Source of the DNA: Candidatus Bathyarchaeota archaeon | GTDB taxonomy: Archaea; Thermoproteota; Bathyarchaeia; Bathyarchaeales; Bathyarchaeaceae | Assembly (NCBI GenBank): GCA_004376295.1 | Contig: SOJZ01000005.1 | Coordinates: 33,914-97,913 of the forward strand | Length of the DNA: 64,000 nucleotides | Direction: 5' to 3' | Shown: piece by piece, positions 1 to 64,000 of the stretch | How positions within the stretch are numbered: position 1 is the first letter of the stretch | Layout: each line of letters begins with the position of its first letter | Translations under genes and position numbers: made by a program | The notes under the pieces: generated by a model | Database searches by the model: none | What the model saw: only the letters and a program-made list of their open reading frames with translations | Told to the model about the DNA's origin: nothing

Positions 1-133
1 AAACCCCCCGAAGCGCAGTTTCCCCTTATAACCCCTTCCCCCACCCACAATGAATTACTACACGCAACTAGGATTTCTAGCTCCAATGTGCGCACCCGTA
101 AACCTACCCTAACTCCTTTCCTTATCTCGCACC

Positions 134-1132
134 CTAGGATTTCATTTCTTCGAAAACCCAATCCAAGCCATCTTCTATGTTCTTTGCGATTTCCTGAAAA
201 TTCTCTAATAGGTAATTCATACTGGAATAGAACCCTCTCATAATGCCCCTTTTGGATTCGTTTTGGAGAGGGCAAATCCAATAGAATGAAGTGAAGAACA
301 ATGATTTTTTCGAAGAGTTGACCCTGTCAACATAAGTCGTGTATATATTCCAACCTGACCGTTGACTTGCCAATTTCCAATATAATCCAATAAGATCAGG
401 ATGTTTCTCTGACAAGTCTTCAATGCTTGAAACCAATTTAGCTCCAGACAAACTATACGCCATGTCTAGATCTTCAGAAATGGCGTCAAGAACAGATTCA
501 AATTCTCCTTCATCTTTCTGGGTTTTTGCCAGCAGAATCTTACTCCATTTTCGGTACACAAAATACAATGAAACCCAAACCTTTACCGAGTTATCCTTCA
601 CCACCCATAGTTTAGCGATTTCTTCAGCAGTGAATCTGTGTTTTGTGTAGTTCGACTTCCTTCTTCCAAGAATTAGGCTATGCGCTTTTATCAATGAGAG
701 TACTATAGGATGCCTTGAGAAGTAAAGACAGCAGTATTCAATCGATTCATTTCTAACGAGAAATTCATGCAATGCATCTGCGTTCCAGAATTCAACACTG
801 CCCGATTGTTTCTCTGTATGATCCCTGAAAGGTCTTGTCGGATTTTCAATATGAACATAGATTGCCTTCGCATCATGTGTATTCTGTTCAAAGCGCGTAA
901 ACTGTTCAATGTCACCTTTTCTGGGTTTCATCTTTACCTGTATGGCTACTTTCTCACCGTTTTTTTCGCAAAAGAGGTCTATTCCGCGTTCATGGGTGCG
1001 GTCTGTTTTGTGAAAATTCGTAACTGAAAAGCTATTTCTACTATAGACCTTTTCAAGGCAGTCTAGGACAAAATTCTCATCAAATTCATTCCAGATTTTA
1101 ATCCTGTATTCAGTTTTCATAATAAACTTCAC
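134..1132 (-). CDS. PD-(D/E)xK (Mrr-like) nuclease-fold domain fused to an unrecognised C-terminal domain
   Basis: 332-aa ORF. The N-terminal ~100 aa carry ERGIDLF...GEKVAIQVK, matching the D...(D/E)xK pattern of Mrr-cat type restriction endonucleases. The C-terminal ~220 aa are not recognised. Confidence 0.6.
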   Translation of the reverse strand: MKFIMKTEYRIKIWNEFDENFVLDCLEKVYSRNSFSVTNFHKTDRTHERGIDLFCEKNGEKVAIQVKMKPRKGDIEQFTRFEQNTHDAKAIYVHIENPTRPFRDHTEKQSGSVEFWNADALHEFLVRNESIEYCCLYFSRHPIVLSLIKAHSLILGRRKSNYTKHRFTAEEIAKLWVVKDNSVKVWVSLYFVYRKWSKILLAKTQKDEGEFESVLDAISEDLDMAYSLSGAKLVSSIEDLSEKHPDLIGLYWKLASQRSGWNIYTTYVDRVNSSKKSLFFTSFYWICPLQNESKRGIMRGFYSSMNYLLENFQEIAKNIEDGLDWVFEEMKS

Positions 1133-1174
1133 TAGGGGAAAATATATCTAACTCGCTAATATTTTAAACTAATC

Positions 1175-2113
1175 ATGCTGATGCATGATGATTTCTTTAC
1201 ACTACCAGACGGCAATACAAAACCTTTTTTCCAGATGGGAAACCTTAGCAAGCGATTCATTATCCAACATCCATATTTTCCTTTTGGCTCGTTGACTAAC
1301 CCATTTTTGCACATGAATGAAGAAGATTTCGAAGATGAGACGCCAGTGTATTTCCAGCAATTCGAACTCTCAACAGATGAGAATTCGTTTGATTTCAATG
1401 ATTTCCTACTCGATATTGAGAGAAACTGGCATTTGAGACCAGATGAAGCTCTTTGGTATGAAACCGGATTCTGGTCGATTATCTACAGAGCGAAATGCTA
1501 CATGGGCATGGGTGTAGAAAGGTTAAAAGAAACTCTAAACGCACTGGAAAACGCGAAATTTGCCCTCTGTCTTTGCAATTACGAATCCATTTTACTGATA
1601 AACTCTAAGATGAGTGAAGAAAACAAGATTCTACTCAGTATTTACGCTTCAAATGATGTTCTTCCTTTTGTGGAAGTAGTCGAGCCATTTCGACTCGCAG
1701 CTAGAAATTGCAAAAACGTTAGTAGTATGAAGGATAGGTTGTTATCAGAAGAAAAATTACGTAGGTTTTGGTTTGCTAATCGTAAAATCAACATTAATCC
1801 CATAGCGTTTGTTATGAGTAAAGACGACCCCCGCTACAAAATGCTACCAGTTATTGGAAATGAGTTCACACGAACAAAAGACCCTGAGATAAGCAAGATT
1901 CAATTTTTGACAGGGACTACCGGCGGAGGGTTTATCGAATCTGACTATTATGGTGGAAGACAATTTTACCCACATGCCGAAGTGTGGAACTTAGGATCTA
2001 TATCAATAGTAGAGTTTCACTTTGAGATGGATATAGCCAGTGATTTTAGAACGAATGACATTCCAAAAGAAACTGCTCAATTGAATTTACTTGCTCTGAA
2101 TCCAGTTTCCTAA
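1175..2113 (+). CDS. hypothetical protein
   Basis: 312-aa ORF divergent from the nuclease-fold gene (42-nt spacer). No motif recognised. Confidence 0.5.
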   Translation: MLMHDDFFTLPDGNTKPFFQMGNLSKRFIIQHPYFPFGSLTNPFLHMNEEDFEDETPVYFQQFELSTDENSFDFNDFLLDIERNWHLRPDEALWYETGFWSIIYRAKCYMGMGVERLKETLNALENAKFALCLCNYESILLINSKMSEENKILLSIYASNDVLPFVEVVEPFRLAARNCKNVSSMKDRLLSEEKLRRFWFANRKININPIAFVMSKDDPRYKMLPVIGNEFTRTKDPEISKIQFLTGTTGGGFIESDYYGGRQFYPHAEVWNLGSISIVEFHFEMDIASDFRTNDIPKETAQLNLLALNPVS

Positions 2114-2277
2114 ACCAAACATCTTTTTTTAGGCGTACAACATCGGCAGGAACAAACCCTATAACGTAGAATTTGTATTCCAGCAAAGTTTCCCCTGAAA
2201 GAGTGATTTGAATTAATCGACGGTTTGAATTATGCAAATACCTGATCAAGAAGAAGGGGTGCATAAGAAGTGGGTAG

Positions 2278-2748
2278 CTATTGTTCCTTATCTTTGCTGA
2301 ATCTGTAGAAGACTCTGCTGTCGGGCAATTCAACTATTTTTAGGTTGACTTTGTCTCCGATTTTGAGGTCTTCGTATTTGGCGTCGTCGATTCTGGCCGA
2401 AATGAGTAAACTGCCGATCTTGACTATGCCGACGCAGAAGGGTACGTCTTCGACAAAACCCAATGGAGCACCGAGCCTTATCTCAGTGAAAGCATACAAT
2501 TCGCCTTCCACGCCTAAGTCGACCCATTCGAGGCTTTCAGAAAGACATTCAGGACACATAATTCTTGGAGGCCACAAAACTTTTCCGCACTCCTTGCACT
2601 TCGTTGTAGTTAAGTGTCCTTCCTTAAGGCTCTTAAAGAACTGGCTGATCCTGGTGTTCTTCTCATCTTGCAACGGATAGAAATCCAGCATGAACGGAAG
2701 CCCTATCTTTTCTGGACGCTTTATCTTCTCAAACTTCACCATGCTCAT
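2278..2748 (-). CDS. DUF35 Zn-ribbon/OB-fold protein (thiolase-associated)
   Basis: CKECGKVLWPPRIMCPEC rubredoxin-like zinc ribbon followed by an OB-fold-like C-terminus. There is a 4-nt overlap with the upstream thiolase, the usual archaeal thiolase/DUF35 pairing. Confidence 0.85.
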   Translation of the reverse strand: MSMVKFEKIKRPEKIGLPFMLDFYPLQDEKNTRISQFFKSLKEGHLTTTKCKECGKVLWPPRIMCPECLSESLEWVDLGVEGELYAFTEIRLGAPLGFVEDVPFCVGIVKIGSLLISARIDDAKYEDLKIGDKVNLKIVELPDSRVFYRFSKDKEQ

Positions 2749-3926
2749 CTCAGCTCCCTTGAACAGACCAGTATAGAATGCAGATTCGCTGCCCCACTTA
2801 GACTGTGCTGAATCCCGATTTCAGCGCCTTCAACATATCTTCCTTTGTCAACGTCTCCCCTGAATTGCTTCAGTATTTCAAAGGTGTGATAAATAGAGGT
2901 CGCGCCTAAAGGATGACCACAACCCATGATTCCGCCACTAGGGTTTACAGCCACCTTCCCTCCAATGTATGGTTCCCCATCCTCAATGAATTGTCCACCC
3001 TTGCCTGTTTCACAGAATCCAAGCCCTTCATACTCCATAATCTCGGAGATCGTGAAGCAGTCGTGTACTTCAGCGATATCAACATCATCCTTCGTGATCT
3101 TCGCTGTTCTCCAGGCCTCCTTTGCAGCCAGCTTGAGTGGAACCCACTCCGCCAAGCTTGCCAGATTGTTGATTACGTTTCCGATAGCGTATTGACCGGA
3201 CCCGATAAGATACATCGGCGTATCCGTGTACTTCTTCGCATCCTCAGCCCGAACCAGAATAACCCCAGCCGACCCATCCGTCATAGGGCAACAATCAAAA
3301 AGTTTAAGCGGAGGAGCCACCACCGGCGATTTAAGTACTGCCTCAACAGTAACCTCTTTCCGAAGATGAGCAATAGGATTCAACGACGAGTAATGGTGAT
3401 TTTTCACGGAAACCAAAGCCATCTGCTCCTCAGTGGTGCCAAACTCATACATGTGCCTCTGAGCCGTCACAGCAAAAATCGGAGGAGCAGAAAAACAGTT
3501 AATTCCGTCCCATTCTCGATCCAAAACGCACGTCATAGTCGTCTGAGCCTCAGCCATGTCCGGCTGATACATCTTCTCCACCCCAATAGCAACAGCAATA
3601 TCAGACATACCCGTCGCAACACAATTCCACGCATAACGGATCGCCGCCTGACCCGAAACACAAGCAAGCTCCGTCCTCGCAATAACCTTCCTAGGAGTCA
3701 CACCAATATATTCAGCAACCAAAGGAGCCACATAAGACAGAAAAGCAAACCTCTCAGGCTGAGCCGCCCCAACAAAGATAGAGTCAACATCCTTAGGCGA
3801 TAAATTGTCAACATCCTCAAACAACGCTTTTCCTGCTTCTTGCACTAGGTCCCTCCAGCTGGCAGCTCTCCTACCAGCCTTTGCCTCACCCCCAGCAACT
3901 ATGGCAACTTGTTTCATCGAAATCAC
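2745..3926 (-). CDS. thiolase (acetyl-CoA C-acetyltransferase, SCP-x-like type)
   Basis: 393 aa. It has the active-site context ELACVSGQAAI, C-terminal GGIMGCGHPLGATS, and thiolase length. Confidence 0.9.
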   Translation of the reverse strand: MISMKQVAIVAGGEAKAGRRAASWRDLVQEAGKALFEDVDNLSPKDVDSIFVGAAQPERFAFLSYVAPLVAEYIGVTPRKVIARTELACVSGQAAIRYAWNCVATGMSDIAVAIGVEKMYQPDMAEAQTTMTCVLDREWDGINCFSAPPIFAVTAQRHMYEFGTTEEQMALVSVKNHHYSSLNPIAHLRKEVTVEAVLKSPVVAPPLKLFDCCPMTDGSAGVILVRAEDAKKYTDTPMYLIGSGQYAIGNVINNLASLAEWVPLKLAAKEAWRTAKITKDDVDIAEVHDCFTISEIMEYEGLGFCETGKGGQFIEDGEPYIGGKVAVNPSGGIMGCGHPLGATSIYHTFEILKQFRGDVDKGRYVEGAEIGIQHSLSGAANLHSILVCSRELR

Positions 3927-3941
3927 TGGTAAAGACTATGG

Positions 3942-4724
3942 CTATTTTCCTTTATATTCTGGTTTTCTTTTCTCTATGAACGCTGATACCCCTTCCCTAT
4001 AGTCCTCCGTCGAAGCCAGTATTCCGAAGGCCTCTGCTTCATGCACTAGCCCCGTCCCTTGATCTGTTTCAATGCTTCTATTGATGAGCTCTTTGGCTAG
4101 CTTTATAGCGATTGGAGGCTTGCTCATGATTATTTTGGCAAGTTCCTCAACAGCTGATTTGAGCTTTTCTGGTGGCACAACCATGTTAATCAAGCCGATT
4201 CTTTCAGCCGTTTTGGCGTCAATCATCTTCCCAGTGAATACAAGCTCTTTGGCTATTCCCTTTCCGACAAGTCGCGGTAAACGTTGTGTTCCTCCCCAGC
4301 CAGGAATCAATCCAACATTTACCTCTGTCTGTCCAATTCTGGCGTTTTCCGATGCTATCCTGATGTCGCATGCCATTGCGAGTTCTAAGCCTCCCCCGAG
4401 GGCGTAGCCGTTGATGGCTGCAATCACAGGCTTTCCAAGCTCCTCAATCGCCAAAGTCAATTTCTGCCCAAGTCTTGAGGTCTCCACCGCCTTTATCACA
4501 CTGATATCCATCACCGTTTTAAGGTCTAACCCGGCGCAAAAGGCTTTTTCACCAGCTCCAGTAATCACTATGACCCTAACGTTTTCGTCCTTTTCTGCAT
4601 CTTCAAGACTTGAAAAAAACTCTGGGATGGTTTCCTCGTTTAGCGCGTTCAGAGCTTTGGGGCGATTTATGGTTATAGTTGCTATTCCACCACTTTTCTC
4701 ATATAGAAGGTTCCTAAATTCCAT
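3942..4724 (-). CDS. enoyl-CoA hydratase (crotonase family)
   Basis: 260 aa. ITINRPKALNAL, GAGEKAFCAGLDL and GYALGGGLELAMACDIRIA are crotonase-fold signatures. Confidence 0.9.
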   Translation of the reverse strand: MEFRNLLYEKSGGIATITINRPKALNALNEETIPEFFSSLEDAEKDENVRVIVITGAGEKAFCAGLDLKTVMDISVIKAVETSRLGQKLTLAIEELGKPVIAAINGYALGGGLELAMACDIRIASENARIGQTEVNVGLIPGWGGTQRLPRLVGKGIAKELVFTGKMIDAKTAERIGLINMVVPPEKLKSAVEELAKIIMSKPPIAIKLAKELINRSIETDQGTGLVHEAEAFGILASTEDYREGVSAFIEKRKPEYKGK

Positions 4725-4730
4725 AAGTTT

Positions 4731-5594
4731 TCACCGCTTTGTCCAGTCATAAAAGCCCTTACCAGTCTTTCTTCCGAGAAGTCCCGCTCGAACCATTTGT
4801 CTCAGCAGTGGGCATGGGCTGTATTTCGGGTTAAGGTCGTCCCGCAGAACTTCAGCTATGGAAAGAGTCGTGTCCAATCCAAGGTAGTCGGCCAATTTTA
4901 GGGGGCCCATTGGCCAATTCAGTCCAAGCCTTATCGCCTTGTCTACGTCTTCTGGCTCGGCTATTCCCTCCCAAACAAGAGAAATGGCCTCGTTCAATGC
5001 TGGAACCAAAATTCTATTCACAATGAAGCCTGCACAATCCTTTTTGACCACGACTGGCTCCTTCTCCATTTTTTTGGCAACTTCGACTATTGTGTTTATG
5101 GTTTCATCCGAAGTTTTCGCTCCACGGATAATCTCTATCAGTTTCATTAGTTGCGGTGGATTAAAGAAGTGTAGCCCAACGAATTTCTCTGGATGACTTG
5201 TGGCTGAAGCGAGTTCTGTTATGCTTATAGAAGAGGTGTTTGAAGCTAAGATGGCATCAGGCTTCGCGAATTTATCGACTTCCGAAAGCACGCTTTTTTT
5301 CAACTTTAGATTCTCTGGAACAGCCTCAATAATTAGGTCTGCATCGGCAACGGCTTCTTTTAGGTCCAAGATTGGATGAATTCTCTCCAAGGTCTCCTTA
5401 AATTCGTTCTCTCCGATTAGACCCTTCTTTAGGAATTTTTGCAGGCTGTTGTTTATCATGGACATTCCTTTGTCCAGAAATTCCTGCTTGATGTCTCTGA
5501 GGTTGACCTCGAACTTCGCCACTTGAGCTGCAACTTGGGCTATGCCGTGGCCCATTAACCCGGCTCCAAGGACAGCTATTTTTCGAACTTTCAT
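4731..5594 (-). CDS. hbd: 3-hydroxyacyl-CoA (3-hydroxybutyryl-CoA) dehydrogenase
   Basis: 287 aa. N-terminal Rossmann motif VLGAGLMGHGIA, then SNTSSISIT and HFFNPP motifs. It is the first gene of the hbd-crt-thiolase-DUF35 string. Confidence 0.9.
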   Translation of the reverse strand: MKVRKIAVLGAGLMGHGIAQVAAQVAKFEVNLRDIKQEFLDKGMSMINNSLQKFLKKGLIGENEFKETLERIHPILDLKEAVADADLIIEAVPENLKLKKSVLSEVDKFAKPDAILASNTSSISITELASATSHPEKFVGLHFFNPPQLMKLIEIIRGAKTSDETINTIVEVAKKMEKEPVVVKKDCAGFIVNRILVPALNEAISLVWEGIAEPEDVDKAIRLGLNWPMGPLKLADYLGLDTTLSIAEVLRDDLNPKYSPCPLLRQMVRAGLLGRKTGKGFYDWTKR

Positions 5595-5695
5595 TGTTAA
5601 ATCCTCCTTTCAGAAGTACAGAAGAAATGCCATATAAGTATATATTCTCTTGGATTTGCGCACGCGATATTTCCTTAGAATTTCGCTTAAGCTTG

Positions 5696-5705
5696 TGCAT
5701 GCATG
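5696..5705. repeat. TGCATGCA-type palindrome
   Basis: tgcatgcatg, in the divergent hbd / DUF885 intergenic region. Confidence 0.8.
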
Positions 5706-5924
5706 AAGGATAAAGAACAGAAATACACGCATTTTGGAGGTTATGACCAAGAGTTTTATGTTATGTCAATGTTACTAACCTCTAAAACTAATGATGCGTG
5801 CACCTACAAAAATAGTGTATATCATCATCCATGCATACAGAAAACCTGAAAGCCCGCAAGTAATGCAAAAAAGTAATAACAGAGCCATGAGACTGTAGTA
5901 GATTCCAAATGAACTACAACAAAA

Positions 5925-7571
5925 ATGGTGAAAAAAATGAATGGAGACGAAGCATTTGAAAAGCATACTCAAGAGGCTTTGCAACAGTTTTTAGAAAGGA
6001 ACCCTGAAGATGCTACGTTTCTAGGTTTCCATGAGCCTTACGACAAGTTGCTTTCGAACGGTAACATAGAAGAAGTATATGAAAACCTGAAACTGACGGA
6101 AGACTGGCGTACCAAGATGAAGCAAACGATAAACTTTGATGAACTCAACGAAGAACACAAAATGGATTGGAGACTACTCGAAAACACTTGCAAAAGGTTC
6201 AAATTCTCTGCATATGAACACCGTATCCACGAGAAAAATCCTGAATGCCTACAAGGCATTGGCGCCCTGATTTTTGTGGTCTTGACCAGGGAATATGCAC
6301 CTTTTGAGAAGAGAATTGAAGGCATCGTTTCTCGACTAGAAAAACTACCACTATACCTTGAACAGTTTCGAAAAAGCTATGAAAAATGTGTGCCGGTGAA
6401 GTTATGGACGGAAGTTGCTATTGAAGGATGCCAACGAATGCCTAAATTCTTCCAATTCCTCATCGCCGTGGCAAAGGGAAGAATCTCAGAAAAGCTCTTT
6501 CTAAGACTCCAAGCGGCAGTGGCAAGCCTGTCCCAACCACTGAATGAACACCTTGAATGGCTAAAGGCACTGTTACCAAAGGCAAAGGCTGACTGGGTGC
6601 TTGGAAAGGAAAAATTCGATAGACTCTTGAAACTCAGAGAACTCGGAATGAGTGCTGATGAAATCCACGAATTAGGAGTGAAATTTCTCAAGGAGCTGAA
6701 AGAAGAAAGAGCTAGACTAGCTGGGAAGATTTCTCCTGGAAAAACCGTTGAAGAAGTAATGAAAGAAATTCAAGCTGACGCTCCTAAAACCTATGAAGAA
6801 GCATTAGAATTTACACGAAAAGAAATGGAACGAGCAAAAAACTTTGTACGTGAGCACGATATTGCAACAATTCCGAAGCAAGGCAAGCTTCACGTTGAAG
6901 AGACACCTTCATTCATCGCTCCCTTAATCCCCTTTGCAGCGTTGGTTCCGCCAAGCAAATATGAAAAGACCCAAGAGGGAATCTACATCGTAACCCGCCC
7001 AAAAGACATGAAAGACATGAGCAAAGATGCAAATTACGCAAGCATACCAAACATTGCAGTACACGAAGCCTACCCAGGACATTTCCTACAAACCTCACGA
7101 TCAAACCGTCTCGGCTCTTTCATTCGAATTCTTGCTTCTGGATCAGAAACTGTAGAGGGCTGGGCACATTATTGCGAAGAAATGATGATGGAACACGGCT
7201 TTCAAGGAGGCTTGAAATCTAGGTTCATGCAGGTAAATGGCATGAAATGGCGTGCTGTAAGAATAATAGTTGATGTGAAACTTTCCTGTGGAGAAATGAG
7301 CTTCGACGGAGCAGTTAATATGCTAGTGAAGGAAACAGGGATGTCAAAGAACGGCGCAGTCGCCGAGGTTCGCAGATATACAATGAGACCTGGATATCCG
7401 CTTTCATATCTTCTCGGCAAACATTTAATGTTGAAGCTACGAGACGACGTGAAAGCCAAAATGAGCGATAAATACAGCGACAGATTCTTCCATGATGTCG
7501 TAACAGCCAACGGATATTTCCCAATGTCAAAGCTTAGAGAAATCTTCGAACAGAAACTTGGAAAAATATGA
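5925..7571 (+). CDS. DUF885 family protein (putative metallopeptidase-like)
   Basis: 548 aa. The HEAYPGHFLQ motif and length are typical of DUF885. Confidence 0.7.
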   Translation: MVKKMNGDEAFEKHTQEALQQFLERNPEDATFLGFHEPYDKLLSNGNIEEVYENLKLTEDWRTKMKQTINFDELNEEHKMDWRLLENTCKRFKFSAYEHRIHEKNPECLQGIGALIFVVLTREYAPFEKRIEGIVSRLEKLPLYLEQFRKSYEKCVPVKLWTEVAIEGCQRMPKFFQFLIAVAKGRISEKLFLRLQAAVASLSQPLNEHLEWLKALLPKAKADWVLGKEKFDRLLKLRELGMSADEIHELGVKFLKELKEERARLAGKISPGKTVEEVMKEIQADAPKTYEEALEFTRKEMERAKNFVREHDIATIPKQGKLHVEETPSFIAPLIPFAALVPPSKYEKTQEGIYIVTRPKDMKDMSKDANYASIPNIAVHEAYPGHFLQTSRSNRLGSFIRILASGSETVEGWAHYCEEMMMEHGFQGGLKSRFMQVNGMKWRAVRIIVDVKLSCGEMSFDGAVNMLVKETGMSKNGAVAEVRRYTMRPGYPLSYLLGKHLMLKLRDDVKAKMSDKYSDRFFHDVVTANGYFPMSKLREIFEQKLGKI

Positions 7572-7572
7572 T

Positions 7573-7586
7573 TGCATGAATGCATG
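7573..7586. repeat. TGCATG-aa-TGCATG variant
   Basis: tgcatgaatgcatg, starting 2 nt after the DUF885 stop codon. Confidence 0.7.
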
Positions 7587-7663
7587 GATTTAGAATAATG
7601 TTGTTTTTTAGTGGTTCAAAGTTTTAAGACTATGTTACCTGAATGTAGCAACCACTAAAATCA

Positions 7664-7675
7664 ATGCATGCATGC
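7664..7675. repeat. TGCATGCA-type palindrome
   Basis: tgcatgcatgca, in the convergent DUF885 / ACAD intergenic region. Confidence 0.8.
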
Positions 7676-7710
7676 AAGGCAGGAAAACCAGCTTTTACAT
7701 GCCTCAAATT

Positions 7711-8889
7711 CTAGTAGGATTTCGGCAAGCCCAAAACATGCTCACCGATAAAAGCCAAAACCATCTGATGGGTCACAGGCGCAAGTCTAATCAGATTCAC
7801 CTCTCTCCACCAACGCTCTACATCATACTCCACAGCATAACCATAACCACCAAAAGTCTGCATAGCATGATAAACAGCCTCAGTACCAGCCTCAACAGCA
7901 GCAACCTTAGCCATGTTAGCCTCGGCACCGCACCGTTGCCCCTTATCATAAAGCCAAGCAGCCCGGTAATTCAACAACCTAGCAGCTTCAATTTTCGCCT
8001 TAGCCTTGGCAAGTGGAAACTGAATAGCCTGATGAGAACCAATAGGCACACCAAAAACCCTCCTCTCCCTAGCATACTCAACAGCCTTCCGGATAGCTAA
8101 AAGCCCAATACCGCACGCAGCCGCAGAAAAAGACATCCTCTCAGGATTCAAAGTATCCAAAACAAGATACCAGCCCTTATCCCTCTCGCCCAACAGGTTC
8201 TCCTCAGGAACCCTAAGATCATCAATGTGAACCTCATCAGTCTCAGAATAGTGGATTCCATGCTTTTCTATCGGAATAATCTCGACCGCAGGGTTGGGCA
8301 AATCCACAAGGAAGAGACTCAAACCCAAAGTCCTTTTCGGAGCCCTTTCCAAAGGAGTCGTCCTGGTTATGAGCACCATTCCCTTAGCCCTATCAGCACC
8401 AGAAATAAACATCTTCTGACCGTTGATAACATACTCGTCACCCTCTTTAACAGCCATAGTTCTCGTGTTCAAAGTGTTCGTCCCAGCGTCGGGCTCGGTT
8501 AAAGCCAAACAAAACTCCGTACCCTTAGCGATTTTCGGCAGGTACTTCTCCTTTTGACTCTCATTACCATGCTTCACTATGGTTAATCCTCCGAAAACTG
8601 AGGTTAAACATAGAAACCATTCTCCAGCCAATCCACAACCCTCAGAGGTCAAAGTTTCCATGGCCAAAATCATCTCAAACATTCCCATCCCACTCCCACC
8701 GTACTTTTCAGGAATAAATATACCCGGAAAACCAGCCTCAACCAAAGTCTTCCAGAAATCCTCAGGAAACTCATGCTTCTTGTCCTTCTCCCTCCAATAC
8801 TCCGGACCGAAATCTCGAGCAATATCAGAAGCCGCTTCAACAATCATTTTCTGTTCAACACTCAACTCAAAATTCAAAGCTTCTCCCAA
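7711..8889 (-). CDS. acyl-CoA dehydrogenase
   Basis: 392 aa. It has LTEPDAGTN, a QKMFISGA-type core and C-terminal FGGYGY..EYDVERWWRE. The coding strand is strongly G+T-rich. Confidence 0.9.
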   Translation of the reverse strand: MGEALNFELSVEQKMIVEAASDIARDFGPEYWREKDKKHEFPEDFWKTLVEAGFPGIFIPEKYGGSGMGMFEMILAMETLTSEGCGLAGEWFLCLTSVFGGLTIVKHGNESQKEKYLPKIAKGTEFCLALTEPDAGTNTLNTRTMAVKEGDEYVINGQKMFISGADRAKGMVLITRTTPLERAPKRTLGLSLFLVDLPNPAVEIIPIEKHGIHYSETDEVHIDDLRVPEENLLGERDKGWYLVLDTLNPERMSFSAAACGIGLLAIRKAVEYARERRVFGVPIGSHQAIQFPLAKAKAKIEAARLLNYRAAWLYDKGQRCGAEANMAKVAAVEAGTEAVYHAMQTFGGYGYAVEYDVERWWREVNLIRLAPVTHQMVLAFIGEHVLGLPKSY

Positions 8890-8950
8890 CCCGAGTTTTA
8901 TGGCAAAAGTATCTTTGAGCTTAGAATATAAAGTCTTTTACGAAGAATAA

Positions 8951-8961
8951 GCATGCATGCA
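8951..8961. repeat. TGCATGCA-type palindrome
   Basis: gcatgcatgca, in the divergent ACAD / acyl-CoA synthetase intergenic region. Confidence 0.8.
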
Positions 8962-9066
8962 ATGGTGGTGTGCGGGAGAAAACTCCACAAGCATTATTTT
9001 CTTTGGTCAGTAATATTTTAAAGTTCCAGCAGAACTCTTGATTAATGTTAGAAGGTGAGATGAGCC

Positions 9067-10626
9067 ATGGCTTGGTTGAACTTGGGAGAGATCTTAGACA
9101 TCCATGCTAAGAAGCATCCTATGAAATTAGCAGTCAAAGACTGGTGCGACAAGGTATGGACATATTCGGAACTAAACATTAGAACTAACAAACTGGCTAA
9201 TGGCCTATTAAACATGGGTCTGCACAAGGGTGACCGTGTCGCAGTCATGCTTTATAACTGCGCCGAGTTCGTCGAGATTTACTGCGCCTTTGCCAAAGCT
9301 GGGCTGGTGGTTACGCCAGTTAGCTGGCGTTACGTTGAAAGGGAAATAGAATACGTTGTTGATAACTCAGACGCAAAAGCCATGATCGTCTATGAGGAGT
9401 TTGTTAGTGCAATTAATCAGCTTCGTCCGACATTTGATAAAATCGACAGCAAGAACTACATAGTTGTTGGTGAAACAACCCCTCAGGGCTACACAAATTT
9501 TGAGGACTTGATTACAAACTCCCCCGACCATAAGCCCGATGTAAAAGTTGACGGCAAGGATACATGGGTTCAAATTTACACTTCTGGCACTACAGGTTTT
9601 CCCAAGGGCGTTGTTCGATCCCACGAATCTTATGCCGCGTTTTTCTTAATCAACGCTGTGGAATTCGGTTTTTCAGAGAAGGATTATGGAATGATTATCA
9701 TGCCTCTCTTCCATGTAAATTCAACCTTTTATGGACTTCTATTTCTCTATATCGGCGCCTCTCTATTCGTTGGCAGAGACAAAGGGTTCGATCCTGTTGA
9801 GTTACTGAGCATTGTAGACAGAGAGAAAATCACCTTTACCTCACTGATTCCAACCCACTACAGCCTCATTTTGGAAATTCCAGAAGAGAAACGTCAATGT
9901 TTCAACACAAGTTCGCTGCACAAGCTGTTATGCTCCTCTGCTCCTGCTAGAAGCAGGATAAAACGTGGAATCCTGGAATGTTTCCCCAGCGTTGAGCTAT
10001 ATGAGGGCTATGGCTCCACTGAAGCTGGGTTAGTCACCATACTCAAGCCTGAAGACCAGCTCAGAAAAATTGGATCAATGGGTAGAGAATGTCTGGGAGT
10101 AGATCTAGTCAAGCTTTTGGATGAGAATGGTCGCGAGGTTGGGATAGGAGAAATTGGCGAGCTCTATTCTAGGGGGCAAATGATGTTTGACGAGTATAAC
10201 AAGATGCCTGAGAAGACTAAGACCTCATTTAGAGGCGAATTCTTCAGTGCTGGCGACTTGGTCAAGCGTGATGAGGAAGGCTATTATTACATTGTTGACC
10301 GCAAGGACAATATGGTCATTACAGGCGGTGAACATGTCTATCCCTCAGAGGTTGAAGAGATAATCTCTCAGCATCCGAAAGTTCGTGACATTGCTGTGGT
10401 AGGTCTTCCAGATGATAGGTGGGGTGAGGCTGTCACGGCGGTCGTTGTTTTAAGGGACGGTGAAAACGCAACCAGCGAAGAAATCGTTGGATGGTGTAGG
10501 GGCAAGATGGCTGGGTATAAAAAGCCTAAGAGAGTGGTATTCATTGACTATTCTGAAATGCCTAGGGCTGCAACAGGGAAGATTTTACATAGAAAACTTA
10601 GGGAACGCTTCGCTGAACCCATTTGA
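9067..10626 (+). CDS. AMP-forming acyl-CoA synthetase (fatty-acid--CoA ligase family)
   Basis: 519 aa. Carries the AMP-binding motif IYTSGTTGFPKGV, then GYGSTE, and the C-terminal AGYKKPKRVVF..PRAATGKILHRKL. Confidence 0.9.
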   Translation: MAWLNLGEILDIHAKKHPMKLAVKDWCDKVWTYSELNIRTNKLANGLLNMGLHKGDRVAVMLYNCAEFVEIYCAFAKAGLVVTPVSWRYVEREIEYVVDNSDAKAMIVYEEFVSAINQLRPTFDKIDSKNYIVVGETTPQGYTNFEDLITNSPDHKPDVKVDGKDTWVQIYTSGTTGFPKGVVRSHESYAAFFLINAVEFGFSEKDYGMIIMPLFHVNSTFYGLLFLYIGASLFVGRDKGFDPVELLSIVDREKITFTSLIPTHYSLILEIPEEKRQCFNTSSLHKLLCSSAPARSRIKRGILECFPSVELYEGYGSTEAGLVTILKPEDQLRKIGSMGRECLGVDLVKLLDENGREVGIGEIGELYSRGQMMFDEYNKMPEKTKTSFRGEFFSAGDLVKRDEEGYYYIVDRKDNMVITGGEHVYPSEVEEIISQHPKVRDIAVVGLPDDRWGEAVTAVVVLRDGENATSEEIVGWCRGKMAGYKKPKRVVFIDYSEMPRAATGKILHRKLRERFAEPI

Positions 10627-10696
10627 TCTTTAATGTATTTTAAATGGTTACCGTTTTTAATGCATGTATGTAAATATAATGGTTGAAGCGGAGTTT

Positions 10697-10710
10697 TGCA
10701 TGCATGCATG
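10697..10710. repeat. TGCATGCA-type palindrome
   Basis: tgcatgcatgcatg, in the convergent acyl-CoA synthetase / arsM intergenic region. A degenerate tgcatgtatg lies at 10661-10670. Confidence 0.8.
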
Positions 10711-10763
10711 TTTGCAGGAGATATCTCAACTGTGTGAGAAGCAGGTTGAGGTGCATCAAGCTG

Positions 10764-11639
10764 TCATTTTAAGGGTTTTGTTGCTGAAACGTTGATGCTC
10801 GTGGTTGAGATTAGAGTCTCTTTTACTATCTCTTTTGATTCTTCGTCTAGTTCAGACACGCTTTTCAATTCTTGAGTATTTTTGTTGGAATTGGCAACGA
10901 TGACTCTTGCGTTAGGGTCATTGACAATGTCTTCGAAGGAATATTGCGTTTCTTTTATGATCTTTACATCTTGAAACCCCGCTTGTTCTATTGCCTCTAT
11001 GTATTTGTCTTTCATTATTGCCCCTTTGACGCAACTAGCTGGATGTGCTCTCTTCTTTATGGCTTCTGGTAGCTCCTTGAGCAAGACTATGTCTGAAACC
11101 ATTAATCTTCCTCCAGGTTTTAACGCTCTGAATGCTTCTTTGAAAGCTCTCTTCTTCTTTGGTGAAAGGTTGATTACACAGTTTGAGATGATCACATCAG
11201 CAGTGTTGTCTGCAACAGGGAGATTTTCGATCTCCCCGAGTCTGAACTCCACGTTCCCATAGTTGCCTTTTCTAGCGTTTTCTTGTGCCTTATCTATCAT
11301 TTCAGGTGTCATGTCCACACCGATGACTTTTCCTCTTTCTCCAACCTTTTTTGCTGCAAGGAAGCAGTCGACACCCGCACCTGATCCAAGATCAATGACC
11401 GTTTCGCCTTCTTCTAGGGATGCTAGTGCGACAGGATTTCCACATCCAAGACAAAGACTGGACCCTTCAGGAATAGATTTTAGCTCTTCTTCGGTGTAGC
11501 CCATTTTCGTGCTTAGTTCTTCGTACGTAGTAGGACTGCCACAGCATGAAGTTGTCGGGCTGCAACAAAGTCCCTCTTTGGCTATTTTGGCGTATCCTTC
11601 TCTCACATTTTTCCTTGTCTTCTCTTCTTCCAAAATCAA
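10764..11639 (-). CDS. arsM: arsenite S-adenosylmethionine methyltransferase-like protein
   Basis: 291 aa. SAM motif VIDLGSGAGVDCF plus ArsM-type cysteines: N-terminal CCSPTTSCCGSP, then CLGCGNP, SNCVINL and ASCVKGA. Confidence 0.8.
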   Translation of the reverse strand: MILEEEKTRKNVREGYAKIAKEGLCCSPTTSCCGSPTTYEELSTKMGYTEEELKSIPEGSSLCLGCGNPVALASLEEGETVIDLGSGAGVDCFLAAKKVGERGKVIGVDMTPEMIDKAQENARKGNYGNVEFRLGEIENLPVADNTADVIISNCVINLSPKKKRAFKEAFRALKPGGRLMVSDIVLLKELPEAIKKRAHPASCVKGAIMKDKYIEAIEQAGFQDVKIIKETQYSFEDIVNDPNARVIVANSNKNTQELKSVSELDEESKEIVKETLISTTSINVSATKPLK

Positions 11640-11666
11640 TACCCCTTTCTTGTTTTCTTGTTGTCT

Positions 11667-12029
11667 CTATTCTTTGCCGAGTGCCCTTTTTGCTTGTCCC
11701 TTTAGTTCTCTGATCTTCTCCACTGTTGGCATTACCTTCCGAAATAGATCTTTGCGAGCTTGTATTCCCTCTTTGATAAAGAATGCTGCAGCTTCGGATC
11801 TACTCTTAAAAGCTTCAACCTCAACAAGAGCATCTATCTGTTTCAGGTCTTCGTCGTTCAGTCTTGTCATGACTACGTTACTTCTGCCCTGCATACATGC
11901 ACCTATTTTCATGAGAACCTTTTCTTTGATCTTTTCTACATCCTCACCTTCTGGGCAACACGCCATCACCACAACCTTTTCGCTTTCTCTATGCTTCATT
12001 TCTTTCTTCTTTCCTTTTTCTTCACCCAT
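11667..12029 (-). CDS. ribbon-helix-helix (CopG-like) regulator with a Cys-containing N-terminal extension
   Basis: 120 aa. The RHH core is VVMTRLNDEDLKQIDALVEVEAFKSRSEAAAFFIKEGI. The preceding ~50 aa contain a vicinal CC and a third Cys. It lies 27 nt upstream of arsM on the same strand. Confidence 0.65.
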   Translation of the reverse strand: MGEEKGKKKEMKHRESEKVVVMACCPEGEDVEKIKEKVLMKIGACMQGRSNVVMTRLNDEDLKQIDALVEVEAFKSRSEAAAFFIKEGIQARKDLFRKVMPTVEKIRELKGQAKRALGKE

Positions 12030-12141
12030 TCATCTCACCCATTTTTTAGAGACTTGTATTCTGTAATTTGTAATACCGATATAAGATATATAAACGTTTC
12101 GTTACAAGTTGCATGTATTTGGTCGCTCTGATCCTTAATGG

Positions 12142-13353
12142 CTATTCCAAAGTTTTCAGGTAGGTCTCCAGTTTTGTTTTCACTTGGTATTCGTCGTAGT
12201 TTCTCCAGTCGGATGAATCCACGTCGAGAATGAGGCTTGGCACTTTAAGTTTCTTGTAGATCACTTCTTTCACGATGGTTTCTCCTATGGACATCATTCT
12301 GCATCCCCAGTTGGTAGGGAGGATAATCAGATTGGCGTGAAAGTCTTTTGCGAGGTTAAGGATGAGGTCGATTTTTCTTTCGATGCCGCAGTTGGCGAAG
12401 TTTGGGAGATATTTTCTGGCTAGGCTTTCTAGGGGTTTTGAGGGGTTCAGGCTTCCGGTCCAAACGTGGGAGAAGGTTTCGGCCACAGTGATTGCGCCTA
12501 GGTTGTTTAGGTAATTGAAGAATTTCAGGTTGAACCACATGGGTAGGTTGTCCCAGATTAACCTATATCTTTCGTTTTGGATTTTGCCTATGCCATTTTT
12601 TGCTAGTTCTTTGACTTCGTCTCGTAGTTTTTCGTAGAAGTTTACTGCTGTTTGGGTGGCGGGTATGCAGAGCATGAAGAAGATGGCTGAGAAGGCGTCT
12701 CTGGCGCCCATGGGTGTTGGAATGTTTTTTCTGTAGTCTTGGATTTCTAACCAGAGGTTGCTTGTGTGATCTGACAGTGCTATGGTTTTTCGTAGTTTGT
12801 TTTTGTCTAGTGGTTTGTCTGTTTGTTTTTCTAGGAAGGTAGTTAGTTCTTCTAGTTGCGAGACGTATTGTTTTATGTGGTGGGTTTCGAGGTTTTCTGC
12901 GTCTGTGCCGGCGGTGTTGTAGGGTGTGTCTAGGAGGAATAGTGGACGTTTTAGGTGGTGGCTGAGGACTTGGAACCATTTTAGATGGGTGTCGCAGGCA
13001 GCTGTTGATGCCACTAGGAAGTTGGGTTTTGGCATGCCTCCTTCTGGAAGATCTTGGTTGCTTTCTGTTAAAATGGAGCCGATTACAGTTCTGGCGTAGG
13101 AGCATAGGTCTCTGGAGTAGCCGTGTCTTTCGGCCACTTCTGCAAGGGGTACAGAGACTTTTCTTGCTGCGCATACTGAGGCGTAGTTTTCGGGCCATAT
13201 GGGGGTGATGTCCATGGCTTGGAGGATTTCGACTGGGAAGGTTGAGGCTACCCAGGCGATGGGTTTGCGTTCTTTTTGGCTTTTGTGGGCATTTTGGTAG
13301 TATGGGTGTATGTGGTTTTGGTAGAAGCCTTGGAGTGTTTGTAGTCTTGTCAT
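12142..13353 (-). CDS. 2-hydroxyacyl-CoA dehydratase family subunit (HgdB/BcrB-like)
   Basis: 403 aa with the HgdB-type N-terminus (PIAWVASTFPVEILQAMDITPIWPEN). Cys residues are spaced as in the family and it abuts the partner subunit. The coding strand is strongly A+C-rich. Confidence 0.8.
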   Translation of the reverse strand: MTRLQTLQGFYQNHIHPYYQNAHKSQKERKPIAWVASTFPVEILQAMDITPIWPENYASVCAARKVSVPLAEVAERHGYSRDLCSYARTVIGSILTESNQDLPEGGMPKPNFLVASTAACDTHLKWFQVLSHHLKRPLFLLDTPYNTAGTDAENLETHHIKQYVSQLEELTTFLEKQTDKPLDKNKLRKTIALSDHTSNLWLEIQDYRKNIPTPMGARDAFSAIFFMLCIPATQTAVNFYEKLRDEVKELAKNGIGKIQNERYRLIWDNLPMWFNLKFFNYLNNLGAITVAETFSHVWTGSLNPSKPLESLARKYLPNFANCGIERKIDLILNLAKDFHANLIILPTNWGCRMMSIGETIVKEVIYKKLKVPSLILDVDSSDWRNYDEYQVKTKLETYLKTLE

Positions 13354-13355
13354 AG

Positions 13356-14474
13356 TTAGGGGACTCCTTTTATTGTTTCTATGAAGGCTTCAATTCTTGT
13401 TTTTATGGGGGCTATTCCGCTTCTGGTGTGTTCCCATTCGAGGTTTAGGACTGGTATGCCTTGGTTTTTCAGTTCTTCTGTTAGGAGAGGGGCGTCGAAC
13501 ATGTGGGTGTCGCAGAATTTCAGGAGGAAGTTGATGACGGCTTCGACGTTGTATTGTTTAATCATGTTTTTGATGTGGTTGAATCTTTCTTGATGATGGT
13601 ATCTGGAGGGGGATGGGATTTTGTTTAGGTAGCGTTTGGAGATGGCTTTTATGGGGTCTTTGTCTGTACGGACGAGGTTCCAGAAGTATCTTGTTCCCGT
13701 GCATAGGTCGTCTGCTACTGCGATTCCACCAACGGTTTCGATTATGTTTAGTAGGTCTGTGATGTCCATCATGCTTCCTGTGATTAGGAGTCTTACGCCG
13801 GGTTTTGGTGGGTCTGAACGGTTTTCTATTTCTTTCAGCAGTTGTTTCAGCAGTTTGTTGTGCTCTTTCTTGGGTGTTAGCATACTTGATAGGACGATTT
13901 CTAGGGCTTCTGCTCCGCTAATGAGGGGTGGGTCCTTTCTCCTTAGGTCATAGACTTTTTTGAGGAGGTTTCTGTTTTCATTGTAGAGTTGGATTGTGCG
14001 TTGGATTGTTTTGTTGGTTATGGTGGTTTTGAAAGTTTCTTCTAGGGATTTTTTGAATCTTATGATTTCTTGGTGGAAGAATTCATGAGCCTTTGGAGTG
14101 TTTGTGTGGGGGGTGTTTATGAAGTGGAAGTAGGGGATTTTTGCGTGGTATCTCCAGAGGTCGTAGGTTTTGGTGAAGTTATCGCAGGAGTTGGAGGTGA
14201 CAAGACCGTCTAGATAGGCGTAGTCGCTTCTCAAGGCTAGGTCAAAGGTGCTACGGGCGAAGGAACAGGCGTTGCGAGGTAGGAAGGCGTCCGCCAAGGT
14301 GGTGGGTTTCATGCTTCCTACGATTCTGACTGGTAAGGCACCTATGGCGTTGATGATTTCTTCTGGTGTGTAGGTGCTGTTCCAGCCTATGACGGGTTTG
14401 TTTTGGCTTTTCCAGTTCCCTGCGATGCTGTGTCTTTTGGAGAGCATGTTTCTGAAAGACTGTAAAATCTGCAT
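13356..14474 (-). CDS. 2-hydroxyacyl-CoA dehydratase family subunit (HgdA/BcrC-like)
   Basis: 372 aa with PVIGWNSTYTPEEIINAIGALPVRI, SNSCDNF and CTGTRYF. There is a 2-nt gap to the partner subunit. Confidence 0.8.
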   Translation of the reverse strand: MQILQSFRNMLSKRHSIAGNWKSQNKPVIGWNSTYTPEEIINAIGALPVRIVGSMKPTTLADAFLPRNACSFARSTFDLALRSDYAYLDGLVTSNSCDNFTKTYDLWRYHAKIPYFHFINTPHTNTPKAHEFFHQEIIRFKKSLEETFKTTITNKTIQRTIQLYNENRNLLKKVYDLRRKDPPLISGAEALEIVLSSMLTPKKEHNKLLKQLLKEIENRSDPPKPGVRLLITGSMMDITDLLNIIETVGGIAVADDLCTGTRYFWNLVRTDKDPIKAISKRYLNKIPSPSRYHHQERFNHIKNMIKQYNVEAVINFLLKFCDTHMFDAPLLTEELKNQGIPVLNLEWEHTRSGIAPIKTRIEAFIETIKGVP

Positions 14475-14595
14475 GATATAGACACTCAGATTTGGGATTG
14501 TTGTTAAGAAGGAGGCTTAACTCTTAAACAATACGATTGCAGAAGACCATCTCGTTATGAGTTGTGTGACATACATGCTCAAATCCCCATAAACA

Positions 14596-15564
14596 CTAGC
14601 TCTTCTTCTTCAGATACCTGTTCTCCAAAGCCTTCAACAACCCAGTCAAAACAATATTCACAGGCGTCTCAACCCCATACAGTTCTCCATAACCCGCAAT
14701 AGCTCCACTCAAAAAATCAACTTCAATCCTCCGCCTACTCTCTACATCCACCAACATAGAAGGCTTATGAGCCCCACCCTTCTTCAAATAACCAGTAAAC
14801 CTGTCAAGCGCATCCTCACCGAAATCATAACCATCCGCTTCAGCCACCATCAACCCCTCCTCAAGCACTTTCACTGCAACATCACGACTAAACCCAAACT
14901 CCATAGCCCCTTTCATAGTCTGCCCAGTCAAAGCACAAACCGAGCACAAAGCAGAATTCAAAATCGTCTTCTCCCACACATGCTTCTTAATGTCTGGTGC
15001 CTCTTCGGTCTCTAACCCAGAAACTGTCATAATCTCAGCAATGTACTTCGTCGTCTCATCAGTCGTATACCGTCCACTCTTGAGAGCACCAACATAGTTC
15101 GGAGGCTGAAACCAATTCATCTTTGCACTACCAGAGCTCACCAACTCCCCAGCGTAATTAATCACCACACGATAAGCAGTATCAATCCCCAAAGTCTCAA
15201 CAGCAACCCGCTCATTATCCAATCCGTTCTGAAAACTAACAACACTCATTCCAGCCTTATACACAGACTTGAGCTCAGCCAAAACAATCCTCAGAAAACA
15301 AGCCTTCGTCGCAACAAAAACAATGTCAGGCTCAAACTCAGCCAACTCAGCCAACGAACCCACAACTTTGTCAAACCGAGCAGCCAACTCCCTAATTCCA
15401 GAAACCCTCAAACCATCCTCCCTAATCTTGACCAAAAGCTCTTTGGCGATATCCTCCACAACCACATCCACCCCACCCTTAGCTAAATGAGCAGCCAAAA
15501 TGGACCCAACAGGACCTAAACCGATAATCCCGACTGTCGGCCTTTTCATGGGCACATCCCGCAA
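14596..15564 (-). CDS. ketopantoate reductase family (PanE/ApbA) 2-oxoacid reductase
   Basis: 322 aa. N-terminal Rossmann motif VGIIGLGPVGSILAAHL, with ApbA-type length and C-terminal domain. Confidence 0.75.
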   Translation of the reverse strand: MRDVPMKRPTVGIIGLGPVGSILAAHLAKGGVDVVVEDIAKELLVKIREDGLRVSGIRELAARFDKVVGSLAELAEFEPDIVFVATKACFLRIVLAELKSVYKAGMSVVSFQNGLDNERVAVETLGIDTAYRVVINYAGELVSSGSAKMNWFQPPNYVGALKSGRYTTDETTKYIAEIMTVSGLETEEAPDIKKHVWEKTILNSALCSVCALTGQTMKGAMEFGFSRDVAVKVLEEGLMVAEADGYDFGEDALDRFTGYLKKGGAHKPSMLVDVESRRRIEVDFLSGAIAGYGELYGVETPVNIVLTGLLKALENRYLKKKS

Positions 15565-15611
15565 ACTACATTACGCCACACATCGTTTAAAAGCATGTTT
15601 GCAGCGAGGTT

Positions 15612-17561
15612 CTAGGATTTAGCGACTTTAGTTATCTCTTCCAGCGACTTTGGATTTTCCAGCGCTGATGTGTCGCCCAACTCTTTTCCAAGCATAACAG
15701 CCTTCATCAATCTTCTCATAATCTTGCCAGACCTTGTTCTAGGTAGATCGCCAACAAAGCTGACATCTCGCGGTCTGAAAGGCTTACCCATATACTTGAC
15801 AACCTCTCCTACAAGTTCATCCCTCAACTCTTGGCTGGGTTCATAACCAGGCTTTAGAACAACGAGGCACATTACCTCTTCGCCTTTGATCTCATGGGGT
15901 ACGCCTATGCACGCGGACTCGTAGACTGCTAAATGCTGGTTTAGAATGGACTCTATCTCCGCTGGTCCAATTCTTTTCCCAGCCACCTTGATTACGTCGT
16001 CAGCCCTTCCATGAAGGAACCAGAAGTCGTCCTCGTCGATGGAAGCCCAGTCCCCATGATACCAAACGTTGGGCCACCTAGACCAGTAGGTCTCAATGTA
16101 TCTTTTTGGTTCTTTCCAGAAGCCCCTCGTCATGGATGGCGCTGGCTTTTTGCAGACTAGGTAACCAACCTCGCCTCTAACTGGTTTTCCCTCGTCATTA
16201 AATACGTCTATGTCCATGCCTAACCCAGGGCCTCCCAATGTTGACGGCTTAAGGGGCATGACCGGTAATGGCAACAGGAAGCAACCGAAGATTTCAGTTC
16301 CTCCAGAAAGATTTATTATTGGACATTTTTCTCCGCCAACTGTTTTGTGAAGCCAGAGCCAAGTGTCCGGGTCTATGGCTTCCCCAGTGTTTCCAAGCAT
16401 TCTTAGGCTACTCAAGTCATGAGCTTCAACAAATTCATTTCCATATTTCTTCAACATTCTGAAGACTGTTGCAGAGCCTCCTAAAGCCGTGACCCCGAGC
16501 TTTTCTATCATGCTCCAAAGCCTATCTGGCTTAGGATAGTCGGGGGCGCCCTCAAAAATCAGGTGGGTTCCACCCAAATGTTGAACCCCAATAATCTGCC
16601 AGGGTCCCATCATCCAGCCGATGTCAGTGATCCAGAAGAAGACATCAGCCTCTTTTAAGTCGAGGTTGAAATGGATTTCCTTTGAGCTTTGGAGCAGGGT
16701 GCCCGTTTGAGATATCACTGTTCCTTTTGGTTTGGCTGTGGTGCCTGACGTGTAAAGCAAGAGTGCTGGAGCGTCTGAATCCATTTTCTCGCTTTCACAT
16801 TTTGCCGGTTGTTCCGCGACCAGCTTATGCCACCATATGTCTCTGCCTTTTGTCAATGGAACTTCGATGCCCATCCTCTTGCAGATGATCACCTTTTCCA
16901 CGTTTTCAGCGGCCTTAACTGCCTCATCAGCCATTTCCTTAAGTCTAACAACCTTGCCTCTCCGGTAATAGCCGTCTGCTGTTATGAGGATCTTGGACAT
17001 CGCGTCCTTTAATCGTGTGGACACTGCGGCTGGGCTGTATCCAGAGAATATTGGCACGGCTATGGCGCCTATTTTTAGAATTGCAAAGAGTGAAATCACT
17101 GTTTCCGGCAACATGGGAATACAGAGGCTTACGGTGTCTCCCTTCTTAACGCCCAGGTTTTTTAGAGCGTTGGCAAATCTGTTGACTTCAAAATGCAGGT
17201 CCCAGTAGGAATATCTCTTTTCTTCACCGTTTTCGCCTACCCAAATAAACGCAACTTTGTTCTTTCTCCACGACTTTGCATGTTTGTCAAGGCAATTGTG
17301 TGTTATGTTCAATTTACCCTCAATGAACCATTTGGCCCACTGAACTTCAGACGCATCTAAAACTTTCTTGTATTTCTCAAACCACTCCACGTTTAGCTCT
17401 TCAATTGCTGCATTCCAAAACCACTCAATGTTTTCTGTGGAGCGCTTAATCAAATCTTTGTAATCTTTTATTCCATGTTTATCCATGAACTTCTTCACGT
17501 TGCTCTTTTCAACAAGCTTTTTCGGAGGATACCAAATATAGCTCAATTTTTTCACCTTCAC
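15612..17561 (-). CDS. acetyl-/acyl-CoA synthetase (AMP-forming, Acs family)
   Basis: 649 aa with LYTSGTTAKPKG, WITDIGWMMGP and the C-terminal PRTRSGKIMRRL. Confidence 0.9.
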   Translation of the reverse strand: MKVKKLSYIWYPPKKLVEKSNVKKFMDKHGIKDYKDLIKRSTENIEWFWNAAIEELNVEWFEKYKKVLDASEVQWAKWFIEGKLNITHNCLDKHAKSWRKNKVAFIWVGENGEEKRYSYWDLHFEVNRFANALKNLGVKKGDTVSLCIPMLPETVISLFAILKIGAIAVPIFSGYSPAAVSTRLKDAMSKILITADGYYRRGKVVRLKEMADEAVKAAENVEKVIICKRMGIEVPLTKGRDIWWHKLVAEQPAKCESEKMDSDAPALLLYTSGTTAKPKGTVISQTGTLLQSSKEIHFNLDLKEADVFFWITDIGWMMGPWQIIGVQHLGGTHLIFEGAPDYPKPDRLWSMIEKLGVTALGGSATVFRMLKKYGNEFVEAHDLSSLRMLGNTGEAIDPDTWLWLHKTVGGEKCPIINLSGGTEIFGCFLLPLPVMPLKPSTLGGPGLGMDIDVFNDEGKPVRGEVGYLVCKKPAPSMTRGFWKEPKRYIETYWSRWPNVWYHGDWASIDEDDFWFLHGRADDVIKVAGKRIGPAEIESILNQHLAVYESACIGVPHEIKGEEVMCLVVLKPGYEPSQELRDELVGEVVKYMGKPFRPRDVSFVGDLPRTRSGKIMRRLMKAVMLGKELGDTSALENPKSLEEITKVAKS

Positions 17562-17669
17562 GTGTGATTTGTTAATTTCAGATGTGTTTTCTCGAGTCTT
17601 TCACCTTTTTGGCTTTCCCACGAATCTCGGTAGGGGTCCATAGGGGCAAGCTTGATATATGCTTTTATT

Positions 17670-17712
17670 CCGATTGGCTTCACATACGCGAATTTTATCT
17701 GAAGCCCATTGG
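17670..17712. other. imperfect 13-bp inverted repeat (possible RNA hairpin)
   Basis: CCGATTGGCTTCA (17670-17682) pairs with TGAAGCCCATTGG (17700-17712): 11 Watson-Crick pairs, 1 G-T and 1 mismatch, with a 17-nt loop. It lies between the scpB stop and the acs start. Confidence 0.25.
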
Positions 17713-17754
17713 AGTAGGCCTCTCGCACACGCACGCAAAAATAATCTGAACGTT

Positions 17755-18339
17755 CTATTTCTTCTCAGGCTCGGTTTTCTCGAAATCCTCAAACACTCTC
17801 TTAAGCTGTCGCTTCATAGTCCGCAAATCATGACTCAAACCAAAATAGTCAGCAAAAAACCCAGTCGTCCGTAACAATCTAGTCCGACCAACCCTCTCAC
17901 GAGAAATCAAACCCATACTCTCCAACTGCCTCAAATGACCATAAGCATGATGACCCCGCACATCAACAACCTGAGGCTGCAAAACAGGCTGTCGATAAGC
18001 AATGTAAGATAACGTCTTCAACGGGCCCTTAGAAAGAAGCGGCCGAATCGCCAACCTCTGAACCTGAGGTGAATATTCAGCCTTTAACTGCAAAACAAAC
18101 CGTTTATCCTCAAGCTCCAAGATTTCAAGGGCGGTTTCACGATTCTTATACTCTTCCATAAGAATGCTTACCAGCCTCTGAACCTTCCTCTTAGAACGAG
18201 TCTTAATGATAGATCCTAACGTCCTGAGATCCAGAGGACGCCCCGCCACATAGAGAGCAGCCTCTAATAAAGCTGAATCACGTTTCAACTTCTCTTCGCT
18301 AAGTAGCTCAGATGATTTCCGCTCTATCTCCTCCAACAA
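17755..18339 (-). CDS. scpB: segregation and condensation protein B (KITE subunit)
   Basis: 194 aa with tandem winged-helix signatures (LEAALYVAGRPL..., LSYIAYRQPV...). It is the last gene of the smc-scpA-scpB string. Confidence 0.85.
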   Translation of the reverse strand: MLEEIERKSSELLSEEKLKRDSALLEAALYVAGRPLDLRTLGSIIKTRSKRKVQRLVSILMEEYKNRETALEILELEDKRFVLQLKAEYSPQVQRLAIRPLLSKGPLKTLSYIAYRQPVLQPQVVDVRGHHAYGHLRQLESMGLISRERVGRTRLLRTTGFFADYFGLSHDLRTMKRQLKRVFEDFEKTEPEKK

Positions 18340-19006
18340 CAGGACCCTCTGGGACAGTTATGAAAATTTCGCTAGAATCTTCCTCCTGCCATAAGGCGAC
18401 TTTACCTGTTTGCGCAAGGAAGAGAAGAGTAATGAACGTTTTGATTGCTTCCAATTTTTCTAGTCCAGCTATCACCTTAGAAAAGAATGCGAGTTTTCCT
18501 CCACTTACAAGTTGTCGCAGAAGACGATACAAGCTCTTCATCTTCTCCTCAATCTCCATCATGTACAAATCGACTGGAGGAAGAAAATCCGGAGGAGGCG
18601 GCAAGATAGGTTCCGAACGTGGTTTCAATCCGAATAAGCGTTCACCCGTTAGCACTTCATCCAGCACCGTTAACAAATGCTGAATCGTAGTAGATGTCAA
18701 TTCGTAACGAAGAGGGAGAAACAAAGGAGGAGGCGAAAAATCTGGTGGAGGCTTGGGAGGAAGCGGAGGCTCCTCTAGCTTCAGCAGAAGCTTAGACTTC
18801 ATAAGATATATAGTGGCAGAAGAATCAAGCGCCACCCCTGAAGCCCTAAAATCGACCTCCCCTCTTTTTTCCATCTCATTCAAGAAGGATGTCAATAGAA
18901 ACGAAATGCTGATGTTCCATGGCAATATCTTCTGCAATTTATCAAGTTCGAAGAGTACGTTCAAAGGAGGTTGAAAATAGAATGGTTTTTCAATGGACGA
19001 CGACAT
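18308..19006 (-). CDS. scpA: segregation and condensation protein A (kleisin)
   Basis: 232 aa with a proline-rich central linker and a C-terminal winged helix (AIKTFITLLFLAQTGKVALWQEE). It overlaps the smc stop and the scpB start. Confidence 0.8.
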   Translation of the reverse strand: MSSSIEKPFYFQPPLNVLFELDKLQKILPWNISISFLLTSFLNEMEKRGEVDFRASGVALDSSATIYLMKSKLLLKLEEPPLPPKPPPDFSPPPLFLPLRYELTSTTIQHLLTVLDEVLTGERLFGLKPRSEPILPPPPDFLPPVDLYMMEIEEKMKSLYRLLRQLVSGGKLAFFSKVIAGLEKLEAIKTFITLLFLAQTGKVALWQEEDSSEIFITVPEGPVVGGDRAEII

Positions 19007-22000
19007 TAGGTCGCCCCCTTAAACGTAGCGGAAACCACATGAGAAACTCCGCTGCGCTCGTATACGCCATATATCCTCCCTGCTTTGCTAACCATCTCAG
19101 GCTTTAACGTAATAACTAGAGACTGAGAATTCGTTGATTCCTCAGCTAACAGCGCCCCCAGCTTCTCCACGTGAAGTGCATCCAGATGTGCGTCAACCTC
19201 GTCGAATAGATAGAAAGTTGCGGGCAAGAAGTCTTGCAGAGCGAATATGAAGGCAACTGCTGCTACCGATCTTTCTCCGCTGCTGGCTCCACTCACAAGG
19301 ATGGGTGGCTTGCTAGGGAACTGAACGACCATATCTATCCCGCCAGCGAACGGTTCTTCAGGTTTTTCAAGTCGTAAAGCAGCTTCCCCGCCACCTGTGA
19401 GTTTGGAGAAAAACCTACCGATGTTTTCGTTTACTTGGTTGAAAGCCTCCAGGAAAATCTTACGTTTTTTCTGTTCAATTTCATTCATAAATGAAAGTAT
19501 AGCCCGTTTTTCTAGCTCCAACTCGTTCATGCGTATAGATAGTTCTTTGTATCGTGAAGCTTGGTCAGCATAGTGTGACAGGGCCAACTGATTCACAGCA
19601 CCCAGCCTTTCCAGCTCGAAACGCATCAATTTAACAGATGATTCAGCTAATTCAAGTTGTTTCGGCGATACTTCCAAGGTTTCTTCGTAACCAAACTCCT
19701 TCAATCGAAGGTTGCGTTGATCCAGCTGCAGTTGGAATGTTTGGAGGTTGAGTTGAAGCTTGTTGAACAACTGATCGGCTCGCTCATACTCTAGGTCATA
19801 TCGGTGCAACCTCTTGTCAATGTAGTCAATTTGAGACGTAAATTTCTTGGATTCTTTCCTAGCGGTTAAGACTGAACGAGACAAGTCTTCCTTGGACTTC
19901 TCAAGTTCGGGAAGTTCTCTTTCAAGCATCTCCTTCTGTTCAAGAGCTTCTCCAACTTCTTTTTCAACGATAGAGAACTGTTGTCTTACCTTTCGAAGTT
20001 GAATCCTAATGTTATCGGCACCTAATTTGAGAACGTTATTCAACTTGGATTGAAGAGTTGCAAGTTCAGTTTCTATGCTGCCAAGATTTTGCCGTAACTC
20101 TATAATTCCATCTCCTAACCTTTCCTTCTGAATCTCCATCTCCTGAATCTGAGATAAATCCACTTTTCGTCGTAAATTAATCAATTCGTTACGTAGTTTT
20201 TGTATTTCTCTTTTGATAGCGTTACGCTGTGCTTTGTGAAGAACTATTTGTGCCTTCTCTTTTTCCAGACGCCCTTGAACGTTTTGAACGTGTTTATCGA
20301 TGCGCTTAACGTTTCGTTTCGTATATTTGATGCTTTTGTGTAATCGTTCAATTTCACCTTCAAGTGTATGTATTGCCTCGGTTAATCGAGTGAATTCCAC
20401 TCGGGTTTTCTCAATCTCTTCTTCGAAGTTGGTTACGTCGTCTTCTCTTCTTACCAAGTGTTCCAGAAGGGCACTTACTGCTTGGTTCAAGCTTTCAACA
20501 GCTGATTCGCTTGGAATAATTGAAGAAAAGTCGATAGGAGCCCGATAATAACCACTTTCTATCCCTCCACCAGTCTCGTAAACATTTCCGTTAACGGTAG
20601 CCGTTCGATAGCCGTCGCGAGAAACGGAGAGAGCAGTCTTATCATCCCTCGTTATCAAAGTGTCCCCAAAAACGAAAACAACCGCGGGTTCATACTGTTT
20701 TGCGCATTTAACAAACATGGAGGCGGTTCCGCTTATATCCCTGATTTTCTGAGGCCTCACTGGCTTGATATTAGATAATTCTTGAACAGGGATTATCTTG
20801 ATTCTACCTAGCTTCAAGCGTGTAAGTGTTTCTGTACATGTGAATGCAACGTTAAAATCTTGGACAACGATGGAATTCAACCAGCCAGCTGAAGCTGCTT
20901 CTATTGCTTGTTCGTAACCACGATCTATCTTGATTAAGTTTCTGAGTCGCCCATATATGCCCGGGATGACGCCAAGTTCTCCAAGCTCTTCGATGTTCCT
21001 TAACGCCTTTTCCTCTCTTGCAATACGTTCAGCCAATTTCCGCTGAGTAGCAAATTCCACCACGGCCTCTCGAGCAGTGCCAGCGATTTTGCCGGCTTCA
21101 ACAATCTCCTTCTCCATGGACTCTTTTTGCACTTTTTTTCGTTCCAGTGCTTGTTGAAGAGTTTTCAGCTGCCTTTCTTGCTTTTTCTTCACTTCTTTGA
21201 GGTCTCTAAAAGATTTTTTAAGTTCTTCAAGGCTAGACGTGAATCTCTCCTTGCGAGTGTTAATGTCGTTTAGCCTGCGTGAAAGTACCTTAATTGTGGC
21301 TTGACTTCTGGCGTGATCGCTTCGAAGAACGAACAGATTTTGATAAAGTTTGTCTAATTGTTGCTCCATTTCTCTGATTTTCTTACTATTTTCGCCTAAA
21401 TTTGCTCTTAGTTGTGCTGCTTCACTTGAGATGGAGTCGTGTTGGGACCGTTTAATTGCAACCTCTTTGGATAAACGATCATGTTGCCGTTTCAATTGTT
21501 GAACTTTCTTGCGGCTTTCAGCGATCTCGTTCTTAATAGGCTCTAACTGTTGAAGGCTATTCTCTCTCACCTTCTTGAGCCCTTCGAGACTCATTGTTCC
21601 TGCGCTTATCTTGGTCGTCAGTTCAGTTAATTTCGATTTGATGTCACCTATCTTTATTTGAACTTCAAGAACTTGTGTACTGCCTTCCTCCACCGTTTCT
21701 GAACTAAGTTTTCTCCATTCTGTTTCAACTTCATGACGCTGAGTTCTGAGACCTTCTCTTAATTGCCTTAACTTTTCAACTCTGGTGCCAACCTCTTCAA
21801 CATTGGACGCTATCTTTTCGATTTTTTTCTTCACTTCCGAAATGTCATGAGAGAGTTTCATAGCTTCAAATCGTTTGATTTCTTTTTGGATGAAAGTGTA
21901 GCAAAGTAGGTCATTACGTTCTCTTTCCAGGTCGTCAACCCTTTTCTGCACTTCGTCTATTCGCCCCATGGCCGTCCGAATAGATATTTCGGCGGCTCGA

Positions 22001-22554
22001 AGCTTTTCTTCGGCCTCAGCCTTTTCAACGTCGTATTGAGCAATGCCAACTAAGTCCTCTATGATTCTTCTGCGTTCATGAGGAGAGACTTCAGCCATGC
22101 GCGTGATTGTTCCCTGCACAATAATGTTGTGTCCGGTTGGGCTGATCCCAGCCATAGATAACATTTCGACTATGCGAAATCTTGAAATCCTCCTCCCGTT
22201 GAGCCGATAAATGCTTTGACCATTCCTGCGGACTTCACGAGAAATGGTTACAGTGTTGGTGCCAACTGGTATGCGATGGTCATTATTGTCAAATTGAATA
22301 ACAACTTTTGCAGCTTTCGCTTTTTCTACACCTGCATTAGGAGAACCGTGAAAAATAAGTTTTGCAAAATTTTCGGCGCGCAGTCTTCTAGCACTTAGTT
22401 CGCCCAACCCGAATAAGACCGCATCTACAATGTTGGTTTTTCCGCTTCCGTTTGGCCCAGTGAGCACCGTGAAGCCTTTATCTAGTGTTATGCTAGTGGT
22501 TTTCGGACCAAAAGATTTGAAGCCTCTTAACTCAATTTTTTTAATGTACGGCAT
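19006..22554 (-). CDS. smc: chromosome segregation protein SMC
   Basis: 1182 aa. Walker A GPNGSGKTN, long coiled coils, a central hinge (GIYGRLRNLI...AIEAASAGWLNSIVV), signature SGGERS and Walker B FYLFDEVDAHLD. Confidence 0.95.
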   Translation of the reverse strand: MPYIKKIELRGFKSFGPKTTSITLDKGFTVLTGPNGSGKTNIVDAVLFGLGELSARRLRAENFAKLIFHGSPNAGVEKAKAAKVVIQFDNNDHRIPVGTNTVTISREVRRNGQSIYRLNGRRISRFRIVEMLSMAGISPTGHNIIVQGTITRMAEVSPHERRRIIEDLVGIAQYDVEKAEAEEKLRAAEISIRTAMGRIDEVQKRVDDLERERNDLLCYTFIQKEIKRFEAMKLSHDISEVKKKIEKIASNVEEVGTRVEKLRQLREGLRTQRHEVETEWRKLSSETVEEGSTQVLEVQIKIGDIKSKLTELTTKISAGTMSLEGLKKVRENSLQQLEPIKNEIAESRKKVQQLKRQHDRLSKEVAIKRSQHDSISSEAAQLRANLGENSKKIREMEQQLDKLYQNLFVLRSDHARSQATIKVLSRRLNDINTRKERFTSSLEELKKSFRDLKEVKKKQERQLKTLQQALERKKVQKESMEKEIVEAGKIAGTAREAVVEFATQRKLAERIAREEKALRNIEELGELGVIPGIYGRLRNLIKIDRGYEQAIEAASAGWLNSIVVQDFNVAFTCTETLTRLKLGRIKIIPVQELSNIKPVRPQKIRDISGTASMFVKCAKQYEPAVVFVFGDTLITRDDKTALSVSRDGYRTATVNGNVYETGGGIESGYYRAPIDFSSIIPSESAVESLNQAVSALLEHLVRREDDVTNFEEEIEKTRVEFTRLTEAIHTLEGEIERLHKSIKYTKRNVKRIDKHVQNVQGRLEKEKAQIVLHKAQRNAIKREIQKLRNELINLRRKVDLSQIQEMEIQKERLGDGIIELRQNLGSIETELATLQSKLNNVLKLGADNIRIQLRKVRQQFSIVEKEVGEALEQKEMLERELPELEKSKEDLSRSVLTARKESKKFTSQIDYIDKRLHRYDLEYERADQLFNKLQLNLQTFQLQLDQRNLRLKEFGYEETLEVSPKQLELAESSVKLMRFELERLGAVNQLALSHYADQASRYKELSIRMNELELEKRAILSFMNEIEQKKRKIFLEAFNQVNENIGRFFSKLTGGGEAALRLEKPEEPFAGGIDMVVQFPSKPPILVSGASSGERSVAAVAFIFALQDFLPATFYLFDEVDAHLDALHVEKLGALLAEESTNSQSLVITLKPEMVSKAGRIYGVYERSGVSHVVSATFKGAT

Positions 22555-22808
22555 TTCTTTTCTAGCCCGCCTCCAACGTTTTTAGTATAGCGGGAATTAA
22601 CCTAATCATTTACCCCTTCTTTCTATAAAATTCTTCTATAATAAAATATGCATCAGAAACCTGTCTAGTCAGTCCACCTAGAAACAAGGCGTTTGACCCA
22701 AGATTTTCAAACATAAAAAAAGCGGGTTTTGCAAGGATATCTCTATTACATGGATTATAGAACCTTGCTTCCAAAAAACAGATTCTGAAGGTCAAGTCTA
22801 TGATCCCT

Positions 22809-22850
22809 CCCCCCCGTATAGGGGGTCTATAAAGAGAGAGACACACCCAA
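22809..22850 (+). repeat. TATAGGGGG...AGAGAGACAC intergenic repeat, copy 1
   Basis: cccccccgTATAGGGGGTCTATAAAGAGAGAGACACACCCAAATAAC. It starts 41 nt beyond the stop of the minus-strand gene 22891..23436. Confidence 0.8.
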
Positions 22851-22890
22851 ATAACATTACAAAACAGATAACCTCAAAACTCAACACAAA

Positions 22891-23436
22891 CTAAGCAGAT
22901 ACACTTTTCTTCGTCTTACGTTTCAAAAAATCCTGTTGTAACCTCAACCTCTTAATAAACGATTTCACACTCTCATCATCCCCATAAACAAGCACAAACC
23001 CATTCTCCTGCATTTTGTGCAAAAGCCCATTTTCCTCAGCCAAATTTTCGATATCCTCCTGAGGAGTATCTTCCGAAACTTGAACCCGCACCCAACATTT
23101 ACCTCGTGGAAGCCCTGAAACAAACCTTGAAACAACTTTCACCTCTTCCTCCCCAGAAATCCTTTTTCTAGCCACCCCAAGCTTTCCCATCCAATGCTCC
23201 ACAAACTCAGACCCAAACTTCTCCTGTGCCATGGAAATAAGATAGAATTCAACGTTTTCTAGGTATGTCTCAATTCTCGGAATATTCTTGATGTGTGATG
23301 GATCGGCTTTAAAAATCTGTATCATCGTCTTAGCAGAGCGCAGATCATTCATGACACTAGCCGGAATTACTGCACCCTTTTTCCGAAGCTCGGTGATCAG
23401 ATCTGCCAACACTTTCCATGTTTCCTCGTAACGCAT
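22891..23436 (-). CDS. conserved archaeal hypothetical protein (possibly DUF2096-like)
   Basis: 181-aa ORF with coding-like composition. The family assignment is from memory only and is uncertain. Confidence 0.5.
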   Translation of the reverse strand: MRYEETWKVLADLITELRKKGAVIPASVMNDLRSAKTMIQIFKADPSHIKNIPRIETYLENVEFYLISMAQEKFGSEFVEHWMGKLGVARKRISGEEEVKVVSRFVSGLPRGKCWVRVQVSEDTPQEDIENLAEENGLLHKMQENGFVLVYGDDESVKSFIKRLRLQQDFLKRKTKKSVSA

Positions 23437-23708
23437 ACCCTTTAAGCCTCAAACACTTCTCAATATTATCTTCGAATCCTTCGGGTCATTTAAGTTCTTT
23501 GTAGAATAACGGTAAACTGAATTCAGAAAAGCCTATTTGAATCACATCTTAGACCAGCTAGAACGATGTATATATGTGACTTTTTGAATGATCTTTCACC
23601 TCCTCATTAACAAAAGAGTCAACAATATCCTTTTTAACAAAAGCCTTTTTAGTTTCATCTCTACAACAGAACAAGCAAAACGAGTTTACAAACATGAGGT
23701 GATAAAGT

Positions 23709-24446
23709 TTGTCTATGTTTGCAGCACCAGGAGCTTATGATCGTGCCATCACCGTGTTTTCCCCAGATGGACGTCTCTTTCAGGTTGAATATGCCGTTGA
23801 AACAGTGAATCGTGGGGCAACCATATTGGGGATTACCTGCTCCGAAGGAGTAGTGTTAGGAGCAGAAGAGACCATCGAAACAAAATTAGAGGATCCTAAT
23901 TTTTCATGGAAGCTCTATAAAGTAGACGACCATGTTGGAGCAGCAATTGTTGGTTTAAGTTCCGACGCTCGCATTCTCATTGACCAATCAAGGGTCTACG
24001 CTCAAAGCAATCGATTAATGTACGATGACCCCATCGACATTGAAGTTATCACGAAACGAATAGGAGACCTAAAGCAACTGTATACTCAGCATGCAGGAGT
24101 AAGACCCTTCGGAGTGTCAATTCTTTTTGGTGGCGTGGATAGGCTAGGAAATAGGTTATTCGCGACCCATCCAAGCGGTTCCTACAGGGGTTATAAGGCC
24201 GTTGCAGTAGGTGTTGGTCGCGAAACGGTGATAAACATCTTAAAGACGGAGTATCATGAAAATATGAAACTTGATGAAGCGATCAAACTCGCCATAAAAT
24301 GCCTTGTTAAAGCCCTTGAGGCGAGGGAACAGCCAACAAGAGTCAAAATATCTGTGATCCCATCCGCAACGAAAAAGCTCAAAGAGCTTACCGACAAAGA
24401 AATTGAGGCTTATCGGAGGGGTATCGAGGGCAGTGGAACTCCATGA
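23709..24446 (+). CDS. psmA: proteasome subunit alpha
   Basis: 245 aa with the canonical alpha-subunit N-terminus YDRAITVFSPDGRLFQVEYA. GAGGTGA lies upstream of the start. Confidence 0.95.
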   Translation: MSMFAAPGAYDRAITVFSPDGRLFQVEYAVETVNRGATILGITCSEGVVLGAEETIETKLEDPNFSWKLYKVDDHVGAAIVGLSSDARILIDQSRVYAQSNRLMYDDPIDIEVITKRIGDLKQLYTQHAGVRPFGVSILFGGVDRLGNRLFATHPSGSYRGYKAVAVGVGRETVINILKTEYHENMKLDEAIKLAIKCLVKALEAREQPTRVKISVIPSATKKLKELTDKEIEAYRRGIEGSGTP

Positions 24447-25132
24447 GCGAACGCCACACAATTGCACGCATAACCCGCGAGGGAGAACACTTCGAGATTC
24501 TTGTCAAGCCTCAACATGCTCTCTCCTACAGACTTGGAAAAATCACTTCGATTTCTGAAGTGTTGGTTGCTGACACCATTTTTATAGATGCTAACAAAGG
24601 ATTACGAGCCTCAGAAGATAAACTACAGAAAACGTTCGGAACCTTAGATCCAATCAAGATTGCCAGCGTGATTTTGAAGAAGGGTACATTGCAGCTAACT
24701 ACAGAGCAACGAAGACAGATGATCGAGGACAAACGAAAACAAATCATTTCTTTCATATCCCGTCAATGCGTTGACCCGAGAACTAATCTTCCACATCCTC
24801 CTCTCCGCATAGAACAAGCATGGAAGCAAATTCATCATCCGATAGACCCTTTCAAAGAAACTGAGGAACAGGCAAAAGAGATCATAAAGCTCTTGCGCCC
24901 AATTCTCCCCCTTAAAATGGAAAAAGTTTCTGTGGCCGTTCACATTCCACCTGAATACGCGAGTAAAGCTTACGGAGCAGTTAAGGGATTCGGCGTAATA
25001 AGACGTGAGGAGTGGCGGGCCGACGGGTCTTGGTCCACAGTTGTAGAATTGCCTGCAGGGCTATACGGCCCATTTCTGGAAAAGCTAGGAGAAATAACTC
25101 GAGGTAATCTCCAAGCAAAATTGATTGAATAG
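24443..25132 (+). CDS. sdo1: SBDS-family ribosome maturation protein
   Basis: 229 aa. Has ARITREGEHFEILVKPQHALSYRLGK and a 4-nt overlap with psmA, at the conserved superoperon position. Confidence 0.9.
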   Translation: MSERHTIARITREGEHFEILVKPQHALSYRLGKITSISEVLVADTIFIDANKGLRASEDKLQKTFGTLDPIKIASVILKKGTLQLTTEQRRQMIEDKRKQIISFISRQCVDPRTNLPHPPLRIEQAWKQIHHPIDPFKETEEQAKEIIKLLRPILPLKMEKVSVAVHIPPEYASKAYGAVKGFGVIRREEWRADGSWSTVVELPAGLYGPFLEKLGEITRGNLQAKLIE

Positions 25133-25156
25133 GTTATTTACATTGAGGTAACAAAA

Positions 25157-25870
25157 TTGCCCACCTTTTATGAGAATAAACAACTTGTAACGCCAGGAGA
25201 TTTGCTTGCCGAAGGTAATTACGTGGCTGGCGAAAATGCGTACGCGGAAGATGGCAAAATTTATTCTACTCAACTTGGGCTTGTGGACTATGAAGAGCAA
25301 AGAGTTCACGTCGTTGCCCTAAGGGCGTTTTACATCCCTTACATTGGAGATACAGTTATTGGAAAAGTAGTTGACGTAGGCTTCAGTGGCTGGATGTTGG
25401 ATATCAACGCCCCCTACTTTGCAATGCTCCGAGCGTCAGACGTACTTGACCGCCCGTTTAAACCACAGAAAAACGATTTGTTCTCTATCTTCAATATAGG
25501 TGATCTTATCATTGCCAAAGTAGTTGCATACAACCGAACACGCGACCCCCTACTTACTGTCGGTGACCCCGGTCTCGGGAAGATCACGCGCGGACAAATC
25601 GTGGAAGTTACCCCCACAAAAATTCCGCGACTTATTGGAAGACAAGGTTCAATGATAAGTATGCTGAAAAGAGAAACAGGGTGTCACATCACTCTTGGTC
25701 AAAACGGATTGGTTCTCGTTAGCGGCAAAACTCTTGAAGATGAACGACTCGCGATTATGGCCATTCGCAAGATCGATCAAGAAGCCCACACAAGCGGGTT
25801 AACGGATCGCGTAACGAAAATGATTCAGAAGGAAAAGGGAGGTGTTAAACATGCCCAGAAAGACAACTAA
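25157..25870 (+). CDS. rrp4: exosome complex RNA-binding protein Rrp4 (S1 + KH)
   Basis: 237 aa. [13 protein letters not shown]...[12 protein letters not shown] in the N-terminal/S1 region and a KH-like [19 protein letters not shown]. Confidence 0.9.
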
Positions 25871-26594
25871 AAAATTAATCGACAAAAATGGCATTCGAGC
25901 AGATGGAAGAAAACTAGATGAGTTAAGACCAATAAAAATCGAGGCTGGTGTAATTAGAAACGCCGACGGTTCCGCCTACATTGAGCAGGGTAAGAACAAG
26001 ATTCTCGTCGGAGTGTACGGCCCCAAGGAGGTTCATCCCAAACATTTAACCCTGCTGGACCGCGCCTTGCTCCGTTGCCGCTATCATATGGCACCGTTTT
26101 CAGTTGATGAGAGGAAAAGACCAGCTCCCTCAAGAAGGGAACAGGAACTCTCCAAGGTGATTACATGGGCCATTGAGCCGTCCATTTTTCTTGAACATTT
26201 TCCACGAACATCCATAGACGTTTTCATTGAAGTTTTGCAAGCAAACGGCGGAACTAGATGCGCGGGCATTACTGCTGCCTCTGTAGCGTTAGCGGACGCT
26301 GGAATTCCTATGAGAGATTTGGTTGCGGCGTGTGCGGCTGGAAAAGTAGAAGGACATCTAGTGCTTGATTTGATGGATGTTGAGGACAAAATGGGTGAAG
26401 CGGATTTACCTTTGGCGCTGATGCCAAATTTGAACGCCATAACGTTACTTCAGATGGATGGGGGACTAACGACGGAAGAATTTGAGCAAGTGATGGGCCT
26501 TGCTCTTACCGGATGCAAGCAAATACACACTCTTCAAAAGGAAGCTTTAAAGGCGAGGTACATCGCTGTTAAGAAGGCGGTAGAAAAACAATGA
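25842..26594 (+). CDS. rrp41: exosome complex exonuclease Rrp41 (RNase PH domain)
   Basis: 250 aa with [37 protein letters not shown] and DGGTR-like [13 protein letters not shown]. Confidence 0.9.
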
Positions 26595-27388
26595 CCCAGA
26601 TCATAATTCCCCATATAACGCAGAAGCAAATTGTTCAAGCCATCTCTGACGGGAAGCGACTGGATGGACGGGGATTGACTGATTATCGCGAAGTTCAACT
26701 GGAGGCAGGTATCATTGGGAGCGCTGAAGGTTCAGCTCGCGTGCGCCTAGGCAAAACCGAAGTACTTGTTGGAATAAAAATCGAAGTTGGTGCACCGTTT
26801 TCCGACATACCCAACGAAGGAGTACTCACGGTTAATGCTGAGCTTGTACCACTGGCATCACCCACATTTGAAACAGGACCACCAGGCAAAGAAGCGATAG
26901 AACTTGCAAGAGTCGTTGACCGCGGCATACGAGAGTCCAAGGCAATTGCGCTAGAGAAGCTATGTGCTATCCCTAAAAAGAAAGTTTTCATAATCTTCAT
27001 CGACATTTACGTTCTGAACCACGACGGAAATCTTATAGACGCCTCAGCCCTAGCAGCACTTGCCGCGTTGCTTAACACAAAGATGTTTAAATATCAAGTG
27101 AAAGACGGCGAAATCGAGATAAAGCCTGGATACACTCAACTTCCAATAAGAAACCATCCAATAGCTGTTACGCTTGCTAAAATCAACGAGAAGCTTGTAG
27201 TGGACCCTGAACTCGGAGAGGAACAAGTTATGGATACCCGCCTCACAATGACCATAGAAAAAGACGGAAAAATTTGTGCAATGCAGAAAGGTGGCAGCGG
27301 CTATTTCACGACGCAACAAATCATGGAAGCCGCAAAGATAGCCCAAGAAAAAAGTATAGAATTACGAAAGCTTATGGTGAAAGGCTGA
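26591..27388 (+). CDS. rrp42: exosome complex component Rrp42 (RNase PH domain)
   Basis: 265 aa with [13 protein letters not shown] and [17 protein letters not shown]. There is a 4-nt overlap with rrp41. Confidence 0.9.
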
Positions 27389-27693
27389 TGGGAGGACGAA
27401 CCAAAAAGGTTGGTTCAACGAGAGGATTCGGGGCTCGCTACGGCTCGAGTGTTAGAAAAAGATACGTCAAAGTGCTTTCGGAAATGAAAAAAGCCCACAG
27501 ATGCCCCAAATGCGGCTTTGGTTCGGTTCGAAGAAAAAGCGTAGGCGTCTGGAACTGTAAAAAATGCGGTCTAACATTCACGGGCGGCGCTTACATCCCA
27601 GTCACAAAGCTTGGCATCATAGCGAAGCGTTCAGCTAAGGGGCTACCATCTCCAGAAACCCCGGAGGTTCTCGTTGCAGAGGAAAGAGAGTGA
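27388..27693 (+). CDS. rpl37ae: 50S ribosomal protein L37Ae
   Basis: 101 aa from an internal ATG at 27388 that overlaps the rrp42 TGA. Has TKKVGSTRGFGARYG and the CPKCG...CKKCG zinc ribbon. The listed 139-aa ORF start is an upstream artefact. Confidence 0.9.
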   Translation: MGGRTKKVGSTRGFGARYGSSVRKRYVKVLSEMKKAHRCPKCGFGSVRRKSVGVWNCKKCGLTFTGGAYIPVTKLGIIAKRSAKGLPSPETPEVLVAEERE

Positions 27694-28066
27694 TCTTACT
27701 AATCACCTCTTGGAGGCCGACGAAGAGGATAAAACGCTTTTGTCACGATGTTGAACGTTTGATACCTGATGCTGTCTGAATTAGTCAGGGCAAGTTGAAT
27801 CTTGATGGAATAGCTGAAAAAGCTCTTGAGCCAAGTGCTGACCGAGTTATTATTGTTTTCGCAACAAAAATGTTGCTTTTTGATGCTGTCTGAGAAGTTC
27901 CGAGAGGTAAACAGGCGAGGTTATCCCTACAAGCGAATCTACACTTGGTGGGTCCATGAACCTACGTTCCCTAGATAAAGAGATTTTTGGTCTCTTCTAC
28001 AGTGGATACGGCCGCAACCAAAAAGTAGCGAGAATTAGGATGTGCAAACACAAAGGATTGAAATAG
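27690..28066 (+). pseudogene. Brix/Imp4-like ribosome-biogenesis gene, disrupted (in-frame TGAs plus a frameshift)
   Basis: The GTG at 27690 overlaps the rpl37ae stop. Translation VILLITSWRPTKRIKRFCHDVERLIPDAV*ISQGKLNLDGIAEKALEPSADRVIIV...DAV*EVPRGKQARLSLQANLHLVGP* resembles archaeal Brix N-termini (xLLTTSRKPSxRTRSF...NRGKxSL), at the superoperon position where Brix normally sits. In-frame TGAs are at 27777, 27891 and 27957, followed by a frame change. Confidence 0.5.
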
Positions 28067-28109
28067 GTCCTTGTGTTACCATATCGCAGGTGATGTGGGA
28101 AACTCGAAA

Positions 28110-28376
28110 ATGAGAGCTCACGCGGTTGTCCACTTAGATTTTCCATCTCAAAAGCAGTCAAAAATCATGCTTAAGGCATTACGACCTGAGACTAGAACGA
28201 TGTCTGCCCGTCGCTCTAGAGTCTATATCGAAGGCAGAGGAAAAACGTTGATAATACGCTTTGAGGCGGAAGACACGTCCGCTTTAAGAGCTTCCATAAA
28301 CTCTTTCCTTCGTTGGGTTTTTTTAACGAAAACAGTATTGAAATCTGTTGATAAATTTCAATTTGCCGATAAATAA
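28110..28376 (+). CDS. pcc1: KEOPS complex subunit Pcc1
   Basis: 88 aa from the internal ATG. Has AVVHLDFPS...ALRPE...IEGRGKTLIIRFEAEDTSALRASINSFLRWV, the Pcc1/CTAG signature. Confidence 0.8.
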   Translation: MRAHAVVHLDFPSQKQSKIMLKALRPETRTMSARRSRVYIEGRGKTLIIRFEAEDTSALRASINSFLRWVFLTKTVLKSVDKFQFADK

Positions 28377-28507
28377 GATGATACGTTTCAAAATATGGGT
28401 TCTGTTCTAACCTGCAAACTAGCTGCAGATGATGTCTTACGTGAAAACGCTTAATTAACGCGACGTTATAATGCAGACAGAGTTGAGAAATGACGGTTTG
28501 AGGAATT

Positions 28508-28882
28508 GTGATGAGCGAGGATATTTCTAGGCTTCCACCTCAAGTTCAACAGCGGTTGTTGAGGCTTCAGCAGTTACAGCAGACATTGCAGGCGGTTCTA
28601 ACGCAGAAGCAGCAGCTTGAGTTGGAGTTTACTGAGGTGGAGCAGGCGTTAAGCGAGTTGGAGAAACTGACCGACTCCGCGACAATTTACAAGTCCATTG
28701 GTTCGCTTTTAGTGAAGGCGAAGAAAGGTAAGGTGACAACTGAACTGAATGAACGGAAAGACCTTCTTAACATGAGGATTAACGTTCTGGGTAAACAGGA
28801 GGAGCGGCTACGGACCCAAGTGAAGGATTTGCAGACGAAACTGCAGCGTGACCTGCGCCCGCTTTCGCCACCGCCTCCATAG
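28508..28882 (+). CDS. pfdB: prefoldin subunit beta
   Basis: 124 aa of coiled-coil/beta-hairpin/coiled-coil architecture (QQLQQTLQAVLTQKQQLE...YKSIGSLLVKAKK...). Confidence 0.9.
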   Translation: MMSEDISRLPPQVQQRLLRLQQLQQTLQAVLTQKQQLELEFTEVEQALSELEKLTDSATIYKSIGSLLVKAKKGKVTTELNERKDLLNMRINVLGKQEERLRTQVKDLQTKLQRDLRPLSPPPP

Positions 28883-28894
28883 GATGAAAGTTTT

Positions 28895-29197
28895 TTGGAA
28901 GAAATAGGTATACCTGAACTTACTTCTGAGCAGGTGGAAGAGCTTTGCGAAATTGCAGAAAAGGCGGCGAGAAAACATATCCTGTCAAAGATTCCTTCAA
29001 ATAGAATTTCTACCCTTGACATAACCATTGACACCGAGGGGACAAAGCCCGTCACCGTGAACGTCGACGTAGGAGTCACCTTATCGCCCCTTATGAAGAA
29101 TCATGATGTTAAAAGGCTGGTCAACGAAGCTACAGAAGAAGCCTTCGCATCTATTGAAAGATATCTGAGGGCGCTTACATGCAAATCCACAAAATAA
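28895..29197 (+). CDS. conserved archaeal hypothetical protein of the exosome superoperon (DUF3194-like, uncertain)
   Basis: 100-aa ORF directly after pfdB. The family name is recalled from synteny, not verified. Confidence 0.5.
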   Translation: MEEIGIPELTSEQVEELCEIAEKAARKHILSKIPSNRISTLDITIDTEGTKPVTVNVDVGVTLSPLMKNHDVKRLVNEATEEAFASIERYLRALTCKSTK

Positions 29198-30165
29198 TGC
29201 TCCTCATAGACAAACACAATGCTAAGTTGATCGTTTTATTGTGCCATCACAACGCTGATCCAGACGCAGTGTGCGCAGCATTTGCCTTCTCCAGACTACT
29301 GAAGCACCTACGACCTAAATTAAACGTTGAAATTGCAGCGGCCCAAGGACCTAGCAGACTTACCAAATTTATGTTAAAGTCATTGCCCATAAAACTGACA
29401 ACGCATCCACGTATTGAGGAAGCAAACGTTATTGTGTTATTGGACACCAACACCATTCAGCAGCTGGATGAATGGGCTGAACGAGTCAGGGCATCTGACT
29501 CTCCACTCATCGTGATTGACCATCATGCGCGTCATCCGGAAACGGAACGTCTCGCAACGATATCCGTGAGTGACGAAAAAGCCGCGTCCACATGCGAGAT
29601 TGTGTACCAGTTCTTCAAGGAAGCGGAGGTTAAGCTAGAAGAACCCGCGGCTAAGGCTTTATTCCTCGGAATAGCGTTTGACACCCGACACTTCATTTTG
29701 GCCAACTCCGCCACGCTTAAGACCGTAGCTGATCTCATCGACGCCGGGGTGAACGCCCAAGAAGCCTTGCCTCTGCTTTCTTTGCCGATGAACTATTCAG
29801 AACGCATAGCACGGCTTAAGGCGAGTCGACGCGCAAAGCTACTGAAAATGGGGAAGTGGCTGATCGCGCTTTCCCATGTTGGCGCCTACCAAGCTTCAGC
29901 TGCAAGGGCCTTGATTGGATTAGGAGCTCATGTAGCTGTTGTTGTAGGTCAGAGAGACGGTGAGATTCAAATCAGCTTGCGTTCAAGCCGTGATTTCCAC
30001 GAAAAAACAGGGGTACATCTGGGTCGAGACATAGCTAAGTCTCTCGGTGAATACCTCCACGGCATGGGCGGAGGGCACTCGGTGTCAGCAGGAGCTAATG
30101 GGGTGGGCAATGTGGAGGCAAGCCTTAAGCGTTGTATGAGGCTCTTTAAAGAGAAGCTGAAGTAA
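29179..30165 (+). CDS. DHH/DHHA1 family phosphoesterase
   Basis: 328 aa with HHNADPDAVCAA, LLDTN, VIDHHA and C-terminal GGGHSVSAGA motifs. Confidence 0.8.
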   Translation: MQIHKIMLLIDKHNAKLIVLLCHHNADPDAVCAAFAFSRLLKHLRPKLNVEIAAAQGPSRLTKFMLKSLPIKLTTHPRIEEANVIVLLDTNTIQQLDEWAERVRASDSPLIVIDHHARHPETERLATISVSDEKAASTCEIVYQFFKEAEVKLEEPAAKALFLGIAFDTRHFILANSATLKTVADLIDAGVNAQEALPLLSLPMNYSERIARLKASRRAKLLKMGKWLIALSHVGAYQASAARALIGLGAHVAVVVGQRDGEIQISLRSSRDFHEKTGVHLGRDIAKSLGEYLHGMGGGHSVSAGANGVGNVEASLKRCMRLFKEKLK

Positions 30166-30230
30166 CCCTTTTTTAAGTAACTACTCTTAAGTGAAACAGA
30201 TATTTGGCAAATAGATGGGCGCGCGAAGAC

Positions 30231-31085
30231 ATGGCGATCATTGAAACAACAGACCTAACGTACATGTATCCAGCTGGGACAAAATTGTCTCTTCAAGACG
30301 TGTCTATAACGGTTGAACAAGGAGAATTTGTGGTTCTCACGGGTCCCAGCGGTTGTGGGAAGACAACTTTATGTCGATGTTTTAACGGACTTGTTCCTCA
30401 TTTTTATGGTGGAAAACTTGAAGGAAACGTGGTAGTCACAGGTCTCAAGGTGGGTGAACATTCAATCTATGAGCTTGCTCGGCATATTGGCCTCGTTTTT
30501 CAGAACCCAGAAAACCAGCTCTTCGCATTATCTGTTGAAAAAGACGTGGCTTTTGGACTTGAAAACCTCGGGATACCCCGAAGTGATATTAGAAAACAAG
30601 TTGACTGGGCTCTTGAAATAACCGGCATAACTGACCTTCGAGATAGACCGCCGCACGAGCTTTCTGGAGGACAGCAACAGCGTGTAGCCATCGCATGTGT
30701 ACTAGCGATGCAGCCAAACGTAATGATTCTTGATGAACCAACATCTTTTATCGATCCAGTGGGTGCCCAAAAAATCTTCGACGTGATCAATGAGCTGAAC
30801 AAAAAACTGGGTATCACAGTCATCCTCGTTGAACACCGATTGGATTTAGCTTCAAAATATGCAGATCATGTTATAGTGATGGATGAAGGAAAGGTGGTGT
30901 TAGACGGTGAGCCTCGGGAGGTGTTTAACTCCGACAGTGCCCGTTTGATCGGCGTTGGGATTCCTAAAGCAACCAGACTTTACCAGATTCTCAAAGAAAA
31001 GGGCGTATCCCTCAAAAAGGTACCGGTGAATTCGGAGGAAGCATCTCAACTCTTACGGGAGGTCTTGATGCATGATCGAGGTTAA
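30231..31085 (+). CDS. ecfA1: ECF transporter ATPase component
   Basis: Walker A GPSGCGKTT, signature LSGGQQQRVAIA and Walker B ILDEPTS. The start is taken at the ATG (MAIIETTDL) rather than the upstream TTG. Confidence 0.9.
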   Translation: MAIIETTDLTYMYPAGTKLSLQDVSITVEQGEFVVLTGPSGCGKTTLCRCFNGLVPHFYGGKLEGNVVVTGLKVGEHSIYELARHIGLVFQNPENQLFALSVEKDVAFGLENLGIPRSDIRKQVDWALEITGITDLRDRPPHELSGGQQQRVAIACVLAMQPNVMILDEPTSFIDPVGAQKIFDVINELNKKLGITVILVEHRLDLASKYADHVIVMDEGKVVLDGEPREVFNSDSARLIGVGIPKATRLYQILKEKGVSLKKVPVNSEEASQLLREVLMHDRG

Positions 31086-31893
31086 GGATGTTTATTTCAC
31101 CTATCCAAACGGCGTTGAAGCTTTAAGCGGTGTTTCTCTCACAATTCGAGACGGAGAGTTCATTGCGATTATGGGCCAGAATGGCGCGGGAAAAACAACC
31201 CTAGTGAAGCATATTAACGGATTGTTGAAGCCGACGAAAGGAGAGGTTGCCGTTGATGGAGTTAGCACTCGGAAGGTGAGCGTGGCCAAACTTTCACGAA
31301 AGGTAGGATTCGTGTTTCAAAATCCAGATCATCAGCTTTTCTGCGAGACTGTTGAAGATGAGGTTGCCTTCGCTCTTCAAAACTTCGGCTTCAAGGAACC
31401 GCTCATAAAAAAACGGGTAACGTGGGCTTTAAGTCTTTTAAATTTGACACGGTATCGTCAAACGTCTCCTTTCATGCTTAGTGGGGGTGAGAGAAAAAGG
31501 GTTGCCCTAGCTTCGGTTCTTGCATGGAATCCTGACGTTGTGATACTTGATGAACCAACGATTGGCCAAGATTATCGGCAAAAAGAGAAACTGCGACAGT
31601 TTATTGTTCAATTGAACACGCAGGGGAAGACTGTGATCATTGTCACGCATGATGTTGAATTTGTGGCCGAATGTAATCCTCACGTAATTTTGATGGCTCA
31701 AGGAAAGATAGTGGCTGAGGGGGGCGCTAAGGAAACTCTAACCAACCGTGACTTAGTTGCGCAGGCGTTTATTGTGCCTCCGCAGGTTTCGCAGATATTC
31801 TTTGAACTTTCAGATTTGAAGTTGCCCACCAACGTGATTGATGTCTATGAAGCAAGAAAAGTTCTGCTTGATCGTTTAGAGGTCTCCTCATGA
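31072..31893 (+). CDS. ecfA2: ECF transporter ATPase component
   Basis: Walker A GQNGAGKTT, signature LSGGERKRVALA and Walker B ILDEPT. It overlaps ecfA1. Confidence 0.9.
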   Translation: MIEVKDVYFTYPNGVEALSGVSLTIRDGEFIAIMGQNGAGKTTLVKHINGLLKPTKGEVAVDGVSTRKVSVAKLSRKVGFVFQNPDHQLFCETVEDEVAFALQNFGFKEPLIKKRVTWALSLLNLTRYRQTSPFMLSGGERKRVALASVLAWNPDVVILDEPTIGQDYRQKEKLRQFIVQLNTQGKTVIIVTHDVEFVAECNPHVILMAQGKIVAEGGAKETLTNRDLVAQAFIVPPQVSQIFFELSDLKLPTNVIDVYEARKVLLDRLEVSS

Positions 31894-32717
31894 GCGTTTT
31901 TGACGGCTTCAAGTTTAGAAGAGTTTATTCTCCGATTCACCAGCTGGATCCACGAGTCAAATTCTTCTATGTTTTGGTGATGTTCGTGATTGCGATTATG
32001 TTTAATCAGTTGCTACCTCTCATTCTGTTGTTTTTCATTCAATTACCATTTGTGTTTGTGGCTGGTGTTCAGCGGGAGTGGGTTCGATCTCTGAGAGGGG
32101 CTTTATTCTTTGCGATCATGATTTTTTTGTTCAACTTTGTTTTTCAATATTTTTGGACTGAATATCCTCTACCGCCGTCTCCATCTTTGTTGGAATATTC
32201 CATTGCCATGACCCTTCGTTTCATCGTATTAATTGAATCCTTCTCTATGTTCTTTCTCACAACCTCCCCAGACCATTTAGGATTAGCATTAGAGCAAAGT
32301 CATGTACCATACGAGTTTTGCTTCGCCTTCACCACCGCCGTTCGCTTCGTTCCGGTTTTGGCTGAGGAGGCTCAAACAATTATGGATGCTCAGAAGGCTA
32401 GAGGGCTGGAACTTGAACGTGGGAACTTCATTAAAAAAGTGAGAAACTACATTCCCATTCTTATTCCACTCATCGTTAGCGCAATCCGTAGAAGCTTGGA
32501 GCTTGCTGAAGCGATGGAATCTCGAGCTTGGGGCGCAACTGAAAAGCGCACGAACCTCTACGTGCTTGAGATGGAAAGAGGCGACTACATTCTAATCCTC
32601 ATATCTGTCTTGATACTAATCTTTGCTGTCTACGTTTGGGTTTTCCATCGTGAACAGATTCCACTGCTAACCAGCTTCTTGGCTCCCTTAGAATTGACTG
32701 TGACCAAAATATCCTAA
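31890..32717 (+). CDS. ecfT: ECF transporter transmembrane (T) component
   Basis: 275 aa, polytopic, with the CbiQ/EcfT-type ARG..LE motif region (MDAQKARGLELERG). There is a 4-nt overlap with ecfA2. Confidence 0.85.
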   Translation: MSVFDGFKFRRVYSPIHQLDPRVKFFYVLVMFVIAIMFNQLLPLILLFFIQLPFVFVAGVQREWVRSLRGALFFAIMIFLFNFVFQYFWTEYPLPPSPSLLEYSIAMTLRFIVLIESFSMFFLTTSPDHLGLALEQSHVPYEFCFAFTTAVRFVPVLAEEAQTIMDAQKARGLELERGNFIKKVRNYIPILIPLIVSAIRRSLELAEAMESRAWGATEKRTNLYVLEMERGDYILILISVLILIFAVYVWVFHREQIPLLTSFLAPLELTVTKIS

Positions 32718-33036
32718 AAGCCCTAAGATCACAACTCCAAGGAACGCTGAAAATAAACCAACTTTCTTGCAGGGGTTCATTGTTCTATTTTTTTCTCCGC
32801 TTTCTTTGCTTACTTACCCTACGCTGTTTTTTCTTTTTGGTTTTTCCAGTCATACCGTGGTGCCTTTTACTTCCCATCACTAACAAACCCTTTACTCTGT
32901 GAATATCTCAATTCAATCGACACTATTTCTTCAGATAATCCGATATATTTAGCTATCTCAAGTACTGTACACCTTCCCATAACCAGGTTATATGATATGC
33001 AATACAGTATCAGGCAAAACAATGTTCTGCAAGCAT

Positions 33037-33147
33037 ATGTACGCACGCAAAAAGTGGAAAAAGAAGGAGGTGCGTCGTGAAAAACGGAAGAGGAAGCGCC
33101 GACGTGCAAGGTATAAGTTAGCATATTCTTGTCTGTTTCACTATTGA
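33037..33147 (+). CDS. rpl41e: possible ribosomal protein L41e-like micro-ORF
   Basis: 36 codons, MYARKKWKKKEVRREKRKRKRRRARYKLAYSCLFHY. The WKKK...KRKRKRRRAR core resembles eL41. It is too short for the ORF track and lies antisense to the listed 99-aa ORF 32867..33166. Confidence 0.4.
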   Translation: MYARKKWKKKEVRREKRKRKRRRARYKLAYSCLFHY

Positions 33148-33208
33148 CAACCGTCGTGCGAGACATCGAAAAAGAAAAAAGCGTTTGTGACTACTTATTC
33201 TTGAGGGG

Positions 33209-34366
33209 ATGAGGATGATTAGGGATAAAATCTGTGAAATAGGTTATGTCAACAAGATCAGAGACAACATTTTCGACATGAAAAAAGACAGCCTCGTTCC
33301 CCTGTATAAAGCTTTAAGGTCCGCGGATTGTGTGATTTGTGGTGGTTCTGGCAGATCCCTATACTCGTTAAACGCGGCTATGAGTCAAATAGCCACGATG
33401 AAGGATTTTAAGGTCATAATCACTCCAGACGATCCAGGTTTTCCAGGGAAAGATATGTATGACGCGGCTGGTGAGCTGGAGAAAAGATATGAAAACATCT
33501 TGTTACTAATCAACTCTGGAAGCGGAGAATCGAAGGATCCGAAAGCGCTTGCAGAAGAACTCGCGAGATACATTGAAGATACAGGCAGCGAGAGATTTAC
33601 CATGGGGTTGATAACTTCTCACCCGGCTTCTTCCATAGCAAATATCGTTCGGAAATACGGGGAAGTGATCGAGATAAAAGGAAGAGCCAAGGAAGAGAGA
33701 CCGACCGAGGCGTACAGCGAAACCGGTATAATGGGTGACGTATTCGAACTTGAAAGCCTCTTTGTTCTCCACATGTTGACCGAGGTCTTATTCCACAATA
33801 GCACTGTAGAGGAAGGTTTCGAACTGTTTGAAGATGAATTCCAGGTTCTCGGAGAAATGATTGACTTCAACGTTGACTCAGAGATTTATGACTCGCTGAT
33901 TGACATTATGGAAAGAAGAAGCGACGTGTTCTTAGGTGGAAAGGGCACGGCTGATGAGGTGGTCAAGATGACAGTGATAAGGTTAGCTCACATCAAGAAG
34001 TTTCTGGGGGACAACGTCTATATCGCAAGAGGTGTGAACACTCCTCGCCCTAGAGCTGGAGACCTTGAAATTCTAGTGTCTTATTCTGGAGAGACAAAGT
34101 CTGTGGTCAATTGGTGCAACATTTTCAGAGACTTGAAAGGAGTCGTTTTCTCAGTAACTGGAACCAAGGGTTCGCCGTTAGATAGGAATTCTGATTATAA
34201 GATAATACTTGAAGAGAAGGTTAGACCCGGACAACCAAGAAGGTTTTATATGAGAGCTGCGTTTGTGTTGAGCCCGCTTCCCGTGAAGCTTGTGGAAAGA
34301 TTGAGAGAAAAGGGGCTCATTTTGCCAGAATACATAATAGACTGGTACCACTCCCTGTTCGGATAA
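33209..34366 (+). CDS. tandem SIS-domain protein (6-phospho-3-hexuloisomerase-like)
   Basis: 385 aa with two SIS-like halves: CGGSGRS...LLLINSGSGES and GGKGTA...ILVSYSGETKS...SVTG. Confidence 0.6.
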   Translation: MRMIRDKICEIGYVNKIRDNIFDMKKDSLVPLYKALRSADCVICGGSGRSLYSLNAAMSQIATMKDFKVIITPDDPGFPGKDMYDAAGELEKRYENILLLINSGSGESKDPKALAEELARYIEDTGSERFTMGLITSHPASSIANIVRKYGEVIEIKGRAKEERPTEAYSETGIMGDVFELESLFVLHMLTEVLFHNSTVEEGFELFEDEFQVLGEMIDFNVDSEIYDSLIDIMERRSDVFLGGKGTADEVVKMTVIRLAHIKKFLGDNVYIARGVNTPRPRAGDLEILVSYSGETKSVVNWCNIFRDLKGVVFSVTGTKGSPLDRNSDYKIILEEKVRPGQPRRFYMRAAFVLSPLPVKLVERLREKGLILPEYIIDWYHSLFG

Positions 34367-34671
34367 CTGGGCTTAAGCTTCTTCATTCACTGTCAAACGC
34401 AATCTAATCACATACTCGCAGTTCGAATCTTTCTTGCGCCGCAGAGATTAGGTGTAATTCGAAATCTCTAGATAGGTCTCGATTCTTTGAATGTTCTCAA
34501 TATACATAGAGTTGGCTTACTTGCGTGCAGATTCTTAGTGTATGCTAATAGACACAAATAAGGCGTGTCTTCGACTTTCATATGGCGAGCCAGTGGTCTA
34601 TTCAGCTCTTTGACACAAAAAAGGGGAAAGGATTGGAAGTGTTTTCTTCCCTTGTGGAACCACGGGGGCAA

Positions 34672-35979
34672 CTACTTCGACTTGTCGCTCGCGACGAACA
34701 GCGCCGCATCGGCTTGGAGGAAACCGCTTCCCCAGTCCTTGCCGAACCAAGTGAAGTAATACATATAGGGTGGCCAGTCGATTGCCAAGGAGCCATCTGA
34801 TGGCATTGGCAGACCAGCTGCTGCAGTCTTGAGTATCTTCTCCATGTCCTCTTGGCGGTTCTTCGGATGAGATTGTAGCACCAATGCTGCAATTCCTGAA
34901 ACATGAGGTGCTGCCATACTTGTGCCCCAAAGATAATAGTAGCCAACAGCGTAGCTGAAATAGGGCTTGTACGGTCCTACAATAGCAGCGCCCGGGGTCG
35001 TAACGTCCAAATGCCAAGCCTTCTGTCCAAGATCTTTATTTGGTCTTGAGCTGATATAGTCTAGGAAGAGCTGCCAGTTGTTCCCCCAGTAGTCGGGCGT
35101 GTTGAGTTTCTCAGTTACGTCGTTCAGCCACCATCCTGAGCCTAGAAACTGTTCTGTCCATCCAGCCATTGCGCAGGATATGACTTGGGGATATGCTCCT
35201 GGCCACCCCATGCCCGCGTAACCTGCATTGCCCGCTGAGGCCACCACGATTACGTCATTCCTGATAGCGTAGTTTATTGCATCTTCAATCATTGGCGATG
35301 GAGACGGGCCACCAAGACTCATGCTTATGATCACTGGACCGTCTAGAGTTTCAGCCAAGTCGGCGACATAAGTGATACCCGCAGCGACCATTTCATTAGT
35401 GCCCCCTGCGAAATAGGCTGTTCCTCCTGGAAAATCAACCATCCAAGCATCTAGGACAAGTACCGGAATTATCGTTGCCTTTGGCGCTACACCTCTAACC
35501 CAAAAGAGGTCATTGTAGTTGTAGCCTACTATTGTGCTTACCACATGGGAGCCGTGGCCAGAGCCCATGAAAGCATCAGTTATGAATCCTCTGTCGCCAC
35601 GAAGGTCATCCCACCAAAAGTCTTGCAGATCATCGTCCCACCAGACATCATGAGTAAAGCCTTTACCTAGCTCCCATGCTATGTTTGCTTCTGAGAAAAG
35701 CCAAGGCCACATGCTCAGCAACCCTGTGTCCAGAACAGCCACGTATACGCCTTCGCCATTTTCGGCTACTTCGGCGTCAACCATGTCAACCCAGAAAGGC
35801 GTCACTTCAGGAAGACTTTGTTCAGTTGTCATCGGCTCTTCTAAATTGCTCGCAAACTGCTCTCTGTATATCATCACGTCCATAGGGAGCCCGAAATTAG
35901 GCGCGTCCGTTGTCTTTGCCATTGGAATTAGTGCAAACGCAAGTACCGCTAAGAGTAACAATACTGTTGTCTTTCTCAA
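34672..35979 (-). CDS. secreted subtilisin-like serine protease (peptidase S8)
   Basis: 435 aa with an N-terminal signal-like TM segment and the catalytic triad contexts VAVLDTGL (Asp), GSGHGSHV (His) and GTSMAAPHVSG (Ser). Confidence 0.9.
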   Translation of the reverse strand: MRKTTVLLLLAVLAFALIPMAKTTDAPNFGLPMDVMIYREQFASNLEEPMTTEQSLPEVTPFWVDMVDAEVAENGEGVYVAVLDTGLLSMWPWLFSEANIAWELGKGFTHDVWWDDDLQDFWWDDLRGDRGFITDAFMGSGHGSHVVSTIVGYNYNDLFWVRGVAPKATIIPVLVLDAWMVDFPGGTAYFAGGTNEMVAAGITYVADLAETLDGPVIISMSLGGPSPSPMIEDAINYAIRNDVIVVASAGNAGYAGMGWPGAYPQVISCAMAGWTEQFLGSGWWLNDVTEKLNTPDYWGNNWQLFLDYISSRPNKDLGQKAWHLDVTTPGAAIVGPYKPYFSYAVGYYYLWGTSMAAPHVSGIAALVLQSHPKNRQEDMEKILKTAAAGLPMPSDGSLAIDWPPYMYYFTWFGKDWGSGFLQADAALFVASDKSK

Positions 35980-36269
35980 CTTTTTCTTCTCCTTTCATCT
36001 TATTTAATGCGAGCTTATAATAGTGACCTATATCGATTTTAATCTTGTGGAACTTACTTCCATGCACAAGCCACCTAGGCTCTAATCTACTTGCTCTCAA
36101 AAACTCGTTCCAAGACACAAACAACTTGACAACACATCAGCTCTCACGGACTTACCTCGTGAGTTCACTCTTCTATTTTTCTATTGCTTCTGAAATGATC
36201 CCTGTGGGAATGCGTATTCCTTTTAATAGCGGAGATATTTCTATTACGGGCAAACTGAGGGCTCACCGG

Positions 36270-38315
36270 ATGCTGATTCGAGAAGTCATCCTCGAAAATT
36301 TCATGTCTTACGAATATGCTAGGATACCCTTTAAACCAGGCGTCAATATCGCTTGTGGGCCTAATGGCTCAGGTAAGTCGTCTATACTGCTGGGAATTTC
36401 AGTTGCGCTGGGTCAATCCTACACCGAACGATCTAAAAAGTTAAGCGACCTCATTCGATGGGGTAAAGACCAAGCGCGCGTCACGTTAGTCTTGGACAAC
36501 TCTCGAAAAAGCGGGCGTCGACCAGTTCCAAGAATCAATAAAGACTACATTTTTTTGACTAGAATGTTGAGGCGTGACGGAAAATACTGGTTCGAACTAG
36601 AAAACAGGGCTGCAAATAAGAGAGATGTCGAAAGGCTTCTCTCAAAGCTTGGAGTTGACCCGGACAACATGCTAATTATTATGCACCAAAATATGGTGGA
36701 ACAGTTCACGGTGCTCCAGCCTCAAGAAAAGCTCAAGATGGTGGAAGCAGCGGTGGGGTTCGAATCCTACCGCCAAAACGTTTCTAAGGCTCAACGAAAG
36801 CTTAGCCGTATCCTAAGTCAAGAAGAGTCGGTGGGCAAGCTCCTCGAATCTGCTGAACAGACGCTGGGCTATTGGAGAGAACAGTACGACAGGTACCAAC
36901 GGAAAAAACAGCTAAGAATGAAGCGGAAATTCCTTGAACGAGAATCGGCGTGGGCCGAAGTTTCAAGGCGTGAGAAAACGGTTACTGAACTGAGAAATCA
37001 GGTTCGAGGAAAACAAAGTGAAATCTCACATATCGAAAATGAAACAGAAATCATTAATGATCAACTAAACAAGCTTCAGATGAGACTGGAACAAGCAAAG
37101 ACTGAATGGCAAAACATTCTTCAAAAACGATTGAAACTGGAATACGAAAAGGCAAAGCACGAAGTAGGCGTTTCACTGGCCAATCAAACCATAGAAAAAA
37201 CACAATCTTGGTCAGAAATTCGACAGAAAGGAATAAAGGACTGCCTAGACAAAATAACGCAGCTAGAGACGACATTTCATAGGATTGTAAACCCCATAGA
37301 TATAAAAACTCGATTTGCAGAACTCAAGGAAACCTACGAAAATTTTGAAAACACGTGGACTCAACAGTTAAACCTTAGAAGTGAAGGTTTGAAAGCCTCT
37401 ATTGAAAACTCCTACGAGCAACTCGAAAAGTTGCGTGTCATAATCTCGGACGTTGAAGCAAGGGGGGATCACCTAAATTTCGAGATCGAAGGTACCAACG
37501 GGGAACTTTTGGATTATAAGATTAACTTAGCTTTACTACAGTATCGAAAAGAAATCGCCACAAAGACTCTAGAAAAACTGAAAAAACAGCTTAAAGTCTC
37601 GCTTGCTGATCTTGACGAAGCAGTAGAAAAGGCTAAGGAGATAGGTCCACAGATCGTGCCCACGAAAAATGTTGCAGAGATTTTAGACGAGATTCGAGTG
37701 ACAGATGGACACCTCGCCGCCCTTGCCGACGTTTCCGAAGACATCGAACGTATGTACGAGTCATACTCTAAGCTTTACCTAGAACTGAAGGAAAAAGCTC
37801 AGTTGGTTGCGGAAAACCGTGAAAAAGCCTTGGAAGAAGTAAAGATGAGGATGACAGCGTGGAGAATGGTTATTCAAGACCTCCTTAAGCATGTTAACCT
37901 CCGATACGCGGGAATCCTTTCACAAGCTCAAGCGATCGGAGAGGTTAAGTTGGTAAACGAACATGATATCGAAGATGCAGGTCTCGAAATACTTGTGGGT
38001 TTCAAGGGGGGAAAACCTGTTCCTCTTAACTCCTACACGCAGAGCGGTGGGGAAAGAAGTATTGCAACCATGAGTTTTCTCCTCGCGTTGCAGCAGCACG
38101 TTCGATCTCCGTTCAGAGCTGTTGACGAGTATGACATTCATATGGACCCAAAAAATAGAGAGATTATCGCTGATCTACTTGTTTCCTCAATTAAGGGTTT
38201 GGATGCCCAATACTTAGCGATCACGCCTAGTCAGATAACGTTCACGGGAAAAGACGTTCACATCATTACAGTTCAAAACGTTGAAGGAACTTCGCTTGTT
38301 AAAGAGGTAGTCTAA
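36270..38315 (+). CDS. compact SMC-family ATPase with Smc5/6-like head motifs and no recognisable hinge
   Basis: 681 aa from the ATG at 36270 (MLIREVILENFMSY). Walker A GPNGSGKSS, Q-loop region IIMHQNMVEQF, about 360 aa of heptad-rich sequence, signature YTQSGGERSIATMSFLLALQ and Walker B/D-loop PFRAVDEYDIHMD. No Gly-rich hinge and no CxxC hook. Confidence 0.8.
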   Translation: MLIREVILENFMSYEYARIPFKPGVNIACGPNGSGKSSILLGISVALGQSYTERSKKLSDLIRWGKDQARVTLVLDNSRKSGRRPVPRINKDYIFLTRMLRRDGKYWFELENRAANKRDVERLLSKLGVDPDNMLIIMHQNMVEQFTVLQPQEKLKMVEAAVGFESYRQNVSKAQRKLSRILSQEESVGKLLESAEQTLGYWREQYDRYQRKKQLRMKRKFLERESAWAEVSRREKTVTELRNQVRGKQSEISHIENETEIINDQLNKLQMRLEQAKTEWQNILQKRLKLEYEKAKHEVGVSLANQTIEKTQSWSEIRQKGIKDCLDKITQLETTFHRIVNPIDIKTRFAELKETYENFENTWTQQLNLRSEGLKASIENSYEQLEKLRVIISDVEARGDHLNFEIEGTNGELLDYKINLALLQYRKEIATKTLEKLKKQLKVSLADLDEAVEKAKEIGPQIVPTKNVAEILDEIRVTDGHLAALADVSEDIERMYESYSKLYLELKEKAQLVAENREKALEEVKMRMTAWRMVIQDLLKHVNLRYAGILSQAQAIGEVKLVNEHDIEDAGLEILVGFKGGKPVPLNSYTQSGGERSIATMSFLLALQQHVRSPFRAVDEYDIHMDPKNREIIADLLVSSIKGLDAQYLAITPSQITFTGKDVHIITVQNVEGTSLVKEVV

Positions 38316-39134
38316 TTGTCCTCAAAAAGGCAGAGGAAAAAACTCGGTAGCGAACGTCTTCAACGCGTCATTGACTTATGCAAGTCTGTTGAGGAAAGAG
38401 GTCTTGATCCTTTCATCGTGGATGTTGACGACATTCTAACGGTTGTTCGAGAATATTTCCCAGAGTGGGAGCTGCCAGAAGAACTCTGCTTAGACGCCGA
38501 AGCTATTCACAAACTAGCCTCGGTCATTAAGCTCCAAAGCGACTGGTTGAAGCATCAGTCAACTTCTCTCTACACTGATCCGTTTCTGCTTGAGGAGAAA
38601 ATACGAAGGCTAAGCAAAGAAGAGCTTGCTAACCTTTTTCTTGAGATTTGGCATCCTATTGTTGAGTTAGAACAGATATCCCCTCATAGCTTGGCTGAAG
38701 CCACCAAATACTGGCAAAGCCTCCTTCCAATCAGCGAGAGATGGCTAAAAACCTCCTCTGTAGAAACGGAAACTGGAGCCACAACACGGGAAGAGTTAAT
38801 CAAGCAGAGAATACTCGCTGAAAAAGCTTTCTCAGAAGAGTTAGAAATGTCTTGGGAAGAATTAAAACAGAAGGTCGGCGGTGCAGGTAAGATTCGATAC
38901 TGGGATTTCATTGGCGCCGACACGTATTCTGAAACGATAAAGCGAGCGTATATGACAAGTTTTCTTGTAACATATGGATACGCAACCTTGGAAGTGCATC
39001 GACTAGAGGAAGAGATTTTCATTAAACCCTTCGAAAAACCAGCGTCTATGATCGGGAAAAAGCAGTTGATCTCTATTCCTGTTTCTGTGAGCGCCGAAGA
39101 ATGGATGAAGTGGAAAAGAGGCGAGCAAGATTGA
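38316..39134 (+). CDS. kleisin-like (ScpA-like) protein
   Basis: 272 aa. A TTG start directly follows the TAA of the SMC-like gene. The N-terminal helical segment (LDPFIVDVDDILTVVREYF...AIHKLASVIKLQSDWL) and C-terminal winged-helix-like segment (TIKRAYMTSFLVTYGYATLEVHRLEEEIFIKP) parallel the ScpA encoded at 18308..19006. Confidence 0.6.
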   Translation: MSSKRQRKKLGSERLQRVIDLCKSVEERGLDPFIVDVDDILTVVREYFPEWELPEELCLDAEAIHKLASVIKLQSDWLKHQSTSLYTDPFLLEEKIRRLSKEELANLFLEIWHPIVELEQISPHSLAEATKYWQSLLPISERWLKTSSVETETGATTREELIKQRILAEKAFSEELEMSWEELKQKVGGAGKIRYWDFIGADTYSETIKRAYMTSFLVTYGYATLEVHRLEEEIFIKPFEKPASMIGKKQLISIPVSVSAEEWMKWKRGEQD

Positions 39135-39688
39135 GGCGAAAAGGGTATTACATGAGAAAAATTAAGAGAGCCACGCATCTCCTATTTTACAGACACCACA
39201 GAAAGCCAGGAGTGAAGGGCTGGGAACTAAGAAGAAGGTTAGGCTCTGACTATCCTAAGGTGCTTGGGATACTGGACGGTCATTTGGAAAAACTGGATTT
39301 ACAAGTGAAGACAGTTTTTGAAGGGGAAAAAACCGTTGAGAAACCGACTGTTCAGCAGCTGGACAAAGCTCGATTCTATATAACGCTTCGAGGAAGCCTT
39401 ACACCAAAGGAGACTAAAATGATGGGTTGGCGCATCGACGACATCGCGGGGCTAGCTACAGCTATCTCTTGTATAATATCGAAGAAGGGAAAAGCACCGA
39501 GAGAAGAGGTGGAAGACCTTCTGCGGAACAAGCTTCCCGGCTGGAGGGTAGACATAAACATGAATCGTTACATTCGATCCGGCTACCTAGCTGAAGATGA
39601 GAACAAACAACTATACCTCGACTGGAGAACCAGCGCCGAGATTGACCAAAAAACTTTGGTTGATCTACTTTTAGGAACTGAAAGCTGA
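39101..39688 (+). CDS. tandem winged-helix (KITE-like) protein
   Basis: 195 aa (178 aa if translation starts at the ATG at 39152). It has two WH-like units (ATHLLFYRHHRKPGVKGWELRRRLG..., GLATAISCIISKKGKAPREEVEDLL...YIRSGYLAED) arranged as in ScpB/Nse1-3. It is the third gene of the string. Confidence 0.55.
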   Translation: MDEVEKRRARLRRKGYYMRKIKRATHLLFYRHHRKPGVKGWELRRRLGSDYPKVLGILDGHLEKLDLQVKTVFEGEKTVEKPTVQQLDKARFYITLRGSLTPKETKMMGWRIDDIAGLATAISCIISKKGKAPREEVEDLLRNKLPGWRVDINMNRYIRSGYLAEDENKQLYLDWRTSAEIDQKTLVDLLLGTES

Positions 39689-39730
39689 AGAGCATAGCAA
39701 GAGAATGAGAAAGGTGCGTATTGAAATTCT

Positions 39731-40444
39731 CTACCTTCTAATTTTTCGATAAAGGACAGCAACTACGTTCACCATTATTAATGCAACGAGGATGAGGAAT
39801 GGACTGTTGAGCAGAGACTCTCCAAGAGATAGTGGAAGCTCAAAGATTAAAGTATCCCCATCTTCAGCAACGTGCGGGCTAATCGCTCTTGACGGCAGTG
39901 TGAAGTAACAAATAGGGTCGAATTCGATTGAACTTGTGTGGTTGTAGTAATAGTAAACTGGCGTTGTTTTGTTTTCGAATTCCCATTCCGCTATTGGCTT
40001 ACCGAAGTATTCATTAAAGTCTAGCGCGTAATCGTCTGTTAGGTTGACGTGAAACTTTCTCCAATCAGTCCTTACGTTATAAATCTTGTTCGTTGTTGTC
40101 TTGTTAATCGTAATGCTGATGATGTCTGAACCGACCAGAAGAAATTCTACATGTATTGATCTCGTTGAATCGTCAAAAATCTCCTGTGTAGGATCGTATA
40201 TGCATTCCGCGTTTTTTAGGTCTCTTTGTTCCAATTTTTCTTCGATGGCTCGTGGAATCGTTGAGACGTCGAATAAATGTTGACGTATAGTTTCATTATA
40301 TATTCTAGAGTCGATGTTTTGAAAATCGAAGACAACGTGGATATTTTGATCTATTGTGGCTTGAATGCTCACCGAAGCGTAGGCTGGTGTGACCAGGCTT
40401 ACGAGTAAGGCGAGTAGAAGAGATGTTGCGGTTAGTTCTCTCAT
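39731..40444 (-). CDS. secreted, C-terminally membrane-anchored hypothetical protein
   Basis: Start taken at MRELTATSLLLALLV (signal-like). There is a C-terminal TM helix plus RKIRR and several NxS/T sequons. Confidence 0.55.
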   Translation of the reverse strand: MRELTATSLLLALLVSLVTPAYASVSIQATIDQNIHVVFDFQNIDSRIYNETIRQHLFDVSTIPRAIEEKLEQRDLKNAECIYDPTQEIFDDSTRSIHVEFLLVGSDIISITINKTTTNKIYNVRTDWRKFHVNLTDDYALDFNEYFGKPIAEWEFENKTTPVYYYYNHTSSIEFDPICYFTLPSRAISPHVAEDGDTLIFELPLSLGESLLNSPFLILVALIMVNVVAVLYRKIRR

Positions 40445-40637
40445 TTTCGTCCTTTCTCCAGTTTGTAGGTTATATTTGAATCCTTTATAAATCATATTCA
40501 GATCGCATAAAGCCTTTTTATTCGTAGAGACGAATTGACAATGTGGGGTCTAACTCATTTTCTGGGGGTAGGTGTTTAGGCATGTTGTCGGCTTATTTGT
40601 AATAAATGACATTTGCCTCTGTTCCGCCCCAATGGGC

Positions 40638-40925
40638 TCACTTAAAATACAGAGCTTTTATTTCTCGGTCAATGTACGTGCAGGATACATTTTCCTGTCT
40701 TGCAATGCTACGAAAATCGCTAAACCAATGCACCTCAAGCACATCATCCACATGAAACTCGGTCAAGGGGCATTCCCCAATAATATAGCCCTCGTCTTCA
40801 AGCCTTTGAACATATCCCTGAAGTTTTTTCTCCGTCCATTGTCCGTATGTCTAATATGCGAGTCCTCCGACTATCAAGATGAGGCAGACGAGAAAGGAAA
40901 AGGCGACAATTGCACGCTTATCCAT
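40638..40925 (-). pseudogene. small N-terminally anchored protein gene interrupted by one in-frame TAG
   Basis: Minus-strand reading gives MDKRAIVAFSFLVCLILIVGGLAY*TYGQWTEKKLQGYVQRLEDEGYIIGECPLTEFHVDDVLEVHWFSDFRSIARQENVSCTYIDREIKALYFK*. The TAG is at 40851-40853. The listed plus-strand ORF 40572..40955 is its shadow. Confidence 0.4.
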
Positions 40926-40932
40926 GCATACA

Positions 40933-40975
40933 ACTGTAACTTCTTCATTCTATGATCTAACATAGTTAGTAAAGA
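40933..40975. repeat. ACTGTAAYTTCTTCATTCTATRATCTANCATAGTTRG repeat, copy 1
   Basis: actgtaacttcttcattctatgatctaacatagttag. Homologous flank continues to ~41025 (compare 53702-53760). It lies 3' of the membrane-protein gene 41025..41420. Confidence 0.7.
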
Positions 40976-41024
40976 ACGAATAGTTGAGTATTCAGTGTTT
41001 ACTTCATCTTGCTGATTTTCGTAT

Positions 41025-41420
41025 TCAATGAATAAAGATGAAAAAATGTGCGAGTATGGCTATAAGCCACAGTATAGAACCGATCATTACTATGATTGTT
41101 CCTTCTTTTCGATAGCGTTTCCTTTCCTCAGTCGTCAGTCTTTTGAAGAGAATTCTATGGTCCAGCCAAGCTGAACCTGAATAAGGGTATCTTTGATTTA
41201 TTGTTGAATGGCAGTTCTTCCTATAGTAGAGGAGAGAGAGAAGAAGCTGGACGCCACCCACAAACACCAAAAAACCCCCCTCGTAAACAAAAATGGCAGC
41301 AGAAAGAATGTTTGATATCCATAGAATAGGCAAAACGAACAAATTTACAACTGCAACATACCCAAAAACTTTCACCACAAACTTAATCCAATCGACATTT
41401 CGCTCAAAAATAACCTTCAT
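41025..41420 (-). CDS. small polytopic membrane protein (paralog of 53802..54176)
   Basis: 132 aa from the internal ATG (MKVIFERNVDW). It shares YEGGF.V..GGVQ.L.S..Y...........PYS....W.D...F..L...ER.RYR.EGTI.V.IG.IL architecture with 53802..54176. The longer listed ORF reads into the upstream repeat. Confidence 0.6.
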   Translation of the reverse strand: MKVIFERNVDWIKFVVKVFGYVAVVNLFVLPILWISNILSAAIFVYEGGFLVFVGGVQLLLSLLYYRKNCHSTINQRYPYSGSAWLDHRILFKRLTTEERKRYRKEGTIIVMIGSILWLIAILAHFFIFIH

Positions 41421-41477
41421 TGTGTCCCTGATAAAAAAGTAGTGAGAACATATAGGCTTTACTCGGGCCAAAAAAAT

Positions 41478-41525
41478 TATAGGGGGGGGGGCTATAGGGG
41501 GTCTAAAGAGAGAGACACGCAAATA
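41478..41525 (+). repeat. TATAGGGGG...AGAGAGACAC intergenic repeat, copy 2 (contains a G10 tract)
   Basis: TATAGGGGGGGGGGCTATAGGGGGTCTAAAGAGAGAGACACGCAAATAACG, with G10 at 41482-41491. It ends 29 nt beyond the stop of the Sm gene. Confidence 0.8.
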
Positions 41526-41553
41526 ACGTAACAAACAAACCTAAATCCTACTC

Positions 41554-41784
41554 TTACTTCCTCTTAGGAACATCAGTCCTAATATACAAAACATTATTGC
41601 CACGAACCAAAACACGACCATAATTAGCAACCAGCTCATCCTTAAACCGCTCAACAGCACCCTCCAACAAAATATTCATATAACCATCACAACGAACAAC
41701 AGTCCCACGATACTCAACACCACTCTTCAAAACAATAGCCACATAACAATTCAACAGCTTCGCCAAAACATTCAAAGGCTTCAT
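41554..41784 (-). CDS. Sm-like archaeal protein (LSm)
   Basis: 76 aa from the internal ATG (MKPLNVLAKLL). Sm1 is VAIVLKSGVEYRGTVVRCDGYMNILLEGA and Sm2 is RVLVRGNNVLYI. The hydrophobic N-terminal extension of the listed ORF is unlikely to be real. Confidence 0.85.
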   Translation of the reverse strand: MKPLNVLAKLLNCYVAIVLKSGVEYRGTVVRCDGYMNILLEGAVERFKDELVANYGRVLVRGNNVLYIRTDVPKRK

Positions 41785-41936
41785 ACTCGGCTCCAACACA
41801 AACACCAACAATACACACAAACCCAACCATATAAAAGCTTTATGAAACAAACTCCACCAAAACAAAACCCAACAAAACCCTAATAGAACCATATATTAGA
41901 TCGGGGTAGAAACCTTCATATACACAACAGGAACCC

Positions 41937-43085
41937 TCACTCAATCATCTTTCGAATCTCCTCCTCTAATTTGCCCGCCACATCAAACTTCCTATTCATC
42001 TCCCGCTTTATTAGATCAATGGTCTTCACAGGTGCAGGATCTACACCTTGCAGAATCGCCAAAAAAACGCTTACAAAGTCTCCCACAAGTAGCACAGAAA
42101 ACATCTTCGCTAATCCTCCTTTCCCCCTCGCATAGATTTCCAAGACTTTTTGAGCTTTATGTAAAGCCAGCATTTTGGTCATCTCAATTCTATGTTTGAT
42201 TTCCGGCGGCTCATTATGGTCTCGAATAAGTATAACCGAAAATTTCTTTGCGAGGTCTTCAGAGACTTCCCATCCAACAGCTTCATTGTGATTGAGCTCT
42301 GGAAAGACGTCATATACGCTGAGAAGTTTGCTGTTTTCGTTAAACTGCGTTTTCATTCGATGGGCTACGGCTCTAGATTGTCCAAATCCGTAGACCACAG
42401 GTATGGTTTCTTTCAACTCCAAAGCCAACGTTTTTGACATGTTCTTCTTTGTGGGAATGTAAGGGGAGTTTTCTTCACTCACCTTTTTGAGAACCCGTAT
42501 GGCTTCTTCAATGTCTTTCTCTATGTTCGAAAGAATATCCATCTTCTCTAAGAGGATTGGGAGCGGAAAGAATATGTAGGGAATTGCGGCGCGTGGGGGT
42601 CGTCCGTTAGGTATTGTTACGTGCGGTATCTGCAGTTTCTTGGAGAAGGAGAGGAGGTGTCCTCCTGAGCTTATGGTTATGGTCATGCATTTTCTGCGGA
42701 TAGCATCGATAAATGCGCTAAGTGTTTCTGCAGTTTCTCCTGAGTAGCTGATCGCAAAAACGAGCGTGTTTCTGTTTGCGTAAGCGGGTAGAGTGTAGTT
42801 TCTGCATATTTGAATGGGGATGGGAAGCTTGTCTTGAAGCCAGTCTTGGAGTATTTCTCCTCCTATGGCGGAGCCTCCCATGCCTGTGATTATGATGTTT
42901 TGGGGTTTCTTATATTTGATTGTGATTTTTTTGGAAACTTTTACCTCGTTTGGGATTTTAATCTTTTTAGCTCTTTGTATAGCGTCTTGGCAGTATTCAG
43001 GGGTTTTCACGCACAGATTAAGCATGTTGCTTTTGTCGATTTTTTCTAATTCTTCTGGTATATCTAGAATGGTAGTCTCGTGCAT
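41937..43085 (-). CDS. bifunctional phosphoglucose/phosphomannose isomerase (SIS family)
   Basis: 382 aa with IITGMGGSAIGGEIL, ISYSGETAET and archaeal PGI/PMI-like overall architecture. Confidence 0.75.
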   Translation of the reverse strand: MHETTILDIPEELEKIDKSNMLNLCVKTPEYCQDAIQRAKKIKIPNEVKVSKKITIKYKKPQNIIITGMGGSAIGGEILQDWLQDKLPIPIQICRNYTLPAYANRNTLVFAISYSGETAETLSAFIDAIRRKCMTITISSGGHLLSFSKKLQIPHVTIPNGRPPRAAIPYIFFPLPILLEKMDILSNIEKDIEEAIRVLKKVSEENSPYIPTKKNMSKTLALELKETIPVVYGFGQSRAVAHRMKTQFNENSKLLSVYDVFPELNHNEAVGWEVSEDLAKKFSVILIRDHNEPPEIKHRIEMTKMLALHKAQKVLEIYARGKGGLAKMFSVLLVGDFVSVFLAILQGVDPAPVKTIDLIKREMNRKFDVAGKLEEEIRKMIE

Positions 43086-43180
43086 TTTTTCACCTTGCTA
43101 TTTCTAATGAGCTTATGATGCTTGATTGTGAAGCTATGGATAAATAGTTTTAGAGGTTTGTTGGTATATGTAAAAGAGTT

Positions 43181-44062
43181 GTGGTTGTGATGTGTGCCTC
43201 TGTGAAGCGTCGTTGTGAGCTTTCTGTTGCGGTGCCTGCTTCGTTGGTTTCAGATGTTCCTCATCTTCGGGAGAAGACCTTCAAGATTGGGTTAGTAGGT
43301 AGAGCTGCTGCGATTTTTCGTGTAGATGAGGTTATAGTTTTTCCTGATTTGCTGGGGTTTGATCAAAGCCGAGATACACGGTTGATTGCTGCTGTTTTAT
43401 CTTATATGGAGACGCCTCAGTATTTGCGTAAGCGTTTGTTTAGGCTTGTGCCTGAGTTGCGGTATGCTGGTATTCTTCCTCCTTTGCGTACGCCTCATCA
43501 TCCTGTATTAAATAGGGTTAGAGATTTGGGGTTTGGGGAGTATCGTGAGGGTGTGGTTGTTTCTTCAACTAATGCTGGGTCGTTTGTTGATGTTGGCGTA
43601 GACCGTTCCGTGTTGGTTTCTGGTGTGCAGCTTTCGGTTAATAGTCGAGTTACCGTGAAGATTGTTGAGTTGGGGAGGCATTTGAAGGCTGTTTTGGCTA
43701 GTCGTGGTGAGGTTGAGGCGTATTGGGGTTATCGTGTGAGGGTTTCGGATGTGGGGTTTGGGTGTTTGGTGAAAGAGGGGGGTTTTGATTTGGTGGTTGC
43801 TACTTCTCGGCGTGGGGTTCGGTTTATGGAGGTTGTTGATGAGTTGGTTGGGCGTTGGAAGGAGGCGTGTAGGGTTTTGGTTGCTTTTGGTTCTCCGTCT
43901 GTGGGGTTGTTTGAGATTTTGGAGCGTGAGGGTTTGAGGTTGGGTGATGTTGTGGATTTTATTGTTAATATGGTTCCAAATCAGGGGACTGCGACTGTGA
44001 GGACTGTTGAGGCTGTCTATGCGTGTTTGGGTGTTTTGAATTTGTTTGTTAGCGGTTTGTAA
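43181..44062 (+). CDS. SPOUT-superfamily putative RNA methyltransferase (DUF171/COG2106-like)
   Basis: 293 aa with LSVAVPASLVSDVPHLREKTFKIGLVGRAAAIFRVDEVIVF and an OB-like insert. The coding strand is extremely G+T-rich. Confidence 0.7.
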   Translation: MVVMCASVKRRCELSVAVPASLVSDVPHLREKTFKIGLVGRAAAIFRVDEVIVFPDLLGFDQSRDTRLIAAVLSYMETPQYLRKRLFRLVPELRYAGILPPLRTPHHPVLNRVRDLGFGEYREGVVVSSTNAGSFVDVGVDRSVLVSGVQLSVNSRVTVKIVELGRHLKAVLASRGEVEAYWGYRVRVSDVGFGCLVKEGGFDLVVATSRRGVRFMEVVDELVGRWKEACRVLVAFGSPSVGLFEILEREGLRLGDVVDFIVNMVPNQGTATVRTVEAVYACLGVLNLFVSGL

Positions 44063-44087
44063 GTTGTTTGTGTTTTTCACGTTTTTT

Positions 44088-44118
44088 GCGTGTGTCTCTC
44101 TTTAGATCCCCCTCTAAA
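44088..44118 (-). repeat. TATAGGGGG...AGAGAGACAC intergenic repeat, copy 3 (inverted, degenerate)
   Basis: The plus strand reads gcgtgtgtctctctttagatccccctctaaa. Its reverse complement is TTTAGAGGGGGATCTAAAGAGAGACACACGC. It starts 26 nt after the SPOUT gene stop. Confidence 0.7.
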
Positions 44119-44136
44119 TTTTTTTCACGGTTTCTT

Positions 44137-44178
44137 GTTCTCTCTCTTTTATAGACCCCCCTATAGCCCCCCTATACC
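44137..44178 (-). repeat. TATAGGGGG...AGAGAGACAC intergenic repeat, copy 4 (inverted)
   Basis: The plus strand reads gttctctctcttttatagacccccctatagcccccctatacc. Its reverse complement is GGTATAGGGGGGCTATAGGGGGGTCTATAAAAGAGAGAGAAC. Confidence 0.8.
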
Positions 44179-44392
44179 AAGGGCCATTCTGTGGAAAGCC
44201 CGTGATCACGGTTTTGAGCTTCTTTGCTTCTTCAATGGGCTTTCTCTACCCAATATAGTATCAAAGGTAAGAGGGTCATATGTTTTCAGACTGCGTGAAC
44301 GAGTTGATGTGCGCAAGCATTGTGAAGGGGAAAGACTCTGATGTATGGCGATATAAGAAAGCTTATATGCAAGATCACCCAATAATATATTG

Positions 44393-44416
44393 AATATGTC
44401 TTATTATAGACATATT
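44393..44416. promoter_or_regulatory. perfect 9-bp inverted repeat with 6-nt spacer (candidate operator)
   Basis: AATATGTCT-tattat-AGACATATT, in an AT-rich intergenic region about 60-80 nt upstream of the small ORF at 44478/44499. Confidence 0.35.
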
Positions 44417-44477
44417 GTCTATACGTATAACGTGAGAACTGTAGAACAAAAATACATAAAACGGAAAAGGAAGAAAC

Positions 44478-44642
44478 TTGCCGAGGAAAATAGCCATAAT
44501 GGTGATAAACCTCGTTAAAGAGAGTGTGGAAAAGCTAAACAAGGAAATTGAAGAGGAGATTCTCAAGGAAATTAAAGAGCTGAGAATTCCTTGGATGGAG
44601 AAGGTGGAGAAGGTCACGGTTTTAGAATCAGACGAGGATTAG
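44478..44642 (+). CDS. possible small coiled-coil protein
   Basis: 54 codons from the TTG (47 from the ATG at 44499): ...VINLVKESVEKLNKEIEEEILKEIKELRIPWMEKVEKVTVLESDED. The listed minus-strand ORF 44375..44617 is a low-complexity shadow. Too short for the ORF track. Confidence 0.25.
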   Translation: MPRKIAIMVINLVKESVEKLNKEIEEEILKEIKELRIPWMEKVEKVTVLESDED

Positions 44643-44760
44643 AAGTACTTTCATCTCGTCAGGACATGCGATATCGTGTTACGTTTACTTTCAGTGTTTT
44701 CTCCAACCCTCGTGATTTCTTTCACCATAAAGGATATCGAAGAGTCTACAAAAGACGGGG

Positions 44761-44985
44761 TTAAGTGATGTATCTGACTTCCTGAAATTCTCTGGAGACT
44801 GGAGTTTTCACTTCTCCCTTGATGGGCATCCCCTCTTCGCCCTCACAATCTTCCTCGTCCACATACATGTCCTCAACAATTTTCTGGATGATGCTCGTCA
44901 TCTCATTAATCCTATTTCTTAACACATTCAACTTTTGCTCTAATGTCAAATTTTCCCATTCTTCCTCGTCAACCTTATTCGCCAT
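44761..44985 (-). CDS. small acidic hypothetical protein
   Basis: 74-aa ORF that is helical and acidic. No motif recognised. Confidence 0.4.
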   Translation of the reverse strand: MANKVDEEEWENLTLEQKLNVLRNRINEMTSIIQKIVEDMYVDEEDCEGEEGMPIKGEVKTPVSREFQEVRYIT

Positions 44986-45146
44986 TCTTCAACACCTCAA
45001 GGAAATAGATAACGTGAATTAATAATTGCAGTAGAAAAGGATTTCGATGAAATGACCCCATTGCTGCTATAATCCTCTAAAGAGATTGGGCTCTTAGATT
45101 TATGGAGCAGACTTTTCTGAAAGCTACCGATTTTAACGTTGAGTAG

Positions 45147-45293
45147 TTATCCTTTAAAGTTCTTTAACGCTTCGTATAGCTTCTGTATAGTCATTTCCAA
45201 GACCGCTTTCAAAAGACGCAAAAGGTCTTTGATGTTCACCGGTCGGAAACCAGCTCCAAATCCACACATCACATAATTTGTAGATTCACTCAT
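45147..45293 (-). CDS. possible small hypothetical protein
   Basis: 48 codons: MSESTNYVMCGFGAGFRPVNIKDLLRLLKAVLEMTIQKLYEALKNFKG. Below the ORF-track cutoff. Confidence 0.25.
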   Translation of the reverse strand: MSESTNYVMCGFGAGFRPVNIKDLLRLLKAVLEMTIQKLYEALKNFKG

Positions 45294-45559
45294 TGTCCAT
45301 CACCAATGTATTCTGAAATAGATAGGTTATCTCGTATATTACGATACACGATTATTTAAACCATTTTGCAGCAAACCTGTAAAACTTCGAAAACAGAACA
45401 CACAAAGCCGAAACTCTCTACTGAATTCACACGCATCCCAATGCGTAATTTTTGTAACCACGGAAATTAGAGGTTTCACCATCAGCCTCAAACTGGAGGT
45501 TTTTCTGCTCTGAGAAGTTTAAATAAAATGTAGGTGCGCATTATACAGCGGTGATCTAG

Positions 45560-46179
45560 ATGTTTGAGCTTGGAGATATACGATTCAAACCTGTAGAAAA
45601 GGATGATTTGAAGCTTTTGCACAAATGGGAGAACGATTTTGAGCTTATGATGTATTCCAGGAGTAAACCTTGAATTTTGTAAGCATGGAGCAGATTGAAA
45701 GGCAGTATGATGAGCGGATGAAGCAGGATAACGACATTCGTTTCATCGTTGAACTAATCGGTACGAATGAGCCTACAGGATTAGCGGTTATACGGGGACA
45801 GAAGTGGGGCAACGTGAAGGGTGCAGATTTGGGCACTTGTATTGGAAAGAAGGATTTGTGAAGTAAAGGCTATGGAAAACAGATCACGGTTGCTTTGCTT
45901 GAAATGTGTTTCATCTTCCTAAACATGGAACGCTGCCAAGCTTGGAGCATAGAATAAAACACTCGCGCCCGCAAAACACTTGAAGCATGCGGGTTCAAAA
46001 AAGGGGGAGCAGTGAGAAACACTTCTCTCGTCAATGGCGAAAAATGGAACTCCCTTCGCTTTGACATACTTCGTGAAGAATACCTGAACATTCAAGAAAA
46101 TCTGCTTAGGAAAACACTAGGAGAAAAATTAGACGAATACCTCAAAAAGCACTGTGGCTTAGCTAAAAACTTCGAATAA
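45560..46179 (+). pseudogene. GNAT-family (RimJ/RimL-like) N-acetyltransferase pseudogene
   Basis: Three collinear pieces read MFELGDIRFKPVEKDDLKLLHKWENDFELMMYSRSKP*, then after a 1-nt frame change NFVSMEQIERQYDE...IGKKDL*, then SKGYGKQITVALLEMCFIFLNMERCQAWSIE*NTRARKTLEACGFKKGGAVRN...ILREEY. There is a frameshift at ~45670, an in-frame TGA at 45859 (where the family has WGKGYG) and an in-frame TAA at 45954. Confidence 0.7.
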
Positions 46180-46272
46180 ATTATCTGAGAAAGTAACGTT
46201 TATAACTCAACGCTCTTATTGAAACAAAGACGAAACAAAAGATAAGGATAACAAAAAGAAGGATACTAACGT

Positions 46273-47280
46273 ATGGGTCACAGAAAGAAACACGCCCCTA
46301 GACGCGGCTCATTAGCCTACTTACCTAGAGGACGCGCTGCAAGCGAAACCGGCAGAATACGCTACTGGCCCAAGGTAGAGGAGGTCCCCACCCTACTAGG
46401 ATTCATGGGCTACAAGGCTGGAATGACCCACGTATTCCTAGTCGAAGACAACGAACGATCACCAAACTTCGGCAAAGAAACAGCCCACCCAGCCACAGTA
46501 GTAGACACACCTCCAATCACACTATTCGCCATCCGGGCATACACACGGGACCCATACGGTTTGCACACATTCACCGAAGCTTGGATGAAAGATCCACCCA
46601 AACACTTCGACCGTGTTGTAACGTTGCCAGAACACTTCGACCCTGAAAAAACCCTAAAGAAAATGGAAGAGAACCTAGACAAAATCTCCGAGTTCCGCCT
46701 CCTAGCAGCCACACAACCCAAAGAAGCTGGCGTCCCAAAGAAAAAACCTGACATCACAGAAATCAAAATCGACGGAGGCACCATCAAAGAACAATTTGAA
46801 CACGCAAAAAAATTGCTAGGAAAAACGGTGTCCATAACAGAAGTGTTCAAAGAAGGACAATACGTAGATGTAGTCGCGGTAACCAAAGGAAAAGGCTTCC
46901 AAGGCCCTGTGAAACGCTGGGGCGTCAAAATCCTGCCTCGAAAATCACGTAAAACCAAACGAGGCGTCGCCGTCATAGGACCTTGGCGTCCCGCCAGAGT
47001 CTTATACACAGTCCCCAGAGCAGGCCAAATGGGTTATCACCAAAGAACCGAATACAACAAACGCATACTAAAAATTGGCACAGACGGAAATGAAGTAACC
47101 CCAAAAGGCGGGTTCCTACGCTACGGCTTGGTTCGAGGGACCTACATCGTAGTAGACGGAAGCTTACCCGGTCCCGCTAAACGTCTCATACGACTACGAT
47201 ACCCCGCCCGCCCCCCAAAAATAACCACAGAGGCCCCACCGAAAATCACCTATATATCCCTTGAATCCCCGCAAGGATAA
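46273..47280 (+). CDS. rpl3: 50S ribosomal protein L3
   Basis: 335 aa with HRKKHAPRRGSLAYLPRGRA and FMGYKAGMTHV. The coding strand is strongly A+C-rich. Confidence 0.95.
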   Translation: MGHRKKHAPRRGSLAYLPRGRAASETGRIRYWPKVEEVPTLLGFMGYKAGMTHVFLVEDNERSPNFGKETAHPATVVDTPPITLFAIRAYTRDPYGLHTFTEAWMKDPPKHFDRVVTLPEHFDPEKTLKKMEENLDKISEFRLLAATQPKEAGVPKKKPDITEIKIDGGTIKEQFEHAKKLLGKTVSITEVFKEGQYVDVVAVTKGKGFQGPVKRWGVKILPRKSRKTKRGVAVIGPWRPARVLYTVPRAGQMGYHQRTEYNKRILKIGTDGNEVTPKGGFLRYGLVRGTYIVVDGSLPGPAKRLIRLRYPARPPKITTEAPPKITYISLESPQG

Positions 47281-47296
47281 AGCGAGAGTGAGATGG

Positions 47297-48076
47297 ATGG
47301 GTAAACTTTCAGCCAAAATTTTCGATCTCAAAGGAAAAGCAACAGGTAAAATCCGCCTCCCTCCCATTTTTAAGACTCCTACGAGACCTGATGTCATAAA
47401 ACGAGCAGTCATCGCGATTCAGTCCCATCGCTTCCAGCCACAAGGTCGAGACCCTTTCGCCGGAAAACGAACTACCGCAGAGTCTCGGGGAACGGGCTTT
47501 GGAATAGCACGTGTTTCAAGGATAAAGGGAAGTCAACGAGCAGCTTTCATACCATTCGCGGTTGGCGGCAGAGCTACTCATCCCCCAATGGTTGAAAAGA
47601 AAATCAAGAAGAAAATTCCACGAAAGGAAATGCGGTTGGCTCTACGTTCAGCAGTTGCAGCTACAGCATCTAAAGAAATCGTGGCTTTCCGAGGACACGT
47701 GATAGATGACGTTCCTGATTTTCCACTAGTCGTCATAGATGATATTGAACGCTTGAAAAAAACTAAGGAAGTCGAAGAAGTATTCATCCAACTAGGGGTG
47801 TGGCCAGACATCTATCGAGTCAGGGAAAGCCGAAAGGTAAGAGCTGGCAAAGGCAAGAGACGCGGTAGAAGAATGAAACAGGCAGTTGGGCCTCTATTGG
47901 TGGTCACCGAAAATGAAGGAGTCGTTGAAGCAGCCCGCAACATTCCAGGAGTAGATGTGGTTACAATCAACGGTCTGAACGTTGAACTTTTGGCACCTGG
48001 GACCCATCCTGGAAGGCTCGTCATCTGGGCGAACTCAGCTTTTGAAAAAGTAGATGAACTGTTTGGAGGAAGATAG
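47297..48076 (+). CDS. rpl4: 50S ribosomal protein L4
   Basis: Start taken at the ATG at 47297 (a GTG at 47288 is also possible). Has FQPQGRDPFAGKRTTAESRGTG and AGKGKRRGRR. Confidence 0.9.
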   Translation: MGKLSAKIFDLKGKATGKIRLPPIFKTPTRPDVIKRAVIAIQSHRFQPQGRDPFAGKRTTAESRGTGFGIARVSRIKGSQRAAFIPFAVGGRATHPPMVEKKIKKKIPRKEMRLALRSAVAATASKEIVAFRGHVIDDVPDFPLVVIDDIERLKKTKEVEEVFIQLGVWPDIYRVRESRKVRAGKGKRRGRRMKQAVGPLLVVTENEGVVEAARNIPGVDVVTINGLNVELLAPGTHPGRLVIWANSAFEKVDELFGGR

Positions 48077-48078
48077 GC

Positions 48079-48339
48079 TTGGACCCTTACGATGTTGTAT
48101 TATATCCAGTTATGACCGAAGTTACGAGTCGCCTGCTCGAAACTGAGAACAAGCTTGTTTTTATCGTCAGCATCGCAGCCAAAAAGGCAGACATTAAACG
48201 AGCCGTGGAGGAACTCTATGAAGTAGAGGTTAAGAGCGTCAATACTGCAATCACGCCTAAAAGCGAGAAAAAAGCCTTTGTGAAGCTTCACCCCAACTAT
48301 AAAGCGGTGGATGTAGCGATTAAACTCGGCATCTTATAG
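48079..48339 (+). CDS. rpl23: 50S ribosomal protein L23
   Basis: 86 aa with LYPVMTE...NKLVFIV...ANKADIKRAVEELYEVEV-type sequence, at the expected operon position. Confidence 0.9.
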   Translation: MDPYDVVLYPVMTEVTSRLLETENKLVFIVSIAAKKADIKRAVEELYEVEVKSVNTAITPKSEKKAFVKLHPNYKAVDVAIKLGIL

Positions 48340-48352
48340 GGAGATGTAACAC

Positions 48353-49087
48353 GTGGGTAAGAAAATTCGAGTTCAAAGACGCGGCAGAGGTTCATCCACT
48401 TTTCGTGCATCCACTCACAAAAGAATAGCACCAGTTCGATATCCCTCATTTTCCAAGAAGGAGCAAGAAGGTGTCATTCAGGGTCACATCATGAAGATTC
48501 TTCATGAACCTGGAAGAGGTTCACCACTAGCCTCCGTAAAACTTGAGGCTGGCGAAACCTACTACACAGTTGTTCCTGAAGGCGTCTATGAAGGTCAACC
48601 AATCCAAATTGGAAGCAGAGCTTCCGTAGACATTGGTAACGTGCTCCCGTTAAGCAGCATTCCCGCAGGCACCATGATATGTAACATCGAGCTTTCACCA
48701 AGCGACGGAGGAAAAATCTCACGTTCATCAGGATCCTACGCAACAGTGGTGGCACACACCCCTGAAGGAACTATGATAAAACTTCCATCGGGAAAAACTC
48801 GCTATGTAAATGATCTTTGTCTTGCAACCGTTGGAGTTATTTCTGGGGCAGGTCGTCCTGAAAAACCCTTCCTGAAAGCGGGTGCAAAGTTCCATTGGAT
48901 GCGAGCAAAGGGACACAAATACCCTCGAACACGTGGTGTAGCAATGATAGCCGCGGTGCATCCTTTTGGAAGTGGTAGGAGGGGAGCACGCAAGGTTACA
49001 ACGGTATCACGGCATGCTCCACCCGGCAGAAAAGTAGGCTTGATTGCAGCGAGAAGCACGGGGAAACGAAAAAGAAGAAAACGGTAA
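48353..49087 (+). CDS. rpl2: 50S ribosomal protein L2
   Basis: 244 aa with RVQRRGRGSSTFRA, NIELSPSDGGKISRSSGSYA and HPFGSGRRG. Confidence 0.95.
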   Translation: MGKKIRVQRRGRGSSTFRASTHKRIAPVRYPSFSKKEQEGVIQGHIMKILHEPGRGSPLASVKLEAGETYYTVVPEGVYEGQPIQIGSRASVDIGNVLPLSSIPAGTMICNIELSPSDGGKISRSSGSYATVVAHTPEGTMIKLPSGKTRYVNDLCLATVGVISGAGRPEKPFLKAGAKFHWMRAKGHKYPRTRGVAMIAAVHPFGSGRRGARKVTTVSRHAPPGRKVGLIAARSTGKRKRRKR

Positions 49088-49160
49088 TTTTTCACCATTA
49101 GCAAAACGTTAGAAATGTTTAATAAATCCCGAGAACCAAAAGAAATGAGGAGATGGCCAG

Positions 49161-49565
49161 TTGCCTAGAGAATTCGCCTACCAAGGTTACACGCTTGACG
49201 GATTACAAGGCATGTCGATGGACGAGTTTATTCGCTTACTGCCATCACGGCAACGGCGGAGCCTACAACGAGGTCTCACACGAGAACAAAGGGTCCTCCT
49301 CGAAAACATTCGAAGCGCCAAAGAAACACCAAAGGAAGGACAGGAAAAAGTCGTTAAAACGCACACCCGTAACATGATTATTCTTCCAGAAATGGTCGGT
49401 GTCACTGTTCTAGTTCATAACGGAAAGGAATTCGTCGCTGTGGAAATAAGGCCTGAAATGATTGGTCATTATTTAGGCGAATTCGCGATTACCAACAAGA
49501 TGGTCAGACACGGGTCACCCGGCATCGGCGCGTCCAGATCGTCCATGTATGTTCCCTTAAAGTAG
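49161..49565 (+). CDS. rps19: 30S ribosomal protein S19
   Basis: 134 aa with a TTG start after GAGGAG. Has [45 protein letters not shown] and HGSPGIGA. Confidence 0.95.
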
Positions 49566-49599
49566 AAACAATAGCAGTCAAGATGTTTATTCTACGCGT

Positions 49600-50019
49600 T
49601 TAAGCTCGATAGTCTGGTTCAGGCAACTTCTTTTTCTTAGTTGGTGGAATTTTAGGAAGCGGAATAGGAGGGGGAATATTCAAGGTTCGGCTGATAATCA
49701 CCGATTCTAAAAATACGACGTTAGAGATGGATTGAACAATAATGGCTGGTGGAGGCTGTTTTTTCGTATATGCGTTGTGAATCTTCTCAATTTCATCTTT
49801 TGTACCTTTAACTCGGGCTTTTCCCTTCATGCTGATTTGAGCAACGGCTGGCTGGTAATTTATTGTGAAAACAAATGGAGCCTCTAACCAATCTTCATTT
49901 TTCTTGTTTATCCCTACAACATTGAGATTAGTAGCTATTCGAACAGGTGGTAAAGGCTTTTCAACATCCCAAAAACGCTCAGCGGAAAGATTGTGAATAA
50001 AAACGTTTACGCGAACCAT
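49600..50019 (-). CDS. hypothetical protein with a Pro/Lys-rich tail
   Basis: 139-aa ORF convergent with rps19 and downstream of rps27ae. No confident motif, only a vague resemblance to SecB-like beta-sheet proteins that I do not assert. Confidence 0.5.
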   Translation of the reverse strand: MVRVNVFIHNLSAERFWDVEKPLPPVRIATNLNVVGINKKNEDWLEAPFVFTINYQPAVAQISMKGKARVKGTKDEIEKIHNAYTKKQPPPAIIVQSISNVVFLESVIISRTLNIPPPIPLPKIPPTKKKKLPEPDYRA

Positions 50020-50068
50020 TTATTTCCACTCATCAAACTTGTGATAGGTTGCAGGATTTAAACGTGTG

Positions 50069-50338
50069 TCACTTACTCGCTTCGCTGCGTTTATATCGTG
50101 TGAAGCCGCAGTGTCCGCAGGTGTAACGGTCGCCGTGGTCTGCCATGAAGTATCCTGATCCGCATCTTTCGCAGAAGGGAAGAAGTCTTTCAAGTTTATT
50201 TTCCCCGATCTTATAGTAGGAAAAGACGCCCTTTCTTTTCTTCTTAGCCTTTTCAACTTTCTTTTCTTCGGGTTTTTTTTCTGGTTTTACTTCGGGTTCC
50301 TTGGGTTCTTCTGCTTCTTCTGTTTCTTTCTCAGCCAT
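50069..50338 (-). CDS. rps27ae: 30S ribosomal protein S27ae with a K/E-rich N-terminal extension
   Basis: Has the C-terminal zinc ribbon CERCGSGYFMADHGDRYTCGHCG. The N-terminal ~35 aa are K/E/P-rich. Confidence 0.85.
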   Translation of the reverse strand: MAEKETEEAEEPKEPEVKPEKKPEEKKVEKAKKKRKGVFSYYKIGENKLERLLPFCERCGSGYFMADHGDRYTCGHCGFTRYKRSEASK

Positions 50339-50342
50339 TCAG

Positions 50343-50744
50343 CTATCCCTCTTTTTTCTCCTCTTTCTTTTCCGTTGTCTCTACTTTTTCTTTCTTTTCT
50401 GCCGTTTTCGTCTCTTCCAATTTTTCTACAGCCTCTTTCTTTTCTTCAGGTTTTTTCGGTGGTGCGTTCCTAACAAGGATGTGTTTGGACTCCACTAGTT
50501 TGGCCTGTTCAGCTGAATCGTATGCGTTAGCTGCACCAACGGCGATTCTTGTCCCGGTTTTTGTAGTCATTTTCTCAACATACACTAGGTCAATATCCAT
50601 CTTCAGCACTGCTGCAAGTTCCTTCCTCACTTCCAAACGGGTAGGGGTTCCCCCAGTCTTTTCATGGTTAATCTCGAAGGTTATCTCCTTTCTTTTGAGC
50701 AGTGGATTATATTCTTTGGATGTAATGCTAATTTTCATGGGCAA
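50343..50744 (-). CDS. rps24e: 30S ribosomal protein S24e with a K/E-rich C-terminal extension
   Basis: NPLLKRKEITFEINHEKTGGTPTRLEVRKELAAVL is the S24e signature. The last ~40 aa are K/E-rich. Confidence 0.9.
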   Translation of the reverse strand: MPMKISITSKEYNPLLKRKEITFEINHEKTGGTPTRLEVRKELAAVLKMDIDLVYVEKMTTKTGTRIAVGAANAYDSAEQAKLVESKHILVRNAPPKKPEEKKEAVEKLEETKTAEKKEKVETTEKKEEKKEG

Positions 50745-50801
50745 TCTTCCATTGGATTGTTGATTTTTGGAGTGCCTCCCTTACTTTAACTTTTCGCACT
50801 A

Positions 50802-51317
50802 TTATTCCATCTCTTCCACGAGTCGGCGTACAAGCTTCTTCTTTTGTTCCGTAACCTTAACTACAACGATTCCTACTTGTGGCTGTCCGTAAACCACTAA
50901 GGACTTTTCGGGTGCACACAACACCGCTACCAAGGTAAGTAGGTCTTCTTCTCCGTCAACCAACACCCTTGTTGTTTGCCTCTGTTTTAAAGAATCTTCC
51001 ATAACGGTCCATGCTTCATCAGCTAATGTTCCCGGAGGATTTCTTATGTGTAATGTTCGGCTCACGTCTACTAGAATTGGCTTAACTTTTTTTCTCATAA
51101 CTCGGTTGTCCACGATCAAAACGTTTGGGGAAATGCCGTTTTTTATCATGCTATTAGAAACAGCGTCACCAACAGAAATGATTCTGGCCGGTTTTTCTTC
51201 TTCGATGAACTTCTTCAGTTGTTTAATTGTTTCATCAACGGAACCTTGGATCAACAGTCCTAATGGAGACTTTAGTTTTTTACGTAAGGCAGGTGTAAGA
51301 AAACGTATTTTAATCAC
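50802..51317 (-). CDS. DUF359/COG1909 protein (GTP-dependent dephospho-CoA kinase family)
   Basis: 171 aa with ISVGDAVSNSMIKNGISPNVLIVDNRVMRK. It sits in the conserved rpo7-spt4-COG1909-rps24e-rps27ae neighbourhood. Confidence 0.7.
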   Translation of the reverse strand: MIKIRFLTPALRKKLKSPLGLLIQGSVDETIKQLKKFIEEEKPARIISVGDAVSNSMIKNGISPNVLIVDNRVMRKKVKPILVDVSRTLHIRNPPGTLADEAWTVMEDSLKQRQTTRVLVDGEEDLLTLVAVLCAPEKSLVVYGQPQVGIVVVKVTEQKKKLVRRLVEEME

Positions 51318-51499
51318 CTTACGCGTAGCGCGTAGCGTCCCTTCTCCTCCACTTTCATTGCATGGGCTATGGCTGAGCCTTTCAAGTCAAAGATTATGAC
51401 CAAGCCAGTGAAGTCGTCACTCATGGTGGAAGTCTTACACTTTGGACAAGCGGACCCATGGGATATTCGGTGGCATTCTCTACACGCTTTGTCAGTCAC
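51314..51499 (-). CDS. spt4: transcription elongation factor Spt4 (RpoE'')
   Basis: 61 aa with the zinc ribbon CRECHRISHGSACPKC, then W/F-G-L-V-type FTGLVIIFD. It overlaps both neighbours by 4 nt. Confidence 0.85.
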   Translation of the reverse strand: MTDKACRECHRISHGSACPKCKTSTMSDDFTGLVIIFDLKGSAIAHAMKVEEKGRYALRVR

Positions 51500-52101
51500 G
51501 TTTTGGACTCCTTGCTCTTTTCAGGTTCTTTTGGTTTTTCAGCCTTGGCACTCTTCATTTTTTCTAGGTCTTTCTTAATCCACCCAATCTTCCCCAAGAA
51601 AGGCTGCCTCGCGGTTACACCGATTTTTCCAGAGCTTCTACCATGCCCAAGCGAGACCGCTGTTACGCGAACTCGTACGTGGTCTCCGGTCACAAGTTTT
51701 CTCCTCGTTTCTTTGCCCATGAGTACTCCTTGTTTTTCATCGTATGAGATATAATCATCCATAAGTTGAGACACATGAAGCAATGCGTCGATCGGCCCAA
51801 CTCGGATAAATGCTCCGAAATCGGCTATTTCAACTACCTCTCCTTCAATCACTTCTTGAATTTTCGGATAGAACGTGAGAAGGGAAAATTCAGCCTTGTG
51901 GTAGGTGGCTCCGTCTCCAGGAATTATCTTTCCAATAGGGGCGACTTTAATGTTAATCACAGCTACGACGTAACCCAGCTCCTCATCAACCATGCCCTCA
52001 TATCTCATTTTCAACTGTTCATAACCTACCGTTTCAATGGGCTTTCCAAATTTTTTTGGAGGTATACGAATGGTATCATCTAAAGTTACAAGCTTGAACA
52101 C
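51496..52101 (-). CDS. rpo7: DNA-directed RNA polymerase subunit Rpo7 (E')
   Basis: 201 aa with an N-terminal Rpb7-like domain (MFKLVTLDDTIRIPP) and an S1 domain (GEVVEIADFGAFIRVGPIDALLHVSQ). It has a K/E-rich tail. Confidence 0.9.
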   Translation of the reverse strand: MFKLVTLDDTIRIPPKKFGKPIETVGYEQLKMRYEGMVDEELGYVVAVINIKVAPIGKIIPGDGATYHKAEFSLLTFYPKIQEVIEGEVVEIADFGAFIRVGPIDALLHVSQLMDDYISYDEKQGVLMGKETRRKLVTGDHVRVRVTAVSLGHGRSSGKIGVTARQPFLGKIGWIKKDLEKMKSAKAEKPKEPEKSKESKT

Positions 52102-52334
52102 AACTACTCCTCGCTACTGACTTTTTTAACAGCTAGGTGTTCTGCATTATTTTTATCTCTAAGGGTTAAATAGTAGGGTTTTAGGGAATAGAGTAAAGCT
52201 TCTGTAGGAGAACAGAAAGAAAGAATAATTTCTTCCAACTTTGCCCTATCCCTTTTTAGATGTTAATATAGGTTTGATAAAGCTTATGCGTGTAGGGAGA
52301 CTTTAATACTTTTTTGTGTCAGATGCCAGTCACT

Positions 52335-52832
52335 CTATTGTTTCTCGATTAGCTCTGCTATGTATTTTAAGGAGAAGGGTTTTGCAATAAAGTCGTTTAG
52401 ACTGATGAGAAATGTTTCATGTTCTTGTATGTCATCTCCACCTTCTGAGATTATGTTTGTGATGAACTTGGAATAGTCTGTGTAGTTTTTGTGTAATGAA
52501 ATAATCATTCCATTCTTTCCTTCGCCTTGACATCTAGCTGAAAATATGATATTTGGGTTTGCCATTGCCACTTTTCTTGCTTTATCAGCTAGTTCCTTCG
52601 TTACTCGTGATCTGAAGCAGTTGATTGCCAGGATTTCAAATCCCATTTTTGGTAAGTCAGGTATTACGGTGAACTCTTTTATCACTCCTTCCTTTACAAG
52701 CCTACTTCTTGTTCTGGTTACAGTTGGCTGTGACACTCCAACAAGGTCTGCTAGTTTCCTATCACTCTTCTTGGAATTCTTTAGCAATTCCACAAGAACC
52801 TTTTTCATTATCTTTTTCATCAGCATCACCAC
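52335..52832 (-). CDS. Lrp/AsnC-family transcriptional regulator
   Basis: 165 aa with the HTH SDRKLADLVGVSQPTVTRTRSRLVKEGVI, followed by a RAM-like domain. Confidence 0.8.
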   Translation of the reverse strand: MVMLMKKIMKKVLVELLKNSKKSDRKLADLVGVSQPTVTRTRSRLVKEGVIKEFTVIPDLPKMGFEILAINCFRSRVTKELADKARKVAMANPNIIFSARCQGEGKNGMIISLHKNYTDYSKFITNIISEGGDDIQEHETFLISLNDFIAKPFSLKYIAELIEKQ

Positions 52833-52837
52833 TCAAC

Positions 52838-52846
52838 TGCATGCAT
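52838..52846. repeat. TGCATGCA-type palindrome
   Basis: tgcatgcat, 6 nt upstream of the Lrp-family gene start. Confidence 0.75.
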
Positions 52847-52966
52847 TTGTATCACTTGCAAATTAATTTTGTGGTCTTGACACAGTTTGCTGATGAGAGA
52901 ATCCTAAGAATGCTCTATATGCACCATTAAATAGAGCAAAGCTATATCTATCTATTAGGTATAAAA

Positions 52967-53212
52967 ATGAGTCAGAAAGTTAGAGATTGGCTCAGGCAAT
53001 TGAGATTACTTGATCAAACAACTCACGAAGACAGAGTTGAAATAGATTCGGAGATAGAAAGGCAGACTGGTGTTCATTGTGATTATGCCATAGAGAAGAA
53101 GATGATTACTGAAAGAGAGTTCAGACGAGTTGTCGAACGAGTGCTTGCACAGAAAAAGATGGCAATGAAGAAGACTTTGGACAAGTTGGTTGAACAAAAG
53201 GCTGTGGTGTAA
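52967..53212 (+). CDS. hypothetical protein
   Basis: 81-aa helical ORF in the AT-richer patch. Confidence 0.4.
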   Translation: MSQKVRDWLRQLRLLDQTTHEDRVEIDSEIERQTGVHCDYAIEKKMITEREFRRVVERVLAQKKMAMKKTLDKLVEQKAVV

Positions 53213-53434
53213 TTGAACTTTCCTGACTACACAAAGGAATTCTTCAATTGGCTATATTTCAAGGAAGAAGAAGTATGGCAAGGAGTCAAAGACAGAAATA
53301 GAATTAAGACAATGCCAATTGTTGTGTTGGGAACTTCTGGGATTGGCAAGACAACTTTGGTTGAAAACATAATGAAGGTTGTGGATGGCTGGTATTATGG
53401 TCGTGGTATTGGTCTCCTGCTATCGAAGAACTAA
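53213..53434 (+). CDS. P-loop NTPase N-terminal fragment (probably truncated)
   Basis: 73 aa. A TTG start directly follows the TAA of the previous ORF. The Walker A motif VVLGTSGIGKTTL is present, but the ORF ends ~30 aa later, far too short for a complete NTPase domain. Confidence 0.4.
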   Translation: MNFPDYTKEFFNWLYFKEEEVWQGVKDRNRIKTMPIVVLGTSGIGKTTLVENIMKVVDGWYYGRGIGLLLSKN

Positions 53435-53450
53435 GACAGAGAGTATTCAA

Positions 53451-53462
53451 TGCATGCATGCA
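53451..53462. repeat. TGCATGCA-type palindrome
   Basis: tgcatgcatgca, 17 nt after the stop of the truncated P-loop ORF. Confidence 0.8.
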
Positions 53463-53501
53463 ATTACCGATAACATCACTATTCCTAGCTTAACATTTAG
53501 T

Positions 53502-53509
53502 TGCATGCA
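53502..53509. repeat. TGCATGCA-type palindrome
   Basis: tgcatgca followed by an A-run. Confidence 0.75.
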
Positions 53510-53701
53510 AAAAAAGAAAACTTAGGCGAGGGACAAGAACAACATAGTATCTACCCATTTTCTAACGTTTTTAGTTTCCTTAAAGACCTCTCTTTCCTTG
53601 TAGAATACATTTGATAGTTTACTTATTCTCTCTAACAAGCAGAATGGTACATTTAGAGGGAATATCTGAACTATATTTCCCTGAATTGAGAAAAGGGGAC
53701 T

Positions 53702-53741
53702 TTCATTCTATAATCTACCATAGTTGGAAAAGAAGAATTAT
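53702..53741. repeat. ACTGTAAYTTCTTCATTCTATRATCTANCATAGTTRG repeat, copy 2
   Basis: ttcattctataatctaccatagttggaaaagaagaattat. It lies 3' of the membrane-protein gene 53802..54176. It is identical at 39 of 40 positions to 55777-55816. Confidence 0.8.
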
Positions 53742-53801
53742 TTAGTGTTACTTCATCATGCTTGATACTCGTATAGCAGATTTCAAAACAGTTGTTAGAA
53801 A

Positions 53802-54176
53802 TTAGTAAGGGATGGAAAAATGTACGATTATGGTTGTAGCACATAGTATGAGACCGATTATTACCATGATTGTTCCTTCTTGTCGATAACGTTGCCTTTC
53901 TTTGGGTTTCAATTTTGCAAATTTTCTAAAATCAATCCATCCAGTACGAAATCCTCTTGAGTAGGGGATGCTGTCCTCTCTGTAGATATAAGAACCGAGA
54001 ATCTGGAAAACTCCTGCAATCAAAATGAATAATGCTTCGTATGTGAGAATTAGGGTAAATAGATAAAGAGTTCTGAAGACCCATAGAATGCACAATGCTA
54101 TTAGACTCAGAACTGCAATTAGTCCTAAAATCTTTGCGACAAAGGACACCCAATGGGCATTTCGATTAGACGTCAA
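53802..54176 (-). CDS. small polytopic membrane protein (paralog of 41025..41420)
   Basis: 124 aa and collinear with the 41-kb paralog, including RQRYRQEGTIMVIIGLIL versus RKRYRKEGTIIVMIGSIL. Confidence 0.6.
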   Translation of the reverse strand: MTSNRNAHWVSFVAKILGLIAVLSLIALCILWVFRTLYLFTLILTYEALFILIAGVFQILGSYIYREDSIPYSRGFRTGWIDFRKFAKLKPKERQRYRQEGTIMVIIGLILCATTIIVHFSIPY

Positions 54177-54202
54177 CCCTCACCTACTTCACTTGACATA
54201 TC

Positions 54203-54245
54203 CATTCAACTTCTACTAAAGATTTAAGAAAGAAACTTCTATGTG
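54203..54245. promoter_or_regulatory. ~40-bp bidirectional promoter cassette, copy A
   Basis: cattcaacttcTACTAAAGATTTAAGAAAGAAACTTCTATgtg, immediately upstream of the minus-strand gene 53802..54176. Confidence 0.55.
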
Positions 54246-54512
54246 AAATTGCTTGATATATCGATTTTTTATATATTCCGAAGACGAAATAAGCAGTATA
54301 TTAAGATACACGATACAAATTCTTGTTGGTGATTGCTGAAATGAAGAAGAAGCTTGAACTAGGTTCTCAGGCAATGAGATTGCTTCTTGAACTCAATTTG
54401 CTCTTCTCCTTGAGGTAGCGTCAATATCGGTTCTTGAAGAATTGTACTAGAGAAATCTTCTATGTCTCTCACGTCTTATAGGTTCATGAACACGGAATAC
54501 TTCATAGACTGA

Positions 54513-54797
54513 TTAGACTAGTATACATTGACACTTGATATTCTTATTGGGTAATGATTTCCTTTGTGCAAATCCTTCTCTAACATATTCTACGGATAGG
54601 ATAATGAAAAGTGAAACTAGAACAACTATCAATATGGTTCTATCCGATCCTTCAGTGAAAAGCCAAACGTATGCGAGCGCCCCCATTATTACCCAACCTA
54701 AAGTTAGGAATACACCTCTAGCTATACGCATCTTTATCTCTCCAAGGATTACTCTTTTTATTCCCCATTTATCCCTTCTTTTCTCTTTATCGTCCAT
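54513..54797 (-). CDS. small two-TM membrane protein
   Basis: Start taken at the ATG at 54797 (MDDKEKRRDKWG). It has two hydrophobic helices and lies ~30 nt from the TTTAAG core of cassette copy B. Confidence 0.5.
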   Translation of the reverse strand: MDDKEKRRDKWGIKRVILGEIKMRIARGVFLTLGWVIMGALAYVWLFTEGSDRTILIVVLVSLFIILSVEYVREGFAQRKSLPNKNIKCQCILV

Positions 54798-54805
54798 ATT
54801 ACATA

Positions 54806-54849
54806 CATTCAAGTTGTACTAAAGATTTAAGAAAGAAACTTCTATAGTG
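54806..54849. promoter_or_regulatory. ~40-bp bidirectional promoter cassette, copy B
   Basis: cattcaagttgTACTAAAGATTTAAGAAAGAAACTTCTATagtg. The 29-nt core is identical to copy A. The A/T-rich ATTTAAGA core lies 24-31 nt from the ATG of the PLD gene (54855) and ~27-34 nt from the ATG of the divergent gene (54797). Confidence 0.6.
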
Positions 54850-54854
54850 CAGAA

Positions 54855-55730
54855 ATGGTGTCTCTGATGAATAGAGAATGGATTCCTTTCGTTGTTTTAT
54901 TCTTGACTGCTGGAGTTGTGGTAGGTTATGCTTCCTCTTATGAAGAAATTTCAAGACTTCAATCAGAAATCTCAACAATGACAACCGAGTTTAGCGATCT
55001 CAATGTCGTATACGAACAGTTGGAAGATGATTACAGCAGTCTGAACTCAACACACAATGAGCTGAAAGCAAACTGTACTCTACTGCAATCAGAGGTCTTG
55101 ACGTTGACAACTAATTATGATAATCTTAATGCAACATACAGCACGTTGCTTGGTAACTATAGGCAACTTGAAGATGCATATGAACTCCTTAATGGTAGCT
55201 ATACTTCTTTGAACTCTAGCTATAGTGAACTCCAAATGCATTACGAAGAGGCTACGGAAAGAATCGCTGAATTGGAGCAAATGGTGGATGTTCTCTTGGA
55301 TAGGGAATATTATCAGTCCGTGAAAGATGATATGGAAAATGCTAGTGAGACAATCTTAGTTGCCATGTATTCTATGATATATGATCCAGGCGACTTAGAC
55401 GATTGGGCTAATGATCTGATTAGAGAACTTGTTAATGCCAAAGATAGAGGGGTTAATGTAACTGTAATCATTGAGAATAGAACCTATTTCGGCTATATGA
55501 ATGACAATCTGGAGGCATACCAGTATCTATCAGAAAATAATGTCACAGTACAGCTAGATAATGAGGATGACACTGATCATATGAAACTCGTAATAATAGA
55601 TGACAACATTGTTTACGTTGGGTCGCATAATTGGAGTGAATCTGGGCTTTACTACAACCATGAAACTTCGGTTAAGATAGTTAGTGAGGATATCGCTGAG
55701 ATATTCACAGCATACTTCGAGACTATTTAG
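54855..55730 (+). CDS. membrane-anchored single-HKD phospholipase D/nuclease-family protein
   Basis: 291 aa with an N-terminal TM helix and ~110 aa of sequon-rich coiled-coil-like repeats. The C-terminal PLD domain has a perfect HxKx4Dx6GSxN motif (HMKLVIIDDNIVYVGSHN). Confidence 0.8.
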   Translation: MVSLMNREWIPFVVLFLTAGVVVGYASSYEEISRLQSEISTMTTEFSDLNVVYEQLEDDYSSLNSTHNELKANCTLLQSEVLTLTTNYDNLNATYSTLLGNYRQLEDAYELLNGSYTSLNSSYSELQMHYEEATERIAELEQMVDVLLDREYYQSVKDDMENASETILVAMYSMIYDPGDLDDWANDLIRELVNAKDRGVNVTVIIENRTYFGYMNDNLEAYQYLSENNVTVQLDNEDDTDHMKLVIIDDNIVYVGSHNWSESGLYYNHETSVKIVSEDIAEIFTAYFETI

Positions 55731-55765
55731 AATATCAGTAATCAAGCCACACTTGATTTTGACAA

Positions 55766-55816
55766 ACTGTAATTTCTTCATTCTATAATCTAGCATAGTT
55801 GGAAAAGAAGAATTAT
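55766..55816. repeat. ACTGTAAYTTCTTCATTCTATRATCTANCATAGTTRG repeat, copy 3
   Basis: actgtaatttcttcattctataatctagcatagttggaaaagaagaattat, between the PLD gene stop and the 3' end of 55790..56029. Confidence 0.8.
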
Positions 55817-56029
55817 CAATATTTCTCTTCCTTTGTAGCACCATAAACAGCCACAAGGAAACCAATAACTGAGAGTGCAATACTGAGAAACCAGATATTT
55901 CGAACATACACCAGTTTCTCTATAGATGTGTCCAGCACCTAGAATGAAATTACTCTGCAGAAAAAGAACTAAGCCTATTCCCAAACATACTGCGCCTGCA
56001 AACAAAGTGGCTTTGTTCACATCAGACAC
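55790..56029 (-). CDS. small membrane protein, probably frameshifted
   Basis: The listed frame gives one TM helix and then Cys/Trp-rich nonsense running into the repeat. A frame offset by one (55819-55920) encodes a clean second TM helix, NIWFLSIALSVIGFLVAVYGATKEEKY*. Confidence 0.4.
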   Translation of the reverse strand: MSDVNKATLFAGAVCLGIGLVLFLQSNFILGAGHIYRETGVCSKYLVSQYCTLSYWFPCGCLWCYKGREILIILLFQLC

Positions 56030-56047
56030 CTACTCAACCTAGTATAT

Positions 56048-56090
56048 CATTGAAACTTGTACTAAAAATTTAAGAAAGAAAGTTGTAGTG
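56048..56090. promoter_or_regulatory. ~40-bp bidirectional promoter cassette, copy C
   Basis: cattgaaacttgTACTAAAAATTTAAGAAAGAAAGTTGTAGtg, between divergent genes 55790..56029 (-) and 56112..56342 (+). Confidence 0.55.
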
Positions 56091-56111
56091 GGTGATGGTG
56101 TGTGATGGTTT

Positions 56112-56342
56112 ATGAAGTGTTACAACTGTGGCAAGATTGAAAAAATCGTTAAAATAGGTAAGGAACTCGTTTCAGATATTGACCGAATCGAAACTGATTT
56201 GAAAAAATACTCTGAAGAAGAAGAGAAATTTATGCCATTATGCCAGAAGTGTCTCAAGGACTGGCAAGACGGTAAAGTAAAAGGTATTGAAGAGAAATGG
56301 ATTGCAGAGAAAAATAAGTGGGAATATATCTCTCTAGAATAG
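56112..56342 (+). CDS. small CxxC...CxxC (zinc-ribbon-like) protein
   Basis: 76 aa with CYNCG near the N-terminus and CQKC about 40 aa later. Confidence 0.45.
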   Translation: MKCYNCGKIEKIVKIGKELVSDIDRIETDLKKYSEEEEKFMPLCQKCLKDWQDGKVKGIEEKWIAEKNKWEYISLE

Positions 56343-56481
56343 TAAGGGAGTACCAGTGTTACCCTACCTATGTTTCCTCAAATATTTTACAGAGGAATAG
56401 GAAGGATTTTTAGTCTTTCCTATCTAAATTCAATAGATAATTAGAGTAGGGATGATCGCATGTCTTCTGCAAGACTTATTT

Positions 56482-56883
56482 TTAAGGTATGTCACCCTCT
56501 ACTTCTAGATGAGACTTTTGTCTCAGATAAATGACGGGCACACTTATAATCCTTAACCTTTTTCTAAGCTCTCGGTCGTTTGTAGCAACTGGGCATCTCC
56601 AATCTTTTGCCACTCGAACAATCACATCATCATGCGTCTCTTTGAAACTCTGTTCAACATTGACCATGCGGCATTTTTCAGCGAGCTTGAGTGCCAACGA
56701 CGCTTGTTGACGCATTTTGGGAGAACCTTTCTCCGCTATCTTTAGAAGTTCCATGCGTGTTGGAGAAAGAAGAACGGGGTCAAACCTTCGGTTAAGGATG
56801 TTTTCTAGTTCTTTAAATATGTCTACATGGAATTGTGCGGGGATAAAAAGGAAGTTTGAGTCCAGAATCACTTTAGTTTTCAA
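56482..56883 (-). CDS. PIN-domain protein (Fcf1/COG1412-like)
   Basis: 133 aa with VILDSNFLF and VATNDRELRKRL. It is in the conserved position next to aIF2-gamma. Confidence 0.8.
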   Translation of the reverse strand: MKTKVILDSNFLFIPAQFHVDIFKELENILNRRFDPVLLSPTRMELLKIAEKGSPKMRQQASLALKLAEKCRMVNVEQSFKETHDDVIVRVAKDWRCPVATNDRELRKRLRIISVPVIYLRQKSHLEVEGDIP

Positions 56884-56923
56884 GCCTTACCCAGCAACAC
56901 CTTAAATGAAAGCCTCTGCTTGC

Positions 56924-58162
56924 TTAACCTTTTATTATTCCGTAGCCAATGAGGCGCCATCTTCCTGCAATTTTTCTGCTGATGGCTGCTCGGAATTTCT
57001 CTTCAACGCACATGGGGCGTCCTAACCGAAGAGTAGCGTTTTCTTCTTTTATAGAGATGACTTCTCCTGTGGTTATGGCGGTTCCAACATCGAGTAGAAG
57101 GCGTTCACCCATACTTACTTTGTCGATTTGCATCAGTTCCTTTGTTCCTACGGCGCGTTCAAAAAGATGCGTTTCTAAAGTCAACTCTGAGCGGGTTGGC
57201 GGAAGCATACTAGTCTTTCCGGCAAGGTTTCCGACGAGGCCGTCAGCCTTGGTCAGAGAAGGATCTAGAAGGGTCCCGATACCTACCAATCCTCCACACA
57301 TAGCTTCTTTAACTGCTTTTCCACCCGCATAGAGACTGGCGATCTTAGTGAAAAGAGGTTGATAACTCATTTTTCCTTGTTTTTCAATTCGGATTCCGGG
57401 GCGCATCTCTATTTCGTCTCCTGATTTGAATTTTCCTTGAAGGATGCTGCCGCCGATCACTCCTCCTGCTAGTTTCTCCACTGAGGTTCCAGGTTTATTT
57501 ATGTCAAAGGAGCGTACGACATACATTCTTGGAGACTTTGCGAGGTCTCGGCTAGGAGTAGGGATGTGTTGTTGCAATGCTTGAATGAGGATGTCAATGT
57601 TCACGGAGTGTTGAGCAGAAACTGGGATGATCGGTGCGCCATCAGCCACCGTCCCTTTGACAAACTCAACTATCTCCTGATAACTCTCTAAAGCCCGTTT
57701 TTCATCCACTATATCAATCTTGTTTTGAGTGATGACAAGATTTTTTATTCCGGTGATTTCGATGGCTGCTAGGTGTTCCCGAGTTTGTGGCTGTGGACAA
57801 TGTTCATCGGCTGCTATGACCAGTATGGCTCCGTCCATAACGGCTGCTCCGGAAAGCATTGTGGCCATAAGGGCTTCATGACCCGGCGCATCCACGAAAC
57901 TTACTGCTCGAATGAACTCGCTGGGTGAGCCACAGTGGGGGCATGTTGGTTTAGTGGAGTAAGACTGTGGAGGTTTGCATTGAGGACATTTGTAGATGGG
58001 GGCGTCGGCGTAACCGAGCTTGATGGTTATGCCCCGCCTCAGCTCCTCGCTGTGTCTAGCTGCCCAAACACCTGTTATTGCCTTTACCAATGTGGTTTTT
58101 CCGTGATCCACATGCCCGATGGTTCCGATGTTGACTTCAGGTTGTTTGGGTAGTTTTTTCAG
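56924..58162 (-). CDS. eif2g: translation initiation factor aIF-2 gamma
   Basis: The GTPase motifs are unmistakable, but the listed ORF starts at the GTG (58111) inside the P-loop (GHVDHGKTT). The in-frame upstream sequence reads KKLPKQPEVNIGTIGH with no ATG/GTG/TTG back to a TGA. The 5' end is provisionally set at the CTG at 58162. Confidence 0.85.
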   Translation of the reverse strand: MKKLPKQPEVNIGTIGHVDHGKTTLVKAITGVWAARHSEELRRGITIKLGYADAPIYKCPQCKPPQSYSTKPTCPHCGSPSEFIRAVSFVDAPGHEALMATMLSGAAVMDGAILVIAADEHCPQPQTREHLAAIEITGIKNLVITQNKIDIVDEKRALESYQEIVEFVKGTVADGAPIIPVSAQHSVNIDILIQALQQHIPTPSRDLAKSPRMYVVRSFDINKPGTSVEKLAGGVIGGSILQGKFKSGDEIEMRPGIRIEKQGKMSYQPLFTKIASLYAGGKAVKEAMCGGLVGIGTLLDPSLTKADGLVGNLAGKTSMLPPTRSELTLETHLFERAVGTKELMQIDKVSMGERLLLDVGTAITTGEVISIKEENATLRLGRPMCVEEKFRAAISRKIAGRWRLIGYGIIKG

Positions 58163-58589
58163 TCGATGGGCCTCCCTCTTTTTCTGTCTTCTCTGGCTTT
58201 TTCACTTTGACTTTAGCCTTTTTCACTCCTTTAGCTTTTTTCGGTTTCTCAACAATTTTCATGTTTATCTGAACAATATCTTCAGTTATGACGTTTCCTC
58301 GGAGAGTTTTTCTTCTCCTCTCTCCTTTTCTGTGAGAGTGAAAACCTACTCCTTCGCTCAAAATCACCCTAATTCGGACCCCTCCGTGAACGTTGGGTCT
58401 AATGGGGAAGCCGTCCTTGTCTGATCCTCCGGTTATCTGTAGCTTGTAGCCAGGCGTTCCAACCACGGATCCGTTTACCATCTCTCCCGTTTTTTTCCCA
58501 ATCAAAGGAACGGCGCGGGTGCCCTCCACCTCCGTGAATCGAGCTTTACCTGTCTCTGGATCGGATATTATTATCTTGAATTTCGCCAT
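58137..58589 (-). CDS. rps6e: 30S ribosomal protein S6e with a K-rich C-terminal extension
   Basis: 150 aa with KFKIIISDPETGKA and QITGGSDKDGFPIRPNVHGGVR. Confidence 0.9.
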   Translation of the reverse strand: MAKFKIIISDPETGKARFTEVEGTRAVPLIGKKTGEMVNGSVVGTPGYKLQITGGSDKDGFPIRPNVHGGVRIRVILSEGVGFHSHRKGERRRKTLRGNVITEDIVQINMKIVEKPKKAKGVKKAKVKVKKPEKTEKEGGPSTEKTTQTT

Positions 58590-58732
58590 ACGCGATGTTT
58601 CTCCTCGAATGAATTCTTTGGTGACGTTAACTGAAACGAGGTATTCATTTATTAAGGATTCTATTGACGCAGATAGCGCTAATTCTTAGTAGCTATCGAT
58701 GAATTCTGGCGCGTTAACTGTTTCTTTTAATC

Positions 58733-59899
58733 TCATCTTTTCCGCCTAGAAACGTATGTATAAACCACTATGATGACACATGTGGTTACGACTATTATTA
58801 TAAGAATACGTTGAACCCATCTTTCTACAATGATTTCCCAGAGGCTTTGTCGGGATGTCCAGATCATCTCATCTTCTGCGTAGATATAAAAACCGTTTTC
58901 AGTAATGAAATCCCGGTACGCCCAGGATGAGGCCACGTAATCCCTTTCACTGATGTTCATATACTGGATTGTTCTAGTGTCTGAAACTACTGCTGTTTTT
59001 ATTGCGTTGAGGGGATTACTGAACCCGCCTTTGGGGTAGGTGAGGTCGACTGGTAGCCATCCCCACGGCGGAATATACACTATTGCCCATCCATGCCATC
59101 CAATCTGCCTTGCTACATTTGTCACATGGCCGTCCCAACTTGTCTCGTTTGAGTATTGACTAGGCAGATATATGCAGCCGATTTGAAGGTAGGATGGAAT
59201 TCCAAGGATACGGCAGAATGTGACTAACAGAATTGCTTGATCGTCACAGTCACCCTCTCGATAATGAAGTGTTTGGTTTGGATAGAGTGGAACTTCGTGC
59301 AAAACTTTGTGTGGTTCACTTGGAAATGGGTAGTCAATATTGTCCCAAATCCACTCGATGAATTCCTTGACAATTTTGAGAACATTCGTCTCGTTGCCTG
59401 CTATCGCGTGCGCTTGTTCTTTGATCATTTGATTTTCAATTTGCCATGTGTTGTCTGCCTTACAATATTTTTTACGTAAATTCATTGCGATGTTTTCAAG
59501 AGCCCCCGAATTCTCCTCCGTTATTGTAGGAAGTGAGCGAGATTTTGAAAGAACCTGATATGTGACAGAGTAACTTATGTTTTCTCCTGGATTAAGCTCC
59601 GATTGAAATTGCAAAACCGCTATTGGGTTTCCATCGTCGTCTTCTGTGATATTCTGTAAGGGATATGAATGGTTTATCAAGTGGACTGTTTGCCACGTGT
59701 TGTTCATAAATAAGCTGACTGCTCGGTCTTCTTCAGTAAGATTCCAGAATTTTTCGTCTTCTTTGTTAGAGAATGTAACCGTTGACCTGATGATATAGCT
59801 TACGTCCCCCGTTTTGCTCTCTAACATTGTGAAACTGTAGAACGTGAAGGAGGCAAGTAACACAAATAGAACGAAGCTAACAGCTATCATCTTTTCCAA
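58733..59899 (-). CDS. transglutaminase-like domain membrane protein
   Basis: 388 aa with N- and C-terminal TM helices and a Cys-His-Asp core context (REGDCDDQAILLVTFCRILGIPS...GWHGWAIVY...LPVDLT). Confidence 0.75.
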   Translation of the reverse strand: MEKMIAVSFVLFVLLASFTFYSFTMLESKTGDVSYIIRSTVTFSNKEDEKFWNLTEEDRAVSLFMNNTWQTVHLINHSYPLQNITEDDDGNPIAVLQFQSELNPGENISYSVTYQVLSKSRSLPTITEENSGALENIAMNLRKKYCKADNTWQIENQMIKEQAHAIAGNETNVLKIVKEFIEWIWDNIDYPFPSEPHKVLHEVPLYPNQTLHYREGDCDDQAILLVTFCRILGIPSYLQIGCIYLPSQYSNETSWDGHVTNVARQIGWHGWAIVYIPPWGWLPVDLTYPKGGFSNPLNAIKTAVVSDTRTIQYMNISERDYVASSWAYRDFITENGFYIYAEDEMIWTSRQSLWEIIVERWVQRILIIIVVTTCVIIVVYTYVSRRKR

Positions 59900-60128
59900 A
59901 GTTTAACCGCTCCTCTACGTGAGTTCTCTCCTATTGACAAGAGTTAAGGATGATTCGTTGGCAACAATCATGTAATATCATTAACATAACATTACGTTCT
60001 TGAATTTTTAGGTTTAGTTAAGTAATTTCGCATGGCGAGCTTTTCAAAAGCTGATGCTGTGCTCTATCCATTCGTCATCCACTGTTTTCCTGCACAGAGA
60101 CGTGAAAAAGAGAGAGAAAGGCTAGAGT

Positions 60129-61595
60129 TTATTCTACGTGCACCCTGAAAAGGTCTATGTCCCGCTTCATCTCTCTGGTACATTCTAGGAATTCCCTAAC
60201 AGAGTGTTCGACGTCTCTCGACTGCGTTATATACCTCCCAACAATGATAATGTCTGCTCCCTCTGCAAAAGCCTCTGGTGCAGTTTCAGGGGTTATCCCA
60301 CCTGCAACCGCCACTAGGAACTTCTTATCTCTAAAGACCCGTCGAAATTCTTTGATGAGATACCAACGCGGTTTCCCAGTTTTTTCCACATCGATGGCGC
60401 GATGCAAAATTACGATGTCGGGGAATTCTGTAAGTGACTGAAACTTCTTAACAGGTTCTTCAACGTTCATCATGTCCACCACCGCGTAAATCCCAAGTTT
60501 CTTTGCCTCGTAAATGAATTTGTTAAGAGTCCCTGCAGCTGCTAATCCAGAAGCCACAACTGCATCCGCTGTCTCCTCAAATGCTAGGTCAACTTCCACT
60601 TTTCCAACATCTAGAGTTTTCAAATCGGCGACGATGAACACGTCTCGAGCTGTTTCCCTTAGATCACGAATTACCTTTACTCCGTATTTCTTCAGTAGCG
60701 GAGTGCCGACTTCTAGAATGATTCTGTCGCTCTTAGGTAATTGGCTTATGATCTTTTTTGTTCTTTCTAGACTGGGGATGTCGAGTGCTATTTGTAGATA
60801 AGGTGGTCTCCACAATCGAGGTACCTTGAATCCCATGATGGGATGTTTCGCCCGATCTTTGTCATACATGATTTTCTTCAGCGGCGGATACTGGGCTAGA
60901 GCCCTTTTCAAGGATAATCTAGTCGCGCCATAGTTGTATTGGTAAATCCTCCGGTAGTCCTCTGCCTTCGGATGTACAAACACACTGCATACAATCACCC
61001 AGTCATCAACCTTATCCTCTGGTATGATGCCTTCTTCCACGGAGTCAGCCACTGCTTTGGCTATCGCGGCTTGGGCTGGTCCAAAGATCTTTTCGGTTTG
61101 TTCAAAGTTTTTCACGGTAACTTTTGGAACCAAAAGCGTGTGTGGCTTAGGAGGAAGGTTAGGTCTAATAACTGCAAGAAGCGGCGTGTGACCTGCAGAT
61201 AAGTTTGATAAACCGTTGGCAAAAGCTGCTCCCACAGGGCCATCCTTGTCTCCAATCATCAGGTCAACATGGGCAACCTCAGAGCCCTCACCCATCAACG
61301 CTTCGCCTATTAGATAAGTAGGTTTTTCACGTCTTTCTACAGCTTCTATAAATGTCGGTTTTCTCTCTTCAACATCTTCGAAGTTAACGCCAAACTCCTT
61401 CATCCACTCGTAAAGCGTATCACGATGTATCTTCATTATCTTCGCCGTGCCAGAAACCGTCGGTTTTATCGACTTTCTCTTTCTAGCTTTTCTTTCTTCT
61501 ACCTCTTTCTTCTTTGCTACCGCAAGTAATCTGACGAAATCTTCTATGGTCTCGGGCTTTTTACGATCAAAATCCGACACTAAACACACTTCCAT
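60129..61595 (-). CDS. Fae-Hps fusion (formaldehyde-activating enzyme / 3-hexulose-6-phosphate synthase) with an N-terminal HTH extension
   Basis: 488 aa. Residues ~95-260 are Fae-like (LIGEALMGEGSEVAHVDLMIGDKDGPVG). The C-terminal part is HPS/OMPDC-like (YLQIALDIPSLE...LEVGTPLLKKYG...ADLKTLD). The first ~90 aa contain a Fis-type HTH-like segment, TVSGTAKIMKIHRDTLYEWMKEFGV. Confidence 0.85.
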   Translation of the reverse strand: MEVCLVSDFDRKKPETIEDFVRLLAVAKKKEVEERKARKRKSIKPTVSGTAKIMKIHRDTLYEWMKEFGVNFEDVEERKPTFIEAVERREKPTYLIGEALMGEGSEVAHVDLMIGDKDGPVGAAFANGLSNLSAGHTPLLAVIRPNLPPKPHTLLVPKVTVKNFEQTEKIFGPAQAAIAKAVADSVEEGIIPEDKVDDWVIVCSVFVHPKAEDYRRIYQYNYGATRLSLKRALAQYPPLKKIMYDKDRAKHPIMGFKVPRLWRPPYLQIALDIPSLERTKKIISQLPKSDRIILEVGTPLLKKYGVKVIRDLRETARDVFIVADLKTLDVGKVEVDLAFEETADAVVASGLAAAGTLNKFIYEAKKLGIYAVVDMMNVEEPVKKFQSLTEFPDIVILHRAIDVEKTGKPRWYLIKEFRRVFRDKKFLVAVAGGITPETAPEAFAEGADIIIVGRYITQSRDVEHSVREFLECTREMKRDIDLFRVHVE

Positions 61596-61757
61596 AACAA
61601 AGCATCACAAAACGACTATTTAAATTTGTCGGAACAACATTCTAGTGAAGTCTCTAATAAGAATCCCGACGATTTCTTATAGAATGCCTTTCATTAATGC
61701 CTTGTTCTTGTCCGACAACTGTTGAACAATGTGATGTCCACTTTCTGAAATCCGACA
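61573..61757. promoter_or_regulatory. cluster of four exact TCCGACA heptamers around the fae-hps start
   Basis: TCCGACA occurs at 61573-61579, 61711-61717 and 61751-61757. Its reverse complement TGTCGGA occurs at 61627-61633. There is a partial copy (tcccgacg) at ~61664. Confidence 0.4.
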
Positions 61758-62161
61758 AAAACATCAATTTGGCGATGTAGTTTCTGATAAAGTTTGGTGT
61801 CATGCAATGGAAATATGTTATTGAAGATGTATCTCCAAGAGGTAACCTAAGGATTAAACCCCAGTAGCGCTACTCTTTAGACGCGCGCAGATGACTTGTA
61901 AAGTACATACTTAAGATAGTATTCATAAATGAGGGGAGCACACTTTAAGAGATATTTCTCATGATTCCAACGTCTCCTCGTGTCAATTGGCCTTCAAGAA
62001 TCTTGTGCTTCATTTTCCCTTGAAATTTCCAGCTAAAACACGGTCTCTGTGTGCAAAAGAAGTCGAAATTCGGCTTAAACACTAGTTGCGTATTTTCGTT
62101 GTTGCGTAAGACTTATAAATGATATTTAATGATACCTTTGACTTTGTAGGAGCCTAAAGAA

Positions 62162-62581
62162 ATGTCAACATCTATGAGTCTTGAAAAAATGGCTGGATGG
62201 GCTTTCATAATCTTTGTGATAGTAGCGATCGTAGCAGGGCTGGCAGTGGGCTACATGACTTGGCCAGACAGCGGAACAGATATGGCGACCGTAACAAGCA
62301 CTAATACGTGGATCACTTTAATTATGTTAATCCTCGGCGTTATAGTAGGGTTAGTAAGCATAACCGCAAAAGAAGTCACATCATTCCTTATGGCCTCGAT
62401 TGCTTTGATAGTGACAAGAGTCGGAGTGGATGTCTGGAAGCCACTCAACATTGACTGGTTGGCCAACGGGATACTATACTACTTTGCCGAAGGAATGCTA
62501 AACTACATTGTGGCGTTCGTGGCTCCAGCAGCTGTCATAATAGCAATAAAACAGGTCTACACCTTAGCCAAAACGAAGTAA
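62162..62581 (+). CDS. polytopic membrane protein
   Basis: 139 aa with four hydrophobic helices. No motif recognised. Confidence 0.55.
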   Translation: MSTSMSLEKMAGWAFIIFVIVAIVAGLAVGYMTWPDSGTDMATVTSTNTWITLIMLILGVIVGLVSITAKEVTSFLMASIALIVTRVGVDVWKPLNIDWLANGILYYFAEGMLNYIVAFVAPAAVIIAIKQVYTLAKTK

Positions 62582-62700
62582 TAAAGCCCTTCGTCCCCTT
62601 TTTTGTGCGGCGCAGTCCCTCAAGAAGTTTTTTATGTGCCGATCAAAAATTTAATCTAGTGATTATGTACATTCCAGAAGCATTAGGAGAATGAAGAAGA

Positions 62701-63789
62701 ATGGCCAAAGAAACGGACAAATGTGTGCTCTATGAAGACCTTTACGCAAAGAAAAAGGTCGAGGTCAAGCTGCCTTTGACCTCCACAGTTGATGTCGAAG
62801 AGTTCGCTAAGCATCTAGACATCTCCACTTACGTGGACAAGAGTTACCTTCCAATGAGAAGAGCAATTGTCGCTGTATGGGCTTGCCAGAACGCACACGT
62901 GCTTCATAAGATGTTTCCTGATTGCATTACCAAGAGGATTTCCAAAAAACCCATAGGGGCCTTGCTCTTCGGTGGGGGCGCTATCAAGATGTACTGTCCA
63001 TGCGCTAACAGAATCAACGGGCCACTCCGTAGACACCTCAAAGATGTGGATTTCATCGTTTCTAAGAAGCAAGGGACGGAATTCTACAGGCTGCTTCTCA
63101 AGCTGGGGAGTCTCTTCGGTACGGAATACCTTCACTTTGAAACCGAAGGCGACAGGATGTTCATGTTTCAAAGACATGGGACAAGATACCGTATTAGAAC
63201 CATAGATGCGGTGGACAAAAAGGGGATTCCGAAGGTCGGTGTCATGGATATTTTCTGTGATGAAATCGACCTGAGGCACAAAGTGAAGTTGAATGAGGAG
63301 TTCAAGAACCCGAAGGAAACTCTGTACACAATAGGACTAGAAAACATGATTCTTTCAAAGTGTCAGTTCATAATGGATCTTCCAGCCAGCGACCTCTCAA
63401 GGCTTGAGGATGTCGGTCAAGCCTTCAGGATACTAAGATATGATTATCTTCCCGATAGGCTGATCATCGGCATGGAGGAGAAGGACATAAGTGACATCTG
63501 TGCCATAATGCTGGATCACCCCATCGGAACAGGCCGACAAGAAGTTAATCCGACGAAGATGACGAGAGCGCTTAGAAAAGACAAGAGGTTCGCTGTGACT
63601 TGTAGGCTGAATCTTCAGAACGTTGTTGACCGCCCGGAAGTTTTGAAGGGCTTCGGCTTGACGAGAAGGCAGGTGTCCATGATAATAAACAGAATCGAGG
63701 TTTTGCTGAAGGCCATCCCAGTGATTGATGCTAAATGGAGCAAGCCTTGGTGGAATACCCAGGTGGAGACTCCTAAGATTTTCGACTAA
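62701..63789 (+). CDS. hypothetical protein with a possible nucleotidyltransferase-fold core
   Basis: 362 aa. LFGGGAIKMY...LKDVDFIV...VGVMDIFCD resembles the G[GS]...DxD...D pattern of Pol-beta-type/AbiEii-like NTases. This is weak, by-eye evidence only. Confidence 0.45.
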   Translation: MAKETDKCVLYEDLYAKKKVEVKLPLTSTVDVEEFAKHLDISTYVDKSYLPMRRAIVAVWACQNAHVLHKMFPDCITKRISKKPIGALLFGGGAIKMYCPCANRINGPLRRHLKDVDFIVSKKQGTEFYRLLLKLGSLFGTEYLHFETEGDRMFMFQRHGTRYRIRTIDAVDKKGIPKVGVMDIFCDEIDLRHKVKLNEEFKNPKETLYTIGLENMILSKCQFIMDLPASDLSRLEDVGQAFRILRYDYLPDRLIIGMEEKDISDICAIMLDHPIGTGRQEVNPTKMTRALRKDKRFAVTCRLNLQNVVDRPEVLKGFGLTRRQVSMIINRIEVLLKAIPVIDAKWSKPWWNTQVETPKIFD

Positions 63790-63859
63790 ACAGCCATTGG
63801 TACCTGATTCTATACATTCTGAGAAATTAGGCCTGTCTCAGTTAATCCAATGAGATTTA

Positions 63860-64000
63860 TTATATTTGTTCTCTGTACGCCTTGAAGACGAATAGCAAGA
63901 ACAGTATACTTAAGCCGAGGGAAAGGGGTTCGGTGAACAGCCAAATCTGGGAAGGTTCGATAGCGCCTGTCAGAATGTCGATGATGTTCCAGACGGAGAA
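63860..64000 (-). CDS. 3' end of a membrane-protein gene running off the right edge
   Basis: A minus-strand frame is open from the window edge: FSVWNIIDILTGAIEPSQIWLFTEPLSLGLSILFLLFVFKAYREQI*. No start lies inside the window, so it is absent from the ORF track. Confidence 0.3.
   Translation of the reverse strand, partial: FSVWNIIDILTGAIEPSQIWLFTEPLSLGLSILFLLFVFKAYREQI

Follow-up and report, generated by a model that had tools for sequence, protein, structure and literature searches.

The closest described systems include integron gene cassettes with their attC sites, integrons having been reported in Archaea too, and the REP, BIME and REPIN elements of bacteria, which are mobilised by RAYT transposases. 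HIP1 (GCGATCGC) is a highly iterated 8-bp palindrome of cyanobacteria that occurs genome-wide, is frequent within genes and has an unexplained mechanism. The RY box of the Halobacterium bop promoter is an alternating purine-pyrimidine, supercoiling-sensitive element at a fixed position in a single promoter. Among eukaryotes, TGCATGCA and CATGCATG serve as promoter motifs, namely ApiAP2 sites in Apicomplexa and the RY/Sph element bound by plant B3 factors; the AP2 and B3 domain families both derive from the DNA-binding domains of nucleases found in prokaryotes. We found no published archaeal description of a motif such as the one analysed here, the octamer TGCATGCA and its (TGCA)n extensions in a 64,000-nt stretch of a Bathyarchaeota genome (hereafter the window).

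Counting overlaps, TGCATGCA has 10 exact matches in the window, which fall at seven loci. Dinucleotide-preserving shuffles of the window (n = 100) gave 0.88 +/- 1.10 matches with a maximum of 5, and none attained 10. All seven loci lie outside long ORFs, although the non-ORF fraction of the window is 17%. These counts bear out the original prediction of seven exact loci, all intergenic, where about one would be expected by chance. Its gene labels (hbd, DUF885, acyl-CoA dehydrogenase (ACAD), AMP-forming acyl-CoA synthetase (ACS) and arsM-like SAM methyltransferase) are correct, and both the split variant at 7573, which begins right after the DUF885 stop codon, and the degenerate copy near 10661 are present (Table 1). 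The starts it gave at 7664 and 8951 are valid if the full period-4 run is counted; the exact octamers begin at 7665/7669 and 8954. Further degenerate copies occur at 5795, 5828, 11890 and 12110, of which that at 11890 is possibly a chance match. Runs of (TGCA)n are 8-16 nt long, usually 11-13 nt, with lengths that are not multiples of 4 and an arbitrary phase at their ends. No conserved flanks were found around them, nor any repeat family longer than ~15 nt that contains the motif. Alternating purine/pyrimidine (R/Y, Z-DNA-type) tracts in general are not enriched in the window, whereas the specific (TGCA)n run is.

Table 1 Coordinates in the window of motif copies, genes and lineage-specific insertions.
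Feature	Position	Strand	Context or basis
Exact TGCATGCA loci	5696, 7665/7669, 8954, 10697/10701, 52838, 53451/53455, 53502		
Insert i	1..2250		Begins ~340 nt before window; homology blocks vs relatives
Mrr-like nuclease gene	134-1132	-	Insert i
ORF without family match	1175-2113	+	Insert i
Insert ii, DUF885 + ACAD modules	5698..8966		Variable hbd/ACS slot; comparison with relatives
Motif copy TGCATGCATG	5696..5705		Left joint of insert ii, hbd promoter side/inserted DNA
Degenerate copy TGCGTGCA	5795..5802		Within unaccounted 198 nt upstream of DUF885
Degenerate copy TCCATGCATACA	5828..5839		57 nt upstream of DUF885 homology start (5896) in relatives
DUF885 gene, inserted module	5925..7571	+	Pfam DUF885, E = 3e-91
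Doublet hairpin: two motif copies + inner inverted repeat TTTTAGTGGTT/AACCACTAAAA	7572..7678		
Split/degenerate double copy TGCATGAATGCATGGA	7573..7588		Directly 3' of DUF885 stop codon
Motif copy ATGCATGCATGCA	7664..7676		3' end of ACAD module
ACAD gene, inserted module	7711..8889	-	Pfam
Motif copy GCATGCATGCA	8951..8961		Joint, ACAD module/backbone ACS promoter
ACS, backbone gene outside element	9067..10626	+	Pfam; syntenic in L137-L142
Insert iii, 120-aa ORF + arsM-like gene	10621..12136		Homology blocks end 10620, restart 12137
Degenerate copy ATGCATGTATGTA	10660..10672		~12 nt inside left end of insert iii
Motif copy TGCATGCATGCATG	10697..10710		54 nt past arsM-like stop
arsM-like SAM methyltransferase	10764-11639	-	Insert iii
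Hypothetical 120-aa ORF	11667-12029	-	Insert iii
Degenerate copy TGCATACATGCA	11890..11901		Within hypothetical 120-aa ORF
Degenerate copy TGCATGTA	12110..12117		18 nt inside right end of insert iii
Low-GC (36%) 4.4 kb island	52113..56480		Between PIN and RpoE; homology blocks
Lrp-type HTH gene	52335-52832	-	
Motif copy TGCATGCAT	52838..52846		Divergent spacer, between TATA-like box and HTH gene start
Motif copy ATGCATGCATGCA	53450..53462		16 nt past truncated P-loop ORF 53213-53434
Motif copy TGCATGCA then A7	53502..53509		Doublet partner, 39 nt from 53450..53462 copy

The copies are confined to DNA that relatives lack. All nine in ~78 kb (77.9 kb) of this genome, including two intergenic exact copies just left of the window that go with insert i (L001 3788 and 3992), lie inside or at the edge of four insertions defined against the syntenic relatives L138, L139, L141 and L143. 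These insertions total 11.7 kb (~0.7 copies per kb); the remaining 66 kb, of which 9 kb are backbone spacers, contains no copy (P ~1e-5, counted on intergenic bases alone). The gene order conserved in syntenic Bathyarchaeia is PyrRedox / zfChsH2-thiolase-ECH-hbd / ACS / HGD-D, with a second conserved block, eIF2gamma-PIN / RpoE. To this backbone the window adds the Mrr-like gene and an ORF, DUF885 and ACAD, an ORF and the arsM-like gene, and the 4.4 kb low-GC island. The spacers of the conserved beta-oxidation backbone are free of the motif, as are the hbd/ACS and ACS/HGD-D junctions of relatives in which these genes are direct neighbours. The motif therefore does not mark the acyl-CoA block itself; the original picture of a palindrome at every gene boundary of that block holds only because three of its units, DUF885, ACAD and the arsM-like one, were inserted separately.

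Gene content between the sites does differ among relatives, a point raised in the same prediction. The hbd/ACS slot is empty in L138, where the two genes are separated by 119 nt, holds LysE in L139 and L141, and holds DUF885 and ACAD in the window. The ACS/HGD-D slot is empty in L138 and L139 (13 nt from stop to stop), holds DZR and DUF3795 in L141, and holds the ORF and arsM-like gene in the window; L141 has a single motif copy, between its own inserted genes of the same slot. The empty slots of L138 and L139 lack the motif, and no presence/absence polymorphism with a single-copy empty site was found among these genomes. Three of five sites are unchanged between 97%-identical strains. Relatives lack the motif at the same genes. 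Strain L137 has TGTATGCATGCATG at the 10697..10710 site and an exact TGCATGCA at 12110.

Insert ii starts and ends with the motif. At its left joint, backbone homology with L139 extends to 5697, the sequence reading AAGCTTGTG/CATGCATGAAGG in the window against AAGCTTGTG/TACTTTCAG in L139, and the copy lies ~50 nt upstream of the hbd TATA. DUF885 is not found in the hbd/ACS slot of L138, L139 or L141, and relatives carry it in other neighbourhoods; a motif copy abuts the DUF885 TATA in L008. DUF885 homology with L005 ends at 7573, the start of a motif copy, and ACAD homology with L015 ends at 7685. The ACAD gene has its own BRE/TATA promoter (TATA 8925-8932), which is kept in all five genomes, and the motif lies 13 nt upstream of the BRE. 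Its orthologues (89-91% amino acid identity) have different surroundings: in L011, L014 and L015 they follow LysRS, and in L012 the gene lies at yet another place. With ~86% nucleotide identity and the same promoter, these orthologues lack the motif at the corresponding positions, and creating it in place would take ~7 substitutions within 11 nt. Homology of the ACAD module with these orthologues spans 7685-8953, its right end falling at 8945-8953, and backbone homology with L139 resumes at 8967. ACAD homology thus stops at or before 8953, leaving an unmatched joint at 8954-8966, TGCATGCAATGGT, in which 8 of the 13 bases are the motif.

PyrRedox and zfChsH2, convergent neighbours 129 nt apart in L141, flank insert i, the right edge of which has no copy. 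The island, with its Lrp-type HTH gene, small ORFs, Walker-A gene fragment and DrmC-like PLD nuclease gene, has none at its outer edges; eIF2gamma-PIN-RpoE-Spt4-DUF359-S24e are contiguous in CP070754.1, with a PIN/RpoE spacer of 53 nt. An insertion thus does not always need the motif. Several copies coincide with synteny breakpoints within 0-8 nt, and others lie up to ~20 bases away or between inserted genes. This coincidence is partly built in, since homology can never extend through lineage-specific sequence.

The same arrangement is present in an independent JGI contig (99.9% identical), in unrelated studies, and in a different run assembled by Logan (97% identical, with point differences inside the sites). 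Non-seed copies in other prokaryote-like contigs are intergenic in 35 cases and coding in 9, where coding bases make up 78%, a ~14-fold intergenic enrichment. There the motif occupies 34% of convergent, 19% of tandem and 14% of divergent spacers, and 14 of 39 motif-to-stop-codon distances are <=55 nt. A second Bathyarchaeia MAG has four intergenic copies in 9.8 kb, and metagenome contigs L135, L076, L016, L134, L112 and L075 have the motif in nearly all of their spacers, the genes around being of accessory or defence type. Neighbours in other contigs include OLD nuclease, SHOCT and Band 7 genes; no protein family recurring in the motif-rich contigs was found.

The motif is thus enriched, strictly intergenic, limited to lineage-specific DNA, coincident with breakpoints and missing from the same genes in relatives. 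On this basis we read (TGCA)n, tentatively and with a little less than even confidence, as the sequence that ends or joins mobile gene modules of one transcription unit each in a Bathyarchaeia sub-lineage. Such a unit would consist of one or two genes with a BRE/TATA promoter of their own and a 3' end. At a few intergenic slots of the otherwise conserved chromosome, modules would be gained, exchanged and probably turned round, novel joints being made at the palindrome or within a few bases. Neighbouring modules would then have between them either a single copy or two copies that enclose a short remnant, and such doublets may represent remnants of lost or empty modules. Joining presumably takes place at the motif itself and would be carried out by a putative trans-acting, sequence-specific enzyme. 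The motif core is its own reverse complement and so carries no orientation, which fits the alternating gene orientations in the block (hbd-, DUF885+, ACAD-, ACS+, arsM-like-). The truncated P-loop gene that ends 16 nt from a copy, taken as a gene remnant, also counts in favour of movable modules. Against them stand the lack of a single-copy empty site and of a candidate enzyme: searches with Pfam, PADLOC and PHROGs of ORFs in and around the inserts (~78 kb of genome, ~25 core-region window ORFs not being scanned singly) yielded no integrase, transposase or other candidate. The run lengths and arbitrary phase do not fit a simple staggered-cut/fill-in or target-duplication model, and a purely recombinational role does not predict the preference for convergent spacers and for positions <=55 nt from stop codons.

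The main rival reading is that a dimeric sequence-specific protein, host- or island-encoded, binds TGCATGCA and insulates, terminates or silences acquired transcription units, the site travelling with or being selected in acquired DNA and recombination being incidental. We regard this as possible but rather unlikely. Copies do separate transcription units, some standing upstream of TATA boxes (ACAD, hbd) and others soon after stops, convergent spacers are occupied most often, the copies at the HTH gene and at the L008 DUF885 TATA take typical archaeal repressor positions, and an 8-bp palindrome suits a dimer. The unchanged sites of the 97%-identical strains and a 3-fold enrichment of other alternating R/Y tracts in relatives' spacers point the same way. 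However, the distance to promoter elements is not fixed, and no binding protein was found, the Lrp-type regulator having no relatives at other motif-bearing loci. Many 8-14 nt sites would also have to arise de novo at fresh joints within ~10% sequence divergence, and it is left unexplained why the ACAD/backbone joint is little more than the motif.

Folding bears on a further alternative, a REP/REPIN-like or HIP-like palindrome, selfish or mutationally driven, that owes its spread to a dedicated transposase or to biased repair linked to methylation and has no role in module movement. The doublet of insert ii folds as DNA at -19.6 kcal/mol (z = -3.25; 1 of 200 shuffles matches), resembling a REPIN hairpin, and the intergenic bias to 3' ends and convergent spacers and the 8-bp palindrome shared in form with HIP1 also agree. 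Yet the motif is confined to inserted DNA and missing from the 9 kb of backbone spacers that this genome has in the ~78 kb, is too short at 8-16 nt and without a REP stem-loop or conserved flanks, and avoids the genes in which HIP1 abounds. There is no depletion of one-mismatch variants and no clear deamination spectrum among degenerate copies, and no RAYT (IS200/IS605-like Y1 transposase) gene was seen among scanned ORFs in ~78 kb of genome. Such an origin is improbable. Copies standing alone do not fold (z = +1.4 and +1.7), and a cruciform formed by the 12-nt palindrome, as first proposed, gains no support from folding.

Among the other functions suggested at the outset, the cassette-boundary or recombination site has been strengthened by the comparative data, with copies only in inserted DNA and several of them near breakpoints, whereas neither a general promoter nor a general bidirectional terminator is supported. 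Only 2-3 of ~11 convergent spacers in the window have the motif, one doublet hairpin alone is significant, flank composition is flat and no T-run occurs at a fixed distance. A MITE or insertion sequence was also rejected, the modules being ordinary genes with orthologues elsewhere, as was a viral or proviral regulatory motif, the 35 IMG/VR hits amounting to 0.02 extra copies per kb, which is chance level.

An operator of an acyl-CoA or fatty-acid pathway regulator, such as the HTH protein encoded at 52335-52832, would account for the motif in four consecutive spacers of the acyl-CoA block and in the promoter of the HTH gene. It is very improbable and already largely refuted by the motif distribution: copies occur in convergent spacers, where there is no promoter, and beside unrelated genes (Mrr-like nuclease, methyltransferase and island ORFs, and elsewhere OLD nuclease, SHOCT and Band 7), TATA distances vary, and the conserved hbd, ACS and ACAD promoters of relatives lack the motif. 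The original rejection of a simple operator, made because sites occur in divergent and convergent spacers alike, is upheld. Chance, or chimeric joins at a linker-like palindrome during assembly or library preparation, is scarcely credible: the sequence is metagenome-derived and the motif falls at synteny breaks, but no shuffle reached the observed count, the arrangement recurs in the independent assemblies and unrelated studies, and the joins are always between complete transcription units, never within genes.

Set beside the described systems, the motif of the proposed modules shares its exact sequence with the ApiAP2 and B3 sites, which shows that 8-bp TGCATGCA is workable for a dimeric or tandem DNA-binding domain. 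Those, however, are eukaryotic transcription-factor sites, and the window yielded no protein with an AP2 or B3/EcoRII-N domain. Like the bop RY box it is an archaeal intergenic alternating purine/pyrimidine tract near promoters, but its position is variable and copies are common at 3' ends. As with HIP1, an 8-bp palindrome occurs far beyond chance in one lineage, yet TGCATGCA is excluded from genes and backbone spacers (0 of 7 window copies coding, none in 66 kb of backbone). With REP/REPIN elements it has in common that it is palindromic, repeated and extragenic, that 3' ends and convergent spacers are enriched in it, and that doublets can form a long hairpin. It differs from their 20-40 nt imperfect palindromes with their own stem-loop in being a much shorter, perfect tetranucleotide-periodic run with no conserved GTAG-type head, and in being confined to accessory DNA of an archaeal host rather than spread through the genome. 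An integron cassette array is rejected on several grounds: no attI was found, nor any IntI-type tyrosine recombinase among the ORFs scanned in and near the inserts, the repeat measures 8-16 nt against 55-140 nt for attC with its R''/L''/L'/R' cores, and the 105-nt doublet hairpin ends in TGCATG runs rather than in attC-type cores (RYYYAAC / GTTRRRY). The modules also have their own promoters, both orientations and several slots instead of a single array. Nevertheless, as in integron cassettes, a repeated site stands at each boundary of individually mobile genes that gather at a chromosomal slot, and gene content between sites differs among relatives. From its confinement to inserted DNA, often at or close to the joints and otherwise between the inserted genes, the motif seems to delimit movable gene modules of a type not described before.

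The octamer TGCATGCA matches the window exactly ten times, and after overlaps are merged these matches form seven loci (listed in the table below). Dinucleotide-preserving shuffles predict 0.88 ± 1.10 matches and none of 100 reaches the observed count, which excludes chance; matches with one mismatch number 43, against 23.7 expected. All seven loci lie outside the ORFs of at least 100 aa, which occupy 83% of the window (the gene calls are mostly longest-ORF calls made in this analysis). The original prediction that the octamer is enriched and intergenic is therefore borne out, as are the degenerate copies that it placed at 7573 and 10660; further degenerate copies occur at 5795, 5828, 11890 and 12110. 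The gene labels hbd, DUF885, acyl-CoA dehydrogenase (ACAD), AMP-forming acyl-CoA synthetase (ACS) and arsM-like SAM methyltransferase are upheld by Pfam, which also identifies a thiolase, an ECH and two HGD-D genes; an ArsR-like regulator, considered for the 120-aa ORF of insert iii, has no Pfam support. An assembly artefact was rejected because three independent assemblies agree, differing by point changes inside the sites.

Motif loci, gene orders of relatives, insertions and other features (positions in the window, nt, unless stated)
Feature	Position	Content	Remark
Motif loci	5696, 7665/7669, 8954, 10697/10701, 52838, 53451/53455, 53502	TGCATGCA	exact match
Gene order, L138		ECH-hbd(-), ACS(+), HGD-D HGD-D(-)	hbd/ACS spacer 119 nt; ACS and HGD-D stops 13 nt apart
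Gene order, L139/L140 and L141/L142		PyrRedox(+), zfChsH2-thiolase-ECH-hbd(-), LysE(+), ACS(+), HGD-D HGD-D ApbA(-)	L141 alone: DZR and DUF3795 between ACS and HGD-D
Insert i	between PyrRedox and zfChsH2	Mrr-like gene and ORF	Mrr-like gene at 134-1132; ORF at 1175-2113
Insert ii	between hbd and ACS	DUF885 and ACAD
Insert iii	between ACS and HGD-D	120-aa ORF and arsM-like gene
Low-GC island	52113-56480	4,368 nt	splits PIN and RpoE
73-aa ORF	53213-53434	Walker-A start of a NACHT/AAA_16-type NTPase only	ends 16 nt before the copy at 53450
PLD/DrmC-like gene	54855-55730	N-terminal membrane segment, long coiled coil, C-terminal PLD nuclease domain
~40-nt unit	~54200-54240, 54808-54848, 56055-56090	ACTAAAGATTTAAGAAAGAAACTTCTA	within the island
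Second repeat	40943-40976, 53704-53737, 55779-55812	TTCATTCTATAATCTANCATAGTTGGAAAAGAA	downstream of genes
Degenerate motif copy	40920-40931	TCCATGCATACA	outside the mapped insertions
Direct repeat, 16 bp	~5641-5658, ~8994-9009; in L139 ~6480-6500, ~7525-7545	TATTTTCTTGGATTAG	flanks the whole variable hbd/ACS slot
ORF-poor stretch	44063-46272	2.2 kb	no ORF of at least 85 aa
Tandem repeat	50262-50298	TTTTCTTCGGGT, three units	in a 323-nt spacer adjoining the S24e gene

What the copies have in common is a period-4 TGCA run and nothing else. Across 49 sites in archaeal-like loci the run is 8-16 nt long, mostly 11-13 nt, with arbitrary start and end phase, and the composition of the flanks is flat at each position out to 20 nt. 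We found no direct or inverted repeat family longer than ~15 nt that holds the motif, no longer unit of the MITE or REP type around the core, and no recurrence elsewhere of the unaccounted junction segments; a MITE is excluded by the data. A cruciform, as originally proposed, or a hairpin made by a single copy is not supported: single copies do not fold. Pairs of copies can pair mutually, but significant folding is limited to the doublet at 7572-7678 (-19.6 kcal/mol, z = -3.25), whose interior also holds an 11-bp inverted repeat; the pairs 10660/10697 and 53450/53502 do not reach significance. A methyl-deamination signature in the degenerate copies was also rejected, their substitution spectrum not being distinctive. 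Alternating purine-pyrimidine runs of at least 12 nt are in excess in the window (11 against 4.7 expected), but because almost all of this excess is (TGCA)n itself, the signal in the window is sequence-specific, not one of generic Z-DNA or alternating tracts. In the spacers of relatives without TGCATGCA (L003-L005, L011-L015, L138-L141 and L136), other alternating runs of at least 11 nt are enriched about threefold (18 against 5.8 expected), whereas those in the coding sequence of the same relatives are barely enriched (42 against 31.6). Many of these runs, GTGCATGCGCG and GCGTGCATACGCATA for example, differ little from the motif, and CGTGCGCGCGT is a further tract of this class; the excess in motif-poor relatives may be a related, broader phenomenon.

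The window is archaeal, encoding S24e, RpoE/Rpb7, DUF359, SMC-ScpAB and Pcc1, and its relatives carry the names Bathyarchaeia or Bathyarchaeota. ACS orthologues of 87-91% aa identity sit on syntenic contigs, and homology blocks with two of these (L139 and L141) break or resume at window -343, 2251, 5697, 8967, 10620 and 12137. The resulting model of a conserved backbone with insertions was tested independently at the second motif cluster, where an island was found between PIN and RpoE: in the relative CP070754.1 (L143), eIF2gamma, PIN, RpoE, Spt4, DUF359 and S24e are contiguous and the gap between PIN and RpoE is 53 nt.

The Mrr-like PD-(D/E)XK nuclease gene of insert i has no adjacent methyltransferase and lies beside two motif copies left of the window; its product is, speculatively, a candidate site-specific nuclease. 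The direct repeat around the hbd/ACS slot is single-copy in L138, whose slot has no insert, and stems from either an old target duplication or the duplication of a bidirectional promoter. Where the window carries the second HGD-D gene intact (13356-14474), the 99.9%-identical JGI contig L001 shows just small plus-strand ORFs (17579-18449, window 13503-14373); one of these sequences probably contains a frameshift or an assembly error.

The same-population JGI contig extends the sequence by 4 kb to the left, adding two intergenic copies, and another contig extends it by 9.8 kb to the right with zero extra copies. Over the resulting 77.9 kb (the window and both extensions) the nine copies form three clusters, and all nine lie in or at the edge of the four insertions (11.7 kb, ~0.7 copies per kb), with none in the other 66 kb; on intergenic bases alone (3.7 kb accessory versus 9.1 kb other) this confinement has P ~1e-5. 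The stretch from 12 to 52 kb, with genes for SMC-ScpAB, Pcc1, ribosomal proteins and RpoE, holds zero copies. A general bidirectional terminator, one of the roles suggested earlier, is not supported, with the motif present in only 2-3 of ~11 convergent spacers, and a general promoter or terminator element fails likewise in that most spacers, most convergent ones included, are without it. A pathway-specific operator is contradicted by copies in convergent spacers and beside unrelated genes, and by relatives, in which the conserved promoters of hbd, ACS and ACAD have no motif.

At the left end of insert ii the window reads AAGCTTGTG followed by CATGCATGAAGG where L139 reads AAGCTTGTG followed by TACTTTCAG, and at the right end GGTGTGC is preceded by GCATGCATGCAATGGT in the window and by CAGAAAAAAG in L139. 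ACAD orthologues (89-91% aa, ~86% nt identity) are found on four other contigs in different neighbourhoods, after lysyl-tRNA synthetase in three of the four and in another context in L012. DNA homology of the ACAD module with all four contigs extends from window 7685/7710 to 8945/8953, spanning the gene, ~25 nt of 3' flank and a conserved BRE/TATA promoter, and halts at the motif copies 7664-7676 and 8951-8961; at the joint between ACAD and backbone only 8954-8966 (TGCATGCAATGGT) is unmatched by either side. At the motif position the relatives of ACAD read AGCATAGACTTTTTGCGTT, conserved even in L012 despite its different upstream neighbour, and an origin of the motif in place from this sequence would need ~7 substitutions in 11 nt. 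DUF885 homology with relatives stops at 7573, the exact start of the split copy. Copies lie 12 nt and 18 nt in from the two ends of insert iii, the right-hand one degenerate in the window (TGCATGTA) and exact in the 97%-identical strain L137. Two copies lie 55 nt and ~260 nt from the left edge of insert i and none at its right edge; the island has none at its outer edges, its three copies sitting between internal modules. The motif is thus a feature of accessory DNA and of many joints, not all. The breakpoint coincidences are partly built in, because homology cannot run through a lineage-specific motif.

Two further observations were set aside: an ACAD fragment beside a truncated DUF885 gene in bin695 (L004) abuts a 100-N gap and is uninterpretable, and an indel near the motif in L035/L091 is an unrelated tandem duplication. 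Runs of 100 N occur in two 'complete' Bathyarchaeota MAG chromosomes (L004, 9901-10000; L143, just before 13610); the CP070754.1 run stops right at CATGCATGCA, on the downstream side of S24e, which suggests that assemblies may be broken by such short repeats.

Inside the island, the 73-aa ORF is a truncated gene remnant, and the PLD nuclease gene has its best defence-library matches to DrmC (DISARM). Each ACTAAAGATTTAAGAAAGAAACTTCTA unit precedes a plus-strand ORF by 25-45 nt, in one case this DrmC-like gene, and looks like a shared BRE/TATA promoter of island genes. The 40.9 kb copy of TTCATTCTATAATCTANCATAGTTGGAAAAGAA abuts the degenerate motif copy TCCATGCATACA. The ORF-poor stretch has no Rfam match at the gathering threshold, and its surroundings are densely coding.

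In the nearest relatives by ACAD or ACS the octamer is at chance density (0.024 per kb), and L141 has a sole copy, in the same slot, between the two genes inserted there in that contig. In another Bathyarchaeia MAG (CAYGAE01), four intergenic copies fall within 9.8 kb, one of which directly abuts the TATA box of a DUF885 paralogue. Scanning JGI metagenomes with AATGCATGCATGCAA gave at least 120 matches, and about one third of the loci listed hold more copies. These loci were chosen for carrying the 15-mer; statistics were taken from non-seed copies only, and eukaryote-like matches (L078, L023, L029/L067 and others) were left out. Among the matches listed, 35 non-seed copies are intergenic and 9 coding, at 78% coding bases; spacer occupancy of non-seed copies is 34% for convergent, 19% for tandem and 14% for divergent spacers, and the distance to a stop codon is at most 55 nt in 14 of 39. 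Prokaryote-like contigs such as L135 (six copies in 3.3 kb), L076, L016, L134, L112 and L075 carry the motif in nearly every spacer. The proteins encoded on the motif-rich contigs include accessory or defence-type ones (OLD-family nuclease, SDH protease, Band 7, SHOCT), and many of the ORFs match no family; L075 is tied to Bathyarchaeia by a protein 54% identical to one on a Bathyarchaeia contig of that sample. An all-against-all comparison yielded no recurring recombinase or regulator near motif arrays, and the HTH regulator of the window (52335-52832) has no relatives among the fetched loci. A viral origin was dismissed with IMG/VR viral contigs at chance level.

The eukaryote-like contigs L078, L023, L039, L110 and L029/L067 show dense TGCATGCA arrays or conserved copies, with low coding density, satellites and poly-A/T tracts; they are unrelated to the archaeal element and would contaminate motif-based searches, and the seemingly conserved site of L029/L067 is irrelevant for this reason.

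Our preferred reading, tentative and with a likelihood somewhat short of even, is that mobile modules, each a single transcription unit, end in the palindrome or are joined through it. Joining best explains (i) the confinement to inserted DNA, (ii) the base-level match with breakpoints, (iii) the absence of the motif from the same genes at other locations, (iv) the Walker-A-only remnant next to the copy at 53450, and (v) the way the modules are arranged without regard to orientation. Four points weaken it: the ~78 kb of genome available yielded no enzyme, no empty site with one remaining copy was seen, the run lengths do not agree with any simple cut-and-fill model, and copies are missing from some insertion edges. 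A site that accompanies acquired genes and is bound by a protein, as a boundary, insulator or silencer, which we consider rather unlikely, would better account for the bias to 3' ends and convergent spacers and for the operator-like positions at the HTH gene and at the DUF885 gene of locus L008, but it leaves the origin of so many identical sites at fresh joints unexplained. Joining and boundary functions are not mutually exclusive. There is also a real chance, though a modest one, that Bathyarchaeia possess a hitherto unknown gene-cassette system, a categorically new mechanism, with (TGCA)n as its recombination site. Its enzyme, trans-acting, sequence-specific and different from an integron integrase, would cut and rejoin DNA at the 8-bp palindrome, which has no orientation; single-gene modules with their own promoters would enter, leave and pass between a few chromosomal slots, facing either way, and native metabolic genes (ACAD, DUF885) would be relocated too.

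Among uncultured sediment archaea, Bathyarchaeia rank with the most abundant, and gene gain and loss are the usual explanation for their metabolic versatility; we know of no established mechanism behind either. Within one sub-lineage the motif offers a simple searchable mark of genes that moved recently, which it often delimits to the base; some of them lie within a conserved translation/transcription cluster. It can be used now to flag accessory DNA in MAGs. If the palindrome is a joining site, it would belong to a cassette-like system that moves complete transcription units without an integron integrase; if a protein binds it as a boundary, archaea would offer a rare case of a defined site that insulates or silences acquired DNA.

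A full-text literature search found no archaeal description of TGCATGCA or of like iterated palindromes. In Apicomplexa and plants the same octamer is a transcription-factor site, which shows only that it is a workable protein target. A selfish or mutational origin of the REP or HIP kind is very improbable: the motif resembles REP/REPIN elements in distribution, but it falls short of their length, forms no stem-loop by itself and occurs only in accessory DNA, and it resembles cyanobacterial HIP1 as an iterated 8-bp palindrome, but HIP1 is frequent inside genes and this motif is not. The nearest functional analogue is the integron cassette array, although the defining integrase was not found among the ORFs in and around the inserts, the attC structure is absent, and the modules carry promoters and occur in both orientations. 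We place the motif with the extragenic palindromic or cassette-boundary repeats.

Follow-up and report, generated by a model that had tools for sequence, protein, structure and literature searches.

How does an archaeal chromosome come to carry short blocks in which one DNA strand is made up largely of G and T, or of A and C, whichever way its genes are oriented? The question is raised by a 64-kb stretch of Candidatus Bathyarchaeota DNA (the whole stretch analysed, hereafter the window), whose plus strand was described in a sequence-only reading as alternating between G+T-rich, A+C-rich and unskewed blocks with sharp edges. The blocks were confirmed, since sliding windows, run detection and a three-state HMM all recovered the same ones, with the HMM delimiting ten patches of 0.2-2.3 kb at a keto skew, (G+T-A-C)/N, of +/-0.27-0.42, whereas the background is ~0. 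They stand out clearly in a sliding-window calculation, in which the background keto skew of 300-nt windows centres on a median of 0 with a robust sd of 0.11; across the whole window the sd is 0.147, whereas a 50-kb stretch of E. coli used as control gave 0.069 and zero blocks. Two of the 60-nt hand counts on which the description was based, recounted from the printed sequence, both match within 1-2 bases. GC skew and TA skew contribute roughly equal shares of the block keto skew, and the G+C content of the blocks (0.40-0.49) is the same as elsewhere, in agreement with a separate composition tool. Each of the named genes matches a Pfam family strongly, and the third codon positions inside the patches reach 80-97% G/T or A/C, in line with the earlier statement that these positions are almost exclusively T/G in one class of genes and A/C in the other.

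The flagged region contains two adjoining blocks of opposite sign. A G+T-rich plus-strand block (12310-14568, keto skew +0.34) covers the hgdA-like gene (13356-14474, minus) and, except for its last ~170 nt, the hgdB-like gene (12142-13353, minus) (Pfam HGD-D); in both the coding strand is A+C-rich, with a position-3 keto skew of -0.68 each. It is followed by an A+C-rich block (14569-15582, -0.34) containing a PanE/ApbA-like gene (14596-15564, minus; Pfam match) with a G+T-rich coding strand and a position-3 skew of +0.70, and the HMM places the sign change within the 121-nt spacer 14475-14595, where it had originally been reported. Further along, an A+C-rich block (41251-42103, -0.36) comprises the 3' end of a PGI-like gene, the Sm gene (41554-41784, or to 41892) with 108 nt of non-coding upstream sequence, and a further 300 nt downstream of Sm. 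On the plus strand, 75/77 third positions of Sm are A or C (position-3 skew of the coding strand +0.88), and the non-coding stretch 41785-41936 has a keto skew of -0.54. The centre of the PGI-like gene (42104-42574) is unskewed and lies between two blocks of opposite sign, with strain differences clustered densely in its right-hand part (42363-42609). In the next block (42575-44103, G+T-rich, +0.40) lie a SPOUT methyltransferase gene (43181/43190-44062, plus; Pfam match) with a G+T-rich coding strand and a position-3 skew of +0.80, the divergent spacer 43086-43180 (+0.31) and, on the minus strand and with an A+C-rich coding strand, the PGI-like gene's 5' half. An A+C-rich block at 46222-47274 (-0.27) contains rpl3 (46273-47280, plus; position-3 skew -0.60), while the adjoining rpl4 is unskewed (-0.15). 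The smaller A+C-rich blocks comprise an HMM core at 3578-3825 in a thiolase gene (2745-3926, minus), a core at 7726-8225 within an acyl-CoA dehydrogenase (ACAD) gene (7711-8889, minus; Pfam match; G+T-rich coding strand, position-3 skew +0.57) and 22831-23218 in a DUF2096 gene (22891-23436, minus; Pfam), and the smaller G+T-rich blocks lie at 31962-32156 and 50232-50488. The ScpB gene (17755-18339, minus) has a G+T-rich coding strand (position-3 skew +0.59), with its skew found at third positions only.

The skew tracks the DNA strand rather than the coding strand, as was first proposed. Among Pfam-verified skewed neighbours in opposite orientation, 8/8 pairs have the same DNA-strand sign, and same-orientation pairs share it in 37/38, the sole exception being hgdA/PanE of the window. 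Spacers within blocks are skewed in the block direction in 11/11 cases, and the PGI-like gene (41937-43085) switches internally, from A+C-rich through neutral to G+T-rich along the plus strand. In the related genome L094, hgdAB and PanE lie on opposite strands, yet have the same DNA-strand sign. The blocks (median 640 nt, maximum 2.8 kb) are level inside and bounded by an abrupt step at either end; the edges are independent of ORF borders, and gene borders are not always the edge, as in the PGI-like gene.

These observations bear on selection for nucleic-acid composition, under which A+C-only or G+U-only transcripts would be free of Watson-Crick self-structure and A+C-rich coding strands free of T-run terminators, or alternatively on two gene classes of differing codon usage. 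The skew is strongest at third positions, amino-acid divergence is not elevated, and the sign is kept among homologues (119 same versus 0 opposite at 80-92% identity, 78 versus 8 at 65-80%), all as such selection would have it, although these counts come mostly from hgdAB and PanE. Strand coherence nevertheless largely refutes this explanation, which we regard as very improbable: the 8/8 opposite-orientation neighbours have opposite coding signs, non-coding spacers and untranslated regions are skewed too, the sign switches inside one gene, block edges are unrelated to genes, and recent substitutions are not restrained.

The sequence-only reading had also allowed for an assembly chimera. Ten independent assemblies (seven Logan runs and three JGI metagenomes) span 41507-52740 at 98.5-100% identity, the PanE/hgdA junction, present in the independent assemblies L099 and L097, is bridged by two JGI assemblies, and independent Logan and JGI assemblies cross every junction at 93-100% identity. 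The hgdAB block also occurs in closed genomes (CP070754 and others), and neither reading frames nor Pfam domains are disrupted. The patches and their junctions thus recur in independent assemblies, which rules out a chimera; for this, or for an artefact of sequencing chemistry, no support was found, and the probability that remains is negligible. Similar patches make up 5-10% of ~2 Mb of related Bathyarchaeia DNA. The hgdAB block (12310-14568) is also present in L011, L094, L095 and L096, and the rpl3 block is common to L013 and L014 and missing in L057. The blocks are real DNA-strand composition domains, of recombination-tract size, on a Bathyarchaeia chromosome.

The histories of the skewed alleles were assessed by 4-fold transversion divergence between the window and L011, L012 and L094, for which the saturation value is 0.48 because A and C are equally used in every 4-fold family. 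The neutral AMPb, 3HCDH and ECH genes differ by 0.11-0.15 from L011, 0.31 from L012 and 0.39-0.44 from L094, these comparators for L094 being metabolic genes of which AMPb alone has synteny to secure its orthology. The corresponding values are 0.12, 0.31 and 0.12 for hgdA, and 0.16, 0.32 and 0.21 for hgdB; PanE differs by 0.27 from L012 and 0.21 from L094. The hgdAB allele distance is ~0.16-0.24 whether genomes differ by 0.07 or 0.40, and within hgdB, L095 and L096 match the window at 90-94% nucleotide identity. Mosaic ancestry, the other alternative named at the outset, is therefore borne out for the flagged region, where the hgdAB and PanE alleles are much nearer to L094-type lineages than are the adjoining neutral genes. 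These alleles are classes common to lineages whose neutral genes are near saturation, and the change of sign within the 121-nt gap is consequently the junction of two alleles with separate histories, a recombination mosaic. The evidence for discordance comprises three gene sets. For rpl3 no discordant history was found (0.36 between lineages for A+C-coded rpl3 versus 0.38 for its neighbours), and against CP070679 every skewed gene lies at an ordinary transversion distance.

Discordance of this kind in hgdAB, PanE and the thiolase block would be expected if tracts of 0.3-3 kb were imported from a replicon or lineage with extreme replication-strand asymmetry across its genome (compare strand displacement in animal mitochondria) and then decayed to the host composition. 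Such import would also account for the tract-like shape, the occurrence of both signs, the coherence along the DNA strand, the single sign of PanE and hgdAB on opposite strands of L094, and the present-day decay of the skew. However, a |keto skew| >0.24 over any 5 kb was never reached in 160 related loci (~2 Mb, closed genomes among them), no relative of hgdA or SPOUT turned up on a viral contig, and the donor would have to hold the core genes rpl3, Sm and ScpB in syntenic context. The origin of the skew would also only be shifted to the donor, and we consider this explanation unlikely. We know of no cellular genome with a third-position skew of +/-0.8-0.9. The blocks resemble horizontally acquired DNA undergoing amelioration in being atypical tracts with histories discordant with their flanks and a drift to host composition, but differ in showing keto/amino strand skew at normal G+C and in replacing orthologues in place; to our knowledge, no donor of such strand-skewed composition has been described.

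The substitution spectrum bears on the process originally suggested, the one-strand build-up of C-to-T and A-to-G changes known from the mitochondrial H strand. The observed changes uphold this in part, as transitions are the largest class and strongly polar: hgdAB has 61 G>A versus 5 A>G and 94 T>C versus 18 C>T, PanE is its mirror image, and ScpB compared with L012 has 24 A>G versus 6 G>A and 22 C>T versus 2 T>C. Transversions toward the favoured base class are nevertheless enriched in all blocks (for A-to-T plus C-to-G, ~59 toward the skew and 12 away). The thiolase gene contains a young block (3206-3806, codons 40-240; G+T-rich coding strand) with 78-95% G/T at third positions versus 55-65% in the sister genome L011, from which it lies farther than the remainder of the gene. 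Its 4-fold sites show 18 transitions and 11 transversions from amino to keto, 14 within-keto changes and 1 from keto to amino, and G<->T changes affect 21% of sites versus 6% in neutral genes, a 3.5-fold rise. No neighbouring-base context of the skewed substitutions was found. The bias reaches the proteins, as had been noted, with directional replacements in SPOUT (66 up versus 14 down); those in ScpB are balanced (10 versus 10). Amino-acid identity is 0.72-0.88 for skewed and 0.78-0.84 for neutral genes, and 93-100% for the young thiolase block against L011; synonymous amino-to-keto changes are up at least five-fold without raised amino-acid divergence. Recent changes go against the skew, ~48 away versus 22 toward at third positions of SPOUT and rpl3 and 16 versus 1 in hgdB, with the caveat that parsimony polarisation is imperfect in skewed sequence; the substitution rate in blocks equals that in neutral genes. 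A simple one-strand build-up is therefore not supported, being countered by the same-direction transversions, the raised G<->T exchange, the lack of context, the unraised protein divergence and the direction of recent substitutions.

In a broader form, in-place damage would have one strand of each block repeatedly single-stranded, through sense/antisense transcription or R-loops, local one-way DNA synthesis or resection at break hotspots, and gaining C>T and A>G by deamination, an effect amplified by the very slow growth of sediment archaea. The polar transitions and the unaltered G+C content are in its favour, as is rpl3, whose skew arose independently in several lineages with no sign of transfer. 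A conserved 3' motif of ~45 nt (GCGTGTCTCTCTCTTTAGACCCCCTATAG followed by T runs) lies downstream of the SPOUT stop codon (44071-44177, plus), with further copies at 41470-41537 (minus) and 22812-22863 (minus). The genes that precede the copies (SPOUT, Sm and DUF2096) all have a G+T-rich coding strand, a putative association with the skew; a search gave 4 matches versus 0 expected, and the motif is confined to the species group of the source genome. Block 22831-23218 begins at a copy. The T-rich motif stands at the end of two blocks, again as in-place damage might suggest. A further parallel is mammalian transcribed DNA, with a one-strand G+T excess, step-like borders and non-template excesses of A>G, C>T and A>T (PMC2927911). 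There, however, the skew takes its sign from the direction of transcription and amounts to a few per cent, whereas here orientation is ignored, the amplitude is ~ten-fold larger and the edges fall independently of genes. Ribosomal genes with high expression are either neutral or A+C-coded, and promoters and terminators were not enriched at block edges. The G+T-rich strand also has roughly one T5 run in every 100 nt, a frequency at which archaeal transcription should be halted. Given also the G<->T excess, the missing context, the unraised amino-acid divergence, recent branches whose bias is insufficient to maintain the skew, and discordant histories that it does not predict, in-place damage appears somewhat unlikely.

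No described mutation or selection process accounts fully for these patches. Animal mitochondria share the division into G+T-rich and A+C-rich strands and the dominance of transitions, and their third codon positions and amino-acid composition likewise follow the strand and not gene orientation (PMC2779903). Their asymmetry, however, is tied to replication and extends over the whole replicon, whereas here patches of 0.2-2.8 kb and either sign interrupt an otherwise symmetric chromosome, with a skew that is higher (to 97% at third positions), includes transversions and is not maintained now. Borrelia and Chlamydia show a leading/lagging-strand split in codon usage, with G/T- or A/C-ending genes by DNA strand, but such splits operate at replichore scale, with one switch at origin and terminus and modest amplitude, in contrast to the kilobase patches seen here.

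Tentatively, and at well short of even probability, we infer that the skew was made by homeologous recombination filtered by an EndoMS/NucS-type mismatch endonuclease. EndoMS specifically cleaves G/T, G/G and T/T mismatches (PMC6159521), and NucS, the predominant form of mismatch repair among Crenarchaeota, holds down homeologous recombination (PMC8228993). If such a filter cuts only these mismatches, cleavable heteroduplex mismatches would arise solely where the invading strand brings in amino-to-keto donor variants (A>G, A>T, C>T, C>G); these variants would be rejected or repaired back, while keto-to-amino and within-class changes would be let through. Because the former would be removed and the others pass, each event would enrich the invading strand in A+C and the partner strand in G+T, exactly along the heteroduplex tract. 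Known MutS barriers and GC-biased conversion also let mismatch recognition in heteroduplex decide which variants are transferred, and resemble directional selection on base composition in tracts, but are strand-symmetric, whereas a filter blind to A/C, A/A and C/C would be strand-polar; no description of a strand-polar outcome of EndoMS/NucS specificity was found in the literature searched. Donor variants from related lineages would already be vetted by selection, allowing near-complete conversion of synonymous sites without protein damage, and a few events of the same polarity may suffice.

The reality of the blocks, their DNA-strand coherence, tract-like shape and discordant histories are consistent with recombination under this filter, possible though the reading as a whole is rather than probable. 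The thiolase 4-fold counts, the enriched transversions and the lack of context fit its spectrum, and unraised amino-acid divergence with directional replacements fits selection-vetted variants. The recent substitutions away from the skew, at rates equal to those of neutral genes, fit no force acting now. Against it, random polarity of the invading strand should make successive events partly cancel, so that extremes of 90-97% would take repeated events of the same polarity or a donor that was skewed beforehand, and neither the ordinary history of rpl3 nor the ordinary CP070679 distances are as expected. Whatever their origin, the blocks in the window are inherited or imported alleles, worn down by recent substitutions, with no skew-making force visible at present. 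Under the EndoMS/NucS-type filter, skewed alleles would cross lineage barriers more readily, as they would present fewer cleavable mismatches on one strand.

Over the whole window the plus strand is 50.3% G+T, and a three-state HMM on its keto (G+T) content returned a background keto skew, (G+T-A-C)/N, of about 0 and ten sharply edged blocks in 64 kb. A G+T-rich block at 12310-14568 (plus-strand skew +0.34) covers most of the minus-strand hgdB-like and hgdA-like genes (12142-13353 and 13356-14474) and abuts an A+C-rich block at 14569-15582 (-0.34), which holds the minus-strand PanE-like gene (14596-15564). Other blocks are A+C-rich at 41251-42103 (-0.36) and 46222-47274 (-0.27) and G+T-rich at 42575-44103 (+0.40), with shorter A+C-rich blocks at 3578-3825, 7726-8225 and 22831-23218, and shorter G+T-rich blocks at 31962-32156 and 50232-50488. 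The last of these has a TA skew of +0.76 and a GC skew of -0.28, giving a pyrimidine-rich plus strand and purine-rich S27e/S24e coding strands; despite its G+T call by the HMM it is ordinary purine loading and not a keto/amino phenomenon. The block signal comes from GC skew and TA skew in about equal parts, with G+C steady at 0.40-0.49, and the same composition profile was obtained with an independent tool. The standard deviation of 300-nt skew is 0.147 in the window versus 0.069 in 50 kb of E. coli, where the same HMM called zero blocks, and the sharp G+T and A+C blocks described in the sequence-only reading are thus confirmed. At third codon positions the coding-strand keto skew is -0.68 for the hgdA-like and hgdB-like genes, -0.60 for rpl3, +0.70 for PanE, +0.88 for Sm, +0.80 for SPOUT, +0.57 for ACAD and +0.59 for ScpB, and about 0 for the majority of the remaining genes; E. 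coli control genes reach only -0.01 to 0.24. The effect is far stronger at third positions than at first and second ones, which move in the same direction in most skewed genes.

The skewed genes have strong Pfam matches throughout, and the gene content of the window (SMC/ScpAB, proteasome, exosome, ribosomal proteins, beta-oxidation-type enzymes) is that of ordinary core chromosome. Stop codons need both T and A and are therefore rare in every frame of skewed blocks; long spurious ORFs, some on the opposite strand, lie over real genes at 12563-13198, 13636-13953, 43565-44080 and 46410-47009. Rfam and tRNA scans of the window returned no RNA genes. Several further features of the window were recorded. 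The region 36045-39688 contains a 756-aa SMC_N/Rad50-like ATPase and, after it, two genes lacking a Pfam match (38316-39134 and 39101-39688), a set conserved in the related genome CP070679. At the left end (134-1132) lies an Mrr_cat restriction-endonuclease-like gene, adjoined by a 312-aa ORF that matches no family. The stretch 52800-56400 has a low G+C of 0.35-0.37, a PLD-like nuclease gene (54855-55730), three copies of a 61-nt repeat (54181, 54784, 56027), a 45-nt repeat with copies at 40932, 53690 and 55765, and a small ORF at 53802-54176 with a paralogue at 41025-41534; it may be an integrated element or defence islet.

An assembly chimera, proposed earlier as one way to produce such patches, is refuted by independent contigs. 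Ten contigs assembled independently, from seven Logan runs and three JGI metagenomes, encode the exact rpl3 protein; they cross four block edges and match window positions 41507-52740 at 98.5-100%. Two more JGI contigs span the PanE/hgdA junction, one of them differing at 4 of 501 positions, and the same hgdAB block is present in closed genomes of relatives of the source organism, a member of the Bathyarchaeia. An artefact of assembly or sequencing is accordingly given a negligible probability. Within the PGI-like gene (41937-43085), window positions 42363-42609 carry about 50 differences in about 250 nt relative to the Logan assemblies L001 and L002, with about 99% identity around the cluster. 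This cluster sits in the unskewed centre of the gene between blocks of opposite sign, and looks like a recent recombination tract.

The sequence-only reading also held that the skew belongs to the DNA strand and not to the coding strand. This was examined by comparing neighbouring skewed genes across about 2 Mb of Bathyarchaeia loci. Skewed neighbours in the same orientation have the same sign in 37 of 38 pairs, and every pair of oppositely oriented skewed neighbours shares one DNA-strand sign, so that one gene is G+T-coded and the other A+C-coded. All eight Pfam-verified opposite pairs agree in this way: the PGI 5' half with SPOUT (43181/43190-44062) in this window, Lactamase_B with tRNA-intron endonuclease, NUDIX with PIN, Na/H exchanger with GCV_H, ERCC4 with Amidohydro_2, molybdopterin oxidoreductase with radical SAM, hgdB with an AMP-binding enzyme, and an amidohydrolase with its neighbours. 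The spacers inside blocks are skewed along the block direction in 11 of 11 cases (mean 0.24), the non-coding 152 nt upstream of Sm have a skew of -0.54, untranslated regions are skewed too, and the 80-nt intergenic flanks of extreme genes have a skew of about 0.2 versus -0.01 in controls. Along the plus strand, the PGI-like gene passes from A+C-rich through neutral to G+T-rich. The strand claim therefore stands on the opposite pairs, the spacers and this change of sign within a gene. Skewed spacers, untranslated regions and flanks, the in-gene sign change and the strand-coherent neighbours rule out codon-usage classes, and selection on the sense transcript is excluded by the neighbour, spacer, in-gene and edge results. 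Selection on composition is considered very improbable as the origin of the blocks.

The mean profile of 60 blocks is a flat plateau with a step at either end. In aggregate, block edges lie no closer to ORF borders than random positions and show no enrichment of TATA-like elements or T runs; several blocks in the window nevertheless stop at gene ends, two stop at a T-rich motif, and antisense transcription units may be involved. At 22812-22863, 41470-41537 and 44071-44177, 20-45 nt past the stop codons of DUF2096, Sm and SPOUT, all with G+T-rich coding strands, lies a conserved motif of about 45 nt (GCGTGTCTCTCTCTTTAGACCCCCTATAG and then runs of T). Its opposite strand resembles a TATA-like element facing back into the gene, and the motif may act as a terminator or an antisense promoter, or be a small repeat element. 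Because only this species group has it, it was rejected as a general block marker. Transcription-type asymmetry, with a sign following gene direction and a G+T-rich coding strand, does not describe the blocks: the eight opposite pairs share DNA-strand sign, both signs occur on both strands, and ribosomal protein genes are mostly neutral or A+C-coded. Replication-type skew, with replichore-sized domains and a change of sign only at origin and terminus, is equally inapplicable to blocks of 0.2-2.8 kb occurring ten per 64 kb on a background of about 0. Mirrored pairs of opposite-sign blocks were seen, but not clearly above what block clustering would give.

Such blocks are found across the Bathyarchaeia. 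In 80 rpl3-centred loci from different species they make up 5.2% of 1.26 Mb, with a median length of 640 nt and a maximum of 2.8 kb, and in 80 hgdA-centred metagenome loci they make up 9.6%. Of 1526 ORFs, about 4% exceed +/-0.45 in third-position skew; for rpl3 itself, several lineages have an A+C-coded gene and one or two a G+T-coded one. A distant clade (loci L167, L169, L172, L174 and L175, about 55% identical in hgdA) carries PanE and hgdA as one co-directional block, both mildly A+C-coded (-0.3 to -0.48); at this same operon, skew seems to have arisen there independently. The full-text literature search yielded no description of such patches, and the phenomenon is a real, strong and apparently undescribed form of strand compositional asymmetry.

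Substitutions were counted at synonymous third positions, on the coding strand, against CP070679, the nearest unskewed relative. In hgdAB, G>A outnumbers A>G by 61 to 5 and T>C outnumbers C>T by 94 to 18; PanE and ScpB give the mirror image, and the neutral ACS, SMC and AMP-binding genes a symmetric spectrum. Transversions into the favoured class are also enriched (about 59 versus 12). The thiolase gene (2745-3926) contains a young block at 3206-3806 that is present in the window and absent from the sister genome, L011. At its 4-fold sites, amino-to-keto changes comprise 18 transitions and 11 transversions, beside 14 G<->T changes and 1 keto-to-amino change, and G<->T changes affect 21% of keto sites versus 6% in neutral genes. 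Synonymous amino-to-keto changes in this block are at least 5 times as frequent as in the rest of the gene, and its amino-acid identity is 0.93-1.00. Protein identity to CP070679 is 0.72-0.88 for skewed genes and 0.78-0.84 for neutral genes, so divergence is not raised. The bias does extend to amino acids, as had been noticed by eye, with directional replacements of 66 versus 14 in SPOUT, 15 versus 2 in Sm and 18 versus 45 in hgdA. On the recent branches of the window, L013 and L014, blocks evolve at neutral-gene rates, and third positions of SPOUT and rpl3 show about 48 changes away from skew versus 22 toward it; in hgdB, 16 changes between the window and the independent assembly L097 lead away from skew and 1 toward it. 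The blocks are at present eroding and not being made.

Of the earlier suggestion that C-to-T and A-to-G changes accumulated on one strand, as in mitochondria, the polar transitions survive, but the transversions, the raised G<->T changes, the lack of neighbour context (dinucleotide odds in blocks are those of neutral DNA), the unraised protein divergence and the reversed recent changes go against it. Mitochondrial-type deamination, with its spectrum of one-strand transitions only, is at best part of the story. Damage done in place to single-stranded DNA, during transcription or local DNA synthesis, is a rather unlikely source of the blocks. Enzymatic clustered hypermutation (APOBEC/AID-like kataegis or diversity-generating retroelements) was rejected on the missing context and on third positions being hit hardest, and no reverse transcriptase or deaminase was found within the window.

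The mosaic ancestry considered in the sequence-only reading is supported for the hgdAB-PanE region, where divergence is decoupled from that of neutral genes. Of the twelve hgdA genes with at least 76.5% identity to that of the window, all but the one in CP070679 are A+C-coded (-0.54 to -0.75); G+T coding is shared by every PanE gene with at least 75.6% identity, CP070679 again excepted, and homologues beyond these limits are neutral; the skewed alleles occur in varied gene contexts and orientations. Transversions at 4-fold sites served as a composition-neutral clock. For the neutral AMP-binding, 3HCDH and ECH genes, the window differs by 0.11-0.15 from L011, by 0.31 from CP070679 and by 0.39-0.44 from the related locus L094. 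The corresponding values are 0.12, 0.31 and 0.12 for hgdA and 0.16, 0.32 and 0.21 for hgdB, and PanE gives 0.27 from CP070679 and 0.21 from L094. Codon preference cannot explain the low values, because A and C are equally used in every 4-fold family (saturation 0.48). Within hgdB, nucleotide identity to the window is as high as 90-94% for the related loci L095 and L096, above the sister genome, and at its extreme 3' end the window groups again with L011 and CP070679. The hgdAB alleles are about 0.16-0.24 apart whether the genomes differ by 0.07 or 0.40. Histories discordant with those of flanking genes were found for hgdAB, PanE and the thiolase block, and none was detected for rpl3; horizontal sharing of A+C-coded rpl3 alleles was rejected. 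Across locus pairs the discordance runs in both directions and is strongest in hgdAB and PanE, and the idea that skewed genes would in general have diverged less than adjacent genes was discarded (mean difference -0.005 over 57 locus pairs).

In the ancestral arrangement PanE, hgdA and hgdB follow one another in a single direction, and the flip between hgdA and PanE within the 121-nt gap at 14475-14595 is the sole exception among the 38 same-orientation pairs. In L094, PanE and hgdAB lie on opposite strands and have one common DNA-strand sign. Read from these sequences, the flip in the window is best explained as two alleles of separate history joined by recombination. The PanE-hgdA junction is a rearrangement hotspot (window 14475-14595; 8853-9338 in L012, the CP070679 locus; 9083-12333 in L011): CP070679 has an AsnC-type HTH gene inserted there, CP070754 has a different neighbourhood around hgdAB, and in L094-type genomes PanE is inverted and 7.5 kb away. 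A source skewed along its whole length, from which blocks would have been acquired, is unlikely: among 160 loci (about 2 Mb of relatives) there is no fully skewed contig and no locus skewed over 5 kb, and no viral carrier of hgdA or SPOUT was found. Apparent inverted-repeat borders of a mobile element around Sm-PGI-SPOUT proved to be the 3' motif in two orientations, with no transposase or integrase between the copies.

A model of block formation has to produce strand-polar, tract-shaped blocks of either sign with discordant histories and no activity now, and near-complete synonymous change without extra protein change, in which only changes away from the favoured class are missing. As a tentative explanation, held at less than even confidence, we propose that the blocks are made by homeologous recombination filtered by the mismatch endonuclease EndoMS/NucS. 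In vitro, this enzyme cuts only G/T, G/G and T/T mismatches (PMC6159521). NucS suppresses homeologous recombination, with a 10-fold effect in M. smegmatis, and mismatch repair in Crenarchaeota relies predominantly on it (PMC8228993). Structures of archaeal EndoMS/NucS are available in the PDB. When the twelve possible differences between invading strand and recipient are enumerated, exactly four are cleavable, all of them changes on the invading strand (A>G, A>T, C>T and C>G); the mismatches A/C, A/A, C/C, C/T and A/G, which arise from keto-to-amino and within-class differences, are ignored by the enzyme. NucS-filtered recombination with a diverged relative would thus enrich the invading strand in A+C along the heteroduplex tract, carrying over variants that have already passed selection in the donor lineage, and such strand-polar gene conversion could recode nearly all synonymous sites of a gene in few events. 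For alleles that are already skewed, cleavable mismatches on one strand would be few, and such alleles could cross lineage barriers. The 4-fold sites of the thiolase block have the spectrum predicted by the filter, with 29 amino-to-keto changes on the coding strand, 14 within-keto and 1 keto-to-amino, and a like asymmetry is seen in hgdAB, PanE and ScpB. A weak point of the filter model is that random polarity of successive events should limit extreme skew. A motif scan detected no NucS in the window or related loci, and the database search listed Thermococcales only. The broader proposition, that NucS specificity acts as strand-polar biased gene conversion that writes kilobase keto/amino tracts, recodes synonymous sites and lets skewed alleles cross the species barrier, is speculative and rather unlikely.

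Strand compositional asymmetry is usually taken as a footprint of the direction of replication or transcription. Here an archaeal chromosome that is symmetric elsewhere carries it as small, extreme and heritable patches of either sign, which recode 80-97% of third positions and reshape protein composition. Skewed blocks lack stop codons on either strand and generate spurious ORFs, causing gene callers to over-predict; they will also mislead detectors of codon usage and horizontal transfer, and phylogenies built on marker genes such as rpl3 will be biased. Should the blocks be products of recombination, they offer a tracer of gene flow among uncultured Bathyarchaeia lineages, and if the mismatch-filter idea is true, a known enzyme specificity would be tied to a new evolutionary force, testable in tractable NucS organisms.
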